Of a stretch of DNA of 64,000 bases, positions 1-64,000 are shown piece after piece. How positions within the stretch are numbered: the first letter of the stretch is position 1; the number at the start of each line of letters is the position of its first letter. The notes beneath the pieces were generated by a model. The model did no database searches. It was not told the DNA's origin and saw nothing but the letters and a program-made list of their open reading frames with translations. The position numbers were made by a program, and so were the translations under genes. The DNA comes from Candidatus Harrisonbacteria bacterium (lineage in GTDB: Bacteria > Patescibacteriota > Minisyncoccia > UBA6257 > 1-14-0-10-44-23), in the NCBI GenBank assembly GCA_023255625.1, contig JAHFLF010000001.1:94255-158254 (forward strand). The letters are read 5' to 3'.

Positions 1-219
1 TTTAACTGCCTTCGCCGCAAGATTCACAACATCTTCTTCTTGCGCCACATCAGTCAAAACTGGTAGCGCGCCCAATTCTTTACAAACTTCTTCAAGCTCA
101 GTTTTTGACCGTGCCGCCAAAACTAACTTTGACTTCCGCGAAGCAAAATCCTGCGCAAGGGCCTTCCCTAATCCTTTACTTGCGCCAGTGATGACAACAA
201 CTTTATTTTGTAGAGTCAT
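1..219 (-). CDS. Short-chain dehydrogenase/reductase (SDR) family oxidoreductase, N-terminal part only (rest lies before window start)
   Basis: Reverse-complement translation from ATG at 219 gives MTLQNKVVVITGASKGLGKALAQDFASRKSKLVLAARS..., the TGxxxGxG Rossmann motif of SDRs. Not in the ORF track because it is truncated by the window edge. Confidence 0.6.
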   Translation of the reverse strand, partial: MTLQNKVVVITGASKGLGKALAQDFASRKSKLVLAARSKTELEEVCKELGALPVLTDVAQEEDVVNLAAKAVK

Positions 220-226
220 AGTTGGA

Positions 227-964
227 TTATTCCCCTAATCCTAGAGTTTCGTAGTGTTCTAAATTTTCACACAATTTGATGGCAAGATCGGTTAACCTAA
301 AATTGTGTTCAGCAACTCCACTTCTGTCACTATGCCGTCTTCCAGAAATCAATTTATATTCCATCAACACTCCCTCATCGTGCTCAACGAGACTAGATAA
401 CTTATGTCCCATTCTATTAGCAATATCGCTGAGCCAACCCCCTGCGGAGGCCGGCCCGCCGCCCGGATGTGCTTTTCGTGCTTCAGAGGCAACCTTCAAA
501 ATTAATAACTGAAAACCGCTTAATTTCTTAACAATCTGCAGCAACTGATAGTTGATTAATTCTTCACCCTCATTAACATCCACCGCATTCACAGCAAAAA
601 ACATTGCTTTCACAGCCAAGAATCTTTCCTCGTCAGGAGATTCGCTATCAATAAACTCCAAAATCTCTTTTAGAGTCTGAAAACCGTATTTTGTCTCAGC
701 ATAGTCCTCCTTGATTTTTCCTTTCTCGACTAAAGTATTAATTTCCCTGCCAAACTGTTTCATCAGATTCCCCTTGATTGCACCTTGGACAATTCTTGCT
801 CCCGCAGTAATTAAACCGTTGACGCCTAGCTCAAGTCCACCCGTTATCGCTTCTGCGATTTTAATCTTTGGTTGTTCTAAAAATTGAGCGAGGCTTTTGG
901 AGTCGCGAAAAGGAACTATCTCTAATTTTTCCGAAGGAATCAGTGATTTCTTAATTTTCTTCAT
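227..964 (-). CDS. hypothetical protein (245 aa)
   Basis: Long clean ORF in the track. No motif I can assign. Confidence 0.45.
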   Translation of the reverse strand: MKKIKKSLIPSEKLEIVPFRDSKSLAQFLEQPKIKIAEAITGGLELGVNGLITAGARIVQGAIKGNLMKQFGREINTLVEKGKIKEDYAETKYGFQTLKEILEFIDSESPDEERFLAVKAMFFAVNAVDVNEGEELINYQLLQIVKKLSGFQLLILKVASEARKAHPGGGPASAGGWLSDIANRMGHKLSSLVEHDEGVLMEYKLISGRRHSDRSGVAEHNFRLTDLAIKLCENLEHYETLGLGE

Positions 965-970
965 AAAAAT

Positions 971-989
971 AGCTGCGCTCTCACGGGGA
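971..989. repeat. 19-nt direct copy of the 3' end (T-arm/acceptor) of the downstream tRNA-Glu gene
   Basis: gcgctctcacggggaatcg at 971-989 is identical to 1146-1164 inside the tRNA gene. The copy diverges after ...aatcg. Confidence 0.6.
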
Positions 990-1146
990 ATCGCCCGCGC
1001 CTCTTGTGCTCGTCAGCCACTCGCACAAGGTCTGGGCACCGCCTCCCTCGTTTTTCTTGCTAGAAAAACTCAGTCCGGCGATTCGATTCCCCTTTGAGAA
1101 AACAATAACACAAAAAGACTAGCAGATGCTAGTTTTTTTGTGTTAG

Positions 1147-1219
1147 CGCTCTCACGGGGAATCGAACCCCGATTTCGCCCGTGAGAGGGGCGCTTCCTAA
1201 GCCATTAGAAGATGAGAGC
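1147..1219 (-). tRNA. tRNA-Glu (anticodon CTC)
   Basis: Minus-strand read GCTCTCA TC TTCT AATGGCTT AGGA A CGCCC CTCTCAC GGGCG AAAT CGGGG TTCGATT CCCCG TGAGAGC G. Perfect 7-bp acceptor, T-loop TTCGATT, anticodon loop CTCTCAC with U33/A37. No encoded CCA. Confidence 0.8.
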
Positions 1220-1302
1220 AGTGGAAATATAATACATAATTTTTCACTCAAAGGCAACTTTTAATTGACAAAGGAATATATTAGGTTACATTCTTTTTCT
1301 GC

Positions 1303-1332
1303 TATGTTACAGCGTACTAGTACGCTGTAACA
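1303..1332. repeat. 30-bp perfect palindrome TGTTACAGCGTAC-TAG-TACGCTGTAACA, copy 1 of 2
   Basis: Perfect inverted repeat. An identical palindrome occurs at 14196-14232. It lies ~140 nt 3' of the murF stop. Confidence 0.7.
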
Positions 1333-1468
1333 ATAGATATATCTCAAGAGAAACGGATAGCGGCAAGCTGCTAGGCGGCCCTCTCGCAGGCCGAGGAGGC
1401 CGAGAGGAGTCGCTGCGCGAGCCGCGCGCAGATAGACGGGGCCGGTCTGCAGTTTACCGCTGTCCGTT

Positions 1469-2791
1469 TCATCGCCGCACCAAATCCTCCGGCCCGGCTC
1501 TGCGCAAAACCGCTACGGCCTTTTCCAAATGAATCCCGTGCGAGGCCTTTACCAGCACTAAATCACCTGGCTTGATGAGGGTGGGAAGCTGGCCAAGAAC
1601 CTCATCAACCGATTGCGCTAAAACAATATGTTTCTTGGCAATCTTTCCTTTTGCAGCCATCTCTCCGTATGCCGCAGCGGCGGGGCCAACGGCAATAACT
1701 ACATCAAAGACCTTTGCGGCAAGCTCCCCTATTTTTTTATGCGCAGCCGGTGAAAAACTGCCAAGCTCAAGCATGTCGCCGATAATAGCAACCTTGCGTT
1801 TTGCCTTTATAGATTGCACCGTTTCAATGGCAAGATTCATAGAAAGTGGCGAGGCATTGTAACTATCATCAATCAAAACTGAATCATTGATGCCGCGTAA
1901 AAATTGCATTCGCTGCGCTAGAGGTTTGTAATATAAAAGGGCTTGCGAGATATCCACGAGGTTCATGCTAAAGGCCAGCCCGACGCAGCCGGCGGCGGCG
2001 GCAGAATATGCCTGTGCGGCTCCGAGTGCGCCGTTAATCCGTACCGGCACAAACGCACCGTCGTAGCCCAGCTTAAAAGTAATGCCGATCGGTCGCAACT
2101 CACCATCACGCTCCTCAATCTTATTTTCAAAATCAATAATCCGAATATCGGCTTTCTCGGAAAACCCGTAGGTAAGAGCGGTAGCCCTGGTCTTGTGTTG
2201 CATTGCCAGCACTCGCTGTTCATCAGCATTTAAAATCACTAAGCCGCTGGCCGCCACGGCTTCAACAAGTTTAGATTTTTCTCTCGCCACCTGCTCCGGT
2301 GAATCATAAAATTGAACATGCACCGGCACATCGCCCACCGCTGTAACTACTGCAATATTTGGCTTAACTATGCCGGTCAAATAGGTCAGATCACCCGGCT
2401 TGTCTGCGCCATACTCCAAAACAAGAACCTCCGGATATAAGCCACGCCAACCGAACAACAAACGGAAAAAACTCACGAAGATAACGCGTGCAAAAAAACG
2501 AGCTTTTTGAAAATTGCTGGGCGGTACTGCCACATCTCTACCGATAACCCGCAGGTCTTTTGCCGTCCAGTCACCCAAAATTGTCAGAGCAACTCCGTAC
2601 TCGGCATTAAAATTTCCGACATTGCAACGAGCCCGCTTACGGGTCGCAACAACCGCAAAAATTTGCTCTTTTGTAGAAGTCTTGCCGACGCTACCGGTAA
2701 CGCCAACAACAACCGGTTTAAATTTCCGAATATGCCTGCTCGCTAGCCAGTTAATAATCCTAACCAGCTTATTGATAAGCCACTTTCGCAT
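1469..2791 (-). CDS. murF: UDP-N-acetylmuramoyl-tripeptide--D-alanyl-D-alanine ligase (Mur ligase family, MurF-like)
   Basis: VVGVTGSVGKTSTKE Mur-ligase P-loop. Sits in the dcw cluster downstream of ftsI. Confidence 0.75.
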   Translation of the reverse strand: MRKWLINKLVRIINWLASRHIRKFKPVVVGVTGSVGKTSTKEQIFAVVATRKRARCNVGNFNAEYGVALTILGDWTAKDLRVIGRDVAVPPSNFQKARFFARVIFVSFFRLLFGWRGLYPEVLVLEYGADKPGDLTYLTGIVKPNIAVVTAVGDVPVHVQFYDSPEQVAREKSKLVEAVAASGLVILNADEQRVLAMQHKTRATALTYGFSEKADIRIIDFENKIEERDGELRPIGITFKLGYDGAFVPVRINGALGAAQAYSAAAAGCVGLAFSMNLVDISQALLYYKPLAQRMQFLRGINDSVLIDDSYNASPLSMNLAIETVQSIKAKRKVAIIGDMLELGSFSPAAHKKIGELAAKVFDVVIAVGPAAAAYGEMAAKGKIAKKHIVLAQSVDEVLGQLPTLIKPGDLVLVKASHGIHLEKAVAVLRRAGPEDLVRR

Positions 2792-2851
2792 ATCTTCATC
2801 TTAAACGATGATGCTCAAAGCGCCAAATGCGTCGCGCCCGGACGCTTCTGG

Positions 2852-4489
2852 CTACCGGCCCGAACGGTCGGGCGCGACGGTATAATAATTTAAAATAAAC
2901 TCCGCCAGTTCGCGGAAGGCCGGCACAACTGTGGTTCCGGCTAGCGGCGCATCCTTTGGTTCGTCGAGCTTTATCAGAGCAATGAAACGCGGTTTTGAGG
3001 CCGGCGCAAATCCTATATAAGTGTTAATCACCTTGTCGGTGTAACCACCTTTTTGAAAATCGGGCTTGAAAGCTGTTCCCGTTTTACCGGCCACCGCGTA
3101 TTGCGGCAAATCGGCTACTTTGGCCTTTTGTACCGCCGAAACCATCATCTGCGTAACCTGCGCGGCTGTTTCAGTGCTAATCACTCTGCGAGATGTTTTC
3201 AGCTGTGCGCCTTCAAGAATATACGGCTCCACAAGCACTCCTCCGTTTGCGATAGCACCTAACGCAGAAATCAAACGAATCGGAGTAACCGCCACGCCCT
3301 GCCCATACGAAGCGGTGGCAAAGTTAATATCCCGCGGATATTTTTCGAGTGGTGTGAGTCGACCGGTAGTTTCGCCCGGTAGCTCGATGCCCGTAAGCTC
3401 CTTGATGCCGAACTTCAATAAATATTCATAAAACTTTTTGTGCCCAATCTTTTTTTCGGCAAAAACTGTACCGGTATTAACCGACTGTTCAATCACATTG
3501 GTCATTGTTAATGTACCGTGCGCTTTTAAATCCCAATTTTTAATCGTCTTACCGTCAGCCGTAAAAAAGCCGGGATCATAATAAGTAGTATCCGGAGTAA
3601 TCGCGCCGGTATCAATCCCGATCGCCATAGTAATCGGCTTAAAAACTGACCCGGGCTCATATAGACCCTGGACAGTCGGGTTGGTGAAAGTCATAAGTGG
3701 ACTTTGGGCATAATTGTTCGGATCAAAGGTCGGCGAATTAGCCATGGCCAAAACCTTGCCAGTAGATGGTTCAAGAACGATGACGCTGCCGCCGATTGCT
3801 CCTTTGCTTAAAACCAGATCGTCTAAAATTTGTTCTGCCCGCTGCTCAATGTTTTGATCAATCGTCAATTTTATTTCCCTGCCCGGCTGGGGTGCAATGA
3901 CTGTCTGATCATCCTGAACTTGGCCAGCGACACCGCCGAGCGCCTCATCCCAATACTGCTCAATACCATACTGACCAACGGCCGGATGTGCTTCGTCTGG
4001 CTGACTGACAAAACCAACTACTTGTGAAGCGAGCCGGCCGAAAGGATATTGCCGAGCCCGCCGGGTCGTCGTATATATCCCCTTCACTGCCTGCTGTTCC
4101 ACGGATGCAACCTGGACATCAGTGGCTTTTGCAATCAGCTCTTCGTACTGATCGCCAGGTTTAGAGAATCTAGTAATCAATTCGTCAACCGGAATATCCA
4201 CCAACTCCGAAATTTGTCCGGCCGCCTCTGCGGCATCTTCAATTTCCTTAGGTACAGCAAAAATAACTTGATGATCTTGGTTTACCGCCAGCGGTATTGA
4301 TCGCCCGTCTTTATCCGAAATCGAGATTGCACCGCGCTCGGCAATGAGGTCAGTCCGCAGCCGCTGCTGTGCATTTGCCCGCGCAGTATAAAGATCCTGC
4401 TGCATTACCTGCATATGATACAGAGTGCCGATCAAAAACAAAAAACAGCAGGCAATGCCAAAAAAAATAACTGCAAACCGAACCTTCAT
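2852..4489 (-). CDS. ftsI: Penicillin-binding protein 2 / FtsI-type peptidoglycan transpeptidase
   Basis: N-terminal TM anchor plus the transpeptidase motifs SVFK (SxxK) and KTGT. Follows ftsL in the dcw cluster. Confidence 0.85.
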   Translation of the reverse strand: MKVRFAVIFFGIACCFLFLIGTLYHMQVMQQDLYTARANAQQRLRTDLIAERGAISISDKDGRSIPLAVNQDHQVIFAVPKEIEDAAEAAGQISELVDIPVDELITRFSKPGDQYEELIAKATDVQVASVEQQAVKGIYTTTRRARQYPFGRLASQVVGFVSQPDEAHPAVGQYGIEQYWDEALGGVAGQVQDDQTVIAPQPGREIKLTIDQNIEQRAEQILDDLVLSKGAIGGSVIVLEPSTGKVLAMANSPTFDPNNYAQSPLMTFTNPTVQGLYEPGSVFKPITMAIGIDTGAITPDTTYYDPGFFTADGKTIKNWDLKAHGTLTMTNVIEQSVNTGTVFAEKKIGHKKFYEYLLKFGIKELTGIELPGETTGRLTPLEKYPRDINFATASYGQGVAVTPIRLISALGAIANGGVLVEPYILEGAQLKTSRRVISTETAAQVTQMMVSAVQKAKVADLPQYAVAGKTGTAFKPDFQKGGYTDKVINTYIGFAPASKPRFIALIKLDEPKDAPLAGTTVVPAFRELAEFILNYYTVAPDRSGR

Positions 4490-4821
4490 GGTTTAAAAAA
4501 AGTTACCCGTTGATCGTCGCGAACCGACCCGTCTGCCAAAAATGTAAGATAGCCGGGATTACTGTCTTTGATGTAACCAAGCCGCTCAACTGCTATGGTC
4601 AAAGAGCGGCTATCAATCAAAGTGTACAAATCATTTTTCAATTTTGTGTTTTCAACTTTCAATGTGTCAACTGATTTTACATACTGACTTGCTCTTTGGC
4701 GCCCGTCGACCATCCGATTGTATAAAAAAATGCTCGCCAGACAAAATACCACCATCGCCCCCAGCAATACCTTGATTGCGCGGGCTGAATATCGTCCTGG
4801 TTTAGAGTGGGAAATGGTCAT
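4486..4821 (-). CDS. ftsL: Cell division protein FtsL-like (small bitopic membrane protein)
   Basis: 111 aa, single TM, coiled-coil region. Positioned between rsmH and ftsI. Overlaps the ftsI start by 4 nt. Confidence 0.5.
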   Translation of the reverse strand: MTISHSKPGRYSARAIKVLLGAMVVFCLASIFLYNRMVDGRQRASQYVKSVDTLKVENTKLKNDLYTLIDSRSLTIAVERLGYIKDSNPGYLTFLADGSVRDDQRVTFFKP

Positions 4822-4861
4822 AGAGCTACGAATAACGAATTTTTACGAAAGTACGAAGAAA

Positions 4862-5854
4862 TCATAGAAATCGGATTGCTCGGAGCTTTGCTGAACGAGA
4901 GCGTGGATTTGCAGCTAACTCTTGCTCGCTCGCTGTTATCGGCTTTTTAGTAATCAATTGCGCCGCTAGTCCCGACGCAACGACGGAGTTCGGTGTCTCC
5001 CCAGAATGGGCTAAACCGCTGTTGCGGTCGCCACGCACCGAACGCCCGTCGTTATTTCGCACTAGCTGCTGAAAATGATGTTTAACGATTCTGTCCTCGA
5101 GCGAATGAAAGCTGATCACGGCGACACGACCGCCTTTCGCCATCATCTCCGGCAGCCGCCCGAGCAGCTCCTCGAGCTGACGCAACTCGCCGTTTGTATA
5201 AATCCGGAGCGCCTGGAAAGTGCGCGTCGCGGGATTAATTCGACCGTTTTCATAATTAGCCGGCACAGCTTTCTTGATCGCAGCTACTAGTTGTCCGGTT
5301 GTTGCAATCCCCTCATGTCTGGCGGCGCTTGCTATGCAATTTGCAATTTGCCCGCTGTATCGCTCCTCGCCATATTCGCGGATGATCGCAGCTAAATCTT
5401 TCTCGGACAACTCGGCCAGAAGTTCGGCAAGCGGCCGGGTATTATCGTCATAAGTCATGAGCAGCGGCTCGTCGGTCATGAAGCTAAACCCTCGGCCGGA
5501 CAAAGTTCCACCGGTAATCTGTTCTGAAGAAAAACCCAGGTCGATCAATAAACCATCTAGTTTATTGATCCCGAACCGTTTCATCAGTTCCGGCAGCTGC
5601 ACATAATTTGCTGGCTCAATCAACAAACGAACGGTGGTCTGCGGCTGCAAAGTTTTTGCAGCTTGCTCTATCGCCCGCCGGTCGCGATCGACTGCCAAAA
5701 GTGTTCCACCGGGCTTGCCCGCCGCGGCGGGCGTTATGCGCACTAGTATTTCTCGGGCGTGCCCTCCGCCGCCAAGCGTACCGTCAGCAAAAATCTCGCC
5801 GGGCTTTGGCTCGAGAACCTCTAACACTTCTTGTAAAAGAACGGGAATGTGCAT
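4862..5854 (-). CDS. rsmH: 16S rRNA (cytosine1402-N4)-methyltransferase RsmH (MraW)
   Basis: MHIPVLLQEVLE... with GTLGGGGHAR SAM-binding motif. Conserved position after mraZ. Confidence 0.9.
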   Translation of the reverse strand: MHIPVLLQEVLEVLEPKPGEIFADGTLGGGGHAREILVRITPAAAGKPGGTLLAVDRDRRAIEQAAKTLQPQTTVRLLIEPANYVQLPELMKRFGINKLDGLLIDLGFSSEQITGGTLSGRGFSFMTDEPLLMTYDDNTRPLAELLAELSEKDLAAIIREYGEERYSGQIANCIASAARHEGIATTGQLVAAIKKAVPANYENGRINPATRTFQALRIYTNGELRQLEELLGRLPEMMAKGGRVAVISFHSLEDRIVKHHFQQLVRNNDGRSVRGDRNSGLAHSGETPNSVVASGLAAQLITKKPITASEQELAANPRSRSAKLRAIRFL

Positions 5855-5860
5855 GCTGGT

Positions 5861-5945
5861 TAGTTAGTTGACTGGTTAGCTGGTTAGTTCGTCGTCTTGG
5901 GTAATCAGTTTTTACTAATTAACCAACTAACGAACTAACTAATTA
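5861..5945. repeat. TTAGTTAG/CTAACTAA-type intergenic inverted-repeat hairpin
   Basis: ctggttagttagttgactggttagctggttagttcg ... ctaattaaccaactaacgaactaactaattaactaa. Arms built from ggttagtt units. Same family recurs at 17981-18068, 27111-27150, 34880-34920, 53068-53165, 53830-53870. Confidence 0.6.
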
Positions 5946-5946
5946 A

Positions 5947-6381
5947 CTAAATCCCTAGTTCCCCCAACCGCTCCGCAATCTCACTCGGCGCAGATTCAAT
6001 CTTTGCTTTGTCTGCGTTCCACGCATCTTCGTCCCAGATCTCTAAGCGGCTATACACGCCGGCAATAACCGCCATTTTTTTGAGGCCTGCGTAGGTACGC
6101 AAAAACTCCGGCACAAGCACGCGACCCTGCGAATCAAGCTCAACCTCGCTTGCACCGGCCAGCATCAAACGCTGAAACGAACGCGCATTAGGATTTGTAA
6201 ACGGCATGGCTTTAATTTTCTGCGCCATTTGCTCCCACTCTGGTTGCGTGAAAACATACAAACACTTATCAAGACCACGCGTGATCACGGCATGCTGGCT
6301 CAAATCAGAACGAAACTTCGCCGGCACCGCCAGCCGTCCTTTGTCGTCTATAGAGTGTTTGTATTCGCCGATGAATGCCAT
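5947..6381 (-). CDS. mraZ: Transcriptional regulator MraZ
   Basis: MAFIGEYKHSIDDKGRLAVPAKFR..., duplicated MraZ fold. First gene of the dcw cluster. Confidence 0.85.
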   Translation of the reverse strand: MAFIGEYKHSIDDKGRLAVPAKFRSDLSQHAVITRGLDKCLYVFTQPEWEQMAQKIKAMPFTNPNARSFQRLMLAGASEVELDSQGRVLVPEFLRTYAGLKKMAVIAGVYSRLEIWDEDAWNADKAKIESAPSEIAERLGELGI

Positions 6382-6427
6382 GCCGATTATTTCTAAATTT
6401 TTGAGCTTTGCGATAAAAATTTTGCTA

Positions 6428-6689
6428 AAGAATCGAGCACCCCGCCCCTACACACCAAGCCTCTTTCGCAGATTGCGCCAACCGCCGCCATACTGCTTCA
6501 AGGTCAGTTCTCGCTCACGCGCTAAATCTTGGGTCGCGTAAGCTTCGTAATACAACAGCTTCCATCCCTTATGCTGGTTACGCCCATGCTCAACGAGGCG
6601 GCGGCGCAAATCTGCTGTATAACCGATGTAGAAATTTTTTGGTGGTGAAGTGAGAATATATAGGTAAAACATATTGGTGTAGGGGCGGG
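6428..6689. repeat. 15-17-bp inverted repeats bracketing the GIY-YIG gene
   Basis: ccccgcccctacacacc at ~6428-6445 and ggtgtaggggcgggg at ~6675-6689 are reverse complements. The 74-aa GIY-YIG ORF lies exactly between them. Confidence 0.6.
6448..6672 (-). CDS. GIY-YIG nuclease family protein (UPF0213/YhbQ-like, 74 aa)
   Basis: FYLYILTSPPKNFYIGYTADLRRRLVEHGRNQHKG...YGGGWRNLRKRL matches the GIY...YIG...R..H core. Confidence 0.7.
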   Translation of the reverse strand: MFYLYILTSPPKNFYIGYTADLRRRLVEHGRNQHKGWKLLYYEAYATQDLARERELTLKQYGGGWRNLRKRLGV

Positions 6690-6863
6690 GTAACTAGTTT
6701 GTGGTTGCTCGGATACTCGCAAACAAACTAAGTTATCCCCTGATTTCGTACTTATCCCCACCTTTCTCCACAGTTCCCCACTCACACTCCGAGTATGCCA
6801 CACTCTCCCACAGCGTCAAACCTAAACTGTGGATAGCTTGTGTACAAAAAATCCCCGCCGAAC

Positions 6864-6903
6864 AGGAAATGTCCGGTGGGGAATTTTTATGACTTATTTA
6901 ACT
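6864..6903. terminator. Bidirectional intrinsic terminator (A-run, GC hairpin, T-run)
   Basis: aaaaaatccccgccgaacaggaaatgtccggtggggaattttt: stem tccccgccg / cggtgggga flanked by A6 and T5. Immediately 3' of the 6913..7161 (-) gene. Confidence 0.55.
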
Positions 6904-6912
6904 AAACTATCT

Positions 6913-7161
6913 TTATTTAAAAAGTTTGTGATACCAGCGAACAAATATTGTCTTTATAAAATTTTCTGCTCCCTTCGAAGCATTCTCATTTTTGACCTCC
7001 TTGCGCATTTGCGTATAATCATTTGGCAAAGCATTGACCTCGTGCCGTGCAAAATCAAAAATCTTTTTTATGCCAGCGATCGTAAATACAAAAACGCCGA
7101 TCCAATACAAAATCCATGCACCGATAATGCCGGCCAGAATCCATAGAATGGTTGAAAGCAT
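6913..7161 (-). CDS. small membrane protein, hypothetical (82 aa)
   Basis: N-terminal hydrophobic helix-rich ORF followed by the terminator. Confidence 0.4.
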   Translation of the reverse strand: MLSTILWILAGIIGAWILYWIGVFVFTIAGIKKIFDFARHEVNALPNDYTQMRKEVKNENASKGAENFIKTIFVRWYHKLFK

Positions 7162-7263
7162 TGAGTAATATTAATACGCCCGTTTCGTTATAGCAATCAA
7201 GGAAAGCTCTTTAACATAACTTCAATCCTGCGCTCGCGCTGGGATTCTTTCAACCCTGAAGAT

Positions 7264-7330
7264 GTGCGCTCCGATTTTTAAGACCATCCCGAAGGGTGAG
7301 CCCGGTCTTAAAAATCGGAGCGCACATCAA
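7264..7330. repeat. 24-bp perfect palindrome with 18-nt loop
   Basis: gatgtgcgctccgatttttaagacc-atcccgaagggtgagccc-ggtcttaaaaatcggagcgcacatc, followed by A6. The track ORF 7262..7609 that covers it is probably not real. Confidence 0.6.
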
Positions 7331-7453
7331 AAAATCAATCCCTGCTCTGGCGCAGGAGGGAGTCGTCAACAATTAGTTGACGGATTGCGATGCCCGGAAG
7401 AATTTCGGGCAAGGTCACGCGATCTCAAAAACACTCTGCCCTGCTCATTGCAT

Positions 7454-7609
7454 ATGAGCAAAGCAATTGGTTTGATGATCGTGATCATCACCTTCGCCAT
7501 CTTTCTGCCGAATGTCTTTCATTCGGTTGAAACTCTGCTCCTGAAGTCGCTCGAGCTTGCCAACGCATCGCTCGACAACCTCGCTTCTATTGGACACCTT
7601 GTTCAGTAG
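7454..7609 (+). CDS. small membrane protein, hypothetical (51 aa)
   Basis: ATG at 7454: MSKAIGLMIVIITFAIFLPNVFHSVE..., one TM helix, ends 2 nt before a canonical terminator. Below the ORF-track size cutoff. Confidence 0.3.
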   Translation: MSKAIGLMIVIITFAIFLPNVFHSVETLLLKSLELANASLDNLASIGHLVQ

Positions 7610-7610
7610 A

Positions 7611-7645
7611 GCTTGAGCACACAACCACCCTTCCGGTGGTTGTGC
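7611..7645 (+). terminator. Rho-independent terminator
   Basis: gagcacacaaccaccc ttcc ggtggttgtgctc gttttt: 13-bp GC-rich stem plus T-run. Confidence 0.65.
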
Positions 7646-7651
7646 TCGTTT

Positions 7652-8194
7652 TTACGAATTCTCAATCCAAAATCGCATTTTGCGCGGCGTACCCTCGCCG
7701 ACGTCAAGAACATTTTCAAGTTTACCACCGCAGGATTCAATAATTTTGCGTGACGGCTCATTTGTTTCGTCGCAGGTAAGCAGCACCCGCGTAATTCCAA
7801 GAGAACGAGCAATCGGAAGCGCCTGCTCTAAAAGTAATTTTCCATATCCTCTCCTGCGTGCCCATGGCACAACATCATAGCCAATGTGCCCGCCCGTGCT
7901 CGCTAATTTTTCACTCAGCACGTGGCGGATGCTTACCCGACCCGCATACTTACCGTCAACAATCAGCCAGCGAGTGGTTGCCGGAACATGCTCACCATCT
8001 TTCGTGCGCCACCCATTATCAAATCGGTCGTGAAGGTGTGTAGCAAAATCCCGCTCCACCTCTTCAAGGTTGACTTCTAGATACCGCCCTTCTTGCTGAA
8101 GCTCCCGAATACCAGCAATATAACTTTCCTTATACTGCTGCGATGGCGGAACCAGCTGAACTCCTTTTTCAAAATTTTCTAATGTTCCTGACAT
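7652..8194 (-). CDS. GNAT family N-acetyltransferase
   Basis: RRRGYGKLLLEQALPIARSLG acetyl-CoA binding motif A. Start placed at MSGTLENF (M22 of the track ORF); the longer N-extension is less likely. Confidence 0.65.
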   Translation of the reverse strand: MSGTLENFEKGVQLVPPSQQYKESYIAGIRELQQEGRYLEVNLEEVERDFATHLHDRFDNGWRTKDGEHVPATTRWLIVDGKYAGRVSIRHVLSEKLASTGGHIGYDVVPWARRRGYGKLLLEQALPIARSLGITRVLLTCDETNEPSRKIIESCGGKLENVLDVGEGTPRKMRFWIENS

Positions 8195-8263
8195 AGTGCG
8201 CGTTGCTGGGATCGGACCAGCGGCCTTTTCAACTTCGCCCCGTACCGTGATGGGCATACTTTG

Positions 8264-8335
8264 TGGGCACTACAGGGATTGAACCTGTGACCTTTCCAAT
8301 GTGAATGGAACGCTCTACCACTGAGCTAAGTGCCC
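8264..8335 (-). tRNA. tRNA-Val (anticodon CAC)
   Basis: Minus read GGGCACT TA GCTC AGTGGTA GAGC G TTCCA TTCACAT TGGAA AGGTC ACAGG TTCAATC CCTGT AGTGCCC A. Canonical cloverleaf, U33 and A37. Confidence 0.8.
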
Positions 8336-8436
8336 ATCTCTGGTACGGGGTGTGAACCCCAGTAGTAGAACCTACTGGTTCACTACGGGGCACGGTGAAA
8401 CGCTCTACCACTGAGCTAAAGACGCCCTTCTTCGCT
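8336..8436 (-). pseudogene. tRNA-like 5' fragment (GGCGTCTTTAGCTCAGTGGTAGAGCGTT...) plus conserved 34-nt hairpin; no matching 3' half
   Basis: The 5' half (acceptor GGCGTCT, D-arm identical to tRNA-Val) is followed by hairpin CCCCGTAGTGAACCAGTAGGTTCTACTACTGGGG (8357-8390). No complementary AGACGCC acceptor strand is present. Fragment gcgaag.agGGCGTCTTTAGC repeats again at 8531-8553. Confidence 0.35.
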
Positions 8437-8622
8437 TGGTTTGGTAACCAAGCTTCGCAAGGGCAAGCAACAATGAATATCACTGCTTGTCCCTCCGGAG
8501 CTTGAGTGCCAACGAGAGCGTAGGGGGAAGCTAAAGACGCCCTACTTCGCTAAACCCTACTGAAGCTTCGCAGGGCAAGCGTAGAACGAGTATAAACAAA
8601 AGAAACCCTTTATTCAAGCAAA

Positions 8623-9663
8623 TCAAACATGCAAACTAAGTGCATTTTCTTCGTGCATTCTTTTTAAATCATCAATTGAAGTCGGCTTATCAATTCCCGG
8701 ATATTCAGCCGTATTATCTGATTCCCACAGGCGAATCGGCAATAACTGAACTCCCTCTTTGATGCTTTCCAGAGAAACTTCTGTTGCGTCCTCACCAAAT
8801 CGAATACCGTGGAGTTGATACATACCACCTTTCAAAATAATAGGCTTGTTATCTTGAACCGCCGATTCTAAAGCAATAAATGACCATTCCTGCCCAACTT
8901 TTTTCAGAGCGCCCAGCAAACGGCCTCCTGCATATAACAACACGCGGTTTTTCTCCTCCCCAGCTGCAATGACATGATAGGCTTCAGCATTTTCACAAGC
9001 GCAAAAATCATATGTGCGAATTCTTTTAGCGCTATCAAGCTCGTATGGCGCCGACAACAATTGAATTCCGGAAACGGGAATGGCATTATCTAAATCGTAG
9101 TGCCTGGCTATCTCAGGATCAATCCCTTTAAGATCAAAGCTGGAGATAATACCCATAGGATAATACTCAAGTAACATTTTTTGAATCTCTTGCCCCTCTT
9201 TTTCAGAAAAAAGATTGCCATACACTCCAAAATTACCGCCAATAAGTCGCCCCATTTCTCTCCGCTCACCATACCCCCGATACAACCCTGACATAATGGG
9301 ACCGGCTAAGCTATTCATAATACGGTTAGCGCTGGGATGATCTCTCCAATAATCAAAAGTGAGGGTTAGTACTGATAGAGCGAGGCCGAGATCTTGCCTA
9401 TCATAAACAAGTCCGAGAATCGCTGATTCAACAGATTCAAGAAATTTAGATACCCCCTCTTTTTCTTCCAACTGGTGCAAAGAAAATTTCTCCCAAGGCC
9501 CTACAAAATGGCTTTTCAAAAGGATTGCATCGAACGTAGCAATATCGGCAATGCCGAGCCGATGTAGCCTATCAACCAATTCCGGAGACTCTTCAACATT
9601 AATAAGTTGCTCCACCGCCTTCTTGCTTTCAACTGGTTTTTCAAAAGGATTATCGTGATCCAT
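8623..9663 (-). CDS. hypothetical protein (346 aa)
   Basis: Long uninterrupted ORF with normal composition. No assignable motif. Confidence 0.55.
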   Translation of the reverse strand: MDHDNPFEKPVESKKAVEQLINVEESPELVDRLHRLGIADIATFDAILLKSHFVGPWEKFSLHQLEEKEGVSKFLESVESAILGLVYDRQDLGLALSVLTLTFDYWRDHPSANRIMNSLAGPIMSGLYRGYGERREMGRLIGGNFGVYGNLFSEKEGQEIQKMLLEYYPMGIISSFDLKGIDPEIARHYDLDNAIPVSGIQLLSAPYELDSAKRIRTYDFCACENAEAYHVIAAGEEKNRVLLYAGGRLLGALKKVGQEWSFIALESAVQDNKPIILKGGMYQLHGIRFGEDATEVSLESIKEGVQLLPIRLWESDNTAEYPGIDKPTSIDDLKRMHEENALSLHV

Positions 9664-9689
9664 ATAATGATACTAGCTGATTACCGCCA

Positions 9690-9720
9690 AAACAAAAAGA
9701 CCGTCAACGACGGTCTTTTT
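9690..9720 (-). terminator. Rho-independent terminator downstream of rplL
   Basis: Minus read gaccgtcgttgacggtc + tttttgtttt. Confidence 0.6.
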
Positions 9721-9730
9721 GTTTGAATTC

Positions 9731-10099
9731 TTATTTCAATTCCACCGTCGCTCCAGCAGCTTCGAGAGACTTCTTAAGAGTCTCGGCATCTGCCTTAGCC
9801 AGGCCAGTCTTAACTGACTTTGGAGCAGCATCAACAATGTCCTTGGCTTCTTTCAAGCCCAAGCCAGTTGCCTCACGGATAACCTTGATGACCTGAATCT
9901 TCTGCTCACCACCCTTGGTAATAACCACATCCCACGCAGTCTTCTCTTCTGCTTCGGCTGGACCAGCACCTGCGGCTGCCGGGCCGGCTGCCATTGCTGC
10001 TGAAACACCAAACTTCTCCTCCATTTTCTTCACGAGCTCTGCGAGCTCGGCAACGGTCAATTTCTCAACCGCGCTCATTATTGCGTCAAAATCTGCCAT
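9731..10099 (-). CDS. rplL: 50S ribosomal protein L7/L12
   Basis: Ala/Gly-rich hinge then ...[39 protein letters not shown]... C-terminal domain. Confidence 0.92.
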
Positions 10100-10208
10100 A
10101 AATAAGTTATAAAGTTATAAAGTTATAAAGTTCATCAAGTAGACACGGACGAACTCACAACTCTCTAACTTTTTAATTAATATTTTTAATTTCTCGACTT
10201 GATAAACT

Positions 10209-10757
10209 TTAAGAACTTGATGAACTTGCGACTAGCTCCGCGCGCTTTTTCCCGATTTCTTTCAGCGCGATGAGCAATTTGCGAATTGGGCCGGCCATCG
10301 TACCAACAACCTGCGCAAGGAGGACCTCACGGCTCGGGAGTTTAGCGATGACATTGAACTCGGCGACAGGAATCGCGCGGTTGCCCTCGCGGTCGTAGGC
10401 GCCAAGAACTTTGTACTCAATCTTGCTCTTTGCAAGCTCCTTTGAGAACTTAAAGATTGCAGCGGCAACAGAGGTCAAATCATCTTTTGCAAACACGGTT
10501 GCAACCTGCGCCTTGCTAGAGAGTGCATCCGGCTCAATGCCATGCTCTTTGAGCGCAATTTTGAGCAGACGCTTTTTAAAGACCTTGTAGGTCGCGCCAG
10601 CTTTTTTGAGCTCATTCTTCAGCCGATTGACATCTTTAGTCGGCGCGCCGGTAAAGTCAGCAAAGACGAGCGACTTGCTTCCCTTCACGAGCTTGCTACT
10701 CTCGGCAACATGCTCTTTCTTTTGTGCTTTTGTTAACATACTAATATGCGATACCAA
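10209..10757 (-). CDS. rplJ: 50S ribosomal protein L10
   Basis: L10 fold signature. Directly upstream of rplL. True start may be MLTKAQ at 10739. Confidence 0.85.
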   Translation of the reverse strand: MVSHISMLTKAQKKEHVAESSKLVKGSKSLVFADFTGAPTKDVNRLKNELKKAGATYKVFKKRLLKIALKEHGIEPDALSSKAQVATVFAKDDLTSVAAAIFKFSKELAKSKIEYKVLGAYDREGNRAIPVAEFNVIAKLPSREVLLAQVVGTMAGPIRKLLIALKEIGKKRAELVASSSSS

Positions 10758-10979
10758 TATACGAATTCATACCAATGCTACGAATGACAACGAATGAATT
10801 TCATACAATGGACCGCGATAAATTTTTCGACCTGACCAATAAAAAATGGCCGCTAGGCCGTAGTGGAATCCCGTCTCATGTTACATGTTACATGTTACAC
10901 GATATACGAAAACTTCCTCGGGCAGAAATTAAGGGTTACCCCACTGCCTGTCTACGGATACAGACAATATACTAGAAAG

Positions 10980-11700
10980 TTTCGTAAAGGTCAACTCGCC
11001 ATCTCCGCAAACTAGGGGCAGGAAAGCGAAGCGGGTCCGGTCAGCAAGTAGCCGACCGGACCAGAACTTCAAGAGAGTTTTAAAATCAGGTATCTCTTGA
11101 TTACCCTTGCCGGAGGTTACCGGCGATGACTGCTCCTCTGTTTGGAGTAGCAGTGCCGAGGAGACCGACGGTAGTAAGGCGTCGTCGGTCTTGTGAGCCG
11201 CGGCAGTGGATGCCGCCGCCTCATCAGAACGACCGCCTAGCCACTGCCGGCCGATGACACTGCTGCGCCATCGGCTTCTTGGTTGTCGCCTTGGGCCGAG
11301 CGACTGCAGGGCTCTGCGCAGCGGCCTTCAGTGCAGCAGCCCGCCGCTGAACCACGATCCGCCTCCTTGCCGCCAGGAAGTGATCGGCGCGACTCACGCG
11401 GACACCGAGGGCAGGACATCCACCCTCCCGATCCTGATCTGGGATGAGTCAGTCCTCATCTTCTCCGGGATGACGCCATCCGGATAGAACTGCTGGACCC
11501 GGTCCTCCATCGCCACCTCCACCGGCGGCGACTCCCGCGGATCCGCCGCTTCCAGAGCGAATCCTGCCGCGAGCGTCAGCTCGGTACGCACCCTCACGGC
11601 AGCCACACTGTCTCTCCCTCTCTTCATCGCGCATCCTCGCTTTCTTTGTATGCGCGGTTGTCCCTGCTCGCCTGCCTCCCGAAAGGCAGATCTAATCCCA
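10980..11700. other. ~700-bp high-GC (~60-65 %), hairpin-dense island with no single clean long ORF
   Basis: Composition shift relative to flanks. Several consecutive perfect hairpins, e.g. gggtccggtc..gaccggacc and gaccgacg..cgtcggtc. Overlapping short ORFs on both strands. Confidence 0.5.
11394..11627 (-). CDS. possible small high-GC ORF (77 aa) inside the GC island
   Basis: AGGA 6 nt before ATG. Codons strongly GC3-biased (GTG, GCC, CTG, GAG), unlike host genes. No motif. Confidence 0.2.
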   Translation of the reverse strand: MKRGRDSVAAVRVRTELTLAAGFALEAADPRESPPVEVAMEDRVQQFYPDGVIPEKMRTDSSQIRIGRVDVLPSVSA

Positions 11701-11858
11701 ACGAGCTTGGACGGATGCTCCGTTCTTCTAATAATTTCAAAAAAACGAAACATCCGTCCAATTAAGGACTTCAATGTGATTCAAAGAACTAAATCAGTTA
11801 TACATCTATTACTAGTTACTGTCAAATAACAGTAATATCAAATAGACGCATAACCTTT

Positions 11859-12572
11859 TTATTGTACTCCTCCATTTTCTTTTCGCCAAGCGTCAATCAA
11901 CTTGTGGTTCCCGCCTAAAAGTACTGGAGGTACTTTTAGAAGTTTGTAGTTTGTAGTTTGTAGTTTGTAGCGGATAGTTTCGGGTTTCGTAAAAACCGGG
12001 TACGAACCCTGATTCTCTTCCAATGATTCCGATTTGCCCAGCACGCCCGGAATTTGGCGCGAAACAGCATCAACAACAATTGCTGCCCCAAGCTCGCCGC
12101 CGGTAATTACATAATCTCCCAAAGAAATCTCCTCGTCAGCAACATACTGCGCCACGCGCTCGTCAACGCCCTCGTACCGGCCGCAAATAAAAATCAACTG
12201 GTCGTATTTTGCCAACCGCCGCGCCGCGGCGGCGTCAAAAACTTTCCCGCGAGTTGAGAACAAAATTACGCGGCTTTTCGTGCCCTTTGCCCTTTGCCCT
12301 TTGCCCTTCTTCGCGGCCGCTACTGCGGCCGCGATCGGCCCAAAACTCATCACCATCCCCGCCCCGCCCCCATAAGGCCGGTCATCTACTTTACGGTGTT
12401 TATCTTTTGAAAAAACCCTAATATCGTATGCCTGAATCTGTATCAATTTCTTTTCCTGCGCGCGCTTTAAAATAGACTCAGAAAAGTACGAATCCAAAAT
12501 CTTTGGAAAAATGGTAAGAATATCGAACCGGATCATGCGGGTCATACTACCCTTTTGCTCGTCTTCCGGCAA
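11859..12572 (-). CDS. trmD: tRNA (guanine37-N1)-methyltransferase TrmD, with low-complexity insert and C-terminal extension
   Basis: IRFDILTIFP...YGGGAGMVM...ICGRYEGVDERV TrmD (SPOUT) motifs. An internal ctttgcc x3 repeat encodes KGKGQRAKG. A gtttgta x4 tandem repeat (11929-11960) encodes the YKLQTTNYKLLK tail. Confidence 0.9.
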   Translation of the reverse strand: MPEDEQKGSMTRMIRFDILTIFPKILDSYFSESILKRAQEKKLIQIQAYDIRVFSKDKHRKVDDRPYGGGAGMVMSFGPIAAAVAAAKKGKGQRAKGTKSRVILFSTRGKVFDAAAARRLAKYDQLIFICGRYEGVDERVAQYVADEEISLGDYVITGGELGAAIVVDAVSRQIPGVLGKSESLEENQGSYPVFTKPETIRYKLQTTNYKLLKVPPVLLGGNHKLIDAWRKENGGVQ

Positions 12573-12771
12573 ATGCGAAAATTAAACCGATAACCCACAG
12601 TAAAGGCAAAACCAAAAATCCTAGAATGATAGTTCCGAAACCGCTACCCCAATCTTTTGGGAAAAATAATACAGCAAATAATAAAAGTATGATCGGAGCA
12701 ATTAAAAAAATCTTCGCAAGAACAGTAAAGGCATCCTTTGCTGGGTTCATCTTCGGACTATCATTCTCCAT
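12547..12771 (-). CDS. small membrane protein, hypothetical (74 aa, 2 TM)
   Basis: Hydrophobic ORF overlapping the trmD start by 26 nt. Confidence 0.35.
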   Translation of the reverse strand: MENDSPKMNPAKDAFTVLAKIFLIAPIILLLFAVLFFPKDWGSGFGTIILGFLVLPLLWVIGLIFAFAGRRAKG

Positions 12772-12801
12772 ATCTTTTTATTTTATCACAAAACCCGTTA
12801 C

Positions 12802-13029
12802 CTATAATAAATCAATAAATTCTTGAACCGTGAGCTCCGCTTGAATAATAATTGACTTGAGTGTCTTGGGCGCGAGCTCACGGTTATGATATGCAATCAC
12901 GACATGAAGATGTGGTTTGTCCAGAAACCGCAAATTGATATGACTACCTGTACGATGATGGATATAAAATCCGTAACGCAATAAGGCCGCTAAAACTTTA
13001 CGCGGAGTGCAATGTGGCAGTTTTGGCAT
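12802..13029 (-). CDS. hicA: HicA-like toxin (YcfA family mRNA interferase)
   Basis: ...PRKVLAALLRYGFYIHHRTGSHINLRF...KPHLHVVIAYHNRELAPKTLKSIIIQAEL... matches the HicA dsRBD-like fold with the conserved GSH. Start taken at M8; M1 at 13050 is also possible. Confidence 0.6.
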   Translation of the reverse strand: MPKLPHCTPRKVLAALLRYGFYIHHRTGSHINLRFLDKPHLHVVIAYHNRELAPKTLKSIIIQAELTVQEFIDLL

Positions 13030-13036
13030 GCGAAAT

Positions 13037-13294
13037 TTATACCGCAACACTAACTCTCATTTGAGCCGATTCATCTTCTTTCGGTACTTGCTCTTTGGCC
13101 TTAATGAGACCGGCGACATAACATTCAATAGCATCTTTAGCCATTATGCGCGCCTCCTCCAGAGTTCTTCCTTCGGTAACCAAGCCAGGCAAAGCAGGAA
13201 CAGTCGCTGTATATCCGTGGAGTTCGTTACGCTCAAAAAAAACGGTATACTCGTAGATATTCCGCTTTATTTTTTGTTTTCGTACAATTGCCAT
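13037..13294 (-). CDS. hicB: HicB-like antitoxin (UPF0150 / RNase H-like fold)
   Basis: YTVFFERNELHGYTATVPALPGLVTEGRTLEEARIMAKDAIECYV is the HicB N-domain signature. Immediately upstream of hicA. Confidence 0.6.
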   Translation of the reverse strand: MAIVRKQKIKRNIYEYTVFFERNELHGYTATVPALPGLVTEGRTLEEARIMAKDAIECYVAGLIKAKEQVPKEDESAQMRVSVAV

Positions 13295-13336
13295 ATTTGC
13301 ATAGTACTACAAAGCACAACGAAAATCCAACACCCG

Positions 13337-13576
13337 CTATTTCAGCAGCTTTTTCTTATGCAATCTATATACACCAAAAAGAATATAGACTACTCCAGCG
13401 CCAAAAGATGCAAGGGAAAAACACATTGCCCCATCACGGGCCCAAGAAAAACTTGTAGATTCCCAACCGAAGTTCGGCCCGTCAAAGATATGCTCTAAGC
13501 TAAAACTAAAAGATGCAGCTGCCAAAAGCCAGAGTATGCCGGCCGTCCAGAATGCAGCTTTAGGACTTTTTGGCAT
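13337..13576 (-). CDS. small membrane protein, hypothetical (79 aa)
   Basis: Two hydrophobic helices. Confidence 0.35.
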   Translation of the reverse strand: MPKSPKAAFWTAGILWLLAAASFSFSLEHIFDGPNFGWESTSFSWARDGAMCFSLASFGAGVVYILFGVYRLHKKKLLK

Positions 13577-13578
13577 AA

Positions 13579-14019
13579 CTAAAATTTCAGCTCATCCGCC
13601 ACCGGCCCATCAAACTTCGGCGTGCTGGGCGTGTACGGAGTGTCGTTTGGGACATACGGTGGCTCGTCTCTTGCCGGCGCGCTAGCCGCCGGTGCGGCGT
13701 ACGATGTAGTCTGCGGCTGGCGAGGCAATACTGGCCGAGCACTTGGCTCTGGGCGAACAAAGGTTGACCCCTCTGGCTCATCAATCTTTAAATTCACGCG
13801 GGCCTGATGCTTGATGCCAACAATGCGCAGCAAACTGCGAATCGCCTTTGCGGTTGCGCCCTGACGACCAACAACCTGACCCATGTCTTCTTTGTGCACC
13901 TTGAGCCGTAAGAGTACGCCCAGGTCATCAACACTCCGCTCAACCACAACTTGCTCCGGGTGATCAACAAGCGACTTTACTAAATACTCCAAAAACTCCT
14001 GATCTAAAAATTTCTCCAT
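13579..14019 (-). CDS. KH-domain RNA-binding protein (KhpA/YlqC-like) with Pro-rich C-terminal extension
   Basis: EFLEYLVKSLVDHPEQVVVE...LLRLKVHKEDMGQVVGRQGATAKAIRSLL is the KH GxxG motif. Canonical position after rpsP. Start placed at MEKFLDQ. Confidence 0.7.
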   Translation of the reverse strand: MEKFLDQEFLEYLVKSLVDHPEQVVVERSVDDLGVLLRLKVHKEDMGQVVGRQGATAKAIRSLLRIVGIKHQARVNLKIDEPEGSTFVRPEPSARPVLPRQPQTTSYAAPAASAPARDEPPYVPNDTPYTPSTPKFDGPVADELKF

Positions 14020-14109
14020 GTGAGTAATCGCCAATATCGCGAATCTAGGCAAAATAACGCGAATGAATGCATTACAGACTAACTCGGATATTCAGCAAAT
14101 CTTTCGTAA

Positions 14110-14190
14110 CGACCTTTTCTGTATAATGAAACTATTCTAGCAAAAATAAAAAAATCTGCAAACTCCATGCACTGATAAAATTATCCTTAG
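14110..14190. other. 17-bp-stem hairpin gcgcatagtttcggcca...tgaccgaaactatgcgc in the rpsP-khpA intergenic region
   Basis: Coordinates are approximate; the hairpin was read at ~14241-14304 (reverse complements with one mismatch, ~30-nt loop), adjacent to palindrome copy 2. Confidence 0.4.
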
Positions 14191-14195
14191 GCCAT

Positions 14196-14232
14196 GTTAC
14201 AGCGTACTAGTACGCTGTAACATGGCAACTAG
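14196..14232. repeat. 30-bp perfect palindrome TGTTACAGCGTAC-TAG-TACGCTGTAACA, copy 2 of 2
   Basis: Identical to 1303-1332. ~80 nt 3' of the rpsP stop. Confidence 0.7.
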
Positions 14233-14306
14233 CAGCGCATAGTTTCGGCCATAGGGAGCACTAAATCTTCTGTGCTCATCTTGACCGAAACTATGCGCTG
14301 TAAATC

Positions 14307-14591
14307 TTATTTCTTTTCTTTAACTTTTTTGATTTCGTGATTCGCTCGGGTCTTCTGCTCAATCATCTTCTCCCGGACCAACAGGTTGTGGACGGTATCT
14401 GACGCCTGCGCGCCAACACCGAGCCAATACTTTACGCGCTCGGCATTAAAATGTGCTTTTTTCTCGCGCGGATTGTACCAGCCAAGATCCTCGGTTGAGT
14501 CTCCTTTTAACTTTGAGCGGCGCTCACCAACAACCAAACGAAACGCTGGCTGATGCTTTTTACCAATTCTTTTTAGTCTGATAGACAACAT
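14307..14591 (-). CDS. rpsP: 30S ribosomal protein S16
   Basis: MLSIRLKRIGKKHQPAFRLVV...GWYNP S16 signature. Confidence 0.9.
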   Translation of the reverse strand: MLSIRLKRIGKKHQPAFRLVVGERRSKLKGDSTEDLGWYNPREKKAHFNAERVKYWLGVGAQASDTVHNLLVREKMIEQKTRANHEIKKVKEKK

Positions 14592-14631
14592 AATAGACAA
14601 GATAATAGCTCATTCATGTCACACTTGTCAA

Positions 14632-15751
14632 TTACCACTTCTCATCATCCGCGTCGTTAAGCTCCAGGGGGACATTGCCCGGAAAATCAATTGCACTCGC
14701 GGCCCTCACAACATTGGATTCAACCCTGGCTATGCTACACCGCTTACTACTTTCTACGCGGCTATTATACCGCTTAACATTGCCGGTCGAATTATGCGCA
14801 GAGCCAATAACATAGAAGGTTTTATTTTCTCTGTGCGCATCCATCCACGCGTTCGTGGAGGCAACGGCTGCGTCTTCGCGGATTCGGGAAAGTTCGACAA
14901 GACGCTTTTGATGTTTTTCTTTGGCTTCGGCTGGAGCGCTTTCCTTAGGCGTATTCCGTATTACCTCCAACATTTCCATAGCTGCTGCGCGGTTATCACC
15001 GGTTTCCAGATTGAACTTACCCTCTCCATCAATCCGAGCCTTCCACGGCCCTCCCAAAGTTATATAAAGATTGTCCCCTTTAATAAGACGCTGCTCTGCG
15101 AGTTCGGCCAATTTTAATTCAAATCCCGGCCTATCTTCTGTAGTTGCGAAAGGCAAAAACTTTCTAAGACGAACTCTTAGGAAGTAGCCAAGAGTTGCCT
15201 TTTGGAATTCATCTAGATCAGGTCTATTCGAATTTTTATCATAGTCTTCGATCAGTGTGGCCAGAAGCTTTTGAACCGCCGCCGTATCGCCATTTCGCAT
15301 CGCAGTATTGAATAGGCCGTCGCATTGATTCAGATATTTATACAAAAAAGCAGCTTCTGTGTCAGCGGCAAGGTCAAGCCCCTCCAAAAAGAATGTATGA
15401 ATCCCATATTCCTCTCCTACATAGTTAATTAATGCTTCAATGTCTTTTTGATTTTGGATAATAAAGGGTGCGGCTCCGCTCTTCTCGTCTCTTGCGAGTT
15501 CGCCGGAACTATGGAGCTGTACCACTTCAAATATGGTACGCGGTCCGCGGATATCTTTTTTCTCCTTAAGTTCGAATCGAGATCTAATATCTCCAAGTTC
15601 AAAATGAAACGATTTTTTTGGTTCAGATTCGCGTCGAGCTATAGGGGGGGGGTTCTGGGCGTTCCGGCTCTTTACTGCAATCGAGAGCGCCAAGGGCAAG
15701 AGCCGCGGGTAAAATGAACTTCTTGAAATTGCTTTGTTCTGGTGAATCCAT
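14632..15751 (-). CDS. hypothetical secreted/lipoprotein-like protein, interrupted by a +1/-1 frameshift at a poly-C9 (forward poly-G9) tract
   Basis: ATG at 15751 encodes signal-peptide-like MDSPEQSNFKKFILPAALALGALDCSKEPERPEPPP, which hits a stop in that frame. The 355-aa body continues in the +1 frame from the G9 run at 15644-15652. Deleting one G would fuse them. Confidence 0.5.
15644..15652. repeat. homopolymeric G9 tract at the frameshift point
   Basis: ataggggggggttctgggc. Confidence 0.8.
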
Positions 15752-15752
15752 A

Positions 15753-17972
15753 TTACGGTTTTTCGATTACTTTTTCAGCATCTTCTAATTTTATTGAAAG
15801 CAACTTACTCGTGCCGTCTGCGGCCATAGTTACACCATAAAGAACATTGGCGGCACTCATCGTCGCGCGGTTGTGAGTAACGATAACGAACTGGGTCTTG
15901 CCACCAAAATTCTCTACTAAATTCGCAAATCGTTTGGTATTATTTTCGTCCAGTGCGGCATCAACCTCATCCAACACTAAAAATGGCGGTGGGCTGACGG
16001 CGATGAGCGCGAACAACACGGCAATAGAAACCAAACTGCGCTCACCGCCAGACAGCAGATCCAATCCTTTAATATTCTTACGCGGGATGGCCAGCTCAAT
16101 ATCCAAACCCGCCTCCTGTGGCTCTTGCTCGCTCTCCCCGAGTAGAACTTCCTCGCTCGGTCCTTCCTTGGCCTCCGTAGCTTTAGCGAAGGATGGCTTC
16201 TCCAAATGCAATTTCGCCTTCCCGCCGTTAAACATCAAGCGGAAGTAATTATTAAATTCCTCGTTGACGAGGTGCAAGGACTTCGTAAATTCTTCATGCA
16301 ACTTCTTTTTTAAATCTGAAATCAACTGCTTTAAATCTTTTGTCGCCTTTTCTAAATCCTCAATCTGCTTTTCCAAAAATGCATATCGCTCCTCCATCTG
16401 CTTGGCTTGCTCAATCATGGCCGGATCAATATCACCTATCGCAGCCAACTCCCCGCGCAGCTTCAGCATCCGATGTTCAACATCTACAATTTGAACATCG
16501 CCCTGCGAAGCCTCTGGCGAAGCATGGGTAGCGTTGAATTCAGAGAGATTGCGACCCGCCTGCCGTGCCTGATGCTCAAGCTCACCGCGGCGCATGGTTA
16601 TCTTCTCCCGCTCAAACTGCAAGCGGCTCTTGTGTGTCTCCAGTGTATTTATTTCATTTTGTTTCTGCTGCACCTTTTCAAATGCGGCTTTAAAAAGTAC
16701 ATTGAACTCGCGCATCTCACCGGCAAGCTTATTTTCCATTGTCCCCAGCTCGCTCAAATGCTTCTCAAGCTGCTCAAGCTCACTAAGTAATTTTTTCTTC
16801 ACCTCGGCAAGATCGTCGTGACGGTTTTTTGCCTCGCGGCTGCCGCCGTCAAGCACGCCCTCTATTTTATCGGACAACATCGAAAGCAATTTCTTAATCG
16901 CAGCAATATCATCAGCGGCAAGCGCCTGCGCAATCGCCTCTTTGGCATCCTTCACAACCGACAGCAGTTCCGCCTCTTTGACGGTTGCCTTCGGTCTGGA
17001 TAGCAAAAACTCAATCTCCGCCTCTAGCCGGCCCAACTCTTTTTGAATCTGACCACGACGGCCAAATAATTCAGTCTGCTTCTTTTTGAAATCAGCATAT
17101 GGATCGGCTGCGGGTTTACCCTCCGTAGCTTCAGCGAAGGAGGGCTGTCGCTTTTCTACTGCCGAAAGCTCCTCTCGCAACTCATGCAAATCTTTTTGTT
17201 TTTCAGCAAGCTGGCCATCAAGTAACTTCACCTGGGGCTCAATTTTTTCTTCATCAACTTTGAGCTCAAAAAGTTTTGCGCCAAAATATTGCTGCTCAAA
17301 ACTCGCCAGCTCTTGCTTCACTTGATCATGCTTTTCAAATCGGCCGGCCTGGCGGCGCAAAATCCGAAGTGATGGCAAGAGCTCCTCAACCAGCGCCCGC
17401 GCCTTATCCAAATTAACTCCGGTTGTCTCCAATTTATTCTCCGCCTCATGCCTCTTAATCTGATACTGACGCAGGCCCAGCACCTCTTCAAGCATCACGC
17501 GCCTCTCAATCGGACTAGCTTTGATAAACAAATCAGCGTTGCCCTGGTTGATGATTGCAAATCCTTTTGTACCCAACCGCGCCTTACTGAAAAAGTCCAC
17601 AATGTCGCGCATGCGCACCTCACCTTCATTAATAAAGTAAGCAGAGGTGCCGTCGCGGGTTACCCGGCGGCGAATCGTAACCTCGGTGTAATCAACCGGA
17701 AAAAAGTGTGTGCTGTTATCAAAGGTAATTTTGACCTCGGCAAACGATGACCGCGGCCGCTGCAAAGTACCCGAGTACAACAAATTCTCGCTCTTTTCAG
17801 CGCGAATATTCTTTGCCTCGCGCTCTCCCAAAATCCAGCGCAGCGCGTCAATCACATTTGATTTGCCTGAACCGTTTGGCCCGACAATAGCCGTGACTCC
17901 CTCGCCAAACTCCAGCGAGGTCTTTGAGGCAAAAGACTTAAAACCTAATAATTCAAGACGCTTGAGATACAT
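15753..17972 (-). CDS. smc: SMC-family chromosome segregation ATPase (shortened, 739 aa)
   Basis: Walker A GPNGSGKSN at the N-terminus, long coiled-coil, C-terminal LSGGERSLVSIAVLFALI signature motif and D-loop LDEVDAALD. Confidence 0.8.
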   Translation of the reverse strand: MYLKRLELLGFKSFASKTSLEFGEGVTAIVGPNGSGKSNVIDALRWILGEREAKNIRAEKSENLLYSGTLQRPRSSFAEVKITFDNSTHFFPVDYTEVTIRRRVTRDGTSAYFINEGEVRMRDIVDFFSKARLGTKGFAIINQGNADLFIKASPIERRVMLEEVLGLRQYQIKRHEAENKLETTGVNLDKARALVEELLPSLRILRRQAGRFEKHDQVKQELASFEQQYFGAKLFELKVDEEKIEPQVKLLDGQLAEKQKDLHELREELSAVEKRQPSFAEATEGKPAADPYADFKKKQTELFGRRGQIQKELGRLEAEIEFLLSRPKATVKEAELLSVVKDAKEAIAQALAADDIAAIKKLLSMLSDKIEGVLDGGSREAKNRHDDLAEVKKKLLSELEQLEKHLSELGTMENKLAGEMREFNVLFKAAFEKVQQKQNEINTLETHKSRLQFEREKITMRRGELEHQARQAGRNLSEFNATHASPEASQGDVQIVDVEHRMLKLRGELAAIGDIDPAMIEQAKQMEERYAFLEKQIEDLEKATKDLKQLISDLKKKLHEEFTKSLHLVNEEFNNYFRLMFNGGKAKLHLEKPSFAKATEAKEGPSEEVLLGESEQEPQEAGLDIELAIPRKNIKGLDLLSGGERSLVSIAVLFALIAVSPPPFLVLDEVDAALDENNTKRFANLVENFGGKTQFVIVTHNRATMSAANVLYGVTMAADGTSKLLSIKLEDAEKVIEKP

Positions 17973-17980
17973 GAATCAGT

Positions 17981-18068
17981 TAGTTTGTTAGTTAGTCCAT
18001 AGTTAGTTAGCAAAAATCGGATACATCTATTGTACTAAGTAACTAACCAACTAACAACCAACTAACCA
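17981..18068. repeat. TTAGTTAG-type inverted-repeat hairpin between smc and Cys-rich gene A
   Basis: cagttagtttgttagttagtcc...ctaaccaactaacaaccaactaaccaa. Confidence 0.55.
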
Positions 18069-18072
18069 AATC

Positions 18073-19803
18073 TCATGCCACCTCTTGCTGGTAACAGGGC
18101 TCACAGTAAACGATCTCGGGCTGTGTTGGCGCGTATGAAGTTTGAATAGGATCCTTGCACTTCTGGCACTCACGATCATAGACCTGGAGCTTGGTGCGCT
18201 GGCTAATGCGGGCAAAGTGGCGGCAGTTTGAGCAAAGCCTCGGGAGCGGCAGATTCATGCTGCGATAAAATGCGAGTTCATCAGGAAGTACGCGGAATGC
18301 AAGCGTACATTGGTCATTGCACGATCCGGCATGCTCGCAGCCAATAATATCTGCAGTAATAGCATCCGGAACGTCCTTAATATTATCCGGTAACTCACTC
18401 GCCGGCTTAGTCACTGTATAGTTGCGCTGTGCCGCATCGCGCCACGTAAAACCACTCGCTTGTGCCTGCTCTTTGGTAAGCGGAAAGTTCTCTTGTGCCA
18501 GCGTCTCGTTGTAGGCAAACGGCGAAAGCTCTGCCGGAAAATACTCGCCATATTTGTAAATCCTCCCCTGTGCATCTAGATATGGCATTGCATCCATCTG
18601 CGCCTTAATCTTTGCAACCAGCGCAACATACTCCTCTTTTGAATACTGCTTGTTTAAAATGCAGTACTCTTTTTTGCGGAGTCCAACGCAGCCAAATAAA
18701 TTTGATGAGGCCTGACACATATACGAATACTCAATGTCATGCACCTGCTCCTGCACGTTGTAGCAAAACTTGATGTTGTTGGTGCCGAGACCGCACGCAG
18801 TGCATTCATAAATCTGCTGGTTACCTGCTCCCCACGCAGTGTAGTCATAACAATCTTTGCTGGCGGGCGTCTCCTGTACATACTGACAGTAACGCAAATT
18901 CTCGCCTTCACGCACTAAAAATGAGTTGCGCACATTGCGAGAGTGGGAAATGTAATTGCCAGAAACATCGGTATTCTGCAGGCCATTAATATACTTATTG
19001 GGGAACTTCAGCCAGAACGCCCTCGCCTGCTCCCGCATAGCCTGCACGGCCGCATACGAACCAAGATTATATTCAGTAATCTTTTTCTCATACTCCTCCT
19101 TCGTATACTGCTCATTCCATATGCAGTAAGACTTTTTACGCAACCCGACGCAACCAAAACAGTTGCTTACGCCGACACAGTCTTTGGAAAATGCAATGTC
19201 GTACGAGCTCTCACATTGCGAAGAAAAAATCGCGTTGCGACACGAAGAAAGCCAAAATCCTTCATAGCATCGCTCAGACTTTTGAAGATGCGAATTATCA
19301 ACGCAATTCTTCACGCCGCCCAGCCCGTTGCCATACATGCAGTCCTCTGCGCCCTGGCCGTTGAAAGTTAAATAACAATTTTTTGGATCAGTAAAATTAT
19401 TCACATAATCACTATTCACGCCATTTACCACATTCAGATTTTTAAGCGGTACGCTGTGGAGCAATTCTTTGAACTGCTCAAAAAATGACTTTGCTTCATC
19501 AAAGTCGCGGCCATAGGTCATCGGGTCCCACAAATCAGAAAGCCAGACATCTTTTTCGTATACCTTCACGGACGAGTCGGGTGCAAAGGCAGAAAAAATA
19601 TCCTTGCCCGAATAATCACTCTTCCGTTTAAATAAAAATCGTTCATTACGAAACGCCATTCTGCGCTGTGCCCGACACAACCAACAAAACGTTGGCGGCG
19701 GCACCGAAACTTTTTTGTAAAATTCCAAATCAGCAGAATCAATAATGAAATCCTGTTTGCAGTTCTGGCAATTTCTAGTTTCCGAGGTTGTCATAGCTAC
19801 CAA
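18073..19803 (-). CDS. Cysteine-rich zinc-ribbon protein, paralog A (576 aa, unknown family)
   Basis: Many cysteines. N-terminal C-x2-C...C-x2-C (CQNCKQ...FCWLCR). Internal duplication FGCVGLRKKSYCIWNEQYTKEEYEKK / FGCVGLRKKEYCILNKQYSKEEYVAL. C-terminal CSNCRH...CQKCKD...YCEPCYQQEVA. Clearly homologous to 22898..24637. Confidence 0.65.
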   Translation of the reverse strand: MVAMTTSETRNCQNCKQDFIIDSADLEFYKKVSVPPPTFCWLCRAQRRMAFRNERFLFKRKSDYSGKDIFSAFAPDSSVKVYEKDVWLSDLWDPMTYGRDFDEAKSFFEQFKELLHSVPLKNLNVVNGVNSDYVNNFTDPKNCYLTFNGQGAEDCMYGNGLGGVKNCVDNSHLQKSERCYEGFWLSSCRNAIFSSQCESSYDIAFSKDCVGVSNCFGCVGLRKKSYCIWNEQYTKEEYEKKITEYNLGSYAAVQAMREQARAFWLKFPNKYINGLQNTDVSGNYISHSRNVRNSFLVREGENLRYCQYVQETPASKDCYDYTAWGAGNQQIYECTACGLGTNNIKFCYNVQEQVHDIEYSYMCQASSNLFGCVGLRKKEYCILNKQYSKEEYVALVAKIKAQMDAMPYLDAQGRIYKYGEYFPAELSPFAYNETLAQENFPLTKEQAQASGFTWRDAAQRNYTVTKPASELPDNIKDVPDAITADIIGCEHAGSCNDQCTLAFRVLPDELAFYRSMNLPLPRLCSNCRHFARISQRTKLQVYDRECQKCKDPIQTSYAPTQPEIVYCEPCYQQEVA

Positions 19804-19822
19804 CCTAATGATACCACCTAAC

Positions 19823-20989
19823 TTAACCTAAAAATTTCTCACTGTGTTTTACCAAATCAGTGTAATAGTTCATATATGAATCAGCCAAGGCTTGATCTTT
19901 TATTTCTATAACCGTCGGGATAGGATCAAAAATCTGCAAAAGTACGGTGCCATCGCTATTGATGTTAATATCAGCCATATTTTGCATGCTCCGCGAAAGT
20001 ATAGATAAATTATTTAAATGCGGACATTCTTTCGCGAGCCGCCTGTCTTCTTCACCATATTCATACATCAACATATCCCACGCAATATTCTTTTTGACAC
20101 GCAGTGCATCGTATTCTTTGTACGCGTTTCCCATCGGCCCGTACCATGTGTTTCCTAATCCCCCGATGATTGTAATCCGACTATTTTCAGGTAACCGATT
20201 GAGCAATGCTAAATGATATGCCTGAAACTCTTCCTTGCCGGAATATATTTTTACATTAGACGCGCCCAAGGAGGCGTTGGCAATGAAATTACTGATTCGT
20301 TTATTTTTTGACTCCAAAAGAAATTCATACGACTTTCCTTTTTTAATAATTTCCCCGTTTTCCATAAAGCAAACCGTATCGGCATTGGAAATGGCAAAAT
20401 TAATGTCATGTGCAACCATGAGAATACCGACGCCTCTTTTTTTAATCGCAACTAAGTGCGACAAAATAATTTCTGACTGCTCAACATCAAGCGAAGAGGT
20501 AATCTCGTCTAATAATAAATACTGCGGTTTGAGGGCAAGCGCGCGTACGAGCGCCACCCGTTGCCGCTGTCCGACCGAAGCCTCATTCGGAAAACGGTCA
20601 AGAAAACCTTTCATCTCAAACATTTCATAGAGCTCCTCAAGATACTCTGTGTTATCTTTTAAAGCGCCCCGCACTTCAAGTGGTAATTCAATATTTTTCC
20701 GAAGCGTCAGGTGCGGCCAAATAAACAATTGCTGAAAAACAACGGAAACCCGCGGCCACGGCGGGACAATGTCTTGAGGGGCCAGAGGGAAAGAGTATCC
20801 AGTAGAATCTATTGTCATTGTCCCTGTTTCGGGCAAATCCAACAAAGAGATTGCCTTGAGCAGTGTCGTCTTGCCGCTTCCGCTTGGGCCGATTATAGAA
20901 GTAATCGTTCCTGGTTTAACCTCTAAGCTAACGTTACGCAAAACAACATGGTCACCGAATTTTTTTGTTATGTTAGTTACTCGCAACAT
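19823..20989 (-). CDS. ABC transporter ATP-binding protein (amino-acid type) with ~140-aa C-terminal extension
   Basis: Walker A GPSGSGKTT, signature LSGGQRQRVALVRAL, Walker B LLLDEITSSLD. Start at MLRVTNITKKF (ATG ~20989), overlapping the permease stop. The extra C-terminal domain is unassigned. Confidence 0.85.
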   Translation of the reverse strand: MLRVTNITKKFGDHVVLRNVSLEVKPGTITSIIGPSGSGKTTLLKAISLLDLPETGTMTIDSTGYSFPLAPQDIVPPWPRVSVVFQQLFIWPHLTLRKNIELPLEVRGALKDNTEYLEELYEMFEMKGFLDRFPNEASVGQRQRVALVRALALKPQYLLLDEITSSLDVEQSEIILSHLVAIKKRGVGILMVAHDINFAISNADTVCFMENGEIIKKGKSYEFLLESKNKRISNFIANASLGASNVKIYSGKEEFQAYHLALLNRLPENSRITIIGGLGNTWYGPMGNAYKEYDALRVKKNIAWDMLMYEYGEEDRRLAKECPHLNNLSILSRSMQNMADININSDGTVLLQIFDPIPTVIEIKDQALADSYMNYYTDLVKHSEKFLG

Positions 20990-20990
20990 A

Positions 20991-21671
20991 TTATTTTTCG
21001 GACAAGTTTCTCGTGTATTTATTTTTGAACCAATATGCGAGTAGATTAAGCGGTAAGCAGATTGCGATGAAGAACACGGCAAGTGCTGTATAGATTTCTA
21101 TGGGCTTGTACACTACCGAGTTAATCTGTTGCGCCACACGAAAAAGCTCTGAGACAGAAATCAGACTGGCGAATAAAGTCAGTTGAAGCATGCTGACTTG
21201 CAGGGTAAGAAATTGCGGAATAGTCTGGCGAAAAATAATCGGCAGCTCTATTTTTGAAAAAATTTCTCTCGCTGTAAGTCCGCACACCTTCCCCGCGATC
21301 ACATACTGATCTGGAAAATCATCCAGCGCATCTCTAACTATTTGAGCAACGCCCACAATATTAATTAAGGAAAGTGCAAATGCTGCGGTTATGAATGGAA
21401 TAATCACGACCCCAAGAAGCGCTTGGAGTGGATAATGCAGCCAGAACAAAAGCACTAAAACTGGCGTACTCGCCAAAAGAAAAGAAAGAATTTTAAGAAA
21501 CCAACCGGTACTTTCTTTTTGCCGATGCGCAAACGCTCCAAAGAGTACGCCGAAAACCAAGCCCGAAAACCAAATAATCAGGCACAATCCAAGAGTTACA
21601 AGAAGGCCTGATAGCAGGCCTTCTTTGTAGGTGTAAATTATATTCCACACTGACATACGGTTACTTGGCAA
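20991..21671 (-). CDS. ABC transporter permease (polar amino-acid family)
   Basis: Multi-TM. EAA-like loop ...ALDDFPDQYVIAGKVCGLTAREIFSKIELP. Confidence 0.8.
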   Translation of the reverse strand: MPSNRMSVWNIIYTYKEGLLSGLLVTLGLCLIIWFSGLVFGVLFGAFAHRQKESTGWFLKILSFLLASTPVLVLLFWLHYPLQALLGVVIIPFITAAFALSLINIVGVAQIVRDALDDFPDQYVIAGKVCGLTAREIFSKIELPIIFRQTIPQFLTLQVSMLQLTLFASLISVSELFRVAQQINSVVYKPIEIYTALAVFFIAICLPLNLLAYWFKNKYTRNLSEK

Positions 21672-22539
21672 CTACATATGGCGGCGCAGCCCGGTAGAAA
21701 CCGCCCGGGTAGTCTTTTTCAAATCCGTTGATTACGCCGTCAACATAGCCGTTATTCAATAATTCAATAAGAGCATTATCAATGGTTGACTTGAATGTAA
21801 ACTCTCCCTTTTTGATCATCATGACATTGCCGTAGATGACGACCGGCTTAACAACGGAAACATTTTTTACTTTCCCGGGGTTATTTTTTATGTACGCATT
21901 GGCAACTGTCGGCTCTAAAAATGCCATATCAACTTTGCCATCAACAACATTGAGAAGCATTTGAGAAACGTCTGTCAGCTGCGGCAATTGGAGAGTCTTA
22001 GCATTTGGGAATTGGCGAGAAGCGATCAGTTGTGATGTTTCTCCGTCAATAGTCGCTAATTTATAATTTGCGTTATTCGCAACCGTTACATCACTGTTAA
22101 ATCTATTATCACTGGCGCGGACATATGCGTTAATAGCGCTATAGTAAACGGGCTCCGAAAACTCCGCACTTTTACCGCGTGTTGAATTACTCCACGACGG
22201 AGAACCGATAATGTCGCATTTGCTGGAATTAAGGGCTTCAATCATATCTCCCCAACCAACTTCGGTATTCCAATCAACTTTCAGGCCCATATTTTCTGCC
22301 GCCTTGTCCAACGTTTGCACGAACACACCTGATAATTTCCCGGTATTGGGGTCTTTAATAGAGGCCGGCGGGTAGACGACATAGCAAGCCCGTATAGTGC
22401 CGGAACTAATTACTCTGTCGTACACGGAACTCCCTGCTAAACTTACCGGCGAAGAACCGGACAATTTTATCGTAATTAAACTCACTACGACAGTCAGAAT
22501 CACAACGCCAAGGATTTTGAACCAATTTCCATTTTTCAT
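21661..22539 (-). CDS. ABC transporter substrate-binding protein (family 3 / PBPb, polar amino-acid type)
   Basis: N-terminal TM anchor/signal, then periplasmic-binding-protein type 2 fold motifs. Operon with permease and ATPase. Confidence 0.75.
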   Translation of the reverse strand: MKNGNWFKILGVVILTVVVSLITIKLSGSSPVSLAGSSVYDRVISSGTIRACYVVYPPASIKDPNTGKLSGVFVQTLDKAAENMGLKVDWNTEVGWGDMIEALNSSKCDIIGSPSWSNSTRGKSAEFSEPVYYSAINAYVRASDNRFNSDVTVANNANYKLATIDGETSQLIASRQFPNAKTLQLPQLTDVSQMLLNVVDGKVDMAFLEPTVANAYIKNNPGKVKNVSVVKPVVIYGNVMMIKKGEFTFKSTIDNALIELLNNGYVDGVINGFEKDYPGGFYRAAPPYVVAK

Positions 22540-22605
22540 AATTAATAAAGATATTTGATAATAATGATACCACGCTCATAGCGGCTCACTTTTGCCCGAC
22601 GAAAA

Positions 22606-22755
22606 CAAAAGAGCGCCCAACTTAGAGCCTTTCTCGGCTCGTGGTCGCTCAAATTCAGATCCGAAGGTGCGATCTCGCTTTCGTCCGCACGCTCAGATCA
22701 AAATTCAATACTACGCATTCAAGATAGCATGAATTCAAAATCCTGTCAATCCCCC
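22606..22755 (-). promoter_or_regulatory. Conserved ~110-nt 5' leader element, copy a (upstream of the ABC operon)
   Basis: Shares the core ...cagatcc.aag.gcgat.t.cg...c.cgctcagatc.aaa.tcaat.c... with 24700-24810 and 25375-25505. Minus-strand RNA ends in a U-rich tail right before the SBP start. Confidence 0.55.
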
Positions 22756-22800
22756 GCTGTTATACTAATTCCACGGCCGTTGAATTAGTATAACAGCGAC
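22756..22800. repeat. 17-bp perfect inverted repeat hairpin
   Basis: cgctgttatactaattc cacggccgt tgaattagtataacagcg, then ctttattttt. Confidence 0.55.
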
Positions 22801-22823
22801 TTTATTTTTACTAACTAACCGAC

Positions 22824-22897
22824 TCACGCCACCTCTTGCTGATAGCACCCCAGTACTAGAACCTGCTGGTTCAGTACGGGGCATGCTCAATACACAA
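22824..22897 (-). other. Insertion with a conserved 34-nt hairpin (22848-22881) plus a displaced original gene end (synonymous duplicate of the last 8 codons of gene B)
   Basis: Minus read: current end TGT TAT CAA CAA GAG GTA GCA TAA, then spacer + hairpin CCCCGTACTGAACCAGCAGGTTCTAGTACTGGGG, then TGC TAT CAG CAA GAG GTG GCG TGA (same CYQQEVA*, every difference at a third position), then the ggttagtt repeat as found after gene A. Confidence 0.6.
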
Positions 22898-24637
22898 TTA
22901 TGCTACCTCTTGTTGATAACATTCTATGCAATATACTTTTTCGGGCCGGTCGGGGGCGTACGAAGTTTCAAATTGATTTTGGCATTGGGTTTCACCGTGC
23001 TGGTGCGTGGCCGCTCCCGGGCACTGACACGAACGCGGCCAGAGTGTAAGAGGATTGCGTTTCGCAATGCGCTCATAATGGCGGCAGTTTGGGCAGAGCC
23101 GCGGCAATGGCAATGATGCAAGTTTATAGAGAGTCAGGTCTTCCGGCAAAATTCTGAATGCGGTCGTACACTGATGCATGCATCCGTTATGAGCACAACT
23201 TATAATTGCCTTGGTCACCTCATCGCCAGCATCTGCGGCAGAATCCGGCAACTCATCTGGCTGCATCGTAATTTTATAGTTACGCTGCGGTTCATCTCGC
23301 CAGCCATAGCCGGCCACAATAGCATCTTCTTTTGAGAGAGGGAAGAAATCGTGCCCCATTGTTTCGTTGTACACAAATGGCGACAAATCACTTGGAAAAA
23401 ATTCGCCGTACTTGTAGACAAGCCCGCGCTTATCAATATATGGCGTCGTGTCCATTTGCATTTTTATCTTTCCGACCATCGTCTCATACTCCTCTTTGGT
23501 GTATTGCTTGTTCAAAATACAGTACTGACTTTTTTTCATACCAACGCAACCAAACAAATCTTTAGATCCGTGGCAGTTCATGACATATTCGCAATCAATG
23601 ACTTGCTCCCAGCACTCATTGGCAAATTTTAAATTGGCTATTTGTCTACCACAGTTTTGAACTTCATACATACGCTCGGCCGTCGCTCCCCAATGGTTAA
23701 AATCCATTGAATCTTTTGCATCAAAAAGCGAAAGCCCGTACCGAACATTCTGAACATTACGACAGGTGAAAGAACGGGAGACATCCTGACAATGGTCAAT
23801 CCAGTTGCCGCTCACTCGCATCCCTTGGCGCACAACAAGAGCCGGGACAATGAACTGTCTTTTAAATTCATCAAATTTTTTGCGAAGCAGCTCAACGGAA
23901 CGAGCCGAATGTATATTGAGTTCAGCAATTTTTTTCTCATACTCCTCTTTAGTGTACTGTTCGTTCCATATACAGTACTGTTTATTTTTCAAATTTACGC
24001 AGCCGAAAGAATTTTGAACATTCATACAGTTCAGCAAAAACCACGAGTCCGAGCAGTTATTTGATTCTTGCGAAAAGGCAACGCTGTAGCACTGCGAACA
24101 ATCAATGCACTCATAACACCGCTCTGATTTTTGTGTGCCAAAACAATCTAAACACTCTTTTGAGGACATAATCCAGGTACTATACCGAGAGTTTTCCGCG
24201 CCGGTCGTTGCAAACACAAGATAACAATTTTTCATATCTGTTACCCGATTTGTATACTCACTATTGATACTCTGACCCTGCTTGATAATGCCCGGGCGAG
24301 GCACGGCAAGCAGCAATTCTTTGAACTGCTCGAAAAATGGCCGGGTAAAATCGTAATCGCGCGCATATGTTTTTGCATCCCACGACTCTGACCACCAGCA
24401 CGGATAGCAAAAAACAGAATGAGGGCTGTCTGGGCTGTACATCAAAATCTTTTCCTGCTTGCAAAGTCCGCATGGACGCTTAAATAGTGTTCGCTCACTA
24501 CGCCAAATAAATCGCCGGAGCAGCCGGCACTGCGGACAAAATGTCGGCTCGGGTACTTTAAGCATGGTTAAAAACTCCGTGTCCTCCGCGGTAATTTCAA
24601 ACTGCTGCTTGCACTGCTGACAATTTTTTGCTGCCAT
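22898..24637 (-). CDS. Cysteine-rich zinc-ribbon protein, paralog B (579 aa)
   Basis: Same architecture as 18073..19803 (~45 % identity by eye). Internal duplicate FGCVNLKNKQYCIWNEQYTKEEYEKK / FGCVGMKKSQYCILNKQYTKEEYETM. Extra N-terminal CGLCKQ...CYPC ribbon. C-terminal ...YCIECYQQEVA. Confidence 0.65.
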   Translation of the reverse strand: MAAKNCQQCKQQFEITAEDTEFLTMLKVPEPTFCPQCRLLRRFIWRSERTLFKRPCGLCKQEKILMYSPDSPHSVFCYPCWWSESWDAKTYARDYDFTRPFFEQFKELLLAVPRPGIIKQGQSINSEYTNRVTDMKNCYLVFATTGAENSRYSTWIMSSKECLDCFGTQKSERCYECIDCSQCYSVAFSQESNNCSDSWFLLNCMNVQNSFGCVNLKNKQYCIWNEQYTKEEYEKKIAELNIHSARSVELLRKKFDEFKRQFIVPALVVRQGMRVSGNWIDHCQDVSRSFTCRNVQNVRYGLSLFDAKDSMDFNHWGATAERMYEVQNCGRQIANLKFANECWEQVIDCEYVMNCHGSKDLFGCVGMKKSQYCILNKQYTKEEYETMVGKIKMQMDTTPYIDKRGLVYKYGEFFPSDLSPFVYNETMGHDFFPLSKEDAIVAGYGWRDEPQRNYKITMQPDELPDSAADAGDEVTKAIISCAHNGCMHQCTTAFRILPEDLTLYKLASLPLPRLCPNCRHYERIAKRNPLTLWPRSCQCPGAATHQHGETQCQNQFETSYAPDRPEKVYCIECYQQEVA

Positions 24638-24699
24638 AAAAAATAACTACTATTATATTAATTAATAGTAGCATTGGCAGCTGCGCGAGGACTGGTCGC

Positions 24700-24810
24700 A
24701 CAACAAAAAGCGGCAAAATATATTGCTCGCTTCAATCCAGATCTAAACGCGCGATTTTCGACTATCCTCACGCTCAGATCCAAACTCAATGCTCTATGAT
24801 TACTTTAGCA
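24700..24810 (-). promoter_or_regulatory. Conserved 5' leader element, copy b (upstream of Cys-rich paralog B)
   Basis: Minus-strand RNA has stems GAUCUGAGCG / CGUUUAGAUC (compensatory pairs relative to the other copies). A terminator-like AAGCGAGCAA..UUGCCGCUU + UUUGUUGU sits ~60 nt before the ATG. Confidence 0.55.
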
Positions 24811-24875
24811 CTGATTGAGCGCCTTGTAAATGTTCGCGGGCCGGCACACCTTGCGGTGGCCGGCCCGGAATTGCT

Positions 24876-25349
24876 TCATGGGTCTCTCCTTGTTGCTTGA
24901 GCTACGAGCGGCGCCAAGACCCTCGTCAAGCTCTTGGCGGCTGCGCCACTGCAGTCGATAGGGGCAACCAAACTACTAAGCGCATCAAGCCACTCCGGGT
25001 CTTGAGGGGTAGTAACCAACATGAATAGCTGGCAAAGCACCTTCCCTCTCGAGCCATCGCTCGGTCGCCCATACTCTAACGCCTCAACGGTATCCTGCAA
25101 GGAACCCCAGAACATGTGAATGCAGGAGTTGCTAGCAGGCCACTCGTGGGCACAACCGTCATGGCTCTCAGCGATTGTCCTCTGAGTCTTGCCATCGTTG
25201 AACTCAAGGCGGGCCCGGCCGTTGCCGTCTTTCAAAAATCCGACAACGAAGTACGGGAAACCGTCACCCATGGGCCCGGTTCGGATCTTCCGCGTCGCCA
25301 CAACCTCCCATCCGTCGAACGCCCGAATGCTCTTATCGATCTTGCTCAT
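24876..25349 (-). CDS. hypothetical protein, high-GC (157 aa from MSKIDKS)
   Basis: GC-rich island 24840-25350. Preceded by leader copy c. Confidence 0.4.
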   Translation of the reverse strand: MSKIDKSIRAFDGWEVVATRKIRTGPMGDGFPYFVVGFLKDGNGRARLEFNDGKTQRTIAESHDGCAHEWPASNSCIHMFWGSLQDTVEALEYGRPSDGSRGKVLCQLFMLVTTPQDPEWLDALSSLVAPIDCSGAAAKSLTRVLAPLVAQATRRDP

Positions 25350-25374
25350 TGTCCACCTCTTTAGTTTTGGAGAA

Positions 25375-25505
25375 AAAACAAAAAGAGCCCTCAACGCGAG
25401 TGCTCAAATACAGATCCTAAAGCGCGATTTTCGACTATCCTCGCCGTAAGACCTACATTCAATGACAAAATAAGATTAGCATATCATAGCCAATCTGTCA
25501 ATCTC
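25375..25505 (-). promoter_or_regulatory. Conserved 5' leader element, copy c
   Basis: 22 nt (agcgcgattttcgactatcctc) identical to copy b. Minus RNA ends GAGCACUC GCGUU GAGGGCUC UUUUUGUUUUUU, a terminator-like hairpin plus U-run just upstream of the ORF. Confidence 0.55.
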
Positions 25506-25634
25506 TATTTACCTATTCGTACGAATGAGGGCATAGAAAAATCCCTCACCGCCTGGTGGCGGTACTCCCTTTAGACGCGGACAACAAATCCCTCACCGCT
25601 ACTGCGGTCCCCTCCCTTTAGGAAAGGGAGAATA

Positions 25635-26339
25635 CTACACCAACGGCCTGCGTTGCTTTTCAATAATTTCAAGTGCTTTTTTGGCTGCGTCTACCTCGCC
25701 GTCTTGTTTGGATGGCCCGCTCCCCTGTGCAACCAGTTTGTCACCAAAATACACGCCAATCGTAAACATTTTTTTGTGGTCAGGCCCTTCTGAAGATAAT
25801 ACTTTGTATACCGGCGTAACTTTAAGCGAGGCCTGCACCTTTTCTTGCAGCAAACTTTTTGCGTCAACATGAAGCGCGTTACGGATAATATCCTCAAGCC
25901 GACTCGTCACAAAGGTGTTAATAAACTTTTTGGCCGCTTTATACTCCCCGTCTAAATAAATGGCGCCAATGAGTGACTCAAATGCATTGGCTAGAATAAC
26001 CTCACGGGCACGCCCGGTGTCTTTCGCCTCACCGCGAGAAAGCAAGACGGCTCCGTCAATCCCGATGCCGCGGGCAACTTCAGCAAGCGTTACATAGTTA
26101 ACGAGCGCAGCACGCACCGAAGTCATCCAGCCCTCTTCTTTGTCTGGGTAGCGATTAAACAGCTCCTCGGTAATCACAAGCTCAAGCACGGCGTCGCCCA
26201 AAAATTCCAGCCGCTCGTTGTTGGCTATCTTCCACTCCGGATGCTCGTTTAAGTAGGAGCGGTGCGTGAGCGCCTCCTGGAGGAGAGCGACACTTGAGAA
26301 CTTATATTTGATTGTTTTCTGGAATTCTTCTTGTTGCAT
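25635..26339 (-). CDS. rnc: Ribonuclease III
   Basis: NERLEFLGDAVLELVITEELF RNase III signature plus C-terminal dsRBD. Confidence 0.92.
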   Translation of the reverse strand: MQQEEFQKTIKYKFSSVALLQEALTHRSYLNEHPEWKIANNERLEFLGDAVLELVITEELFNRYPDKEEGWMTSVRAALVNYVTLAEVARGIGIDGAVLLSRGEAKDTGRAREVILANAFESLIGAIYLDGEYKAAKKFINTFVTSRLEDIIRNALHVDAKSLLQEKVQASLKVTPVYKVLSSEGPDHKKMFTIGVYFGDKLVAQGSGPSKQDGEVDAAKKALEIIEKQRRPLV

Positions 26340-26423
26340 ATATCGTAGGAGCTTGTCAGCTGTTCAGCTTATCAGCTTTGCCAGCTTTTAGAAACCTACC
26401 TGACAAGCTAAAAAGCTAACTAG

Positions 26424-26861
26424 CTAAGAAGATTTCTCTTCTTCTTTCATTTTCTGATACACCGTGCCGAGAACGCCATTAATGAATTTGCCCGAGTTTG
26501 GCCCGCCATAACTTTTTGCCAGCTCAATCGCCTCGTCAATCGCTACTGCTGGCGGCACCTCTTTGCGATCCGCATACTTCAATTCATAAAGTCCGATCCG
26601 AAGCGCATTACGATCAATTACTGCGATTTGTTCAATCGGCCACTCCGGCGCGGCTTCAACAATCAATTTGTCAATTTCAACCAGATGCTCGACAATACCG
26701 TGAGCAATCTTGGCCGTAAATTCTTTTTCTCTCTCAAGCCCAGGCCCAAACTCCATGCTATTGCGCGCGATAATATCGTCAAGATTAATTTTGCGGCCTT
26801 CAAAATCCCACTCGTAGAGGGATTGAAGAACTATTGAGCGGGCGAGTTGTCGTGATGCCAT
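26424..26861 (-). CDS. nusB: Transcription antitermination factor NusB
   Basis: [14 protein letters not shown]...[12 protein letters not shown] NusB helices. Confidence 0.85.
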
Positions 26862-27110
26862 ACAGTATTCGCAAACACGCTAATAAAAACTAATACGCTA
26901 ATCATACACGAAGTCAATCAATTCGTGTATTCGCGATTATTCGCGTGTTAGTGATTGCTGGCCCACTTCTTCGGAATAATCCGATGCGGAAATGTCGGCA
27001 TCTTTGTCGCCTTGTCTGCAACAATGTTCAGCGGCTTGAGCGCTAAATGAGAACGGCGGCGGCGGACTTTTCCGCTTGTCGGATGTTTTGGAGGTAGTGA
27101 ACCCATATAA

Positions 27111-27150
27111 ACTAGTTAATCGGTTAGTCAGTTAGTTGGTTAGTTAGTTT
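27111..27150. repeat. TTAGTTAG-type repeat cluster
   Basis: ctagttaatcggttagtcagttagttggttagttagttt. Confidence 0.5.
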
Positions 27151-27293
27151 AAAACTCGGAAGCAATGCAAAAAAGGATACCAGGAAGATAAAAAAGATGC
27201 AAATTTGGAAATTTATTTTGTCGGGGCGGCGCGCTTCGCGCACCGCCCCGACGACTGCCCGCCTTGGGCGGGCTTACCCCCTGGAGAGCGGAG

Positions 27294-27778
27294 CTACTTC
27301 GGCCGGCTCGGCTCCTCCAGGATGATCGGGAGCCGAACCGCTTCTTCGGACAGAGCCCCGTCCGAGGAATACTCGTACCACTTCGGTCCGCCGCTCCTGA
27401 TACGAATGCCGACGATGCCGCCGTCAGCCGCGATCTCCAGCGGAAACCTGCCGAAGCCCTCATCCTCGTAGACGACCGTCCTGTCTCCGCTTGGCAGCCA
27501 GAGACCCTTCTTCCAGCAGATGACCCATTCGTGGGTCCCGGGCACGGACCAGACATAGAAGGTCGTCGCGGCCTTGTTCGTCTTGGCCATCCGCCGGACC
27601 TCCGAGAGGAAGGTGCAGTGTCCAACGAACTCCGCCGGTAGCTCCTGGACGATCCGCCAGTCCGTCTTCTCCTGTGCCTGCAGCTCGTCGCGCCACTTGC
27701 CCGGCCACACGAAACCGAAGAAGGCCACGACCACTGCAACTCCGAGAATCCTTCCGAACAACGAACTAATGGACATCT
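27294..27778 (-). CDS. hypothetical membrane-anchored protein, high-GC (161 aa)
   Basis: AGGAGG 7 nt before ATG (MSISSLFGRILGVAVVVAFFGF...). Single N-terminal TM. Strongly GC3-biased codons. The overlapping Arg/Ser-rich 228-aa track ORF reads as the wrong frame. Confidence 0.5.
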
Positions 27779-27882
27779 TGAGACCTCCTGCCCCGCGAAA
27801 CCCGCCATGGGCTCGCTTTGGGACAAACTCACCATGCAACTTTTTTAACTTTTTTGCAACCGAGTAGGAAAATACCTTGAAG

Positions 27883-27950
27883 CAGCCAACCGACTCATTC
27901 TCGCGAGAATGTGAGTCCAATTTCTCGCGAAATGAGTCGGTTGGCTGCTA
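27883..27950. promoter_or_regulatory. 68-nt composite perfect palindrome in the divergent region between 27778(-) and dnaE(+)
   Basis: gcagccaaccgactcatt ctcgcgagaa tgtgagtccaat ttctcgcga aatgagtcggttggctgc: 18-bp outer and 9-bp inner inverted repeats. Confidence 0.55.
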
Positions 27951-28160
27951 TACAAAAATTTGCTATACTCTGCATGTTAGTTTCTCGTTTTTTTCTGGAT
28001 TGCCGCGCCCGTCCGCCAGAGGCGGACAAGCTCGCAATGACAGAAAAGAGGAAAAACTAAAATTAAATTATTCTCCTTATGTCCAAGTTCGTACATTTAC
28101 ATACCCCGAACCAGAGCCCGCTGGCACGGTACGGGGCTTCGCTCACTACCTCCTCCCGCT

Positions 28161-31100
28161 ATGAGTAAGTTCGTTCATTTACATACTCATAGTCACTATT
28201 CGTTGCTGGACGGGATGAGTAAAATTCCAGACTTGATTGCTAAAGTCAAAGAGTTAGGAATGACTGCGGTTGCAGTTACTGACCACGGAAATCTTTACGG
28301 TGCCGTTGAATTTTACAAAGAAGCAACTAAAGCCGGCATCAAGCCGATTCTTGGTGTTGAGGCCTATATCGCGCCCGGCGATCACAAAGATAAAAATGCA
28401 GGGGTTGGCGAGGACAAGTATTATCACTTGATTCTTTTGGTTAAAAACGAAACGGGCTGGAAAAATCTACTACAACTGGTGACAGAGTCCTGGCTGCACG
28501 GCTTTTATTATCGCCCGCGCATGGACAAAGCGATGCTACGCGAACGGCACGAAGGACTTATCGCCACTTCAGCGTGTCTGGGCGGCGAACTCTCGCAGCT
28601 TATTTTAAAAAATCAATTAGACGCGGCAGAAAAACTGATTTACGAATATCAAGAAATTTTTGGTAAGGAAAATTTTTATATTGAAATTGGGCGGCATCCA
28701 AAAATTGCTGATATTGAAAAGGTAAATCCGCACCTGATCGCGCTATCAAAGAAAACAGGCGCTCCCCTTGTGGCAACGCAGGACAGCCATTACTTAAATG
28801 CCGATGACAAAGATGTCCATGATATTCTCCTCGCCATCCAAACCGGTAAGAAAGTCAGTGACCCAAAAAAGTTTACGCTGACTGATGACTTTTCGGTAAA
28901 AAGCGGCGAGGAGATGGAAAAAATATTTGCCGATCTACCAGAGGCCATAGAAAACACGACAAAAATCGCCGACCAGTGCACCTTTAAACTTGAGCTCGGC
29001 AAAATTTTGCTACCGAAGTTTGACACGCCCGACGGCAGCGAGTCAAAAGTCTATCTGCGGAAACTTATTGCAGAGCGGACGCAGGAGCGCTATTCGAATC
29101 CGGACGAGATAACCAAACAGCGCATTGAGTACGAACTTGGCATTGTTGAACGCACCGGTTTTGCCGACTACTTTTTAATCGTGCAGGACTTTATTAACTG
29201 GGCCAAGGATCGTGGCGTTGTGGTCGGCCCGGGCCGCGGATCTGCCGCCGGAAGTATCCTCTCCTATATACTCCGTATCACCGACCTTGACCCGATACAC
29301 TACGAACTGCTTTTTGAACGCTTCTTAAACCCGGAACGAATTCAAATGCCGGATATTGACGTGGACATCACCGATGTTCGCCGCGACGAGGTCTTTGGAT
29401 ATCTGAAAGAGCGGTACGGCGAGGACCGAGTTGCCCACATTATTACCTTTGGAACCATGGCTGCGCGTGCCAGTATCCGCGATGTCGGCCGCGCCTTAGA
29501 CATTGAACTCGCCTTCTGCGACCGGCTCGCCAAGCTCATCCCCTTTAATAAAGACCTTGATGAATCACTCGGCGAGGTTAGCGAGCTTGCACAACTGTAT
29601 AAAACTGACGAACGGGCCAAAAAAATTATAGACGCCGCAAAAAAATTAGAGGGTGTTGCCCGCCACGCCTCGGTACACGCCTGCGGCACGGTTATTGCGG
29701 CTGAACCGCTGCCGCTGCGCGTTCCGCTTCAGCATGCGCCACAGGACGAGAATGTAACGCTTACGCAGTTTGAAATGCACTCCATTGAAGACCTAGGTAT
29801 TTTGAAAATTGATATTCTGGGACTTAAAAACCTGACTATAATAGAAGATACGATTCGGCTGGTGCAGGAAAAAACTAGTGAGCTGCTTAATTTGAGCACT
29901 CTGCCGCTTGATGACAAACCAACTTTTGAACTGCTCCAGCGCGCCGACACGGTATCGGTTTTCCAGCTTGAGTCGGGCGGTATGCGGCGGTACTTAAAAG
30001 AATTAAAACCGACCGAGCTAGAAGATATCATCGCAATGGTATCTCTCTACCGACCCGGACCGATGGAACTTATTCCTTCATATATTGCTCGCAAATTTGG
30101 TAAAGAAGCCGTTACTTATCTGCACCCAAAGCTAGAGCCGATCATGAGTAAAACATTTGGCATCGGCATCTACCAGGAGCAGATGATGCGCATCGCCAGC
30201 GACCTGGCCGGCTACACACTTGCAGAGGCCGACACGCTGCGTAAAGCCATTGGTAAAAAAATCAAAAAACTTTTAGACGAGCAGGAGGTTAAACTTGTCC
30301 AGGGCATGATTAAAAATGGTATCCCCGAACGCACCGCGCGCGCTATCTGGGACCTATTTCCGCCATTTGCCCGTTATGGGTTTAACAGAAGTCATAGTGC
30401 ATGTTACGCCATGATCGCCTACCGCACCGCCTACCTCAAGGCACACTACCCAACAGAATTTATGACTGCAGCACTTAACTCCGATAGCAGTGACATTGAT
30501 CGCATCTCATTTTTAATCGGCGAGGCAAAAAAATCTGGCGTGCAAGTGCTCCCGCCGGATATCAACAAGAGCGCGCAAAAATTCGCACCCGAGGGCTCGC
30601 ACATTCGATTTGGCTTAGATGCTGTTAAAAATGTTGGATCCAATATTGTTGCCGCAGTGATTGAGGAGCGAAGCCGTGGTGGTGAGTTTGCAACATTTAA
30701 TGACCTGCTCACCCGCGTGAAACACAAAGATTTAAATAAAAAATCGCTTGAGTCTCTGATTAAATGCGGTGCGCTAGACTCATTTAATATTGAACGCAAC
30801 ACTTTACTCGGCAGCATTGATGAGATTACTAAGTTTGCCCAGACGGCGCGCAAAACAGCAGGCAACGAGACTGGTCAATCAGCCGGACTCTTTGGCGCAA
30901 GCTTTGTCTCAACCGCCGCGCCAAAAGCACTACAACTGAAAGATGCAGCACCGGCCACCAAAAAAGAAAAATTGGCGTGGGAAAAGGAATTGCTCGGCCT
31001 GTATGTTTCAGATCATCCCCTCTCTATGCACGCTGACATGATTGCGACGATGAAACCGTCAAAGATAAAAGATATTTTATTAGAACGATCAAATGTTAAA

Positions 31101-31343
31101 AATTATCGCGTCTGCGGCATGATTAATTCGGTCAAGTCCATCATCACCAAAACCGGTAAGCCGATGTGTTTTGCAAAAGTTGAGGATCATACCGGTTCAG
31201 TCGAAGTTGTGGTATTTTCGGATATATATGTTCAACATCAGCAATGTTTTAAAGAGGGCGCGGTTGTCGTCGTTGTCGGAAAATTAAATTTTAGAAATGG
31301 TGAGGTTTCGCTGGTCGCCGACCAGGTAAAGGAGATACAATAA
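28161..31343 (+). CDS. dnaE: DNA polymerase III alpha subunit
   Basis: PHP domain N-terminus HLHTHSHYSLLDG, polymerase core and OB-fold C-terminus. 1060 aa. Confidence 0.95.
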   Translation: MSKFVHLHTHSHYSLLDGMSKIPDLIAKVKELGMTAVAVTDHGNLYGAVEFYKEATKAGIKPILGVEAYIAPGDHKDKNAGVGEDKYYHLILLVKNETGWKNLLQLVTESWLHGFYYRPRMDKAMLRERHEGLIATSACLGGELSQLILKNQLDAAEKLIYEYQEIFGKENFYIEIGRHPKIADIEKVNPHLIALSKKTGAPLVATQDSHYLNADDKDVHDILLAIQTGKKVSDPKKFTLTDDFSVKSGEEMEKIFADLPEAIENTTKIADQCTFKLELGKILLPKFDTPDGSESKVYLRKLIAERTQERYSNPDEITKQRIEYELGIVERTGFADYFLIVQDFINWAKDRGVVVGPGRGSAAGSILSYILRITDLDPIHYELLFERFLNPERIQMPDIDVDITDVRRDEVFGYLKERYGEDRVAHIITFGTMAARASIRDVGRALDIELAFCDRLAKLIPFNKDLDESLGEVSELAQLYKTDERAKKIIDAAKKLEGVARHASVHACGTVIAAEPLPLRVPLQHAPQDENVTLTQFEMHSIEDLGILKIDILGLKNLTIIEDTIRLVQEKTSELLNLSTLPLDDKPTFELLQRADTVSVFQLESGGMRRYLKELKPTELEDIIAMVSLYRPGPMELIPSYIARKFGKEAVTYLHPKLEPIMSKTFGIGIYQEQMMRIASDLAGYTLAEADTLRKAIGKKIKKLLDEQEVKLVQGMIKNGIPERTARAIWDLFPPFARYGFNRSHSACYAMIAYRTAYLKAHYPTEFMTAALNSDSSDIDRISFLIGEAKKSGVQVLPPDINKSAQKFAPEGSHIRFGLDAVKNVGSNIVAAVIEERSRGGEFATFNDLLTRVKHKDLNKKSLESLIKCGALDSFNIERNTLLGSIDEITKFAQTARKTAGNETGQSAGLFGASFVSTAAPKALQLKDAAPATKKEKLAWEKELLGLYVSDHPLSMHADMIATMKPSKIKDILLERSNVKNYRVCGMINSVKSIITKTGKPMCFAKVEDHTGSVEVVVFSDIYVQHQQCFKEGAVVVVVGKLNFRNGEVSLVADQVKEIQ

Positions 31344-31347
31344 ATTT

Positions 31348-31806
31348 ATGGGAATATTTGATCGACTGGTTAGTCTTGTGGCGAAGAAAAAAATAGAGGA
31401 TCCGGCAGTTGAAACTCCTACCCAGGAGATGGCGGAAATGACTCCGCACGAAGAAATTCCGACTGCAAAAGAAATGCCAGAAGATTTAAGGACCGCCGAA
31501 TATACACCCGCGGAGCGTTTTTATAGCGCGGTATATGAGATTGCCGCCACGCTCGGAGGCCGGGTCGTTGACAAAGCCGGACCCATACTTGTTGGAGTAG
31601 GATTCAAAAACCAGGAGGATGTTGAGGCATATTACGAATTCTTAAAACGAAACACTTTTTTGAGAGAAAAAGGAGTTAAAATAGATTTTGAAAATGACTT
31701 CCGTCAAATAGGTGTTCAGGATGACCTGGCGGTTGGCGAGGTCCGATGGATGCGGGGCGGCGGAGAATTTCCTTGGGTCGTGCGCTTTAAACCAAACTGG
31801 GATTAG
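31348..31806 (+). CDS. hypothetical protein (152 aa)
   Basis: Clean ORF starting 4 nt after the dnaE stop. No assignable motif. Confidence 0.45.
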   Translation: MGIFDRLVSLVAKKKIEDPAVETPTQEMAEMTPHEEIPTAKEMPEDLRTAEYTPAERFYSAVYEIAATLGGRVVDKAGPILVGVGFKNQEDVEAYYEFLKRNTFLREKGVKIDFENDFRQIGVQDDLAVGEVRWMRGGGEFPWVVRFKPNWD

Positions 31807-31832
31807 AGTATAATACATAAACTTTCAACTGT

Positions 31833-33581
31833 ATGGACTCACATCAAAATCTAGACGGAATCAGACATACCCTAGCCCATCTGCTCGCCGCTACCGTGCG
31901 GGATCTTTACCCCGGCGCGCAAAACGCCATCGGCCCGGCAATCGAAAACGGTTTTTACCAGGACTTTGAGCTGCCCGCGCCCATTTCTGACGCGGATCTG
32001 CAAAAAATCGAAAACAAAATGCGCGCCAAGCTCAAGCACTGGACCAGGTCCGAAAAGCGCGAAGTGAGTATCGAAGAGGCGCTCAAAGAGTTCTCGTGGA
32101 ACAAATATAAAACCGAGCTGATTAATGATTTTGCTAAAGAAGGCAAAACCATCACCTTCTACACGCTCGGCGACTTTGTCGATCTCTGCAAAGGCGGCCA
32201 CTCCTCTAACCCGGCAAAAGAAGTCGATCCGACCGCTTTCAAACTAACCAAACTTGCCGGCGCCTACTGGCGCGGCGACGAAAAAAAGGCGCAACTCACC
32301 CGTATCTACGGCGTAGCTTTTTCTAGCAAGACTGAACTCGACGGTTACCTCACCATGATGGCGGAAGCGGAAAAGCGCGACCACAAAAAACTCGGGCCGG
32401 CCCTAGACCTGTTTGTCTTTTCGGACTTAGTTGGTTCCGGGCTACCATTGTGGACGCCAAAGGGAACAATGCTGCGCAATACGCTTGATAATTTTGTTTG
32501 GGCACTACGACATGAAGCTGGATATGAAAAGGTAGAAGTTCCGCACATTACAAAGAAAGAGCTCTACATAACCAGCGGGCATTGGGATAAATACAAGGAC
32601 GATTTATTTAAAATAAATACTCGCGAGGGACATGTGTTTGCGATGAAGCCAATGAACTGCCCGCACCACACGCAAATTTATAATCGTAAGCAGTGGAGCT
32701 ACCGAGAGCTTCCCCAACGATATTGTAATACAACGACCTGTTACCGCGACGAACAAACCGGTGAGCTTTCAGGGCTTTCAAGAGTGCGTGCTTTTGCTCA
32801 AGACGATGCTCATGTTTTTTGCCGTATATCGCAAGCGAAAGAAGAACTGCAAAAAATTTGGAATATTGTACATGTCTTTTATGGCGCCTTCGGGATGCCG
32901 CTGAGACTTCGCCTCTCCCTGCGCGATCCGGCGCATCCGGAAAAATATCTCGGCAATCAGGAACACTGGGACAAGGCTGAAAAAATATTGCGAGAAATCG
33001 CGAAAGAAAATAAAACCGAATACTTTGAAGCTCCGGGCGAGGCAGCCTTTTATGCACCAAAATTAGACTTTTTGGCAAAAGATTCAATTGGGCGCGAGTG
33101 GCAGGTTGCCACAATCCAACTCGATGTTAATATGCCAGAACGCTTTGATCTTACATGCATTGCCGAAGACGGCTCCAAAGAACGAATTGTTATGCTTCAT
33201 GCAGCAATCATGGGCTCTATCGAAAGATTTCTATCAGTGCTTATAGAACACACTGCTGGCCACTTCCCTCTCTGGCTTAGTCCGGTGCAGGCCCGCATTA
33301 TCGCCGTGTCAGAAAAATTCCAAAACTATGGCGAGGAGATTTTAAAACAGCTCAAAGCCGCCGGAATACGCGCAGAGCTCGCCGACTCAAATGAAACTCT
33401 TGGCAAACGGATCCGTGCCGCGCAAGTGGAAAAAATTCCGTATGTCTTAGTTGTTGGCGAGAAAGAGGTTGAGGCAAAGACAGTTTCCGTCAGACATCAT
33501 AAGAGGGGCGACGATGGCGCGCCAACCCTCTCCGAACTCATCCAAAAAATGCAAAAAGAAATTGTCGAAAAATCTCAATAA
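31833..33581 (+). CDS. thrS: Threonyl-tRNA synthetase (short form without N-terminal TGS domain)
   Basis: Class II motifs: DHKKLGPALDLF, FAMKPMNCPHHTQIY, C-terminal anticodon-binding domain. Confidence 0.9.
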   Translation: MDSHQNLDGIRHTLAHLLAATVRDLYPGAQNAIGPAIENGFYQDFELPAPISDADLQKIENKMRAKLKHWTRSEKREVSIEEALKEFSWNKYKTELINDFAKEGKTITFYTLGDFVDLCKGGHSSNPAKEVDPTAFKLTKLAGAYWRGDEKKAQLTRIYGVAFSSKTELDGYLTMMAEAEKRDHKKLGPALDLFVFSDLVGSGLPLWTPKGTMLRNTLDNFVWALRHEAGYEKVEVPHITKKELYITSGHWDKYKDDLFKINTREGHVFAMKPMNCPHHTQIYNRKQWSYRELPQRYCNTTTCYRDEQTGELSGLSRVRAFAQDDAHVFCRISQAKEELQKIWNIVHVFYGAFGMPLRLRLSLRDPAHPEKYLGNQEHWDKAEKILREIAKENKTEYFEAPGEAAFYAPKLDFLAKDSIGREWQVATIQLDVNMPERFDLTCIAEDGSKERIVMLHAAIMGSIERFLSVLIEHTAGHFPLWLSPVQARIIAVSEKFQNYGEEILKQLKAAGIRAELADSNETLGKRIRAAQVEKIPYVLVVGEKEVEAKTVSVRHHKRGDDGAPTLSELIQKMQKEIVEKSQ

Positions 33582-33586
33582 ATGCC

Positions 33587-33620
33587 GAAGGGTCGTCCGT
33601 AGACGACCCTCGGTGCTCGC
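33587..33620. terminator. terminator-like 12-bp hairpin after thrS
   Basis: ccgaagggtcgtc cgta gacgaccctcgg. Confidence 0.45.
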
Positions 33621-33689
33621 CGGATTTTGCCGACGACGCACGGACTAGCCGTACGATTTTCATGACGAATCCAACATCTCTACCTCCTT

Positions 33690-34001
33690 CTAGAAAAGAA
33701 TCTCCTCGACTTGGAAGATCTGGAAGCGCCTTGTGGTGGCGTAGTCCCCCTCTAGCATCAGGAGGCCGTCACCAATCTGCGGATTAAAGTCTCCGCAGTG
33801 AAGAGGTTGCCCCTGCTCAAGGATTCCGAGAGAGGGCTTCAATCGCTGACACACATCGAAGGTATTGTCTTGCACTGCGTGAAGCTCGTGCTCGTGCAGA
33901 CTACCTCGAATGTGCGCCCTCCCAATTGAACCAACCCTGAGGAGCAAATCCCCAAAGAGCGGGCGCAGCTTAGGAGTTACTGCTATGATCCAAAGTCTCA
34001 T
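33690..34001 (-). CDS. hypothetical protein, high-GC (103 aa)
   Basis: AGGAGG tgcc ATG start (MRLWIIAVTPKL). Part of a three-gene GC-rich island. Confidence 0.4.
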   Translation of the reverse strand: MRLWIIAVTPKLRPLFGDLLLRVGSIGRAHIRGSLHEHELHAVQDNTFDVCQRLKPSLGILEQGQPLHCGDFNPQIGDGLLMLEGDYATTRRFQIFQVEEILF

Positions 34002-34329
34002 GGCACCTCCTGGTTTCGTGGAAGAACATCTCCTCGTGTCTGGTATCTAGTTCGACGACCACCAGAACACTGGAGCAAGTGGTTCGTTCCGCGCGTCTTC
34101 CTTCGCGCGATACCATGGGCAGCTTCTCTTTAGACTGCAGCCGAGCGATCACTCGCCAAGCCGCCGCATCTTGTCGTTCGTAGAGCACGACCGCCCTCGT
34201 CCCGACAAGCTGCTTGAGCTCGGCCACCGTGACTGCACCACAGAAACCGACGCCGCACGAGTGTCCTGGTGCAACTCGTCCGCTATCTCCTCGTTGAGTG
34301 ACAAGCCAAAACAACGCCGCCTCTTCCAT
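33970..34329 (-). CDS. hypothetical protein, high-GC (119 aa)
   Basis: GGAGGAG ttc ATG start. Overlaps the downstream gene by 32 nt. Confidence 0.4.
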   Translation of the reverse strand: MEEAALFWLVTQRGDSGRVAPGHSCGVGFCGAVTVAELKQLVGTRAVVLYERQDAAAWRVIARLQSKEKLPMVSREGRRAERTTCSSVLVVVELDTRHEEMFFHETRRCHETLDHSSNS

Positions 34330-34342
34330 GAACTCCTCCCTC

Positions 34343-34727
34343 CTACTTTGTCTTCATGAGACTCTGTGCGAGAAGAGGGGGTGGCCCATCGCCGTACACC
34401 GCCCAGTCCAGCGGAAAGACCTTGCCTGCTCCCTCTGGACTCACCGTGAAGATGACGAGAAGACCGGGTTCTGCCTTGCCGACGATCTGCGCCGCAACTA
34501 CCGCACTGGACCCGCGTGGAACATCCAGCGGATACCCCTTGAACTGCGATATCGAGCCCGTGACGAGCCCGCTATACGGCTGGCTGATCGTCACCTCGCC
34601 CTTCTTGGCCGGCTTTGGCTTCTGCTCATCCAACTGCTTGCGCAGACGAACATTCTCCTCATTGAGAAAGAGCGCTGCGAGAAACGCTCCGACAGCGAAC
34701 ACTCCGACGACCACCATTAGATCGCCT
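34343..34727 (-). CDS. hypothetical membrane-anchored protein, high-GC (~128 aa)
   Basis: AAGGAGG then GTG start (VKDITGDLMVVVGVFAVGAFLAALF...). N-terminal TM then coiled segment. Confidence 0.4.
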
Positions 34728-34919
34728 GTAATGTCTTTCACGATTGCCTCCTTACCGAAACGACAATGCGCCGTTTGGAAAATCAGAATATAATATTTTT
34801 TATATTTAGTCAATTTTCCCAGTTGCACTACGGCTAATTTTTTGCTAAAATATATCTATCGTTTTTAAATTTCTCTTACGCATTAACCGACTAACTGTCG
34901 ACCGACTAACCGACTAACT

Positions 34920-35564
34920 ATGCTGATTAACTGGTACGGCGAAGGATGTTTTAAAATTGTTGAAAATGGCGTGACGATAATGACCGACCCGGTTGAATCA
35001 TACACCGGGCTTTCTGCGCCGCGTTTTAAGACTGACATCATTCTCAAGACAATTATGAACCCGCTTACACCGGAGGACGAAAAACCGGTTTCGGCCAATG
35101 CTGTATCTGGCGAGGAGGCAGCGATGATGATCGCCGGCCCCGGCGAATACGAAGCAAAAGGAATTCAAATCCTGGGCTGGCCGCTGACCAAAAGCGGCGA
35201 TAAAGATGTACTGCGCAGCATTTTCAAAATCAAAACTGACGATCTCTCGGTAGGGCTCCTTGGCCACTTGGCCGATTTTAATGATCCGGAAATTTTAGAG
35301 GAGCTCGGCGAGGTTGATATTTTGATTGTACCGGCCGGCGGCGCACCTTATATAGCGCAAGATGCAGCGGCAAAACTAATCCGGCAAATTGCGCCAAAAT
35401 TAGTTATCCCCTGTTTCTTTAAAGTCCCGGGGCTGAAACGCAAAAGCGATGATGCTACAGAATTTCTCAAACAACTTGGCATGAAAAGCGTCCCGACTGA
35501 AAAAATATCAATTAAAAAGAAAGAGTTGGGAGAAAAAATGCAGGTCGCGGTTCTGACTCTTTAA
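34920..35564 (+). CDS. MBL-fold metal-dependent hydrolase (UPF0173-like)
   Basis: N-terminal ...GEGCFKIVENGVTIMTDP... and overall beta-lactamase-fold pattern with HxHxDH-equivalent region. Confidence 0.6.
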   Translation: MLINWYGEGCFKIVENGVTIMTDPVESYTGLSAPRFKTDIILKTIMNPLTPEDEKPVSANAVSGEEAAMMIAGPGEYEAKGIQILGWPLTKSGDKDVLRSIFKIKTDDLSVGLLGHLADFNDPEILEELGEVDILIVPAGGAPYIAQDAAAKLIRQIAPKLVIPCFFKVPGLKRKSDDATEFLKQLGMKSVPTEKISIKKKELGEKMQVAVLTL

Positions 35565-35568
35565 GCCG

Positions 35569-35883
35569 ATGCGCAAATTCATCAAACATATTCAGGGACA
35601 GGAGTACGAGCAGAGAAAAAGATGGCTCATTCTACTTTGTACGATCGCCGGATTATTGGTTATCGGAATCTGGATCCTTTCAATGCGTGCGCTGAATTCA
35701 GATGTAGTCGGAAAATCTGAAACAGCAACAACAGAAAACGGCCAGGCCAGCACGCTAGAGTCGCTGGGCCAAAAAATAAAAGCCGGTTGGAACAAGGCCA
35801 AGGCAGATATCTCGAGCACAGTGATAGAATTTAAAAAAGCCGCCAGCAGCACTCAATTTGAAGCCGAAGCCCCTAATCCTTAA
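35569..35883 (+). CDS. hypothetical membrane-anchored protein (104 aa)
   Basis: Single TM after MRKFIKHIQGQEYEQRKRW. Confidence 0.4.
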   Translation: MRKFIKHIQGQEYEQRKRWLILLCTIAGLLVIGIWILSMRALNSDVVGKSETATTENGQASTLESLGQKIKAGWNKAKADISSTVIEFKKAASSTQFEAEAPNP

Positions 35884-35901
35884 TTCATAATTTCTACCCA
35901 G

Positions 35902-38400
35902 ATGGACGAAGAACCAAAAGCAAAAAATAACGCGATCGAGCAGCGGGAAATCACCGATGAGCTAAAAGAAAGCTATCTGGACTATGCCATGAGCGTGATT
36001 GTCGCCCGTGCTCTGCCAGATGTGCGCGACGGCTTAAAGCCGGTGCAGCGCCGGATTCTCTGGGGCATGTGGGACTCGGGCGTAACCGCTGATGCCAAAT
36101 TCCGAAAATCAGCCGACATCGTCGGCGAGGTCATGGGTAAATACCACCCGCACGGCGACTCTTCTATTTACCAAACCATTGTCCGGATGGTTCAGGATTT
36201 TAGTTTCCGTTATCCGCTCTGTATCGGCCAGGGTAATTGGGGTTCGGTAGATGGCGACGAGGCCGCGGCTTATCGTTACACTGAAACCAAACTTGCCCGC
36301 GTGGCCGAGGCGCTACTGGCTGATATTGATAAAGACACTGTGGACTGGACGCCAAACTATTCCGGCACCAAGCAGGAACCAAAATTTTTACCAACTAAAA
36401 TCCCGAGTCTTTTGCTAAACGGTACAGCCGGTATCGCCGTCGGCATGGCCACCAACATTCCGCCACACAATCTGGGCGAGGTTGTTGATGCAACTTTACA
36501 CCTGGCCGATAACCCGAAGGCAACGACCGAGGATCTGACTGAATTTATCAAAGGGCCGGACTTCCCGACCGGCGGCGTCATTTATAATAAAAAAGATATT
36601 TTAGAGTGTTACACCACCGGCCGCGGCCCAATCACCATGCGTGGCGTCGCGGAAATCCGCGAGCGAAAAGGCGCTAAGGGCTTTGATATCGAGGTTACAG
36701 AAATCCCCTACCAAGTTAATAAAAGCGAACTGCTGATGCGCATGGCCGAGCTCGTACAGGAGAAAAAAATCGAGGGCGTACGCGACATCCGCGACGAGAG
36801 CGATAAAAACGGCATGAGCATCGTCATCGAGCTTAAAAATGATGCCAATCCGCAAAAAATCCTGAATCAACTTTTTGAATATACTGATTTGCAGAAAAAC
36901 TTTGCCGTGAACATGGTGGCGCTAACCGACGGCGGATTGCAACCGCAAACTATGTCGTTACGCGATATGCTGGCGGCATTTTTAGATCACCGCAAATTAG
37001 TGGTTAAGCGCCGCGGCGAACACGACCTGCGCAAAGCCAAAGAACGCGAACACATTTTGGAGGGACTGGAAAAAGCGCTTTCGGCAATCGACAAAATCAT
37101 CGCCCTGATCCGCAAATCCGACAGCCGCGAAGAGGCGCACGGCAACTTAATGAAGCAGTTCAAATTCAGCGCTTTGCAGGCAAATGCAATTTTGGAAACC
37201 AAACTGGCGACTCTTGCGCACCTGGAAAGATATAAAATAGAAGAGGAATTGAAAGAAAAACGAAAACTGATTGCCGAACTAGAAGCGCTCTTAAAAAGCA
37301 CGGCAAAAATTCTGGCCGTTATTAAAGAAGAACTAAAAGAAGTCCGGGAACGATTTGGCGACGAGCGACGTACGCGCGTTGTAGCCGGCGGCATAAAGGA
37401 CTTCTCCGAAGAAGACCTGATTGCCAACGAGGAGACGATTATCACGCTTAGCCAGAGCGGCTACATCAAGCGCGTTGCGCCAAGCAGCTTTAAAGTGCAA
37501 AACCGCGGCGGCAAGGGGCTCATCGGCTCCGATGTTGCCGACGACGACTTTATTTCTCAAATCAACTTTGCCCACACGCACGACAACCTGCTCTTCTTTA
37601 CCGACCGCGGTCGCGTCTTCCAAACCAAAGTCTGGGAATTGCCGGCGGCCAGCCGCCAGAGCAAGGGCAAGCCGGTGCACAACTTCCTGGAGATGCCGCT
37701 TGAAGAAAAAGTAAATGCGATTATTACATATCCGAGCGACTTAGGACAAAGGACTAAGGACAAAGGACAGGATGCAAAGTCCTCGGTTCTAAGTTCTATG
37801 TTCTTAGTTATGAGTACAGTCCGCGGCATGATTAAGAAAACGCCGCTGGCCGATTTTGGCAATGTTCGCCGCTCTGGCATTATCGCAATCGGGCTACACA
37901 AAGACGACACTCTGCAGTGGGTTAAACTATCAACTGGTACTGATGAAATAATCATTACGACTCACGACGGCCAGTCAATTCGCTTCCCGGAAAAACAGGC
38001 ACGCTCGATGGGCCGCTCCGCCGCGGGCGTTACCGCGATCAAGCTCAAGGGCAAAGATTTTGTCAGTTCGATGAATGTCATCACAAAGGAGCAGGAAAAA
38101 GAATGTAAGTTGCTCGTGGTGATGAGCAACGGTTATGGCAAACAAACTCCGCTTGGCCAATACCGCCTGCAAAGCCGTGGCGGATCAGGCATCAAAACCG
38201 CCGAGGTTACAGCCAAAACCGGCGCCGTTATGGACGCGCGAATAGTTTCAAATGAAAAAGAACTGATCGCACTTTCAGCCAAGGGCCAGGTTATCCGAAC
38301 TGATATTGGCTCAATCCGAACCGCCTCGCGTGCCACGCAGGGTGTCCGAATTATGAATGTGGAAAGTGGCGACCATGTAATTGGAATCATCTGCTTCTAG
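35902..38400 (+). CDS. gyrA: DNA gyrase subunit A
   Basis: [25 protein letters not shown], active-site Tyr region, YHPHGD QRDR-like motif, C-terminal beta-pinwheel repeats. Confidence 0.95.
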
Positions 38401-38417
38401 GGCACAAATATCGCAGA

Positions 38418-38510
38418 TTTGCTTTTTAGAGGGACTCTCGGAGCGCGACGGCGCGAGAGCGAGGGCAATTTTTCAGCAGAAAAATATGCCTGTGCCCTCT
38501 AAAAAGCAAA
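38418..38510. repeat. Hairpin-core element copy 1: conserved ~60-nt core inside a 17-bp palindrome, at the gyrA 3' end
   Basis: ttgctttttagagggac [ctctcggagcgcgacggcgcgagagcgagggcaatttttcagcagaaaaatatgcct] gtgccctctaaaaagcaa. Core shared with copies at 46073-46195, 51268-51370, 61125-61245. Confidence 0.7.
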
Positions 38511-38521
38511 GCTGCGATATT

Positions 38522-38536
38522 TGTGGTATCATAAAT
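38522..38536 (+). promoter_or_regulatory. tgtggtatcataaat motif (variant of a recurring extended -10-like box)
   Basis: Same tgtggtatactaaat motif occurs at 43746 and 53543. Here it is only ~4 nt before the ATG, which would imply a leaderless transcript. Confidence 0.25.
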
Positions 38537-38539
38537 TCT

Positions 38540-39853
38540 ATGAAACTATCCCGCACTCAAACCATCATCGTGGCCATTGTCGGAGTTATCATCCTGGCCG
38601 GTATTCTTATTTTCCTGGGCATTATTCCGGGTCTGCGCCAGGAGGTAGCAAATCAAAACGATAAATTGACCGGCGACTTAGTCGTCTGGGGAGTTTTTGA
38701 TAGCGAAACTGCGGTTAGTAAAACTCTGATCGCCGACTTTAAAGCCCGACACCCGAATGTCAATATCAGCTACCGCTCGCTCGATGCCCGCACTTATGAA
38801 GATGACTTAATCAATGCCCTAGCCGCCGGCAGCGGCCCTGATGTTTTCATGGTCAAAAACACCTGGCTGCCCAAGCATTACAACAAACTTGATCCGCGCG
38901 ACCCGAAAGAATTTACCGTGGTTAATTTCGCGGATTTATACCCGCAGGTTGCGACTAAAGACTTTGTACGCGAAGGCAAAGTGTACGCAATGCCACTATA
39001 TATAGACACGCTCGCCACAATCTACAACAAAGCATTGTTCGACGCCGCCGGCATTGCGCAGCCGCCGCGCAGCTGGGAGGAGTTCGCGCAGATTATCCCG
39101 GAGCTTCGCAAGCTAGATGAAAGTGGCCGAATAACCCAGGCCGCCGCGGCAATCGGCGGTAGTAATAAAAATATTAATGAGGCAAATGATCTGCTTTTTC
39201 AGATGATGCTTCAGTACGGAGTAGAAATGACTAATGACGGTCTCTCCTCCGCTACATTCGCAAACGGTGGCCAGGGTCCTTTGGACTTCTACCTTTCCTT
39301 CGCTAATTCCAGAAGCACAAACTATACCTGGGATCGCGGCTTCCACTACTCTATTGATGGCTTTGCCGAAGAGTCGGTCGCAATGATTTTTAACTACGGC
39401 TATCAGCTCGAGCAACTCAAAGAAAAAAATCCGTTTTTACAAATCGGCGTCGCCCCGATGCTCCAGCCAAAAAATATTGACCGGCCGATAACCTACGCCA
39501 GCTACTTCGGACTGGGCGTCTCGGCCACCAGTCAAAACAAAACCGTCGGTTGGACATTTGTAGATGAATCAACCGCCGGCGATGGCGCGACGAATGCTAA
39601 ATATCTAAACGAAGCACACCGCTCACCGGCCCTGCGCTCTTTGATCGCCGCCTCGACCAACGACTCTCAAGTCGGCGTCTTTGCCAAGCAGGCACTCATG
39701 GCCACCTCCTGGCCACAAGTTGATAGCACTGCTATTAATGTCGCCTTTGCCGGCATGCTGGAATCAATTGTTACCGGCCAACTGACCTCGCAGCGCGGGC
39801 TGCAACAAGCCGAAGATCAGGTTACCCAGATTATGCAAAGATCAGAAAATTAG
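38540..39853 (+). CDS. Membrane-anchored extracellular solute-binding protein (family 1-like)
   Basis: Start at MKLSRTQTIIVAIVGVIILAGILIF (TM anchor), then a periplasmic binding fold. The track ORF N-extension from 38381 runs through the repeat element and is not real. Confidence 0.55.
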   Translation: MKLSRTQTIIVAIVGVIILAGILIFLGIIPGLRQEVANQNDKLTGDLVVWGVFDSETAVSKTLIADFKARHPNVNISYRSLDARTYEDDLINALAAGSGPDVFMVKNTWLPKHYNKLDPRDPKEFTVVNFADLYPQVATKDFVREGKVYAMPLYIDTLATIYNKALFDAAGIAQPPRSWEEFAQIIPELRKLDESGRITQAAAAIGGSNKNINEANDLLFQMMLQYGVEMTNDGLSSATFANGGQGPLDFYLSFANSRSTNYTWDRGFHYSIDGFAEESVAMIFNYGYQLEQLKEKNPFLQIGVAPMLQPKNIDRPITYASYFGLGVSATSQNKTVGWTFVDESTAGDGATNAKYLNEAHRSPALRSLIAASTNDSQVGVFAKQALMATSWPQVDSTAINVAFAGMLESIVTGQLTSQRGLQQAEDQVTQIMQRSEN

Positions 39854-39863
39854 ATTTTTCTAT

Positions 39864-40343
39864 ATGAAAAAAAATCGCGCTATTCTACTGGCCTCGACCC
39901 TCTTAGCCCTAATATTAATCTCTGGTAGCCAAATAGCACTGGCAGTCGGAGACGCCAGTCAGAAACCACTGCCGGGCGCAGATGTTCAAGCCAGCGACCT
40001 CGGTAACGGCATTATTCCGGATTGCGAGCCGAGTAACACCAATATCGGCCCAGGCGAACCCGGTTGCGGCCTGGACGACGCAATTCAGGTAATTTATAAC
40101 ATCATTAGCTACATCAGCTACATTATTATCCCCATCGCCGTCTTGTTGCTCGGTTATGCCGGATTTACTATAATGACTTCAGCGGGTAACAGCGAAAAAG
40201 TTACTCAAGCATGGAAGATGATCCGGGTAACCGCGATTGGTCTGGCGATTATATTTCTTTCGACGCTGATTGTCAGATACATTTTTAAAGCCCTGGATGT
40301 AAATACCCAAAAATTTGGCCCGACCAATATAGAAATCAAATAG
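39864..40343 (+). CDS. TrbC/VirB2-like small pilin-family membrane protein, paralog 1 (159 aa)
   Basis: Signal peptide (…IALA) then variable Cys-containing region, then two hydrophobic helices separated by a small polar loop. Confidence 0.5.
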   Translation: MKKNRAILLASTLLALILISGSQIALAVGDASQKPLPGADVQASDLGNGIIPDCEPSNTNIGPGEPGCGLDDAIQVIYNIISYISYIIIPIAVLLLGYAGFTIMTSAGNSEKVTQAWKMIRVTAIGLAIIFLSTLIVRYIFKALDVNTQKFGPTNIEIK

Positions 40344-40355
40344 AAATACAATAAC

Positions 40356-40700
40356 ATGCGCCGATTTTCATTATTTTTTTTCACTCTGCTTCTGCCCGTC
40401 TTTGCATATGCTATTACCGACCCCAAAAAAGATGGCATTCCCCTGCCCGACCCGCTCAATGTAAATAGCTTGCCGGAATTATTTGACAAGATCTTCCGCT
40501 TTGCTGCTATTCAAGTTGGCCCTTTCATCGTAATTATCTTCGTGCTGGTCGGCGGCTATCAAATGATTTTCTCCGGCGGTGAGGCGGAAAAATTCTCAAA
40601 AGGAAAAAATACGATTGTTTACACAGTTATCGGCTACGCCCTGCTCTTAATGTCTTACGGCATTGTAGACATAATCAAATCAGCATTAACCGTAAAATAA
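40356..40700 (+). CDS. TrbC/VirB2-like small pilin-family membrane protein, paralog 2 (114 aa)
   Basis: Signal peptide (...FAYA) then ...VGGYQMIFSGGEAEKFSKGKNTIVYTVIGYALLLM.... Confidence 0.5.
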   Translation: MRRFSLFFFTLLLPVFAYAITDPKKDGIPLPDPLNVNSLPELFDKIFRFAAIQVGPFIVIIFVLVGGYQMIFSGGEAEKFSKGKNTIVYTVIGYALLLMSYGIVDIIKSALTVK

Positions 40701-40706
40701 ATTGCT

Positions 40707-41066
40707 ATGAGCAAAGCGTTTCGGTCTCTCGGCGTAAAAATTTTCTTCTGTAGCGTCATCCTTTCGCCCGTTTTCGCCCCAGTTTTTACCCTTGCCGAAG
40801 ATGACCCGCTGAAGGGTCTGCCAAAAGATGCCGCAGGCGTTATGCAGGTTTTAGGAAATATCACCAATTGGCTATTCACTGGTATTCTGATAATTTCTGT
40901 GATAATGATTATAGTAGCCGCATATAAGTATCTGTTTAGCGGCGGCAGCGAAGAGGCAACCTCTGCGGCTCGCAAGACGATTGTCTACGCCGTGATTGCT
41001 CTGGCGGTCGCGATGCTGGCCAAAGGCGTGGCTCCACTTGTAAAAACACTATTATCAGTAAAATAA
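40707..41066 (+). CDS. TrbC/VirB2-like small pilin-family membrane protein, paralog 3 (119 aa)
   Basis: ...ITNWLFTGILIISVIMIIVAAYKYLFSGGSEEATSAARKTIVYAVIALAVAMLAKG.... Confidence 0.5.
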   Translation: MSKAFRSLGVKIFFCSVILSPVFAPVFTLAEDDPLKGLPKDAAGVMQVLGNITNWLFTGILIISVIMIIVAAYKYLFSGGSEEATSAARKTIVYAVIALAVAMLAKGVAPLVKTLLSVK

Positions 41067-41072
41067 CAGTAT

Positions 41073-41453
41073 ATGAAAAAAATCATATTTATTCTGCCGC
41101 TCGCTGTAATGTTTTTAGCATTAATCGTACCAATGACTCCTGCCCTTGCGATTGATTGTCCTGGCGGAGGCAGTACTGCCGGCGGTCAGCCCTGCCAATT
41201 ACCAACCAACGCAAATCTTCAGCCAAATGTTTTGCTGGCAACGATAGAGGAAATTACTGACTGGATGTTTACCGGACTCTTGGTACTTGCGGTTGTTATG
41301 TTGATTATCGCCGCCTATCACTATCTTTTCTCCGGAGGCAGCGAGGAGGGAACGCAAAAAGGCAAGAACTATATCATCTACACAGTTATTGCAATTGCAG
41401 TTGCAATGTTAGCCAAAGGAATTACCTTCATCGTCTACCAGATTCTGAAATAG
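41073..41453 (+). CDS. TrbC/VirB2-like small pilin-family membrane protein, paralog 4 (126 aa)
   Basis: ...ITDWMFTGLLVLAVVMLIIAAYHYLFSGGSEEGTQKGKNYIIYTVIAIAVAMLAKG...; N-region has CPGGG...GQPC. Confidence 0.5.
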   Translation: MKKIIFILPLAVMFLALIVPMTPALAIDCPGGGSTAGGQPCQLPTNANLQPNVLLATIEEITDWMFTGLLVLAVVMLIIAAYHYLFSGGSEEGTQKGKNYIIYTVIAIAVAMLAKGITFIVYQILK

Positions 41454-41561
41454 AAAAATTGACTTTAAAATCGAACGGGCCCGACTGGCAACATACTCCC
41501 TTGCGGGAGACGCCAATCGGGCCTCGTTTTGTGCTGCGCGTGGTAGTGGAGCTCTACCGCG

Positions 41562-42044
41562 CTACTTCTTCTTCTCGAGCGCCCTGGCCTCGAACTGCTG
41601 GTCAGGGAGTCCGGCTTCGACATAGAAGACCGGATAGCGAGCCGTCTCGAAGACGGAGTTCTCGCCCAGGATGGCTCCACCATCCTCGAGCATGATGCGG
41701 AACTTCCGCTTGCACACTCGTTTGCCGATCTCCTGCACATCCTCGATCGTGTACGAGAGACCGGCCGCTACCTCTACACGAGCCCACTGCCCGGGTTGCA
41801 GCGGGAAAGCCGCAACGGCTCCCGGGAACGCCAGCGTGTACTCCCCTCCGTCGAGATTCGGAGGTACGCTCTTCACAGCGCTGGGCCGCCAGGAGACCAG
41901 CACTGCAATTCCGGCTCCAAGAAGGAGTAGGGTGATCGCGGCGGCCAGCCCCATGAAAAGCTTCGTCCGCCCGAAACTGGCCACGCTCACGCAATCCTCC
42001 ACATCATCGGGTGCATCTGCGGAGTTGGCAGGATTGCTACTCAT
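41562..42044 (-). CDS. small membrane protein, possible NfeD-like partner of the SPFH protein (160 aa), high-GC
   Basis: N-terminal TM. 4-nt overlap with the upstream SPFH gene (translational coupling). Function is inferred from the pairing only. Confidence 0.35.
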   Translation of the reverse strand: MSSNPANSADAPDDVEDCVSVASFGRTKLFMGLAAAITLLLLGAGIAVLVSWRPSAVKSVPPNLDGGEYTLAFPGAVAAFPLQPGQWARVEVAAGLSYTIEDVQEIGKRVCKRKFRIMLEDGGAILGENSVFETARYPVFYVEAGLPDQQFEARALEKKK

Positions 42045-43294
42045 GTTGTCGAACCTCCAGTCGGCACAGACAGACCGCCGGCCGTCAGACCGGCGGCAAG
42101 CCGCGCCGCCGCCGAGACCGATCCATCGTCAGCTACGACAACTTTCAGATCTGCCACCTTGATGCCTGCCTGCGCAAGCGCGCCGGCATAGGCAAGATTC
42201 GCCGTGACACCAAGCTTGACAGCACTCTCCGTCATCGCCGTGACACCAGGAGCCGTCTGCTCCGCAGCTTTGGCATCCTGTTGCGACTTCAACACCTTCT
42301 GCGCATACTCGATGCTCTTAGGGTCATACACCACCCCGATGAGCTCGCAGTTGTCGAAGGTGCATCCGATGTGCAGCTCGTGGTGTGACAGAGCGGTTTC
42401 AGAAATCCCGCCCTGATTGAACAGCACATTCATCTGATCCAGCGCTGCACGTACTGCAACTGCGTGCTTGCCGTACCAGACAAGCACATTGCCAGGCAGA
42501 ATCTCAACGAGTGACTGTCCGGCGGCAACACCCTCAACTCTTCGCCGGAATGCCGCGTCCTTGTGCAACGGAATGTGCAGTGACAACTCCGACTCGACGA
42601 ACAGCGCAAGCGCATGCCTGTTCTCGTCAAGATCCTTGCGGCTCATCTTCGCAAGCATCGACGTCAGGAGCCCCTTGATGGGACCCCTGATACCGACCTC
42701 CACGTGATGCGCGGCAAAGTTCCTCTGCCTCCTCTTCGCACCCTCGATCACCCAGTTGCCGTAGACGTTCAACCCATCCGAGTCAGCGATACGCGGGTCC
42801 GGGCAGACGGTCACCTGGAAGGTGACTTTGACAACTTCATGAGTCGTGAGCTGCTGTTCCACCTCGATCGTTATCGGCAACGGATTTGTCTCGATCTGAG
42901 CCATCCTGTTACCGATCCCGACCTTGTGCAGGCCAGGCCCGTGTGTCGCAGAGCGGATCTTGCCGCCACTGCTCTGAACCGCATACGATCGTCCACCGAC
43001 TGAACGGACGAACATAGCGAGCCAGAACCAGAGAACGCCAAGATAGGCGGCACCCAGACCCACGATGACCATGCCGAAAATGGCGCAGCTCATCCAGATG
43101 AATCCGCACAAGATCGAGACCAGAGCAATCGCGTAGGCGATACCCAAGCCCTGGAAATGCGGAGTCAACTCTCTCTTGAGGAAAGGCTCAATCTCCTCCC
43201 CCTCAAGAACCGTGCAGGTCACGAAAGCGTGCCCCGCCGGTGCAACTGTTGTCCCGGGCGATACTACCGCCGGGGGCGCAACATGACTAGTCAT
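42041..43294 (-). CDS. SPFH/Band-7 (flotillin/stomatin-like) membrane protein, high-GC
   Basis: GGGAGG 5 nt before ATG (MTSHVAPP...). TM helices, then ...VKVTFQVTVCPDPRIADSDGLNVYGNWVIEG...IRGPIKGLLTSMLAKMSRKDLDENRHALALFVESEL... SPFH-domain pattern, Ala-rich C-terminus. Confidence 0.6.
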   Translation of the reverse strand: MTSHVAPPAVVSPGTTVAPAGHAFVTCTVLEGEEIEPFLKRELTPHFQGLGIAYAIALVSILCGFIWMSCAIFGMVIVGLGAAYLGVLWFWLAMFVRSVGGRSYAVQSSGGKIRSATHGPGLHKVGIGNRMAQIETNPLPITIEVEQQLTTHEVVKVTFQVTVCPDPRIADSDGLNVYGNWVIEGAKRRQRNFAAHHVEVGIRGPIKGLLTSMLAKMSRKDLDENRHALALFVESELSLHIPLHKDAAFRRRVEGVAAGQSLVEILPGNVLVWYGKHAVAVRAALDQMNVLFNQGGISETALSHHELHIGCTFDNCELIGVVYDPKSIEYAQKVLKSQQDAKAAEQTAPGVTAMTESAVKLGVTANLAYAGALAQAGIKVADLKVVVADDGSVSAAARLAAGLTAGGLSVPTGGSTT

Positions 43295-43422
43295 CGCTAC
43301 CTCCCAGCCCGTAGAACGGGCCGTCGTTAGAAACCAACGGCCCAAACCGGGCCAGCCACGCCGTACGCCAGCGTTGGCCCTATTCGACTGTCCCATGCAG
43401 GCCCCACACGAGGCCAACATTG

Positions 43423-43480
43423 CACGAACAGGATTTTTGCGGACCAGATAAAATGCCCCGCAAAAATCCTGTTCGTGCCC
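43423..43480. repeat. 21-bp perfect palindrome
   Basis: gcacgaacaggatttttgcgg accagataaaatgcc ccgcaaaaatcctgttcgtgc. Confidence 0.6.
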
Positions 43481-43745
43481 TTGAACGCTCTTTAGTTTTC
43501 AAAGTACATTCGGAAAATTCCTGTTTTAGACAGAACTCCCCACCAACAGCATATTTAGCATATTTTCATACCATTTGTCAATCTTTTCCATCGCCAGTTC
43601 AACAAACCGGGTTAGCATTTAACCAATGCGAAGTCCGTACCATAGGGAGCAGTAAAAGGTATCCCTGCTCATCTTGGCGGGAACTCTGGGTTTGCGGGTC
43701 TTTATATTTATCCAACAGCTCAACTATACACAGCCCCGCTATACC

Positions 43746-43760
43746 TGTGGTATACTAAAT
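43746..43760 (+). promoter_or_regulatory. promoter-like tgtggtatactaaat (extended -10 TGnTATACT) upstream of pilin paralog 5
   Basis: Identical 15-mer at 53543 upstream of another small gene. ~40 nt before the ATG at 43800. Confidence 0.35.
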
Positions 43761-43799
43761 TAAAGACATTTATTAATGCTTTAATATTAAAATTATTCT

Positions 43800-44144
43800 A
43801 TGAAGAAAGTTGTTACATTCATCTCATTATTAGTCGTTAGCTTTATGCCAATGGCGGCTCTAGCCATCGACATTCCGGCCACTACCCCTCCGCCGGGCAT
43901 CCGCAGCTTTGAAGGAATCCTTGGTGTCATGAACACAATCATCGACTGGCTCTTTACCGCACTCATGGTGTTCGCCGTGATCATGATTATCTACGCCGCA
44001 TTCAGCTATCTAACCGCCGGTGGTGATGAGGAGAAGATCAGCAAGGCCCACAAGACAATTGTTTACGCAGTTGTCGCGATTGCCGTCGCCTTCCTTTCCC
44101 GCGGCATCTCCTTCGTTGTTCAGCAGCTGCTCGGACAGGGATAG
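43800..44144 (+). CDS. TrbC/VirB2-like small pilin-family membrane protein, paralog 5 (114 aa)
   Basis: ...IIDWLFTALMVFAVIMIIYAAFSYLTAGGDEEKISKAHKTIVYAVVAIAVAFLSRG.... Confidence 0.5.
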   Translation: MKKVVTFISLLVVSFMPMAALAIDIPATTPPPGIRSFEGILGVMNTIIDWLFTALMVFAVIMIIYAAFSYLTAGGDEEKISKAHKTIVYAVVAIAVAFLSRGISFVVQQLLGQG

Positions 44145-44241
44145 AAATTTGGAAAAAGTTTCTAGACAAAATCAAAACTGCTCTGAATATTTTTCCGGGC
44201 AGTTTTGATTTTATATCTAAAATACGAGATACTACATCAAT

Positions 44242-44326
44242 GCTCTCGTGGCGGAACTGGCATACGCGCGTGGCTTAGGACCACGTCCCGCAAGGGTTAG
44301 AGGTTCAAATCCTCTCGAGAGCACCA
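44242..44326 (+). tRNA. tRNA-Leu (anticodon TAG), CCA encoded
   Basis: GCTCTCG TG GCG GAACTGGCATA CGC G CGTGG CTTAGGA CCACG + long variable arm CCCGCAAGGGTT + AGAGG TTCAAAT CCTCT CGAGAGC A CCA. Confidence 0.85.
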
Positions 44327-44352
44327 GTCAGGAAATGTCAAATTACACTTCC

Positions 44353-44402
44353 AATTCCCAATACCATAAATCTACCATGGTAGATTTATGGTATTGGGAA
44401 TT
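44353..44402. promoter_or_regulatory. 50-bp perfect palindrome centred on CCATGG (site 1)
   Basis: aattcccaataccataaatctaccatggtagatttatggtattgggaatt. Shares core ataccata..tctaccatggtaga..tatggtat with 45056-45087. Confidence 0.55.
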
Positions 44403-44430
44403 CTGTTATCTTGAGACCACATCCCTTCCG

Positions 44431-45045
44431 CTAAATCTTAACCTGGAGATTCTTGCCTGGAAATCGCAGTGTGCCAGATTTCGTTATTTCAAAAATATCA
44501 ACATACTGAGTTAAATTGGCTTCGGCGAGATCATCAATAAAACTCTCCGGTATCTGTCGTTTACCGATAAAAAGACTTCGCTGCAAAAATCGAAAACCAA
44601 ACTGACCAAGAGCACCCCTCAACCAATCGCGCTGTTGCCGCATCGTATGTGGAATATCATACGCAATAATAGTGACGCGATCGCTGGGCGTAGCAACATA
44701 TTTTTTTGCGCGTACGATATCAGAAAGATCATTTTCATGCTCATGGACCCAAGTTTTCCCTGCCTGCGTCATACTATAATGAGCTTCACGACCAATTCTG
44801 GTACTCTTAATAAGTCCGTCTTGCTTTAATGCTTGAATCAACCGTTGCGCGCGTTTCCATTCAAGTCGTTTTTGATGCTCATCAAAATGCTTCTTGTCAT
44901 ACTGCTGGCGAACCTGTTGCGCCGCCGCAAAACCCGCCCGAATCCCCCTCTGACGACCAAAGCCGCCACCAATCAAAAAGGATGCTATCTCTGCACTGGT
45001 ACGACCGACATCTGACAAAAAATATAAAATCTGTTTTCTCTTCAT
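44431..45045 (-). CDS. winged-HTH + Cas2-like (VapD/PaaX-C-like) domain protein, putative regulator (204 aa)
   Basis: C-terminal ...VTIIAYDIPHTMRQQRDWLRGALGQFGFRFLQRSLFIGK... resembles the Cas2/PaaX_C ferredoxin-like fold pattern (YD....RR..LR..L...G.R.Q.S.F). Assignment is tentative. Confidence 0.4.
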   Translation of the reverse strand: MKRKQILYFLSDVGRTSAEIASFLIGGGFGRQRGIRAGFAAAQQVRQQYDKKHFDEHQKRLEWKRAQRLIQALKQDGLIKSTRIGREAHYSMTQAGKTWVHEHENDLSDIVRAKKYVATPSDRVTIIAYDIPHTMRQQRDWLRGALGQFGFRFLQRSLFIGKRQIPESFIDDLAEANLTQYVDIFEITKSGTLRFPGKNLQVKI

Positions 45046-45055
45046 GCGTACATAA

Positions 45056-45087
45056 TACCATATTTCTACCATGGTAGAAATATGGTA
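45056..45087. promoter_or_regulatory. 32-bp perfect palindrome centred on CCATGG (site 2), ~11 nt upstream of the start of the 44431..45045 gene
   Basis: taccatatttctaccatggtagaaatatggta. The aa..tt versus tt..aa swaps relative to site 1 preserve dyad symmetry. Confidence 0.55.
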
Positions 45088-45127
45088 CGATAAAAAATCG
45101 TATTATTCCAGATGAAAAAAACAAACC

Positions 45128-46048
45128 TTACCTCCTGCGACCATGAAACGCTTTGTGTACTTCGCCAAGCTGCTTGTTAGTCAGGTGCGTATAAATCTGC
45201 GTTGTGGCAATGTTGCTGTGGCCAAGCATTTCCTGAACCGAGCGTAAATCGGCCCCGTTAACCAACAGGTCTGTTGCGAAGAGATGGCGCAGTTTGTGCG
45301 GTGTTATGTGTTCTGCAATACCGGCTTTGCGCGCATAAAAATTGACCAGCTGTTGCACGGAGCGCGGAGAGATCACGCCAAGCACCCTCGGTGGTTTTTT
45401 CGATTTTAAAGATGGCTTACTCAACCCAACAAACAGCCACTCCTGCGCGTCGCCACGCTTGTCTAAATACCGCTTCAAAATCTCGCGACAGCTGTCTGAT
45501 AAAAACACTACGCGTAACTTCTCTCCTTTCCCGCGCACGGTAAACTCACCGCGGCTAAAATCAATATACCGCTTTAATCCGCAAAGTTCGGAGACACGCA
45601 GCCCGGTTGAAAACAAGGTTTCTAAAATGGCGCGATCGCGGAGCGCGCGCAAGCCATCCCCCTCTGGTGCAGCAAGGAGCCGCTCGAAGTCGCGATACTC
45701 CGGTATCTGAATCTGGCGCTGGGCAATTTTTGGCAGCTCAATTTTATCGGCTGCAAGCACATCATAATCGTGTTTGGCCAGATACTTTAAAAAACTGCGA
45801 ATCGCAATAACATAATAGTTCTGCGTGATTTTCTTCAGCATCGCGCCATCCCGTCCGGGCGTACGTGCAAGCGTGATGCGGAATTCACGAACCACCGACT
45901 CGGTAATCTGACTTGGCTTACTAATTTTTTGCTGGCGAAAAAACGAACTCAAATAATGTTCATAATTAACCCTCGTCTTCGGCGAGCGATTCTTTTCAAT
46001 CTCTAAATAATCCAAATACTGCTTGAGAAGGTCATCAATTTGAGCCAT
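45128..46048 (-). CDS. Tyrosine site-specific recombinase, XerC/XerD-like
   Basis: N-terminal SAM-like domain, catalytic R...HKLRH...LGHSNIATTQIYTH. Start at MAQIDDLLKQY. Confidence 0.8.
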   Translation of the reverse strand: MAQIDDLLKQYLDYLEIEKNRSPKTRVNYEHYLSSFFRQQKISKPSQITESVVREFRITLARTPGRDGAMLKKITQNYYVIAIRSFLKYLAKHDYDVLAADKIELPKIAQRQIQIPEYRDFERLLAAPEGDGLRALRDRAILETLFSTGLRVSELCGLKRYIDFSRGEFTVRGKGEKLRVVFLSDSCREILKRYLDKRGDAQEWLFVGLSKPSLKSKKPPRVLGVISPRSVQQLVNFYARKAGIAEHITPHKLRHLFATDLLVNGADLRSVQEMLGHSNIATTQIYTHLTNKQLGEVHKAFHGRRR

Positions 46049-46072
46049 CCTGTAAGTATAAACTAGATGTTT

Positions 46073-46195
46073 CGTAAAACATATTCGGGTCAGCGCTAGC
46101 GGCAATTCTCGGACCGCGACGGCGGGAGAGTATAGACCGATTTTTCACCAGAAAAATACGGACGGTGCCGTCTGCGCTGACCCGAATATGTTTTA
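46073..46195. repeat. Hairpin-core element copy 2 (inside a 20-bp perfect palindrome)
   Basis: gtaaaacatattcgggtcagcgc [tagcggcaattctcggaccgcgacggcgggagagtatagaccgatttttcaccagaaaaatacggacggtgccgtct] gcgctgacccgaatatgttttac. Confidence 0.7.
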
Positions 46196-46936
46196 CCTTA
46201 TTTCAATCACCGCCGGATCCGGATGAAATTCCAACTCCTCGTCTGAATACACAATCAGCGGGGCAAGCTCAACGCGCGCCGACTCTCCTGCCCCAATAAT
46301 CCACATCTCATGAGCCATATTGTGCGAATCATTATGTGCCTGCATCCCCCGCTGTATTCTGTGTCTCTGATATTGCTTAAGCCGTAGCTCACACCAATTC
46401 CCAATTCGCCCGCCAAGAAACGCTTCAAAAAACTTTTTCATTTTCGAATCGCGCGACGGATCATAACGCAGATCAGATTCCAAAATCCTTTTACCGACCC
46501 AATCAGAGTTTGCATCATAAAACTCCTGAATATTTTCGCGCATTCCATACACCGGCACTAATCGCTTGTACAATAACTTCCAGTACGGATTAACCGGTAA
46601 CCGCAGGCGGTATGACGCCTCGGTGACAAAGTGATTAAGGCAAACCTTGTTCGCCGCCGCCGCATTACCGTGCTCTTTCGCCCGTCGCCAGCCAAAAAGT
46701 CCCAGTGCGAGCGCCGCACAAAATCGGGCTGTAAAAATCCGGCCGGTGCGCACGCCAATCAACACATCAAAATCACTTTCTTCATCAACATTACCAACGG
46801 CCAGCGAGCCGCTGCCAAAGACAAATTCTATAAACGGAATATGCCGAAAAATCCAGGTGCGCTTAATAAACAGATGCCATTTTTTATCGTTTAGTAATTG
46901 CTGAACTCGGAACTCTCTGTTCTTTTCCTCTGTCAT
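46193..46936 (-). CDS. Nucleotidyltransferase (Pol-beta superfamily) domain protein
   Basis: FGSGSLAVGNVDEESDFDVLIGV is the GS-x9-13-D.D nucleotidyltransferase motif. Start at MTEEKNREF. Confidence 0.55.
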   Translation of the reverse strand: MTEEKNREFRVQQLLNDKKWHLFIKRTWIFRHIPFIEFVFGSGSLAVGNVDEESDFDVLIGVRTGRIFTARFCAALALGLFGWRRAKEHGNAAAANKVCLNHFVTEASYRLRLPVNPYWKLLYKRLVPVYGMRENIQEFYDANSDWVGKRILESDLRYDPSRDSKMKKFFEAFLGGRIGNWCELRLKQYQRHRIQRGMQAHNDSHNMAHEMWIIGAGESARVELAPLIVYSDEELEFHPDPAVIEIR

Positions 46937-46946
46937 AAATCCGCAA

Positions 46947-48056
46947 TCATTCATCTGAAGCTGGTTTCTCGAGCCGTTTGACATCAAGCTCCATACTTTC
47001 ACCGGTGATGCGGGTAACATCTTTATCAACCTTGCCAAGCTCCTTATAGGCGGCGTTGAAATGGTTAACTGTCGTGCCGAGGGAGTTGTGAACCTTACTC
47101 ATATACTCATCATAGGCCTTTAAGTGCTTGCCCAACTCATCAACCCGCTTGATTATATCCTTGGCGCCCTGCTCAATCTTAAACGCTTTGAATCCATAAA
47201 TTACTGAGGTCAGATATGCATAAAAAGTTGTCGGCGAAACAATAATGACATGCTTTTCGTGCATCGCGTAGTCAATCAAATTGCGAGTATTAACCTTGAC
47301 TGAACCAACCTCATTGACTAACAGGTCATAATAAATACCTTCAGCCGGAATAAACATAAAGGCAAACGGCAAAGTCCCCTCCTCCGGCCGGATATATTTT
47401 GCTGTTTCGTCAATTCTTTTCTTCAAATCATTTTTAAATTCTTTTTCTAACTCCTCGCGCTGATTGTCATCAATGGCATTGGTAACGCGGTTATAGTTAT
47501 CCAATGAAAATTTTGCATCAACGCAGATGATGCCCTCTTTGGTCGAGATGATAGCATCCACGGTTTCGCCATTTTTAAATGCATACTGAAGCGAGTACTG
47601 GCCAGGTGAGAGCATATTCGACAAAATCAGCTCCAAAGAAAGCTCGCCCAAATTTCCGCGCTGTTTCTGATGCTTTAAAGTTTTTTCCAGATTCGCCAGT
47701 TGTTCTGCGATAGTCACAAACTGCTTGGTCTGTTCATTCGTTTTCGTTTGCTCGCGTGTGACATCAACCAAAGACTTATTCATCTGTTCGCTAATCTCGC
47801 GCAAAAGCTGCTGACTTTGGCTAAACTGATGCCGGACACTCTCGGTCATCTCTTTACGGCTCTCGCCAAGTTTAGAGTCCACCGACTGGGTAAGTTGCTG
47901 AAGCTGCTGCTGAAGCAACACCATGCCCTGGCCATCTTCTTTGGGCATGGCCGCGCGACGCAAATACCACCAGATGAAGGTAAAACCCAAGAGCAAAACA
48001 ATCAGCAAAATTACAAAGTAAAGAAGTGTCATATGGCCAGTATAACCAATATTCAA
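46947..48056 (-). CDS. rmuC: DNA recombination protein RmuC
   Basis: N-terminal TM, long coiled-coil, conserved RmuC C-terminal domain (...FMFIPAEGIYYDLL...HVIIVSPTTFYAYL...). Confidence 0.75.
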   Translation of the reverse strand: MNIGYTGHMTLLYFVILLIVLLLGFTFIWWYLRRAAMPKEDGQGMVLLQQQLQQLTQSVDSKLGESRKEMTESVRHQFSQSQQLLREISEQMNKSLVDVTREQTKTNEQTKQFVTIAEQLANLEKTLKHQKQRGNLGELSLELILSNMLSPGQYSLQYAFKNGETVDAIISTKEGIICVDAKFSLDNYNRVTNAIDDNQREELEKEFKNDLKKRIDETAKYIRPEEGTLPFAFMFIPAEGIYYDLLVNEVGSVKVNTRNLIDYAMHEKHVIIVSPTTFYAYLTSVIYGFKAFKIEQGAKDIIKRVDELGKHLKAYDEYMSKVHNSLGTTVNHFNAAYKELGKVDKDVTRITGESMELDVKRLEKPASDE

Positions 48057-48626
48057 TTAATGGGCGAGATAGACAATCGTCGCAATACTGGCCGTGTTGA
48101 AAAAAAATGAGACGAGCATAATGTAGCGGTTTGGCAGATGAGTTAAACCCATTATAGCAATACCCAGTTCATCGGGCAGAGGCGAGGCAACTATTATGCC
48201 GCCGAGTAGTATCGTAACAATGCGCACCAGCCGCCGATGCATAAACTTTGCAAATGCTCCATGAGTCTTTCTGGCAAAATAAGCGAGCGCTTCATCTATA
48301 ATACCAATTCGTAGCGCGGCTAAAAGACCGGTATCACCAATCGCTGCCCCGACCCCGCCGAGCATTGCTACAAGAAATCCGGGCGCGCCGGCTCCGGCTA
48401 GCGAAATAAAAATCGCAACTGCAATTGGTGTCGTCGAAAATGTCGTATAAAGTAACCCGCCCAGAAACGCCAGCCCTAGCCACCATGAACCGCCGCGCAA
48501 AACCCAATTTTCGATAACGCCGGAGCCAACTATCAAATAAGCAATAAAAACCATGCCGGCGAAAATACCGACAAATCCCAGATGGCGAAGCGTAAAAATT
48601 CGAAACTTATAGTCGTGCGGCTTCAT
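48057..48626 (-). CDS. hypothetical polytopic membrane protein (189 aa)
   Basis: Five or more hydrophobic helices. Confidence 0.4.
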   Translation of the reverse strand: MKPHDYKFRIFTLRHLGFVGIFAGMVFIAYLIVGSGVIENWVLRGGSWWLGLAFLGGLLYTTFSTTPIAVAIFISLAGAGAPGFLVAMLGGVGAAIGDTGLLAALRIGIIDEALAYFARKTHGAFAKFMHRRLVRIVTILLGGIIVASPLPDELGIAIMGLTHLPNRYIMLVSFFFNTASIATIVYLAH

Positions 48627-48629
48627 AAC

Positions 48630-50195
48630 CTACTGCAAAAAAGGTAGCAAACTCTGTCCGGTCATCTCTGATGGTTTTAAAATTTTTAGAAGCTCCAGCA
48701 CAGTCGGAGCAACATCCGATAGAATGCCGATTGCGCCCGGAGTCGAGCTGGCCGGCTTCGGCTCTGCCCGCTTAAATTCCGGACCAAGCACATAAACCGG
48801 TACCGGGCTTAAATCGTGTGTCGTCTCCACGCTGCCGGTCATCGCGTCAATCATCACCTCGGCATTACCGTGATCCGCAGTAACCACAAGGTAGCTGCCG
48901 GTTTCTTCGCAGCCCTTTACAATCCGACCAAGTTGCTCGTCGACGGTCTGAACTGCTATAACCGCTGCAGCAAAATTACCAGTATGTGCCACCATGTCTG
49001 CATTGGCAAAATTCAAAATAATTACATCAAATTCCCGCTTCTGCATGGCCTGAACAACTCGGTCGGCAATCGCAAAAGCCATCATTTGCGGCTCCTTATC
49101 ATGACTCTCAACATTGCGGGATGGAATCAGCATTTTTGACTGGCCCGGAAACGGCTCATCGCGATAACCGTTGAAAAAATAAGTAACATGGGCATATTTT
49201 TCGGTCTCCGCGATTAAAAGCTGCGTCAATCCGCTTTCAGAAATCACCTTGCCAAGCGGTTTGGTTATCTCCTCCGGCGGAAAGGCAACCGGAACTTTAA
49301 AATGTTTAGTATACTCGGTCATCGTTGCAATATACAAATTCTGAAATTGCTTAACCGGAAATTTATCAAACTCTTTTTCGATAAAACTGCCGGCCAGCTG
49401 CCGGATGCTGTCCTCACGAAAATCAATAAAAATTAAAGCGTCGTTGTCTCGGACTGGCCGGCCGGCACCGGCCACGCTAATCGGCGGCAAATACTCATCA
49501 CTCTGGTCTGGACTGGCATCATATAGATGGTTAACTAACTCCTCTACTGGGCGCGGTTCGGGTGCGAGCGTGCCGGTGATCGCATCATAGGCGCGCTGCG
49601 TCCGATCAAAGTGACTGTCGCGATCCAAAGCAAAATGCCGGCCGCAAAGACTGGCCAGCGCACCCACTCCGGCCTGTTCTGTAACCTGCCGTAATTTAGT
49701 TAGAAGCTGAAGAACGGAATGAGGACGGCTATCTTTGCCGTCCGCAAATAGATGCAAATTCACTTTTTTCACTCCGTTATCCGCCGCCGCCTGAATCAGC
49801 GCCGCCAGATGATCAAATGCTGCATGGATAGCCCCCTCGGTTAAAAGTCCGGCGATATTTAACGCTGAATCATTTGTTTTAACATGGGTAAATGCGTCTT
49901 GAAAAACCGGATTTTTTGCAAACTCTCCGCGTTCGATAGCCAAAGTGATACGCGGATAGTGCTGATATAAAACTTTGCCCGCACCGATAGTTAAGTGCCC
50001 CACCTCGCTGTTACCCACCTCGTTCCAAGGTAAACCAACTGCAATTCCCGAGGCCTGCAAGGCGCCACCCAGATAATGCTGCGCCAGATACGGAATGGTT
50101 TTCAAATCGGCCTTGGCGATTGGATTTGTAAAATCCGGCCGGCCTATCCCCCAACCGTCCAAAATTGCCAAAACAAGCATTGGTTTTTTGTCCAT
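48630..50195 (-). CDS. gpmI: 2,3-bisphosphoglycerate-independent phosphoglycerate mutase
   Basis: LAILDGWGIG...NSEVGHLTIGAG... and C-terminal ...ADHGNAE... iPGM metal-site motifs. Confidence 0.9.
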   Translation of the reverse strand: MDKKPMLVLAILDGWGIGRPDFTNPIAKADLKTIPYLAQHYLGGALQASGIAVGLPWNEVGNSEVGHLTIGAGKVLYQHYPRITLAIERGEFAKNPVFQDAFTHVKTNDSALNIAGLLTEGAIHAAFDHLAALIQAAADNGVKKVNLHLFADGKDSRPHSVLQLLTKLRQVTEQAGVGALASLCGRHFALDRDSHFDRTQRAYDAITGTLAPEPRPVEELVNHLYDASPDQSDEYLPPISVAGAGRPVRDNDALIFIDFREDSIRQLAGSFIEKEFDKFPVKQFQNLYIATMTEYTKHFKVPVAFPPEEITKPLGKVISESGLTQLLIAETEKYAHVTYFFNGYRDEPFPGQSKMLIPSRNVESHDKEPQMMAFAIADRVVQAMQKREFDVIILNFANADMVAHTGNFAAAVIAVQTVDEQLGRIVKGCEETGSYLVVTADHGNAEVMIDAMTGSVETTHDLSPVPVYVLGPEFKRAEPKPASSTPGAIGILSDVAPTVLELLKILKPSEMTGQSLLPFLQ

Positions 50196-50204
50196 TTTAG
50201 AAGT

Positions 50205-50460
50205 ATAACATGGGGATAGGGATTAGAGGTTGCTAGATGCTGCTAGAGGTTGATAGGTAAACTTAGAGGAAACTAGCTTGGCGCGGCCCGAGTACGGGCC
50301 GCGGCGGTTTCGTTCTAACCCGAACCCCTTGCTAGCATCCTCTAGCAGCATCTAGCACCCTCTAGCAGCCTCTAGCAGCCTCTAGCAGCCTCTAGCAGCC
50401 TCTAGCAGCCTCTAGCAGCCTCTAGCAGCATCTAGCAGCATCTAGCCCCGTTGACTTTAT
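50205..50460. repeat. Tandem array: ~13 direct copies of 10-bp unit CTCTAGCAGC (50338-50455), mirrored by 3-4 inverted copies (50212-50245) across a GC hairpin (50281-50306)
   Basis: ...ctctagcagcatctagcaccctctagcagcctctagcagcctctagcagc...; upstream gctagatgctgctagaggttg; centre gcggcccgagtacgggccgc. In the divergent region between gpmI and the 50525 gene. Confidence 0.8.
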
Positions 50461-50524
50461 AGGCGAAAAAGAATAATTTAACGCTTGAGAGGCGTACTCT
50501 CAAGGGAATGGAAAGGAGCCACCA

Positions 50525-51163
50525 GTGCTGGGATTCATCTGGGTCGTACTCATCGTTATCTGTTTCGCGGCGGCCATTTATCTCGGCGAATGCACCAGGT
50601 ATGACAGGAAACATGGCGTAGGTGACGGGATCATCAACGAGAGACTGTCCTTCTTCTTTGGGATCCTCTGTTTCCTGATGTGCTTCGCACCACTTCTGTT
50701 CGAGTTCGTGCCCTTCTCGGGAAAGGGCAGCTATGTCGTCGCGGTCAGAAACGACGGCAGCTACACCAAGTACCCGTACGGCTGCTGGGAGTGGACGGAT
50801 GGAGAGCTCTACACAGTGTGGAGTCCTCTACCTGAATCCAGAGAGATCCTGCTAAATCCGGACGATCCGGGCACCAAGCTCCCATACTCCGTCACTCTGA
50901 AGATATCGGATCCGGGCATCTACTTCAACCAGAAGGAAATGGATTGGAAGAAGAAGCAAGCGCTTTTCCACTTCTTCCTGGTCCAGCTCGAGCAGCCGGG
51001 TTGGGAACATGACTTCCGGGAGTTCACCGATCCGGCCAACCAGGAGCAGCAGCGCCGCTTCGTGGAACTCGTCCTGCCCTGGCTCAACCAGCGTCTGGCC
51101 AAGTACGGCCTGGGCGCTACGGACGCCTCGTTCGCGGCTCGAACAACGCCGCCAAAGGACTAG
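50525..51163 (+). CDS. hypothetical membrane protein, high-GC (212 aa)
   Basis: GGAAAGGAG then GTG start. Two TM helices. GC3-biased codons. Confidence 0.5.
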   Translation: MLGFIWVVLIVICFAAAIYLGECTRYDRKHGVGDGIINERLSFFFGILCFLMCFAPLLFEFVPFSGKGSYVVAVRNDGSYTKYPYGCWEWTDGELYTVWSPLPESREILLNPDDPGTKLPYSVTLKISDPGIYFNQKEMDWKKKQALFHFFLVQLEQPGWEHDFREFTDPANQEQQRRFVELVLPWLNQRLAKYGLGATDASFAARTTPPKD

Positions 51164-51267
51164 CGATCTAGTCCTTGCTGCCGCGGGTTGGCGAAAGCCA
51201 ACCCGCGGCACATCTTTTTTATACTAAAAATTAACCAGCCGTCACCGCTCAATACAGCTCTATTTAG

Positions 51268-51370
51268 CGGAACAGCCGGGATTTTTATTCCTGGGGACTC
51301 TCACAGGCCGACGGGCCGAGAGCGAGGGTGAATTTTCTCCAGAAAATTACACCTGTGCCCCAGGAATAAA
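51268..51370. repeat. Hairpin-core element copy 3 (inside a ~20-bp palindrome)
   Basis: ccgggatttttattcctggggac [tctcacaggccgacgggccgagagcgagggtgaattttctccagaaaattacacct] gtgccccaggaataaaaatcccgg. Confidence 0.7.
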
Positions 51371-51527
51371 AATCCCGGGCACTCCGTTAACCTATTGACC
51401 TATAACGGCTCTCTACCGTATACTTCTAGTGAGACTTTTCTCACTTTACTATCTAATGTATTTCTGTTCCCTAAAAATTTCATGATCGAGATCGTGGTTG
51501 TGAAGAACATACGGGACATCTACTCAT

Positions 51528-53066
51528 ATGGAATTTCTGACCAACCCCTTTGTCTGGGTATTTTTAGTCTTATTTTTAGTCTTCGGTATCGCGGCCGGTT
51601 ACTACTTCCGCCACTCGCGCGGAGCTAAGAACGCCGGATCAGTCGAGCAGCAAACACAAGCCAAACTCGCCGAAGCGCAAAAGCAGGCCGAGCATTTTGT
51701 CGCTGACGCAAAATTAAAAGCCGCCGAGCAAATCAGCGAGGGGCAAAAACAAGAACGCGAACGGAAACAAAAATTAGACCAGCTTGAAGAGCGACTTTTA
51801 AAACGCGAAGAGTCTTTGCAGGCGCAACTGCTAAATCTGACTACCAGAGAGACGAAGTTCAACGAAGAAATTAAAAAGGTAGAACAGGTCAAAGAGCAGG
51901 CCGAGCTCGCCTACGCTAAGGCAACTGCTCACCTCGAGCAGATTACCGGCATGAAGCAGGAGGATGCCAAGGCCATGATCATTAAGGATGTTACCGAGAA
52001 GTACAAGGGCGATCTGGTTACCAGTATCCAAAAAGTTGAACACGAGCGACGCGACGAGATTGAAAAGAAGGCCTCGGAGATTATTACCACCGCGCTGATG
52101 CGTTATGCACGCAGCCAAGTCGCCGATGTTACTACCAGTGTCTTCCATCTGCCGAGCGAGGACATCAAGGGTAAAATTATCGGCCGTGAAGGGCGCAATA
52201 TTAAAGCACTGGAGCGAGCAACCGGAGTGGAAATTGTCATTGACGAAGCGCCGGAATCAATCATCCTCTCTTCTTTTGATCCGCTGCGCCGTGAAATCGC
52301 CCGCATGACGCTCGAGCGGATGATTAAAGACGGCCGCATCCAGCCGGCGCGCATCGAAGAAACTGTCGAACAATGTAAAACTGAACTCATCCGCCGCATG
52401 CAGGAAATTGGTGAACAGGCCACGCTCGAGGTCGGCATCGCCGGCTTTCCGAAAGAAATTCTGCAGCTGCTCGGCCGGCTACACTTCCGCACTAGCTACG
52501 GACAAAATGTGCTGATGCACTCTTTGGAGATGGCGCACATCGCCGGTATGATTGCCCGCGAACTCGGCTGCAATGTTGATATTGCCAAAAAAGGTGCGCT
52601 CGTCCACGACATCGGCAAGGCCATCAGTCATGAAGTCGAGGGTACGCATGTGGAACTTGGCCGGAAAATTCTGGCGAAATACGGCGTGGAGCAAGCGGTA
52701 ATCACCGCAATGGAAAGCCACCACGAGGACTACCCGTTTACCAGCCCGGAGGCCTACATTGTTACGGCGGCCGATATTCTTTCTGCAGCCCGCCCTGGCG
52801 CTCGCCGAGATACCGTCGAACAGTACATAAAACGGCTGAAAGACCTGGAGGAGATCACCAGCAAGTTTGCGGGCGTGAAACAGGCCTACGCTCTTTCTGC
52901 CGGCCGTGAGGTGCGCGTCTTTGTTGTACCGGAAAAAATTGACGACTTTGCCGCACTGCAAATGGCCCGCGATATTGCCAGCCGTATCCAAACCGAGATG
53001 AAGTATCCGGGTGAGATTAAAGTAAATGTTATCCGCGAGACCCGGGCGGTGGAATACGCGCGATAG
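51528..53066 (+). CDS. rny: Ribonuclease Y
   Basis: N-terminal TM, coiled-coil, KH domain (...KGKIIGREGRNIKALE...), HD domain (...HSLEMAHIAGMIA...HDIGK...). Confidence 0.92.
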   Translation: MEFLTNPFVWVFLVLFLVFGIAAGYYFRHSRGAKNAGSVEQQTQAKLAEAQKQAEHFVADAKLKAAEQISEGQKQERERKQKLDQLEERLLKREESLQAQLLNLTTRETKFNEEIKKVEQVKEQAELAYAKATAHLEQITGMKQEDAKAMIIKDVTEKYKGDLVTSIQKVEHERRDEIEKKASEIITTALMRYARSQVADVTTSVFHLPSEDIKGKIIGREGRNIKALERATGVEIVIDEAPESIILSSFDPLRREIARMTLERMIKDGRIQPARIEETVEQCKTELIRRMQEIGEQATLEVGIAGFPKEILQLLGRLHFRTSYGQNVLMHSLEMAHIAGMIARELGCNVDIAKKGALVHDIGKAISHEVEGTHVELGRKILAKYGVEQAVITAMESHHEDYPFTSPEAYIVTAADILSAARPGARRDTVEQYIKRLKDLEEITSKFAGVKQAYALSAGREVRVFVVPEKIDDFAALQMARDIASRIQTEMKYPGEIKVNVIRETRAVEYAR

Positions 53067-53067
53067 G

Positions 53068-53165
53068 AATTTAGTTAGTTGGTTAATTAGTTAGCTGGTT
53101 AGTTGGTAGAAACGAAATTCCAGTCTCGCTAACTAACAAACTAACTAGCTAACCAACTAACCAAT
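53068..53165. repeat. TTAGTTAG-type inverted-repeat hairpin downstream of rny
   Basis: tagttagttggttaattagttagctggttagttgg ... cgctaactaacaaactaactagctaaccaactaacc. Confidence 0.55.
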
Positions 53166-53261
53166 GGCCCCTGTGGATAACCCGCGCTATTGCTTGTCTA
53201 ACGCAAGCTCGTGTATAATTGCGGCATTAATAAAGTAGTCGAAAAAAATTATATATAAATT

Positions 53262-53537
53262 ATGAAAAAAGATGATCTGGTTGAGGCATTGTACAAAGGC
53301 GCGCAGCTCCCGACCAAGAAACAAGCCGGTGAGATTGTCGAATGGTTCTTTGACACCATTACCGACACCCTGAAAAAAGGCGAAGAGGTCGGCATTACCG
53401 GCTTTGGCACCTTTAAAGTCATGAAGCGAGCCGCTCGGGTCGGCCGAAACCCGAAGACTGGTGAGAAAATACAGATTAAGGCCTCTAACTCGCCTAAATT
53501 CAAAGCCGGCTCGCTCCTCCGGGCTGCGGTAAAATAG
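53262..53537 (+). CDS. hup: DNA-binding protein HU
   Basis: ...ITGFGTFKVMKRAARVGRNPKTGEKIQI... HU/IHF arm. Confidence 0.92.
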   Translation: MKKDDLVEALYKGAQLPTKKQAGEIVEWFFDTITDTLKKGEEVGITGFGTFKVMKRAARVGRNPKTGEKIQIKASNSPKFKAGSLLRAAVK

Positions 53538-53542
53538 TTTTC

Positions 53543-53557
53543 TGTGGTATACTAAAT
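53543..53557 (+). promoter_or_regulatory. promoter-like tgtggtatactaaat motif
   Basis: 15-mer identical to 43746-43760. Confidence 0.3.
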
Positions 53558-53628
53558 ATCAGTCAGGGGCCCGTTCTGTGAGGGAACGGGTTTTTGATTT
53601 CCAGACAGATTTGATATACAATTTCTAT

Positions 53629-53829
53629 ATGGCCATTACAACCGCAACTAAAAAGTTTTTCAAAGTTACTCTGATTGTGATCGTCGTGTTCGGCATGCTC
53701 GCAATCTACCTGGCCCCGCTTTTTAGCGGCGGCGTACAGCAGCGAGTACAGCAGCAGCCGGTCGACTTCACCGGCCCCACCGGTGCGCCCTTCGTAAATG
53801 GCCCGTCGGCTCCCCCGCCGGGAAAATAG
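53629..53829 (+). CDS. small membrane protein, hypothetical (66 aa from MAITTATKKFF)
   Basis: One TM helix, Gln/Pro-rich tail. Confidence 0.35.
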   Translation: MAITTATKKFFKVTLIVIVVFGMLAIYLAPLFSGGVQQRVQQQPVDFTGPTGAPFVNGPSAPPPGK

Positions 53830-53918
53830 TCAGTTAGTTAGTTGACGGTTAGTCGGTTAGTTAGTAAGCACCGGCAAACCTTGCAGTTGAGGATATATCT
53901 GGTAGAATAATCTGCATT

Positions 53919-53989
53919 GCGGAGTTCGTATAGTGGTAATACACCTCGTTGCCAACGAGGAGCGACGGGTTCGATTCCCGTACTTCGCT
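53919..53989 (+). tRNA. tRNA-Gly (anticodon GCC)
   Basis: GCGGAGT TC GTAT AGTGGTA ATAC A CCTCG TTGCCAA CGAGG AGCG ACGGG TTCGATT CCCGT ACTTCGC T. Confidence 0.8.
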
Positions 53990-54082
53990 CACTTCTTCGC
54001 CCTTGGTAGGGCTACGAAGTGCAAGCACTTCAGAAAAATAGTGTTTGTACTTCAAATAATATAACTACAACAGCGAAGAGAA

Positions 54083-54328
54083 GTGTCCTTCGAAGCTTTA
54101 TGCGAAGAAGGACGAATGGTAAACCCTCTTTTGCTTATTGGTTCTACTCCTGATATCAAAACAAGATTAGCGTCACACAACTCCGGAGCCAACAAGCATA
54201 CGAGTAAATTCAGGCCGTGGAAAATTGTATGGGTATGCGGATTTTTGAGCAAAGAAAAAGCATTTTCATTTGAGATGTATCTAAAAACCGCATCGGGAAT
54301 AGCATTCCGTAGAAAACGCCTTCTTTAA
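54083..54328 (+). CDS. GIY-YIG nuclease family protein (UPF0213-like, 81 aa)
   Basis: ...LLLIGSTPDIKTRLASHNSGANKHTSKFRPWKIVWV...FEMYLKTASGIAFRRKRL. Second GIY-YIG in the window, ~90 nt after tRNA-Gly. Confidence 0.55.
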   Translation: MSFEALCEEGRMVNPLLLIGSTPDIKTRLASHNSGANKHTSKFRPWKIVWVCGFLSKEKAFSFEMYLKTASGIAFRRKRLL

Positions 54329-54414
54329 AAAACACAGTCCCCAACACGACCATGTCGCGTCAGGGACTAGGCTGGGGCGGCTGGGGCGCCCCGAGGATCG
54401 AGAGCTGCTAGCTG

Positions 54415-54897
54415 CTAGGGCAAAGTCATCAATGCTTTCCCCAGAATCGCGAGCTTCACGCACTCCGGCAGGACGAAGACATTGTGGTTCTGGCCGATCG
54501 CGTCGACAGTCCCCAGAGTGGCTCTGCGCCAACGCGGGTCCCACTCCTTCAGACCGCGCTTCTTCCGACACAGCTCGGCGGCCCTCCTGGTTCGGAAGAG
54601 CGCCACGATGTCGGTAGTGCGCCCCCGAAGCATGGAACTGTTCATCTGCCAGAACTGACGACCGTACTTCGTCTGCGGGTAGAAGAGAACCAGACCGCCG
54701 ATCTGTCCACCTCCGCCGATCCCGACCATCGAACCACCCACAAATTGGTGGCCGACCTTCATACTGGCCTTGGCCCTTCCGGCAACCTTCTTCACGGTTG
54801 GGTCGCCAAATTCATTGATGGCGTCGGACATCAGGTAGACCGACCCGGAGCATGTCACTGCGAACAGACGCTTTAGCTGCTGCTTTGGGCTCTTCAT
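54415..54897 (-). CDS. hypothetical protein, high-GC (160 aa)
   Basis: GC-rich island with GC3-biased codons. No motif. Confidence 0.4.
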   Translation of the reverse strand: MKSPKQQLKRLFAVTCSGSVYLMSDAINEFGDPTVKKVAGRAKASMKVGHQFVGGSMVGIGGGGQIGGLVLFYPQTKYGRQFWQMNSSMLRGRTTDIVALFRTRRAAELCRKKRGLKEWDPRWRRATLGTVDAIGQNHNVFVLPECVKLAILGKALMTLP

Positions 54898-55007
54898 GGA
54901 GCACCTCCTATAACTACTTATTTACATCAAAAAAATAATCTTGTCAATTTCTGACACTAACGACCAAAGCAAGAATTCTCTTTATATATATTTTTGCTAT
55001 ACTGAAT

Positions 55008-56809
55008 GTATGCGCCACCTCCCTCGTCTACTCCCTAGAACCTACTCCCTACCCGGCCTCGACTCGACTCGGCGAGGCGGGAAACCTTCCCAAGAAGGTT
55101 TCACCCTAATCGAAATGATGGTCACAGTCGGCATTCTTGCGCTACTGGCCGGGATTGTTATTAACGGCGTTAACCCGACGCGCCAAATTGGTACCACCCG
55201 CAACGCACAGCGGCTAAGCGACATCTCCGCTATCTCCGGAGCGGCCAATCATTATGCAATCGAAAAATTTACCGATTACCCGGCCGGAATTGATACGACG
55301 CTAAGAATGCTAGGAACGGCTGCATCGGGATGTACCGTTAGCTGTGGCCCGGACACAATCCCTCCCCCGCCACAGAGCATTACCTCATTCGCAGACAACA
55401 CCCAGCCGGAATTTGACGCCGGCACACATTCCAACACCCAGTGGAATATCAGCACATCTGCAATCGGTCTCACCGGCACAGGCCTGATCAATAAAACCGG
55501 CACTTACCTTTCCAAAATTTTTGACGGCGGCTCGTCAGTAACCTGGAACGCGCTTTCCTGGCTGCCACGCGCGCCCTACGGTAAAGAGCTCCCCTCGCCC
55601 TTTAGCGCGATTGAAACCGGCTACCCGACCGGTAGCGCCACAATGACCGGCAATGTTTTACTGATGCATACCAACGAAACGAGTGGCACGATCGCCGATG
55701 TCTCCGGCAACAGTAATAATGGCGCGAATATGGGTGGCATAACATATGGCGTCGCCGGCAAATTTAATAAGGCGCTTTCGTTTAACGGCACTAGCGGCTA
55801 CGCGCAGGTCAACACCGCGGCTAACCTGAACTTGCCCAACACCAGCGGCACAGTCATGCTCTGGATAAATCCGACCATCACGGCCGGCAGTATTCCGCAA
55901 AATACCGGCATGGGCATCATCCGCAAACCGGATTTTAACGGCAACCTTTTCGCGATGGGCGGGTACAGCATGGAAGTGTATCGTAATCTCGTCACGGGCC
56001 CGGCAAATATAAGAATGTACCTGGGCTGGAACAACGGAGTTACGACCTCCAATCAGTCAATCACCGGCGCAACGAATATTTTAAATAATACCTGGTATCA
56101 TGTAGCTATGACTTGGAACGCGGGGACAATGAATATTTATGTAAATGGGGTTTTAGACGGCACCGCGCCGCGCACCACCGGGCCGCTGAACTGGGCGGGT
56201 GGCACCGAAAAACTTTACATCGGCCACCGAGCCGCATCTCAATCCACTGGTTATGGCTGGTTTAATGGTTCGCTGGACGAGATAGCGCTGTTCAACCGGC
56301 AACTGACTGCGCCGGAAATCACCGCTGCTTATCAACGCGGCGCTTACGATCCAAAACTGCGCGTCCGCAGCTGCAACGATGCAGCATGTGTTGGCGAAAC
56401 CTTTGTTGGGCCAGATGGGACTGCCGGCACTTACTTCAGCGAAGAGACAAACACCGCGCTAACGCCGGCGACGCTCACGCCAAATGTCCCAGCCAACCGT
56501 TATCTACAATATCAACTAATCTTAGACACTGATACCCAAAGTGGCGGGCCGGAAATCGCCAGTGTTGGTGGCGGCAACAACGGCACTGGCGGGGGCAGCG
56601 GTACAGGAACCGCGACGACTGAAAATACTCTCGACAGCTGTCTAAATCTGACATCAGTTCTGGCCCCAAACTATCTGACCTCTATCCCCTTCGACCCGGC
56701 GACCGGAAACGCAGCCAAGACAAATTATGCCGTCAAAAAAATCCCAGGCGGGCTGCTAGTCCGCAGCTGTACGCCAGCGCTTAATAAGTCAATACAATTA
56801 ATTCAATAA
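55008..56809 (+). CDS. Type IV pilin-like protein with C-terminal LamG (concanavalin-A-like) domain
   Basis: Prepilin motif ...KPSQEG|FTLIEMMVTVGILALLAGI with E5. LamG pattern ...TWYHVAMTWNAGTMNIYVNGVLDG...LYIGHRAA...FNGSLDEIALFNRQLTAPEI. The 30-aa leader is unusually long, so the start is uncertain. Confidence 0.7.
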
Positions 56810-56816
56810 TAAATAT

Positions 56817-57668
56817 ATGGAGAACGCCCCAGTTTCCCAAACCGTAATTCCCCGCCCAAATCTGCCCGGCCCGATCGCTCTGCTTAAACAAGCATGGTCT
56901 GTGTTTGGCAAAAATTTCTGGCTATTTCTGACAATTATATCCGCGCCAACCATACTCGCCGCCGTTGTCGCCGTTATGCGCGCTAAAGCACTCCCGCAGC
57001 CACTCACCACAACGCCTGGCGGACTCATCCTGGAAATAGTTAATTTTCTAGTATCGATTTTAGCTGGCGGCGCAATCATTACCGCCGGACTAAAATTAGC
57101 AGCCGGAGAAACTACCTCCGCAGACCAGGCATATCGCCGTGTCTTTAATTTATTTTTCCCGTTCCTGTGGCTGAATATCCTGATGCTCCTTATCATCTGG
57201 GGCGGCACAACTCTGCTGATTATCCCGGGCATCATACTCTCGCTCTGTTTTTTCTTCACTGGCTTTATCTTTTTCAGCGGAACCGCTAAAGGAATAGACG
57301 CCCTGCTACTTAGCAAGGATTACGCCAAAGGTTATACAGCTACAATCTTCGGCCGTTTGTTAGTGGTCGGATTAATACTCATGATTCCGCTTCTCTTAGT
57401 AACTATCCCCTTCGGCGGAACGAACACGGTGGTCGGCACTTTAATCATCACCATAGTTAGCGGCGTAATGCTACAACCGCTGATAGTGCTTTATTCTCTG
57501 GAAATTTTCAAAAAAATCCAGCAGATAAAAGGAGTTCTGCAGCCGCAGTCATCTAAAAAAGCAAAGCGAACTATGTATGCGTTAGCGGTACTTGGCCTGC
57601 TAAGCGGTATTGGGCTGACCATCCTCTTTCTCAAGCTCCTTGCTGCCGTACCAGTTCAGATGCATTAA
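56817..57668 (+). CDS. hypothetical polytopic membrane protein (283 aa)
   Basis: Six or more TM helices. Confidence 0.45.
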   Translation: MENAPVSQTVIPRPNLPGPIALLKQAWSVFGKNFWLFLTIISAPTILAAVVAVMRAKALPQPLTTTPGGLILEIVNFLVSILAGGAIITAGLKLAAGETTSADQAYRRVFNLFFPFLWLNILMLLIIWGGTTLLIIPGIILSLCFFFTGFIFFSGTAKGIDALLLSKDYAKGYTATIFGRLLVVGLILMIPLLLVTIPFGGTNTVVGTLIITIVSGVMLQPLIVLYSLEIFKKIQQIKGVLQPQSSKKAKRTMYALAVLGLLSGIGLTILFLKLLAAVPVQMH

Positions 57669-57718
57669 AATACATAGCCCCCTAACGGCTATTTGGCAGT
57701 AATGTCCATGCTCTAGGC

Positions 57719-58438
57719 ATGCTATCATATCAATATACATATCTCATCGGGGATTTTTTAATATTTTTTCCGGTCTGGTTACTGCTGCTTGTCCATAGAA
57801 AGGATTTGTGGAAAATAATTTTCTTGGCTGGCCTTGTTTTCGGCCTCGTTTCTTTTCTCGCAGAACCTCTTTTTTTGAGAGATTACTGGCATCCCGGCTA
57901 TCTCAAACCGCTTTTTGTTGGAGGATATCAAATCGGATCACTTGAAGATTTTTTGTATGGATTTTTAAAAGGCGGAATAGCGAGCGTCATCTACGAAGAG
58001 ATCTTCGGTAAATTTCTCGCAAAACGAAAAAATAGAAAGCATCACTGGGTTTGGTTTTTGGCACCATTTTATATGGGAGGCGTGGCACTCTTTATCGTGC
58101 CCATCTACCTCTTGAACCTTAACTCGCTATACGCGGCGCTGCTCGCATCACTCTTTTGTTTTAGTTTTTATGTATGGCTCCGCAAAGACCTACTGTTTGA
58201 TTCTCTCATGAGCGGGATTCTAGTCGGCGCCCTATCCATTGTAGGCCTCTGGATACTTACTCTCATATTTCCTGAAATGTTCCACTTGTACTGGAAATTA
58301 CACAATTTAAGCGGCATATTCGTCGCCGGAGTACCCGTTGAGGAGCTATTGGAATCCTTCGCGGTTGGCATGATCGGCGGTCCATTCTATGAATTTTTCA
58401 TGGGGAGACGATTCCTAAAAACACAAAAAAACGGCTAA
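57719..58438 (+). CDS. polytopic membrane protein, possibly lycopene-cyclase-domain family
   Basis: Repeated TM bundles with a PxEE-type motif (VAGVPVEELLESF). Weak assignment. Confidence 0.35.
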   Translation: MLSYQYTYLIGDFLIFFPVWLLLLVHRKDLWKIIFLAGLVFGLVSFLAEPLFLRDYWHPGYLKPLFVGGYQIGSLEDFLYGFLKGGIASVIYEEIFGKFLAKRKNRKHHWVWFLAPFYMGGVALFIVPIYLLNLNSLYAALLASLFCFSFYVWLRKDLLFDSLMSGILVGALSIVGLWILTLIFPEMFHLYWKLHNLSGIFVAGVPVEELLESFAVGMIGGPFYEFFMGRRFLKTQKNG

Positions 58439-58456
58439 GCCGTTTTTTTGTGTTTG

Positions 58457-58529
58457 TGCTCTCGCTAGGAATCGAACCTAGATTTGCCACTTCGCAGGCG
58501 GCTGTCCTATCCATTGAACGACAAGAGCA
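58457..58529 (-). tRNA. tRNA-Arg (anticodon GCG)
   Basis: Minus read GCTCTTG TC GTTC AATGGAT A GGAC A GCCGC CTGCGAA GTGGC AAAT CTAGG TTCGATT CCTAG CGAGAGC A. One G-U in the acceptor stem and one in the anticodon stem. Confidence 0.65.
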
Positions 58530-58597
58530 TACTATTTAATTATCCACTCCGACGCTCGTTACTACGAGGTCGGAGAGCCGGCTTACTGCGTCGGCTT

Positions 58598-58614
58598 TGA
58601 ACGACAAGAGCATT
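58598..58614. repeat. 17-nt direct copy of the tRNA-Arg 5' end
   Basis: ttgaacgacaagagcat at 58598-58614 equals 58514-58530 (minus-strand ATGCTCTTGTCGTTCAA). The copy sits 67 nt upstream of the gene on the tRNA strand. Confidence 0.6.
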
Positions 58615-58748
58615 GCTTTCGGTGCATAGAGCATATCTAAAAATACCAGAAAAGACAACCTGCAAATAATGTATTACTGCCTAGACACCTTAACTCTCTA
58701 ATTTAAACTCGGGAATTTCAGTTGGCCATTTATCACCGTAGGTATATC

Positions 58749-59165
58749 CTATCGTTTAACTTCCGTAAGCTCAAAGGTTTCATGATCTTTTTCAAATTTG
58801 ATGCGAAAATTCTCAAAGAAAACTTCCTGGCCCAATAGAATATTCACATTTTCACTATCAACATACCATGCGGGAACCGTTATTGATTCCTTCAAATCTT
58901 TAATCTTGAAAGTGAATTGACCACAATAGACGGAGACCTTGCCGCTACCGATGCCCATGATTTCTTTTTTCTCTTCAAGTTTAATGCCAAGCGCCTTGGC
59001 GTATTCAATATTGAGTGTTGTTGTGTCAGCGCCAGAATCAATAATCGCAGGAACTTCTCCATAGGTTCCGTCCGCGAACTTAAGCTCCAAGCCGAGAATG
59101 GGCCGTTTGACAATCCTTTTTCTTGAATCAAAAACTCCGATGGCAGGCGAATAACGAAATTTCAT
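58749..59165 (-). CDS. Retropepsin-like aspartic protease (clan AA)
   Basis: ...AIIDSGADTTTLN... catalytic D-S/T-G-A motif in a ~130-aa single-domain protein. Confidence 0.65.
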   Translation of the reverse strand: MKFRYSPAIGVFDSRKRIVKRPILGLELKFADGTYGEVPAIIDSGADTTTLNIEYAKALGIKLEEKKEIMGIGSGKVSVYCGQFTFKIKDLKESITVPAWYVDSENVNILLGQEVFFENFRIKFEKDHETFELTEVKR

Positions 59166-59390
59166 TTAAAAAAATACATTTGGGGCGTAGCCGAGCTGCG
59201 GAAGCACCTTAATAACCACTTTGTTTTCCTTATCAGCCGTTTTCTTAAGCAACTCGGAAAGACTTTCGCCAATGGCAATAATTTTCTGATAATCTGAAGT
59301 AAGCGCAACCCATTTATTAATGTGCACTTTTGTGATAACGGCTGCTGACCATGCTTTTACAATCTTTTCATCCATTTTTATATTATACAC
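59166..59390 (-). CDS. small hypothetical protein (74 aa), adjacent to and coupled with the retropepsin gene
   Basis: Stop abuts the protease start (no gap). No motif. Confidence 0.35.
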   Translation of the reverse strand: MYNIKMDEKIVKAWSAAVITKVHINKWVALTSDYQKIIAIGESLSELLKKTADKENKVVIKVLPQLGYAPNVFF

Positions 59391-59457
59391 TTGTTAAATC
59401 AACAGAGCAAGATTCCGGCCGATTATCTCTACTCCCTACTTCTACTGAATTCTTTTT

Positions 59458-59910
59458 TCAGAGCCCCATCCGACGCATGATTATCTCGCCTAATCCCTCG
59501 TTGTAATCAAAAGGTCTCAAGTAATGAGACAAGAAGGCGTCTGCTTTTGCGGCGAGCGGACGCGGCAACAACAGACGAACAAAGGTAGAAATTTTTTCCC
59601 GCGGCCGCAAAATCAACTCAACATACTCCGCATTAATTTCGATAATTGAATAAGCGTTCAAATTATTAAAAAAATACCGCGGCTGATCGTCTACCTTAAC
59701 GCCCTCTTCGGTAAGTTCATAAGTATAACTAACCGGCTGCGCCCGCCCCATAAATAAAATCAGGAGCTCGCCGATAATCACAAACAGGGCGAATAAAATA
59801 TTTTTTTGAAAAAGCGCAAAAATTACTAAAATGCCGGCAATCGCTATGCTCGCGAGATGCCAGCCGGCGCTGCGTTCACTATGCGCAAATTCAGGAGCGG
59901 TCCATTGCAT
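59458..59910 (-). CDS. hypothetical membrane protein (150 aa)
   Basis: Two N-terminal TM helices then a soluble domain. Confidence 0.4.
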   Translation of the reverse strand: MQWTAPEFAHSERSAGWHLASIAIAGILVIFALFQKNILFALFVIIGELLILFMGRAQPVSYTYELTEEGVKVDDQPRYFFNNLNAYSIIEINAEYVELILRPREKISTFVRLLLPRPLAAKADAFLSHYLRPFDYNEGLGEIIMRRMGL

Positions 59911-59945
59911 CAGTACAGTATACAGCTAGCGGACAGCGCCGACCA

Positions 59946-61122
59946 GATGTATGATATCTCTATGAAATGCTACTACTGCGGCAACAATCCAGTCCCGCAT
60001 CAATTCGTTAAAGCCAACGAGACAATGGCGCTGCTTCTTGAACCGTTGGATAGATTCAGCCAATGGATTGGACTGCATAAACTACTGGATCCGATTTTTT
60101 ACAAAGCCACGCCTTTGGGCGTAAAAATTTTAGAAAACCTGGGCATTGTCCGGTTTACTCAAGATATCTCCCAGGTGCGCACTACCCGCTCTAAAGTCAT
60201 CTGGACGGAGGCGGCGCGGCGCGGAATCACTATGGAGCAGATGCATATTCTTGGTCGGGCGACTGATTTTTTCCGTGCCATCATAAATGGCAAAATAATC
60301 TATTTTGAAAGTTTGCCAATCCCCCGTCATCTGAATCTCGAATCAGAACAATGGCTGGATAACAAAATGCAACTCAAAAAACGATTGCTCGAGGCCGGAC
60401 TGCCCGCGCCGCGTGGTGGCGGCTTTAAAAAATGGCCAGAGATGAAGCGCGCTTTTTCAATGCTCAAAAGGCCGGTGATTATCAAGCCGGCGATTGGTTC
60501 GCGCGGCCGTCATACGACTACCAACATTCATACTGAAAAGCAATTGAAAGAGGCCTATCGAGCGGCTAAACAGATTGCAGAACGGCTGGTTATGGAGGAG
60601 CACCTGATTGGCAGCGTCTACCGAGCCACAATTGTTAATGACAAGCTCGTCGGCGTTTTACGCGGCGACCCGCCACGCGTCACCGGTGATGGCATAAGTA
60701 CGATTACCGAACTTGTTCAGTTAAAAAATAAAAATAAGCACGCGGATGTGCACGAGGTTGAAATCACGCCTTATATTGAAAACTTTCTGTCTAGAAACAA
60801 TTACACGACGGAGACAATTTTACCAAAAGGACAGACAATTGATCTGATGGAAAAAATCGGCGTTGGCTACGGCGGTTACAAGGCCGAGGAAATCGAGATA
60901 ACCCATCCGGAAACAAAACGCATTTTAGAAGAGGTCGGCCGGCTCGTGAATTTCCCGGTCATGGGTTTTGATTTTATTGTTCAAGATATTACTAAAGATC
61001 CGCACACGCAAAACTGGGGAATCATCGAATGCAATTCCCTGCCCTTCATTGACCTACATCACTTCCCGCTGGAGGGCCAGCCCGTCAATGTCGCAGGATA
61101 TGTTTGGGATTTGTGGAAGTAG
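59946..61122 (+). CDS. ATP-grasp domain protein (RimK/cyanophycin-synthetase-like)
   Basis: ...RPVIIKPAIGSRGRHTTT...EEHLIGSVYRATIVNDKLVGVLRG...GFDFIVQD...WGIIECNSLP: ATP-grasp central and C-domains. Start at MYDISMK (the track start overlaps the upstream gene). Confidence 0.55.
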
Positions 61123-61124
61123 AC

Positions 61125-61245
61125 TCGCGTTATTCCGTCCTGCCCAGACGGGGCCGGCATATTTTTCTGCTGAAAAATTGCCTCTGGTCTCGCTCCGCCG
61201 AGCTGCGACACGCCCCGCTTAGGGCAGGACAGAATAACGCTCGCA
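61125..61245. repeat. Hairpin-core element copy 4 (inverted orientation, inside a 19-bp palindrome) between convergent genes
   Basis: gcgttattccgtcctgccc [...ggcatatttttctgctgaaaaattgcctctggtctcgctccgccgagctgcgacacgcc...] gggcaggacagaataacgc. The reverse complement of the core matches copy 1. Confidence 0.7.
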
Positions 61246-61434
61246 AGAGAATCGTGACTCGTGCGTAGCACGAGTCACGAAGAAGTACGCTAAATAAAAA
61301 TCCCGCGTTCAGCTGATAACGCAGGATTTTAAAGAGGATCGTCTCTCGGATACCGAGTTTAATGACCCTTCAAGTGGCCTGTTTTCATATACAGAAAGTA
61401 TAACACAACCGCTGACGCCCTGTGGATAAAAAAT

Positions 61435-63006
61435 TTAAAAATCAATTAGCTCTAGTTTCTTAAGTCGCGAACGAATCGAACCGCTATTCCGGCCAAACAA
61501 CTCGCAAAGTTCTTGAATGGTTGCGCCGGATTTATATTGTAGTCGCAGAGAATCGTCATCTTCATTTTTCCACGGCTCGTAAGCATTTGGAGATTTCTCT
61601 CTCTTTTTGGCCAGCCACTCGCTTTTTTCGGTTTTGGATTTCCGGTTCGCCGTACTCGGCGAACCGGCGGGCTGCTTCTTAATTTTCCCGCCACAAGCAA
61701 CAAGAAAATCCTCCTGTAGCTTGAGTCGCTCATCGCGCGAACTATATTCCAAACCGCTGGCCGCCGCCGCTGACCTTTGATGAAACTCTTCATCGCGCGA
61801 AAGCACCTCCGGATGCACTTGGAGCGCCCGCTCGTTAAATCCTAACAAATGCAGTCCGGACAGCCGCCGCACTCGCGAGAGCGCCACATATCCCTGGCCA
61901 AACTCAAAGCAACTGGACAGGTCAATCACAGCGGCGTCCATGCTCATCCCCTGGCTCTTATGAATTGTCATTGCCCAGGCGAGCCGCAGAGGAATTTGGC
62001 TAATGCTGGCGCGAACCTTACCCTCCTCTTCAATGTCCCACTCCATCGGCGCAACAATAATTTTTTGACCATTTATAGTCGTAATCATCGGCTGACCATT
62101 ATCTGGAGAAAAACCACTGACCACGCCCAGAGTCCCATTCATAAAACCCAGTTCGCTATTATTTTTAGTGCACATCACCGAAGCGCCAATCTTTAAAATC
62201 AGCCGTTCCGGCGACAGACAGCCGCGCTTCAATGCTTCAACAAACTTATCCGGCCCGCTGCTTTGCATTAAAAATTCTCTTTCGCCGCCCGTCAGCTTAC
62301 GTAACTCGCGCGTATTAATTGTATCTACATCAGCATTGTGCGGAAACAAACGCGGCAGCTCGGCGATAACCTGTTCGTGCCGACCAACGCGACCCTGCAA
62401 ATACCGGCGGTGTTCTTCTGTATAATCACCTGATCGAACCGCAGAGAGCATTGATAAGAAATCCTGGTCGTCCTGCCGGTGCTGCTCGGTCAGATAACAA
62501 ACTGTTGGTGCGAGCTCCTGCCAGACATCAGACTCAAAGCAAAATCGGGAGTCACTCTCTTCGCCCCGCGAGACAGGCGGCAGCTGAAAAAAATCACCGA
62601 CTAAGACGACCTGCAATCCGCCAAATGGCCGCGCAATATTCCGCACCTTCCGGCATACCGAATCTACCAAATCTAAAGTCCGGGCTGAAAGCATCGAAAC
62701 CTCGTCAATAATTAAAACGCTTGCTTTTAGAAGCCGCCGATTAATAAACCTGTTGTGCGCCATTTTCTCAAAATCATCTTTCGTCAAAACCTGCTTAATC
62801 CCAATTCCGCTCCAGGAATGAATCGTCATCCCGTGGATATGCGTCGCCGCAATACCGGTTGAGGCGGTAATCGCCGGCTCAATCTGATGATCGCGTAAAT
62901 ACTGCACATACAAATTGACTGTATGTGTTTTACCTGCGCCCGGTTCGCCGGTCAAAAAAACCGACTCCCCTGTTTTTAAAATATCTAGTGCCTGCTCCTG
63001 CGTCAT
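61435..63006 (-). CDS. PIF1/RecD-like superfamily-1 DNA helicase with C-terminal extension
   Basis: Walker A GEPGAGKTH, DEVSM (Walker B), VLVGDFFQLPPV motif, helicase C-terminal domain, then a ~100-aa basic tail. Confidence 0.8.
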   Translation of the reverse strand: MTQEQALDILKTGESVFLTGEPGAGKTHTVNLYVQYLRDHQIEPAITASTGIAATHIHGMTIHSWSGIGIKQVLTKDDFEKMAHNRFINRRLLKASVLIIDEVSMLSARTLDLVDSVCRKVRNIARPFGGLQVVLVGDFFQLPPVSRGEESDSRFCFESDVWQELAPTVCYLTEQHRQDDQDFLSMLSAVRSGDYTEEHRRYLQGRVGRHEQVIAELPRLFPHNADVDTINTRELRKLTGGEREFLMQSSGPDKFVEALKRGCLSPERLILKIGASVMCTKNNSELGFMNGTLGVVSGFSPDNGQPMITTINGQKIIVAPMEWDIEEEGKVRASISQIPLRLAWAMTIHKSQGMSMDAAVIDLSSCFEFGQGYVALSRVRRLSGLHLLGFNERALQVHPEVLSRDEEFHQRSAAAASGLEYSSRDERLKLQEDFLVACGGKIKKQPAGSPSTANRKSKTEKSEWLAKKREKSPNAYEPWKNEDDDSLRLQYKSGATIQELCELFGRNSGSIRSRLKKLELIDF

Positions 63007-63107
63007 GGCTTACAGTATATCCTACCCGATACCCGCTCTACAAAATCTGCCAGAAAATCAAAACACGCCGCAAGCTCGCGGCGTGTTTTGATTTGATACA
63101 TTTCCGA

Positions 63108-63317
63108 CTAAGCAGTTGCGGCTACGCGAGAAACATTGACAGCGGCCGGGCCTTTTTCGCCCTGAACCACTTCAAAAGTTACGGCATCGCCGGCCTTGAG
63201 CTCATCGAAAGTGACTCCGACCAAATCCTTCGAGTGGAAGAAAAGATCCTTTGGATCACCTTCGCGGGAAATAAAACCAAATCCCCGAGGAGTAATAGTC
63301 TTGATTGTTCCGTTCAT
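63108..63317 (-). CDS. cspA: Cold-shock protein (CspA family)
   Basis: MNGTIKTITPRGFGFI...FHSKDL... RNP1/RNP2 motifs. Confidence 0.9.
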   Translation of the reverse strand: MNGTIKTITPRGFGFISREGDPKDLFFHSKDLVGVTFDELKAGDAVTFEVVQGEKGPAAVNVSRVAATA

Positions 63318-63492
63318 ATGATGTTGTGTGTGTTTTACAATGTGAGAAACTCGACGCCTGTTCCTGTGTCTATGTGACTTAAAAATTATAGAGTATCATA
63401 AAACATTTGTCAAATAACTACGCCGCCGGTTCAACAAGTAAGTGCAATATGTTGCCTCCGTGGGCGCTATTCGAACTAGTTCGGCCGCCCCG

Positions 63493-64000
63493 TTATCGTG
63501 TTTCCTTCTGCGTCGTTATCTGCTCAACGCGCGTGCGGGTCGCTGTATCGAAATATCCGCTCACCGGCCGGATACTCGCCGCGGCTTGAAAGCGAGTGAG
63601 GGCCTGCTTGGTTAGTGGGCCGAAGTAGCCGGTAAATAATCCTCGCGGATAGTAGCCTTGTGTACCCAGGAATATTTGCAATGAAAGAACATCGGCTCCT
63701 TCTGAACCAATATTTAAGTTTCGATAGAATGAGGATTTTTGAACAATCTGGCGTGTCTTTGAAATTGCCTGGAGTTTGGTCCTTGTAACCGCATCGGCAC
63801 TGCCGGTTATCGGAAGGCCGTGCTTGACCTGAAAACGAGTGATTGCTTTTTGAGTGAGTCCTCCGAAATAGCCGGTTATGAGTTGCTCCGGATAGACTGC
63901 AGGATTTTGTGCGAGCAGGAGTTGGATATGGCGCACCTCGCGTCCGGTCGTCCCGACTGCACTATCGCTTGCTAACACATAGTGCGGAGCTCGTTGCAGG
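63493..64000 (-). CDS. Peptidoglycan-binding (PG_binding_1) repeat protein, N-terminus beyond window end
   Basis: Two repeats with ...YFGGLTQKAITRFQVKHGLPITG... / ...YFGPLTKQALTRFQAAASI.... No start found before the window edge. Confidence 0.55.
   Translation of the reverse strand, partial: LQRAPHYVLASDSAVGTTGREVRHIQLLLAQNPAVYPEQLITGYFGGLTQKAITRFQVKHGLPITGSADAVTRTKLQAISKTRQIVQKSSFYRNLNIGSEGADVLSLQIFLGTQGYYPRGLFTGYFGPLTKQALTRFQAAASIRPVSGYFDTATRTRVEQITTQKETR

Follow-up and report, generated by a model that had tools for sequence, protein, structure and literature searches.

The 64,000-nucleotide stretch of DNA analyzed here (the window) comes from the chromosome of an uncultured Saccharibacterium (TM7, Patescibacteria/CPR). 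We consider it likely that it carries a conserved pilin module in which a GC-rich gene pair, encoding an SPFH protein and a small partner, is resident, and that the GC bias of the pair stems from a local and persistent process. In this module, an anchored solute-binding protein (SBP) gene is followed by four tandem pilin genes of Pfam family PF18895, a convergent and coupled SPFH/small-protein operon, and a fifth, separately promoted pilin gene (Table 1).

Table 1. Features of the pilin module in the window (feature, positions, strand, basis)
SBP_bac_1 family-1 solute-binding protein, orphan, N-terminal membrane anchor	38540..39853	+	PF01547, 94.9 bits
Pilin paralog 1 (159 aa)	39864..40343	+	PF18895, 40.2 bits; VirB2-like; long variable N-region
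Pilin paralog 2 (114 aa)	40356..40700	+	PF18895, 36.3 bits; alignment, topology
Pilin paralog 3 (119 aa)	40707..41066	+	PF18895, 32.8 bits; alignment, topology
Pilin paralog 4 (126 aa)	41073..41453	+	PF18895, 34.3 bits; alignment, topology
GC-rich hairpin, candidate terminator	41538..41562	+	Terminator-like scan; consensus match only
Small partner protein (160 aa)	41562..42044	-	ORF, hydropathy, junction sequence
Divergent SPFH/Band-7 membrane protein (417 aa)	42041..43294	-	AF2 fold, Foldseek, transitive homology
Perfect 21-bp inverted repeat, 15-nt loop	43422..43478		Upstream of SPFH operon
Promoter-like site, pilin 5	43727..43756	+	TACACA, 18-nt spacer, TATACT, extended -10 TG (scan)
Pilin paralog 5 (114 aa)	43800..44144	+	PF18895, 36.2 bits; most conserved of the five

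The pilin genes and the SPFH operon

A reading made from the sequence only had described five same-strand pilin paralogs of 114 to 159 amino acids with a single architecture, and we found the open reading frames (ORFs) exactly where it had placed them. Alignment of the five proteins revealed a common conserved block, W(L/M)FT..hydrophobic..AAY.YLFSGG.EE..K..I(V/I)Y.VIA.AVA.L, and hydropathy analysis gave each an N-terminal hydrophobic, signal-like segment followed by two more hydrophobic helices, that is, a predicted signal peptide and a transmembrane two-helix hairpin. The other paralogs are 25 to 30% identical to paralog 1. The Cys pairs attributed to two of the proteins are in pilin 1 (C54/C68, within the variable N-region) and pilin 4 (C29/C41, directly past the predicted signal-peptide cleavage site). 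All five proteins passed the Pfam T4SS_pilin model PF18895 (32.8 to 40.2 bits; gathering score, 26.6 bits). Scores against TrbC (PF04956) were 16 to 25 bits, just under the gathering score of 27.9, and the NCBIfam Mbov_0395 model "pilin-like conjugal transfer protein" gave sub-threshold matches. The database homologues were Patescibacteria/Saccharibacteria PF18895 proteins, mostly named "hypothetical protein" and in a few cases "pilin" by their source, and one relative is a "Candidatus Saccharibacteria" MAG. These data support the assignment of the five genes as putative VirB2-like pilins, in line with the TrbC/VirB2-like identity first proposed.

The SBP gene, whose start (437 amino acids) was taken from the L001 gene call, ends 10 nt upstream of pilin 1, and SBP and pilins 1 to 4 are therefore probably co-transcribed. 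A homologous SBP is found at the head of the pilin array in the related loci L003, L007, L009, L019, and L022. Pilin 4 and the small gene converge on a 108-nt intergenic stretch, which holds the GC-rich hairpin. Pilin 5 had been credited with a promoter of its own; a predicted promoter-like element is indeed present, with the motif tgtggtatactaaat at 43747 to 43761, and is kept in relatives, TGnTATACT being invariant in the window, L003, L007, L009, and L012 while its flanks are not conserved.

The open frame of the large gene reaches 43420 (459 amino acids), although the real start is probably the ATG at 43294, with GGGAGG in front of it. With a pLDDT of 73 for the whole chain and about 90 for the core, the AF2 model of the large protein matched prohibitin, HflK/C, erlin, stomatin, QmcA-YbbJ, and flotillin in a Foldseek search of the PDB, with E values down to 7.6e-9. 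With Pfam Band_7 the protein scored 19 bits, below the cut-off of 23.6, and its family profile gave a weak match to prohibitin-2. An iterated HMM linked the large protein to homologues that pass Band_7 at 34 to 48 bits. In about ten further lineages it reached ORFs that lie downstream of a pilin array, in every case opposite the pilin strand; five of these ORFs passed the Band_7 gathering score, and nearly all of these SPFH-type ORFs are followed by an overlapping ORF of 134 to 210 amino acids. The predicted structure thus shows an SPFH fold, and the transitive homology likewise supports the original SPFH assignment, although the protein itself lies below the Band_7 cut-off. Just 8 relatives of the large protein were found among 1.84 billion representative proteins, and those with examinable contexts lie in the same locus. 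For the large protein in L003 and that in L009, an SPFH identity was not supported: the hhalign probabilities were 1% and 14%, respectively, with no Pfam or PDB match.

The small and large genes overlap in an ATGA stop/start, and each has its own Shine-Dalgarno sequence (GGAGG for the small gene), consistent with the translational coupling to a small membrane protein that had been suggested. The partner has a Gly/Ser-rich N-terminal tail, one transmembrane helix, and a C-terminal domain of about 100 amino acids. Its counterparts in L003 and L007 are homologues (E = 6.6e-9 and 6e-6), whereas Pfam, PHROG, and PADLOC gave no match; its AF2 model (pLDDT of 36) was unusable. The partner had also been called NfeD-like, which the sequences do not support, a signal for NfeD (PF01957) being absent from all 11 small partners tested.

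Synteny, divergence, and composition of the locus

The locus was found in at least three separate assemblies (ERZ27280176, ERZ27297344, and SRR14366772) and on a 601,890-bp NCBI contig and is therefore not an assembly chimera. L003, L007, and L009 share the order DnaE-ThrS-GyrA-SBP-four pilins-[large, small]-pilin 5-Xer-RmuC without change, and GyrA is 83 to 91% identical. A GC-rich large-plus-small pair occurs in the same position and orientation in L003, L007, L009, L013, L020 to L023, and L092. In more distant relatives, an SPFH-plus-small pair is convergent to the pilin arrays and has no GC excess. Since all relatives examined have it in this one slot, the pair appears to be a resident partner of the array and not an insertion; the SPFH-pilin loci are not phylogenetically independent, since the neighborhood link rests on one clade.

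Identity among relatives is 46 to 73% for the pilins (65 to 73% for pilin 5 and 46 to 68% for pilins 1 to 4, with pilin 1 orthologues at 46 to 57%) and 30% or less, or undetectable, for the pair. In one strain pair, 21 of 42 single-nucleotide polymorphisms (SNPs) fell within the SPFH gene (p = 6e-5), with 10 synonymous and 9 non-synonymous codon changes. By these sequence comparisons, the SPFH pair is the fastest-diverging part of the locus.

The high-GC, opposite-strand segment first noted between pilins 4 and 5 consists of two minus-strand ORFs and has a mean GC content of about 0.60 (peak, 0.63), compared with 0.48 for the window. GC by codon position follows a coding pattern (GC1 > GC2 < GC3). 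The codon usage of the pair, which had been described as foreign, is atypical: GC3 is 0.69 to 0.73, against 0.53 in host genes and 0.54 to 0.55 expected for the amino acid sequence of the pair under host codon usage, and the G-ending share of two-fold purine codons is 0.87, against 0.50 in host genes. An amino acid composition rich in Ala, Val, and Gly and the use of G/C-ending synonymous codons each account for about half of the GC excess. Codon bias was quantified in four genomes, and the preference for G/C endings is common to the relatives. Because this bias is shared and the pair diverges fastest in the locus, a local, persistent process is suggested, which may be a recombination hot spot with GC-biased gene conversion, a process known in bacteria (PMC4450053), or repeated intra-clade cassette exchange. 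Other GC3-rich orphan ORFs are present in the window, and the bias may therefore be general to lineage-specific genes and not particular to this locus.

A tentative alternative is that the slot is a conserved hot spot with repeated swapping, between Saccharibacteria lineages, of large-plus-small cassettes drawn from a GC-rich pool, so that a strain-specific surface or host-range determinant is replaced and does not diverge in place. L007 and L009 are close (Xer, 96%; GyrA, 91%), yet their large proteins have no detectable similarity and their small proteins reach an E value of 0.17 only. The relatives also look mosaic, in that L003 has only the small protein in common with the window and L020 only the large one. 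For strains about 97% identical to L007, the contigs stop at the cassette edge, and the concentration of SNPs in the SPFH gene would fit such replacement. However, no recombination sites or mobility genes were found delimiting the pair, and the pool would need to circulate in a clade of 48 to 53% GC yet stay at 60 to 67% GC, so that swapping leaves the composition unexplained. Furthermore, divergence between L007 and L009 is unusually high for SBP and the pilins too (46 to 65% identity), and general fast evolution of surface proteins may therefore suffice; at least one "undetectable" large protein, that of L013, is still a family member according to hhalign.

Relation to type IV secretion pilins

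Arrays of VirB2-like pilins (PF18895/PF04956) have already been published for Patescibacteria, especially Saccharimonadia (PMC10633639 and PMC12102498), and the gene arrangement of the pilin cluster is thus already described for the phylum. According to PMC12102498, these arrays comprise 2 to 11 tandem paralogs of low mutual identity that are sometimes parted by non-pilin genes. In Southlakia epibionticum, the pilins inside the T4SS cluster (array SEML1_0014-0019) are essential (PMC10633639). The array studied here belongs to the same Pfam family, phylum, and class (Saccharibacteria) and likewise consists of tandem low-identity paralogs with a predicted Sec signal peptide and a two-helix hairpin. 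In contrast to the published arrays, it lies between gyrA/SBP and xer, outside any recognizable T4SS cluster, and the genes that split it are recognized as an SPFH-plus-small-protein operon that is conserved. In S. epibionticum, which is in culture, Hsp20 and not SPFH comes after the essential array, and a canonical slipin is encoded elsewhere. In the literature searched, we found no paper naming both "Saccharibacteria" and "SPFH."

Agrobacterium VirB2 and RP4 TrbC (PF04956) are similar to the five proteins in their small size, signal peptide, two hydrophobic helices, and short charged loop, and the sequence similarity is weak but consistent. Unlike these Gram-negative proteins, all five stay below the PF04956 gathering score, and the host is a monoderm-type CPR bacterium with a T4SS related to the Gram-positive MPF-FATA class (PMC12102498). 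The T4SSs of Bartonella and Anaplasma also have multicopy, tandem, diverged VirB2 paralogs, which are thought to serve surface variation or a broader host range; unlike the present host, these are diderm pathogens that live inside cells and have complete virB operons next to the paralogs, and the passage of PMC12102498 on them describes no SPFH partner.

It is unlikely that the PF18895 proteins are instead small, Sec-dependent, two-helix membrane or secreted proteins that act independently of a T4SS, for example, as envelope or host-contact factors, with the SPFH pair as a neighboring membrane housekeeping operon. As the sequence-only reading had stated, no T4SS ATPase or channel gene was recognized among the ORFs scanned in the 64-kb window. 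Gram-positive-type T4SSs are generally without pili (PMC10633639 and PMC12102498), and no VirB2-like gene was found near virB4 in 813 of 1,948 assemblies (PMC12102498). The TrbC/VirB2 scores are below the cut-off, and the pilin role of PF18895 is a family-model assignment rather than a biochemical one. Against this stand the passing scores of all five proteins with the curated T4SS_pilin model, the sub-threshold Mbov_0395 matches, a topology that is that of VirB2, and the homologous pilins within the S. epibionticum T4SS cluster, which are essential together with the cluster (PMC10633639). We infer that the five proteins form a pilus. As pilins, they would be Sec-exported two-helix hairpin subunits, and their known saccharibacterial relatives belong to an essential T4SS-like apparatus of the Gram-positive type that serves at the host interface; divergence of the N-regions plausibly yields alternative or minor subunits.

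Possible role and origin of the SPFH pair

With a predicted N-terminal anchor, an SPFH alpha/beta domain, and a long C-terminal helix, the large protein resembles QmcA-YbbJ (8z5g), HflK/C-FtsH (7vhq and 7wi3), prohibitin (8rrh), and flotillins. The order of an SPFH gene and then a small membrane-protein gene, here with overlapping stop and start, is also that of QmcA-YbbJ (PDB title "SPFH-NfeD family protein complex QmcA-YbbJ"). Unlike known SPFH systems, the large protein is only 10 to 15% identical to solved SPFH proteins and has conserved motifs of its own (PDPRI and LSHHE.H.GC), the partner has one transmembrane helix and no NfeD signal, and the pair is conserved beside a pilin array. By analogy with HflK/C, QmcA-YbbJ, and flotillins, the pair would most likely form an oligomeric membrane cage or microdomain that organizes or quality-controls membrane proteins, and the membrane pool of pilins would be a candidate client. 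A flotillin has been described as the scaffold of a secretion system (PMC5718613). We infer that the SPFH pair might cooperate with the pilins, perhaps as a scaffold toward the pilin pool.

The array had originally been described as interrupted by an island with foreign codon usage; in such a reading, the pair would be a recently acquired genomic insertion into the five-gene array. The GC content and codon usage given above, the strand opposite the pilins, and the nearby tRNA-Leu and tyrosine recombinase genes would all suit an island. However, at least six other lineages, with housekeeping DNA that is only about 70 to 75% identical, have a GC-rich pair in this slot, and this conserved synteny largely refutes the claim. 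In addition, no direct repeats were found flanking the pair, all relatives possess the recombinase gene, which is conserved and of the XerC/D type, and homology links the small proteins of the window, L003, and L007 to one another. Since no homologue was found beyond the 8 proteins in the 1.84 billion representatives, no high-GC donor can be named. We therefore regard a recent foreign origin as very improbable. Slightly less probable still is a conflict system (anti-phage defense or toxin/immunity) in a variable region by surface genes, for which a fast-diversifying two-gene cassette of odd composition and a lineage-specific, palindrome-flanked PaaX/Cas2-like gene in the neighborhood would speak, but PADLOC models matched none of eight cassette proteins, the PHROG matches of the four cassette proteins compared were all insignificant (best E value, 0.12), the predicted fold is that of SPFH scaffold proteins, and the place behind pilin arrays is conserved.

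The inverted repeat upstream of the SPFH operon, a candidate operator or 5' hairpin, is present as a single copy in the window, and a similar sequence occurs at the equivalent place in L003 (14307 to 14366).

The VirB2-like pilin array

Five plus-strand ORFs, listed in the table below, encode proteins that an alignment shows to have one architecture, with the common block W(L/M)FT...AAY.YLFSGG.EE..K..I(V/I)Y.VIA.AVA.L. In a hydropathy scan, every one of these proteins showed three hydrophobic segments, namely, an N-terminal signal-like segment and two helices. AxA-type motifs follow the first segment, as judged from hydropathy rather than by a dedicated signal-peptide predictor, and paralogs 1 and 4 each contain a single Cys pair. 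The sequence-only reading, which had described five ORFs of a single architecture with signal peptides and with Cys pairs in two of them, was borne out in these respects.

All five proteins scored above the gathering threshold of the Pfam family PF18895, T4SS_pilin (32.8 to 40.2 bits versus a cutoff of 26.6), and the precomputed Pfam annotation concurs, in line with the likeness to T4SS pilins proposed earlier. The threshold of the TrbC/VirB2 model PF04956 (27.9 bits) was not reached; four pilins scored 16.4 to 24.6 bits, and pilin 5 had no match at an E value of ≤0.1. Matches to the NCBIfam model Mbov_0395, "pilin-like conjugal transfer protein," were likewise below threshold. Searching 5.8 billion proteins with a profile gave approximately 100 matches, nearly all PF18895, and the few informative source names among these homologues read "pilin" from Saccharibacteria, Paceibacterota, Parcubacteria, or the Patescibacteria group. 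These sequence matches support the assignment of the five PF18895 proteins as pilins. PMC12102498 describes 441 tandem VirB2-like arrays of 2 to 11 genes each across 383 Patescibacteria assemblies and proposes that such arrays are an adaptation to differing host strains. The present array is a further example of this known kind and adds nothing new itself.

Pilins 1 to 4 and the preceding solute-binding protein (SBP) gene are probably expressed as one transcript, because pilin 1 starts 10 nt past the SBP gene. Pilin 5 is preceded by a promoter-like element of its own, whose extended −10 motif, TGnTATACT, is invariant in five lineages, in agreement with the separate promoter predicted earlier for this paralog. 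In every relative (loci L003, L007, L009, L019, and L022), an SBP_bac_1 gene stands at the front of the array, approximately 10 nt before pilin 1 and with no adjoining permease or ATPase gene.

Features of the pilin locus and other features observed in the window
Feature	Position	Strand	Length	Remark
SBP_bac_1 gene (SBP)	38540-39853	+		ahead of pilin 1
Pilin 1	39864-40343	+	159 aa	
Pilin 2	40356-40700	+	114 aa	
Pilin 3	40707-41066	+	119 aa	
Pilin 4	41073-41453	+	126 aa	
Small partner	41562-42044	-	160 aa	own GGAGG
Large gene (predicted SPFH)	42041-43420	-	417 aa	positions are of the open frame; 417 aa counted from the likely ATG start at 43294
Inverted repeat	43422-43478			perfect, 21 bp, 15-nt loop
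Pilin 5	43800-44144	+	114 aa	
tRNA-Leu	44242-44326			anticodon TAG
Palindrome	44353-44402			perfect (25/25)
PaaX/Cas2-like gene	44431-45072	-	213 aa	PaaX central Cas2-like domain
Palindrome	45054-45087			88% similar
Tandem repeat	50332-50446			10-bp unit CTAGCAGCCT, 11.5 copies
GC3-rich ORF	11394-11774	-		no Pfam match
GC3-rich ORF	24876-25394	-		no Pfam match
GC3-rich ORF	33690-34828	-		no Pfam match
GC3-rich ORF	50525-51163	+	212 aa	no Pfam match
GC3-rich ORF	54415-54897	-		no Pfam match
N_methyl/lectin-domain protein	54941-56809	+	622 aa	N-terminal N_methyl motif
ORF	18073-19803	-	576 aa	no Pfam match at E ≤ 0.001
ORF	22898-24637	-	579 aa	no Pfam match at E ≤ 0.001

A divergent SPFH protein coupled to a small membrane protein

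Pilins 4 and 5 are separated by two overlapping genes on the opposite strand. A GGGAGG sequence 6 nt ahead of the ATG at 43294 makes this codon the most likely start of the large gene. The stop codon of the large gene, TGA, and the start codon of the small ORF, ATG, overlap as ATGA; this coupling is found again in nearly all related loci, where the overlaps range from 1 to 31 nt and are mostly 4 nt. GC content by codon position follows the pattern GC1 > GC2 < GC3 in both ORFs, and both are therefore coding in those frames. Spurious ORFs in noncoding GC-rich DNA were rejected on the basis of this pattern, the Shine-Dalgarno sequences of both ORFs, the existence of homologues, and the confident fold of the large protein. 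A structured RNA was also rejected, as the tRNA-Leu and chance miRNA-like hairpins were the sole Rfam matches at an E value of ≤1, and a defense-system or phage origin was rejected given no PADLOC matches and a best PHROG E value of 0.12.

The large protein of the window did not reach the cutoff of Band_7, PF01145 (19.0 bits, E = 0.0015, versus 23.6 bits). An HMM iterated over the fetched loci linked it to ORFs in approximately 10 further lineages, and five of the linked homologues (from loci L036, L058, L067, L035, and L069) pass Band_7 with 34 to 48 bits. The hydropathy scan placed a hydrophobic segment at residues 47 to 96, and an AF2 model built from the sequences of eight relatives (pLDDT of 73 overall and approximately 90 in the core) contained strands at residues 96 to 165, helices, and a long helix at residues 325 to 360. 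Foldseek comparison of the model with the PDB gave 33 matches at an E value of ≤1e-3, all of them SPFH or vault structures (best E value, 7.6e-9), the top structures being prohibitin, HflK/C, erlin, stomatin, QmcA-YbbJ, flotillin, and vault. At the sequence level, the family profile matched prohibitin-2 weakly, a PDB sequence search with the large proteins of L003, L009, and L013 gave no matches, and, with hhalign, the L013 protein was still recognized as a family member (94% probability), whereas the L009 and L003 proteins were not. We consider the prediction that the large protein is a very divergent SPFH member to be sound because of the fold matches together with the iterated-HMM link to Band_7-positive homologues.

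The small partner is a single-pass membrane protein that matched nothing in Pfam (E ≤ 0.1), PHROG, or PADLOC. Specifically, it had no match to NfeD (PF01957) at an E value of ≤0.1, nor did any of 10 small partners from related loci at an E value of ≤1. Its AF2 model, from a three-sequence alignment, had a mean pLDDT of 35.6 and was unusable for recognition of an OB-fold, and a word-indexed homologue search returned three proteins only. The pairing of an SPFH-like protein with a translationally coupled small membrane protein stands as first described. Membership of the small partner in NfeD is not supported, the epithet "NfeD-like" deriving from operon position alone.

A perfect inverted repeat, unique in the window, lies just upstream of the operon and might act as an operator or form a 5′ hairpin. 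A similar sequence (CACGAAACAGGGATTTTGGG...) occurs at the equivalent spot in L003 (14307-14366) and was not found in L007 or L009.

Residence, composition, and divergence of the pair

The segment between pilins 4 and 5 peaks at 0.63 GC, with a mean of approximately 0.60, compared to a window mean of 0.48. An assembly chimera was rejected, as the same arrangement occurs with identical junctions in three separate assemblies (ERZ27280176, ERZ27297344, and SRR14366772) and the locus is additionally recorded on a 601,890-bp NCBI contig. An integron or IMEX-type cassette was also rejected, since no direct repeats or repeat family flank the pair and the nearby tyrosine recombinase is an XerC/D-type gene kept in all relatives.

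The sequence-only reading had taken the pair for a foreign insertion, and the atypical GC content and codon usage on which it drew were confirmed. However, the same features are shared by relatives that carry a pair in the same slot. Three related loci, L003 (a Saccharibacteria MAG), L007, and L009, have GyrA proteins 83 to 91% identical to that of the window and housekeeping-gene DNA approximately 70 to 75% identical. In each, the gene order is that of the window: DnaE, ThrRS, GyrA, SBP, four pilins, an overlapping pair on the opposite strand, a fifth pilin, Xer, and RmuC. The pairs comprise a large protein of 409 to 610 aa and a small protein of 138 to 182 aa, with 0.61 to 0.67 GC (background, 0.51 to 0.53) and a GC3 of 0.72 to 0.82. 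In loci L013 and L020 to L023, a GC-rich pair is likewise convergent to pilin arrays, and on the 2.8-kb contig L092, which contains no pilin, a GC-rich large gene lies directly downstream of Xer. More distant loci (L036, L058, L086, L062, L035, and others) encode a Band_7-positive protein and an overlapping small ORF convergent to a pilin array, without GC excess. All family matches in the fetched loci are downstream of the pilins on the opposite strand. Two tandem pairs behind the pilin array of L019 (7134-11068; large genes at 10001-11068 and 7559-8470, a small ORF overlapping each) indicate duplication of the pair in some lineages.

Searches for a donor taxon did not reveal one. A word-indexed search of 5.8 billion proteins with the large protein returned only itself, and a full HMMER search of 1.84 billion representatives returned eight relatives, whose contexts, where examined, were the same Saccharibacteria-type locus. 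A contig scan of genomes for the locus gave one true relative and one weak archaeal match. The compositional part of the island claim holds, whereas the reading of the pair as a horizontally acquired island is not supported, given the conserved synteny in relatives, which the sequence-only reading had itself listed as counting against it. Because of this synteny, the pair is read, from comparison of sequences, as a resident component of an SBP-pilin-SPFH-pilin module.

A 50-bp perfect palindrome comes after the tRNA-Leu gene, which itself is located 98 nt downstream of pilin 5. This region does not resemble an island boundary, because DNA similarity to L007 and L009 runs past pilin 5 into or up to it. 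Two related palindromes bracket the PaaX/Cas2-like gene beyond. L003, L007, and L009 have no such gene at this site, which suggests an insertion specific to the lineage between tRNA-Leu and xer.

No other part of the locus diverges nearly as fast as the pair. In pairwise comparisons of the four syntenic genomes, identity was 83 to 91% for GyrA, 73 to 96% for Xer, 65 to 73% for pilin 5, and 46 to 68% for pilins 1 to 4; the SBP, at 62 to 66%, is itself unusually divergent relative to GyrA. The small partners were 26 to 30% identical or undetectable, and the large proteins were approximately 28% identical or undetectable. L007 and L009 have Xer proteins that are 96% identical and pairs that seem unrelated. 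Sharing with the window is mosaic, L003 having only the small protein in common and L020 only the large one. Of the 42 SNPs that separate L020 from L023, strains approximately 98.5% identical, 21 are located in the SPFH gene (p = 6e-5); these produce 10 synonymous and 9 nonsynonymous codon changes, and the excess is therefore not solely at the protein level.

Contig ends recur at or inside the pair across independent samples (L006 and L008 just past pilin 4, L004 in the large gene, L092 and L093 in the small gene), which is compatible with strain heterogeneity or GC-dependent loss of coverage. In two strains approximately 97% identical to L007, the contigs end at the edge of the cassette.

The compositional bias is partly one of protein sequence. 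The pair has a GC content of 0.59 to 0.62, versus 0.49 for host genes, and an amino acid composition rich in Ala, Val, and Gly and poor in Lys and Ile accounts for approximately half of the excess. Amino acid composition as the sole source was rejected, as a synonymous bias toward G/C-ending codons remains: GC3 of the pair in the window is 0.69 to 0.73, versus 0.54 to 0.55 expected for the same proteins with host codon usage, and across the four genomes it is 0.69 to 0.82, versus 0.54 to 0.66. G-ending codons make up 0.80 to 0.89 of two-fold purine codons in the pair, versus 0.50 to 0.56 in host genes, in all four genomes. With regard to high expression as a source of codon bias, the GC3 of HU is only 0.61, and the remaining ORFs of the window with high GC3 are orphans without a Pfam match. 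Since a one-off import should have ameliorated at this divergence, some process must be maintaining the bias. GC-biased gene conversion, a principle described for bacteria (PMC4450053), at a recombination hot spot or repeated exchange of the cassette within the clade is a candidate cause. That a position-conserved, sequence-hypervariable pair stays 10 to 15 GC points above its genome in one lineage after another is compositionally odd and cautions against inferring foreign islands from GC content alone.

Elevated GC3 (0.60 to 0.76; window mean, 0.52) was also observed in the orphan ORFs of the table, and in L007 and L009 no counterpart of the 212-aa ORF stands between iPGM and RNase Y. In the genome of the window, GC richness tends to go with orphan or lineage-specific genes, the opposite of the usual pattern, and the GC bias may be a wider property of such genes here. 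Between the iPGM gene and the 212-aa ORF is a tandem repeat with four copies (40 bp) more in the window than in the otherwise identical contig L001; repeat number therefore varies among assemblies or strains.

A possible role in pilin handling

Saccharibacteria are obligate epibionts, and few of their genes have been demonstrated to be essential for growing on the host; these include the genes of the T4SS-like system and its pilins. In Southlakia epibionticum, pilins within the T4SS cluster are essential for epibiotic growth (PMC10633639). There, the pilin array is followed by Hsp20 and the canonical slipin is encoded elsewhere, which argues against a universal link between pilins and SPFH proteins. 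A conserved, hypervariable, GC-rich SPFH operon within a pilin array was not found in the literature searched and represents a modest new variant.

The pilins would feed a Patescibacterial T4SS-like apparatus encoded elsewhere in the genome, with pilin 5 as the putative major subunit and paralogs 1 to 4 as variants with different exposed N-regions. By analogy with HflK/C, QmcA-YbbJ, and flotillins, the SPFH pair most likely forms a cage or microdomain that would organize or quality control the membrane pilin pool or the site of pilin assembly. The scaffolding of the Staphylococcus aureus T7SS by flotillin (PMC5718613) is a precedent for such a role. We also considered a more specific hypothesis, which we judge improbable: that the two proteins are a dedicated membrane cage storing, chaperoning, or gating VirB2-like pilins in an environmental Saccharibacteria clade, kept GC rich by unusually frequent recombination, and that this cage is the most rapidly diversifying element of the host-contact module and contributes to epibiont host specificity. 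As a conserved, fast-evolving operon wedged in pilin arrays, the pair is a concrete candidate accessory factor for pilin handling.

No match to any T4SS family (VirB4, VirB6, VirB3/PrgI, and TrsD among them) was found among approximately 30 ORFs scanned in the 64-kb window, a set that comprises all ORFs of at least 400 aa and part of the smaller ones; several ORFs of the window have no Pfam match. This accords with the first reading, which had recognized no secretion component. The window otherwise encodes ordinary chromosomal functions (murein ligase, PBP, MraW, SMC, DnaE, ThrRS, GyrA, RmuC, iPGM, RNase Y, HU, and PIF1 helicase). Genes for an ABC ATPase and an SBP_bac_3 protein lie between the 576- and 579-aa ORFs. 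The 622-aa protein carries both a type IV pilin methylation motif and a lectin domain of the Laminin_G_3/ConA-like type. It probably functions as a large minor pilin or adhesin of a type IV pilus, a system distinct from the VirB2-like array.

Follow-up and report, generated by a model that had tools for sequence, protein, structure and literature searches.

The intergenic region upstream of gpmI in a member of "Candidatus Harrisonbacteria" carries a tandem array of a 10-bp unit, with inverted copies of the same unit on its left side. This raises the question whether the arrangement is a site with a dedicated function or merely the product of the way in which this genome mutates. A sequence-only reading had described 13 tandem and three to four inverted copies mirrored across a central GC palindrome, and had considered an iteron array or an array of phased transcription factor sites whose repeat number might tune promoter spacing. 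In the following, the window is the whole stretch of DNA analysed, 64 kb in length, and all coordinates refer to it.

Anatomy of the array and the palindrome

The array is genuine and lies far beyond chance expectation. TRF describes it at 50332-50446 with a period of 10, 11.5 copies, 94% matches and a score of 195, by far the strongest among the 44 rows obtained for the 64-kb window. CTAG recurs 12 times at a spacing of exactly 10 bp from 50332 to 50445, and 100 shuffles did not yield a single comparable cluster. When up to one mismatch is allowed, the unit CTCTAGCAGC has 16 matches versus 2.9 +/- 1.7 in shuffled sequence. Eight of the 12 units in the array are exact and seven of these are consecutive (50360-50429), an arrangement of short head-to-tail units, several of them identical, as it is typical of a VNTR or minisatellite. 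The repeat array reported before is thus real, while its count is 12 and not 13. The element is composed of the following parts:

50212..50449, no strand: whole insert, an imperfect palindrome of ~237 bp (GGGG...CCCC) consisting of two arms, two hairpins and the array
50223..50277, no strand: left arm, made up of six inverted and degenerate 10-bp units that keep the same 10-bp register
50282..50303, no strand: GC-rich hairpin with a 9-bp stem and an AGTA loop (gcggcccg-agta-cgggccgc at 50283-50302)
50306..50326, no strand: second small hairpin, GGTTTCG ... CGAACC, from predicted folds, adjoining the GC hairpin
50332..50446, no strand: right arm, the 10-bp tandem array of 12 CTAG-phased units (TRF, CTAG phasing)
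50360..50429, no strand: perfect core of seven consecutive CTCTAGCAGC units, the segment that differs in length (three units in assembly L016, where collapse is possible)
50350 and 50430: variant end-units ATCTAGCACC and ATCTAGCAGC, respectively, bounding the perfect core

Inverted copies are indeed present upstream of the array, but they are to be counted as six degenerate units, with one exact inverted unit (GCTGCTAGAG, 50239-50248) within the left arm. The two arms (50224-50277 and 50331-50384, 54 nt each) are 78% complementary, rising to 91% over the inner 33 nt. The first ~3-5 units of the array pair with the left arm and the remaining ~8 extend rightward past the palindrome. For the core palindrome (50216-50365) a fold of about -80 kcal/mol is predicted on either strand, with z near -8. 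The proposed GC hairpin exists; the symmetry centre of the large palindrome, however, is distinct from it and lies near 50304. CTAG is unremarkable in the rest of the window, with a Markov-corrected observed/expected ratio of 0.88, and the idea that CTAG is specially avoided and that the array acts as a CTAG sink was rejected on these grounds.

Flanking genes and promoters

The element lies between the start of gpmI and the open reading frame beginning at 50525, exactly where it had been placed, and the divergent promoter region postulated there is genuine, as the core promoters on both sides are conserved in relatives. The features flanking the element are:

48630..50195, minus strand: gpmI, 2,3-bisphosphoglycerate-independent phosphoglycerate mutase, left flank (Pfam Metalloenzyme and iPGM_N, E 1e-65 and 1e-56)
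50202..50210, minus strand: putative core promoter of gpmI with the extended -10 TGTTATACT, located 6 nt 5' of the start codon
50451..50479, plus strand: P212, putative core promoter of the downstream gene, from conserved hexamers (TTGACT 50451-50456, 17-nt spacer, TAATTT 50474-50479)
50484..50518, plus strand: 5'-UTR of the downstream gene, with a small hairpin (CTTGAGAG/CTCTCAAG) and the Shine-Dalgarno sequence GGAAAGGAG (50510-50518), from sequence inspection
50525..51163, plus strand: membrane protein of 212 residues, with two helices at the N-terminus and a putative SPFH/Band-7-like domain, assigned from homologs and a structural model
51179..51220, plus strand: intrinsic terminator of the 212-aa gene, a 14-bp GC-rich stem followed by a T-run (terminator scan)

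The closest homologs of gpmI stem from Patescibacteria (Paceibacterota, "Candidatus Harrisonbacteria") and reach 76% identity at best, while the best matches in a collection of species-representative genomes have only ~41% identity (Legionella and others). An exact look-up of the gpmI sequence from the window returned no record. The motif TGnTATA(C/A)T is found 6-11 nt 5' of the gpmI ATG in six relatives (L020, L021, L023, L027, L028 and L029), a conservation that suggests core promoter function for the extended -10 in the window. Its close distance to the start codon implies a gpmI mRNA of the leaderless type.

On the other side, hexamers and spacing identical to those of P212 (TTGACT, 17 nt, TAATTT) occur in L027, and the promoter of L028, CCC-TTGACATTATAG, closely resembles CCCCG-TTGACTTTATAG of the window. 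This conservation points to P212 as a functional promoter of the sigma-70 type. The consensus scanner missed it because its -10 hexamer matches the consensus at just three of six positions. Homologs of the 212-aa gene are likewise preceded by GGAG-type Shine-Dalgarno sequences.

The 212-aa protein itself has no match in Pfam (including Band_7), NCBIfam, PADLOC or PHROG, and a word-indexed search recovered nothing except the query. Exhaustive HMMER searches and alignment gave ~20 full-length homologs with 24-39% identity and clear common motifs. An AlphaFold model (pLDDT 92) was compared with the PDB by Foldseek, and the top 23 matches were all stomatin, flotillin, prohibitin or HflK/C, at modest similarity (E ~1e-3, TM ~0.4). 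The protein is probably a small, membrane-anchored, SPFH-like member of a rare family without an assigned role. The GC content of its gene at the three codon positions (GC1 0.56, GC2 0.39, GC3 0.76) and its absence from L020, L021 and L023 had been considered as indications of a recent foreign insertion. This interpretation was withdrawn because homologs with a GC3 of 0.79-0.84 occupy the same position in L027 and L028. The RNase Y gene (rny) follows next, and a gene for an HU/IHF-like protein is located two genes downstream of the array (53262-53537). A defence or phage origin of the neighbouring unassigned genes was rejected in view of zero PADLOC or PHROG matches.

A lineage-specific insert between two core promoters

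In L027, whose gpmI is 73% identical, and in L028 the homolog of the 212-aa gene is divergent from gpmI at the same position, and the spacers between the two genes measure ~130 bp and are devoid of repeats. The distance between the -10 element of gpmI and the -35 box of P212 amounts to 244 bp in the window versus ~16 bp in L027 and 38 bp in L028. As the promoters are nearly back-to-back in these two relatives, the palindrome together with the array constitutes a lineage-specific insert or in-situ expansion. The comparison shows that 50212-50449 separates two core promoters that, judged by their conserved sequences, would ancestrally have been arranged back-to-back. Relative to each of the two promoters the insert is situated upstream, and 4 nt separate its last unit from the -35 box of P212. 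In five further relatives gpmI is directly divergent from rny, in one of them with a different gene in the slot, and in the four of these five that were read as DNA there are no repeats at the gpmI/rny locus. Neither a second copy of the palindrome element in the 64-kb window or at the relatives' loci nor a target-site duplication at the ends of 50212-50449 was found.

These comparisons bear directly on the proposal of a phased array for a transcription factor. A conserved operator is not what is seen, since in L027 and L028 the gene pair and its two promoters are preserved without a single repeat. The notion that each copy presents the same face of the helix finds no support either. At 10.5 bp per turn, simple arithmetic gives a drift of ~17 degrees per 10-bp unit and of ~200 degrees over 12 units. 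The array is furthermore located upstream of the -35 box and outside the -35/-10 spacer, so that, other than previously supposed, changes in repeat number do not tune promoter spacing. What they can affect is solely the sequence context upstream and how far away the divergent promoter lies.

Length difference between assemblies

An independent assembly of the same species (ENA ERZ27297344; contigs L016 and L018) differs from the window by two SNPs over ~17 kb. The sole indel over this distance comprises 40 bp, that is four units, and falls exactly into the perfect core, where seven consecutive exact units in the window correspond to three in L016, a count that comes from one short-read assembly and may reflect collapse. 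Based on this one short-read assembly, copy number thus differs while the flanks are conserved, as in VNTR loci, and the slippage-prone nature that had been attributed to the array finds support. The imperfect arrays at 53071-53161, 53830-53865 and 47405-47445 are identical between the two assemblies. Invariant imperfect arrays next to a variable perfect core are in line with what slippage predicts.

The identical variant end-units are also present in L016 and in L017, a Logan contig (k=31) from another run, and the array is therefore not an assembly artefact. L017 begins with exactly 30 nt of perfect repeat, which points to at least ~4 perfect units or to mixed lengths in that sample. Short-read assemblers can collapse tandem repeats, and with k = 22-31 the minimal traversal of a de Bruijn cycle would have the very length of the periodic run in L016, 31 nt; collapse may therefore have occurred in this assembly. 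It is nevertheless extremely unlikely that the array or its length difference is a mere artefact, because array and end-units recur in three independent assemblies and doubt is limited to the copy number. True repeat-number polymorphism is likely but not proven. If confirmed by reads, it would mean that CPR populations carry hypermutable promoter-proximal repeats, and the locus could serve as a natural strain marker.

What the array is and what it may do

The explanation that we prefer, with a probability of roughly 0.55, is that of a slippage-generated VNTR, a 10-bp minisatellite that forms the over-grown right arm of a ~237-bp palindrome and exerts a passive effect at most. The array would have arisen by a process of tandem multiplication that also operates elsewhere in the genome and that would likewise make long palindromes at gene boundaries; a dedicated protein or RNA function would be unnecessary. 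Each unit gained or lost would lengthen or shorten the stretch directly in front of the -35 box by roughly one turn of the helix, at the same time shifting the two divergent promoters apart or closer together. With a unit of this size and a tract outside the -35/-10 spacer, the consequence would at most be a graded, rheostat-like change in the output of the SPFH-like gene and possibly of gpmI, and not an on/off switch. Both slippage as the cause and the passivity of any effect are what we infer. Signs of a dedicated function were not encountered: origin features, a rep gene, a conserved operator, dispersed copies and Rfam families were all negative. A protein-binding array would likewise be compatible with arms that both keep a 10-bp register and with a location right at the -35 box, and either recent selection or recent slippage could have produced seven identical units in a row.

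Iterons are direct repeats of 17-22 bp that are bound by a Rep initiator at the origin of replication. The 10-bp unit is shorter than these, no rep or dnaA gene is found near the array, the neighbours being gpmI, the SPFH-like gene and rny, and there are no DnaA boxes within 50-51 kb and no cluster of such boxes. An AT-rich unwinding region is missing at the array, and the cumulative GC skew, which had been suggested as a check for a nearby origin or terminus, runs monotonically through 50.3 kb without an extremum. The interpretation as iterons or replication origin was rejected for want of a skew extremum, a DnaA-box cluster and an initiator gene. A protein-binding array in a wider sense, be it an operator, an iteron-like or a nucleoid-protein site, would consist of CTAG-centred units bound in both orientations, with looping or occlusion of the promoters as the result. 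Such an array could make use of the common 10-bp register and the inverted symmetry of arms that adjoin both core promoters, and an HU/IHF-like gene lies nearby. We nevertheless consider it quite unlikely, as relatives possess the same genes, the same promoters and an HU-like gene without any such sites, and the unit does not occur above chance anywhere else in the 64-kb window. No gene for a regulator adjoins the array; the other negative findings on rep gene, DnaA boxes and skew apply here as well, and CTAG is not specifically depleted in the rest of the window. A probe of 2.5 units retrieved only two contigs from a metagenome collection, L024, which is probably eukaryotic, and L025 with an unrelated context. 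Both matches are judged to be coincidental.

An adaptive contingency or rheostat locus would share the mechanics of the preferred VNTR explanation and add selection: gain and loss of units would tune expression of the SPFH-like gene or of gpmI by altering the way in which RNA polymerase contacts the upstream DNA or in which the divergent promoters are coupled. The perfect seven-unit core and the length difference between near-identical assemblies would agree with this, as would the end of the array 4 nt from a conserved -35 box and the fast evolution of the downstream membrane protein, which shows 38% identity where gpmI shows 73%. In addition, CPR/Patescibacteria genomes are generally held to be regulator-poor. 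Precedents for repeats upstream of a -35 box exist (PMC4081817, PMC2791445). Still, a selected switch of this kind seems unlikely, as a 10-bp unit mostly keeps the helical phase and large switching is not expected, perfect arrays also occur where regulation is impossible, for example inside trmD, and the 64-kb window does not contain a second such locus. A transcribed RNA hairpin has a low probability in our view. Here an unrecognised promoter would have to read through the element, the repeat arm would form part of a long double-stranded stem, and this stem would be a target of RNase III or RNase Y through which gpmI or the SPFH-like gene is controlled. The very stable fold predicted for either strand and the precedent of hmw, whose 7-bp repeat provides one side of a hairpin in the 5'-UTR (PMC12721329), would speak for it, yet transcription from either conserved core promoter leads away from the element. 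A promoter-like site on the minus strand (TTGAGA, 17 nt, TAAATT; 50503-50475) is directed into the array, but its 9/12 match is at chance level, with ~1 such site expected in the scanned region, and visual comparison with L027 shows no conservation of it. The TwoAYGGAY RNA (Rfam RF01731) spans the core palindrome at a sub-threshold score of 35.6 bits versus a gathering threshold of 43; membership in this family was rejected because the first hairpin and both AYGGAY loops are absent and the loop reads GAGUAC. No other Rfam family matched the element, and its absence from relatives leaves no covariation to support a structured RNA. Nor does it resemble an intrinsic terminator: the sole call of the terminator scan lies at 51179-51220, outside the element, and the promoters on both sides fire outward. 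A dispersed mobile element of the MITE, REP or BOX type was rejected, since in 64 kb there are neither other copies nor a target-site duplication. Even for a small non-autonomous element whose inverted ends would be represented by the arms, the probability is very low. In its favour, the ~237 bp that L027 and L028 lack form a discrete insert whose inverted ends read GGGG...CCCC, but copies are also lacking at the relatives' loci, no transposase is encoded nearby, and the arms are internally periodic, unlike a conserved terminal repeat.

Repeats elsewhere in the genome

The array is embedded in a genome that seems to have a general tendency towards short repeats and palindromes. A strict periodicity detector identified six segments in the window and none either in 61.7 kb of four relatives or in shuffled sequence, and TRF found no arrays with a period below 12 in three relatives. 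All eight clusters of TTAG/CTAA in the window are intergenic. Three of them are palindromes with arms of 34-36 nt and fold z values of -4.5 to -7.7:

5855-5950: TTAG/CTAA palindrome between mraZ and rsmH
17973-18072: TTAG/CTAA palindrome
53067-53165: TTAG/CTAA palindrome

The palindrome after rny sits at a place where relatives have a conventional GC-rich hairpin. Repeats are also found within a coding region. In trmD, an essential gene, a perfect (TGCCCTT)x4 array corresponds to an insertion of seven residues in comparison with solved TrmD structures, the three extra units adding 21 bp in frame, and (AGTTTGT)x4.3 is located at an insertion of four residues. Relatives whose gpmI has 71-76% identity show the repeat and palindrome habit far less, and only L027 has weak traces in the form of CTAA-type stretches; the habit may be older and fainter in the lineage of L027. 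A habit that is strong here and faint in relatives points to a lineage-specific mutational or structural process. It looks like a mutational process that multiplies units of 7-10 bp genome-wide, with selection sparing the harmless outcomes, the genome-wide scope being an extrapolation from the 64-kb window and ~70 kb of DNA from relatives. The CTCTAGCAGC array looks like the most extreme product of this process, which is open to study by comparative genomics alone. A limited literature search brought up no report on repeat-mediated variation in Patescibacteria, a large bacterial group that is uncultured.

A more far-reaching version of this idea, which is speculative and in our estimation improbable, combines lineage-specific slippage with intrastrand template switching or hairpin-primed synthesis as a means of building palindromes at gene boundaries. 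The array would then be the part that is still growing, and the palindromes would constitute a new class of self-generated intergenic elements. Such a process may cover the TTAG/CTAA palindromes, the trmD arrays and the four-copy element described below. If this is true, self-generated elements could act as substitutes for terminators, as processing sites for RNase III or RNase Y or as promoter insulators, and the CTAG palindrome would insulate, in a tunable manner, two promoters that once overlapped.

Comparison with known systems

Among established types of repeat loci, a bacterial promoter-proximal VNTR is the best-supported assignment for the array. Loci with units of 7-12 bp as used in bacterial VNTR/MLVA typing are likewise intergenic minisatellites that differ between near-identical strains owing to replication slippage, and there is no difference in kind; unusual are only the palindromic partner arm and the CPR host. 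Phase-variable intergenic repeats of M. tuberculosis are among the bacterial VNTR loci (PMC12817950).

The closest functional parallels are promoter-proximal rheostats, namely the T-tract next to the -35 box of sabA in H. pylori (PMC4081817) and the TAAA tract upstream of the nadA promoter in N. meningitidis (PMC2791445). In these cases as in the window, a slippage-prone repeat is located directly upstream of the -35 box and outside the -35/-10 spacer, a change in tract length alters the DNA context upstream as well as how distal elements are spaced, and a gene for a membrane or surface protein lies downstream. The differences concern the unit, which has 10 bp here versus 1 or 4 bp there, such that steps of about one helical turn keep the phase nearly constant, as well as the inverted partner of the array and its position between divergent promoters. 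Moreover, the array belongs to an environmental CPR bacterium, whereas sabA and nadA belong to host-adapted pathogens.

In hmw1A and hmw2A of H. influenzae, more than 10 copies of the 7-bp unit (ATCTTTC)n are found upstream of the gene (PMC12721329; also PMC8262952). This array makes up one arm of a long 5'-UTR hairpin that is cut by RNase III, and expression is graded by copy number (PMC12721329). Both systems have in common a multi-copy repeat 5' of a gene that forms one arm of a long hairpin, but the hmw array is transcribed as part of the 5'-UTR while the CTAG array lies upstream of both core promoters. With the TwoAYGGAY RNA (RF01731) the element shares a GC-rich inner hairpin that is enclosed by a long outer stem. 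The resemblance to iterons is confined to phased direct repeats in a non-coding region; unit length, the missing rep gene, unwinding region, DnaA-box cluster and skew switch, and the absence from relatives set the array apart. The BOX elements of S. pneumoniae (A-Bn-C) and the enterobacterial REP/BIME sequences are dispersed in many copies, conserved in sequence and composed of modules of ~35-45 bp. Like these, the CTAG element is intergenic and has pairing ends and a tandem, copy-number-variable middle module; it differs in its 10-bp unit and in being single-copy as far as visible.

A four-copy element in the same window

The window contains a further, previously undescribed element in four copies (~38403-38525, 46074-46196, 51264-51390 and, on the minus strand, 61126-61240). 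It possesses a conserved core of ~61 nt with two hairpins, enclosed by inverted arms of 31-33 nt whose sequences are unrelated between the loci, while length and spacing are constant. Rfam families did not match, and a covariance model of the element gave matches in this species only and none in ~62 kb of relatives. Compensatory changes are seen in 11 of the 29 predicted pairs. One copy shares the gpmI-rny interval with the CTAG array, and in its architecture, two internal hairpins enclosed by a long locus-specific stem, the four-copy element is similar to the CTAG palindrome, the sequences of the two being unrelated.

A dispersed two-hairpin element

A conserved core of about 61 nt recurs four times in the window:

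38403-38525 (+), dispersed element
46074-46196 (+), dispersed element
51264-51390 (+), dispersed element
61126-61240 (-), dispersed element

The core consists of two hairpins, CTCTC..GCGC-GACG-GCGC..GAGAG and AATTTTTC-AGCA-GAAAAAT, and is flanked by inverted arms of 31-33 nt, the sequence of which is wholly different from locus to locus while the arm-to-arm distance remains constant at 61 nt. Compensatory changes are present in 11 of the 29 predicted pairs. The element matched no family in Rfam, and the matches of a covariance model (R1) are confined to the species of the window, with none in about 62 kb of sequence from relatives. All three copies for which the flanks were read are located 3' of gene ends.

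Short-period TTAG/CTAA palindromes

A separate set of palindromes with a period of 4 or 8 bp and arms of 34-36 nt occupies intergenic spacers and is accompanied by single arms:

5855-5950, TTAG/CTAA palindrome
17973-18072, TTAG/CTAA palindrome
53067-53165, TTAG/CTAA palindrome
27114-27149, single arm
34884-34918, single arm
53830-53865, single arm

Each of the eight TTAG/CTAA clusters in the window is intergenic. One palindrome separates mraZ from rsmH, and another lies 3' of rny, at the place where relatives carry a GC-rich terminator hairpin. The RNA folds of the palindromes gave z values of -4.5 to -7.7, and the period of 4 introduces a stop codon into all frames of both strands.

A possible breakpoint in gpmI and the composition of the SPFH-like gene

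In both same-species ENA contigs, which stem from an independent assembly, the match to the window ends inside gpmI at position 49824/49825, and a Logan contig stops no more than 10 nt away from there. Past this position, one of the ENA contigs (L018) carries a further 275 nt (its nt 1-275) of high GC content and unrelated sequence, and its gpmI is therefore called at only 377 aa. The shared end marks, within the population, either a structural variant or a branch in the assembly.

GC3 was compared for the SPFH-like gene and its homologs on contigs from relatives:

50525-51163 (+), SPFH-like gene of the window
L027 4001-4612, homolog
L028 177-794, homolog
L026 26-670, homolog

The values amount to 0.70-0.84 in every lineage compared, whereas neighbouring genes reach 0.39-0.53. 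The gene is also fast-evolving, with 38% identity as opposed to 73% for gpmI. High GC3 is shared by other window genes without assigned function (41562-43420 and 54415-54897).

Paralogous genes and perfect short arrays

Two paralogs of about 577 aa, in which no Pfam domain was found, have several blocks of 45-108 nt in common (70-79% identity), and each contains an internal duplication with copies about 455 nt apart:

18073-19803, paralog
22898-24637, paralog

The region at 10.1-12.3 kb harbors a cluster of four perfect arrays:

11941-11970, perfect 7-bp x4 array within trmD (11859-12572, minus)
12281-12308, perfect 7-bp x4 array within trmD
10097-10134, 10197-10228 and 10873-10899, two further short arrays, one of them with an inverted partner

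Compared with solved TrmD structures, the encoded protein has an insertion of 7 residues that (TGCCCTT)x4 accounts for and an insertion of 4 residues where the second array is located; slippage by one unit in either would shift the frame of this essential gene. Array (AAGTTATA)x3.6, which has an AACTT-type inverted partner at a distance of 60 nt, directly adjoins the start codon of gene 9731-10099, taken to be rplL, and (CATGTTA)x3.3 resides in a 636-bp non-coding stretch 5' of a gene taken to be rplJ.

Further palindromes and isolated motifs

44353-44402, perfect palindrome (25+25 nt)
45054-45087, 88% similar copy
1300-1332, intergenic palindrome TGTTACAGCGTACTAGTACGCTGTAACA
14195-14227, intergenic palindrome TGTTACAGCGTACTAGTACGCTGTAACA, second copy
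22684-22712, 24729-24793 and 25402-25464, intergenic module of about 60 nt (..CAGATC..GCGCGATTTTCGACTATCCTC..)
8396-8419, partial tRNA-Val duplicate (of 8306-8329)
53172-53180, perfect DnaA-box nonamer (TTATCCACA)
61421-61429, perfect DnaA-box nonamer (TTATCCACA)

The first pair flanks a PaaX-like regulator gene (44431-45072) and provides candidate operator or terminator sites. The two TGTTACAGCGTACTAGTACGCTGTAACA copies, 12.9 kb apart, are 97% complementary to one another. The module recurs 5' of three successive minus-strand genes and looks like a promoter or leader common to them. The tRNA-Val duplicate (24 nt, 96% identical), situated 90 nt from the tRNA-Val gene within a 287-bp spacer, may be an integration scar. 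Both DnaA boxes are isolated; that at 53172-53180 lies immediately upstream of the promoter of an HU-like gene and recurs, in reversed orientation, on a contig from a relative (L021).
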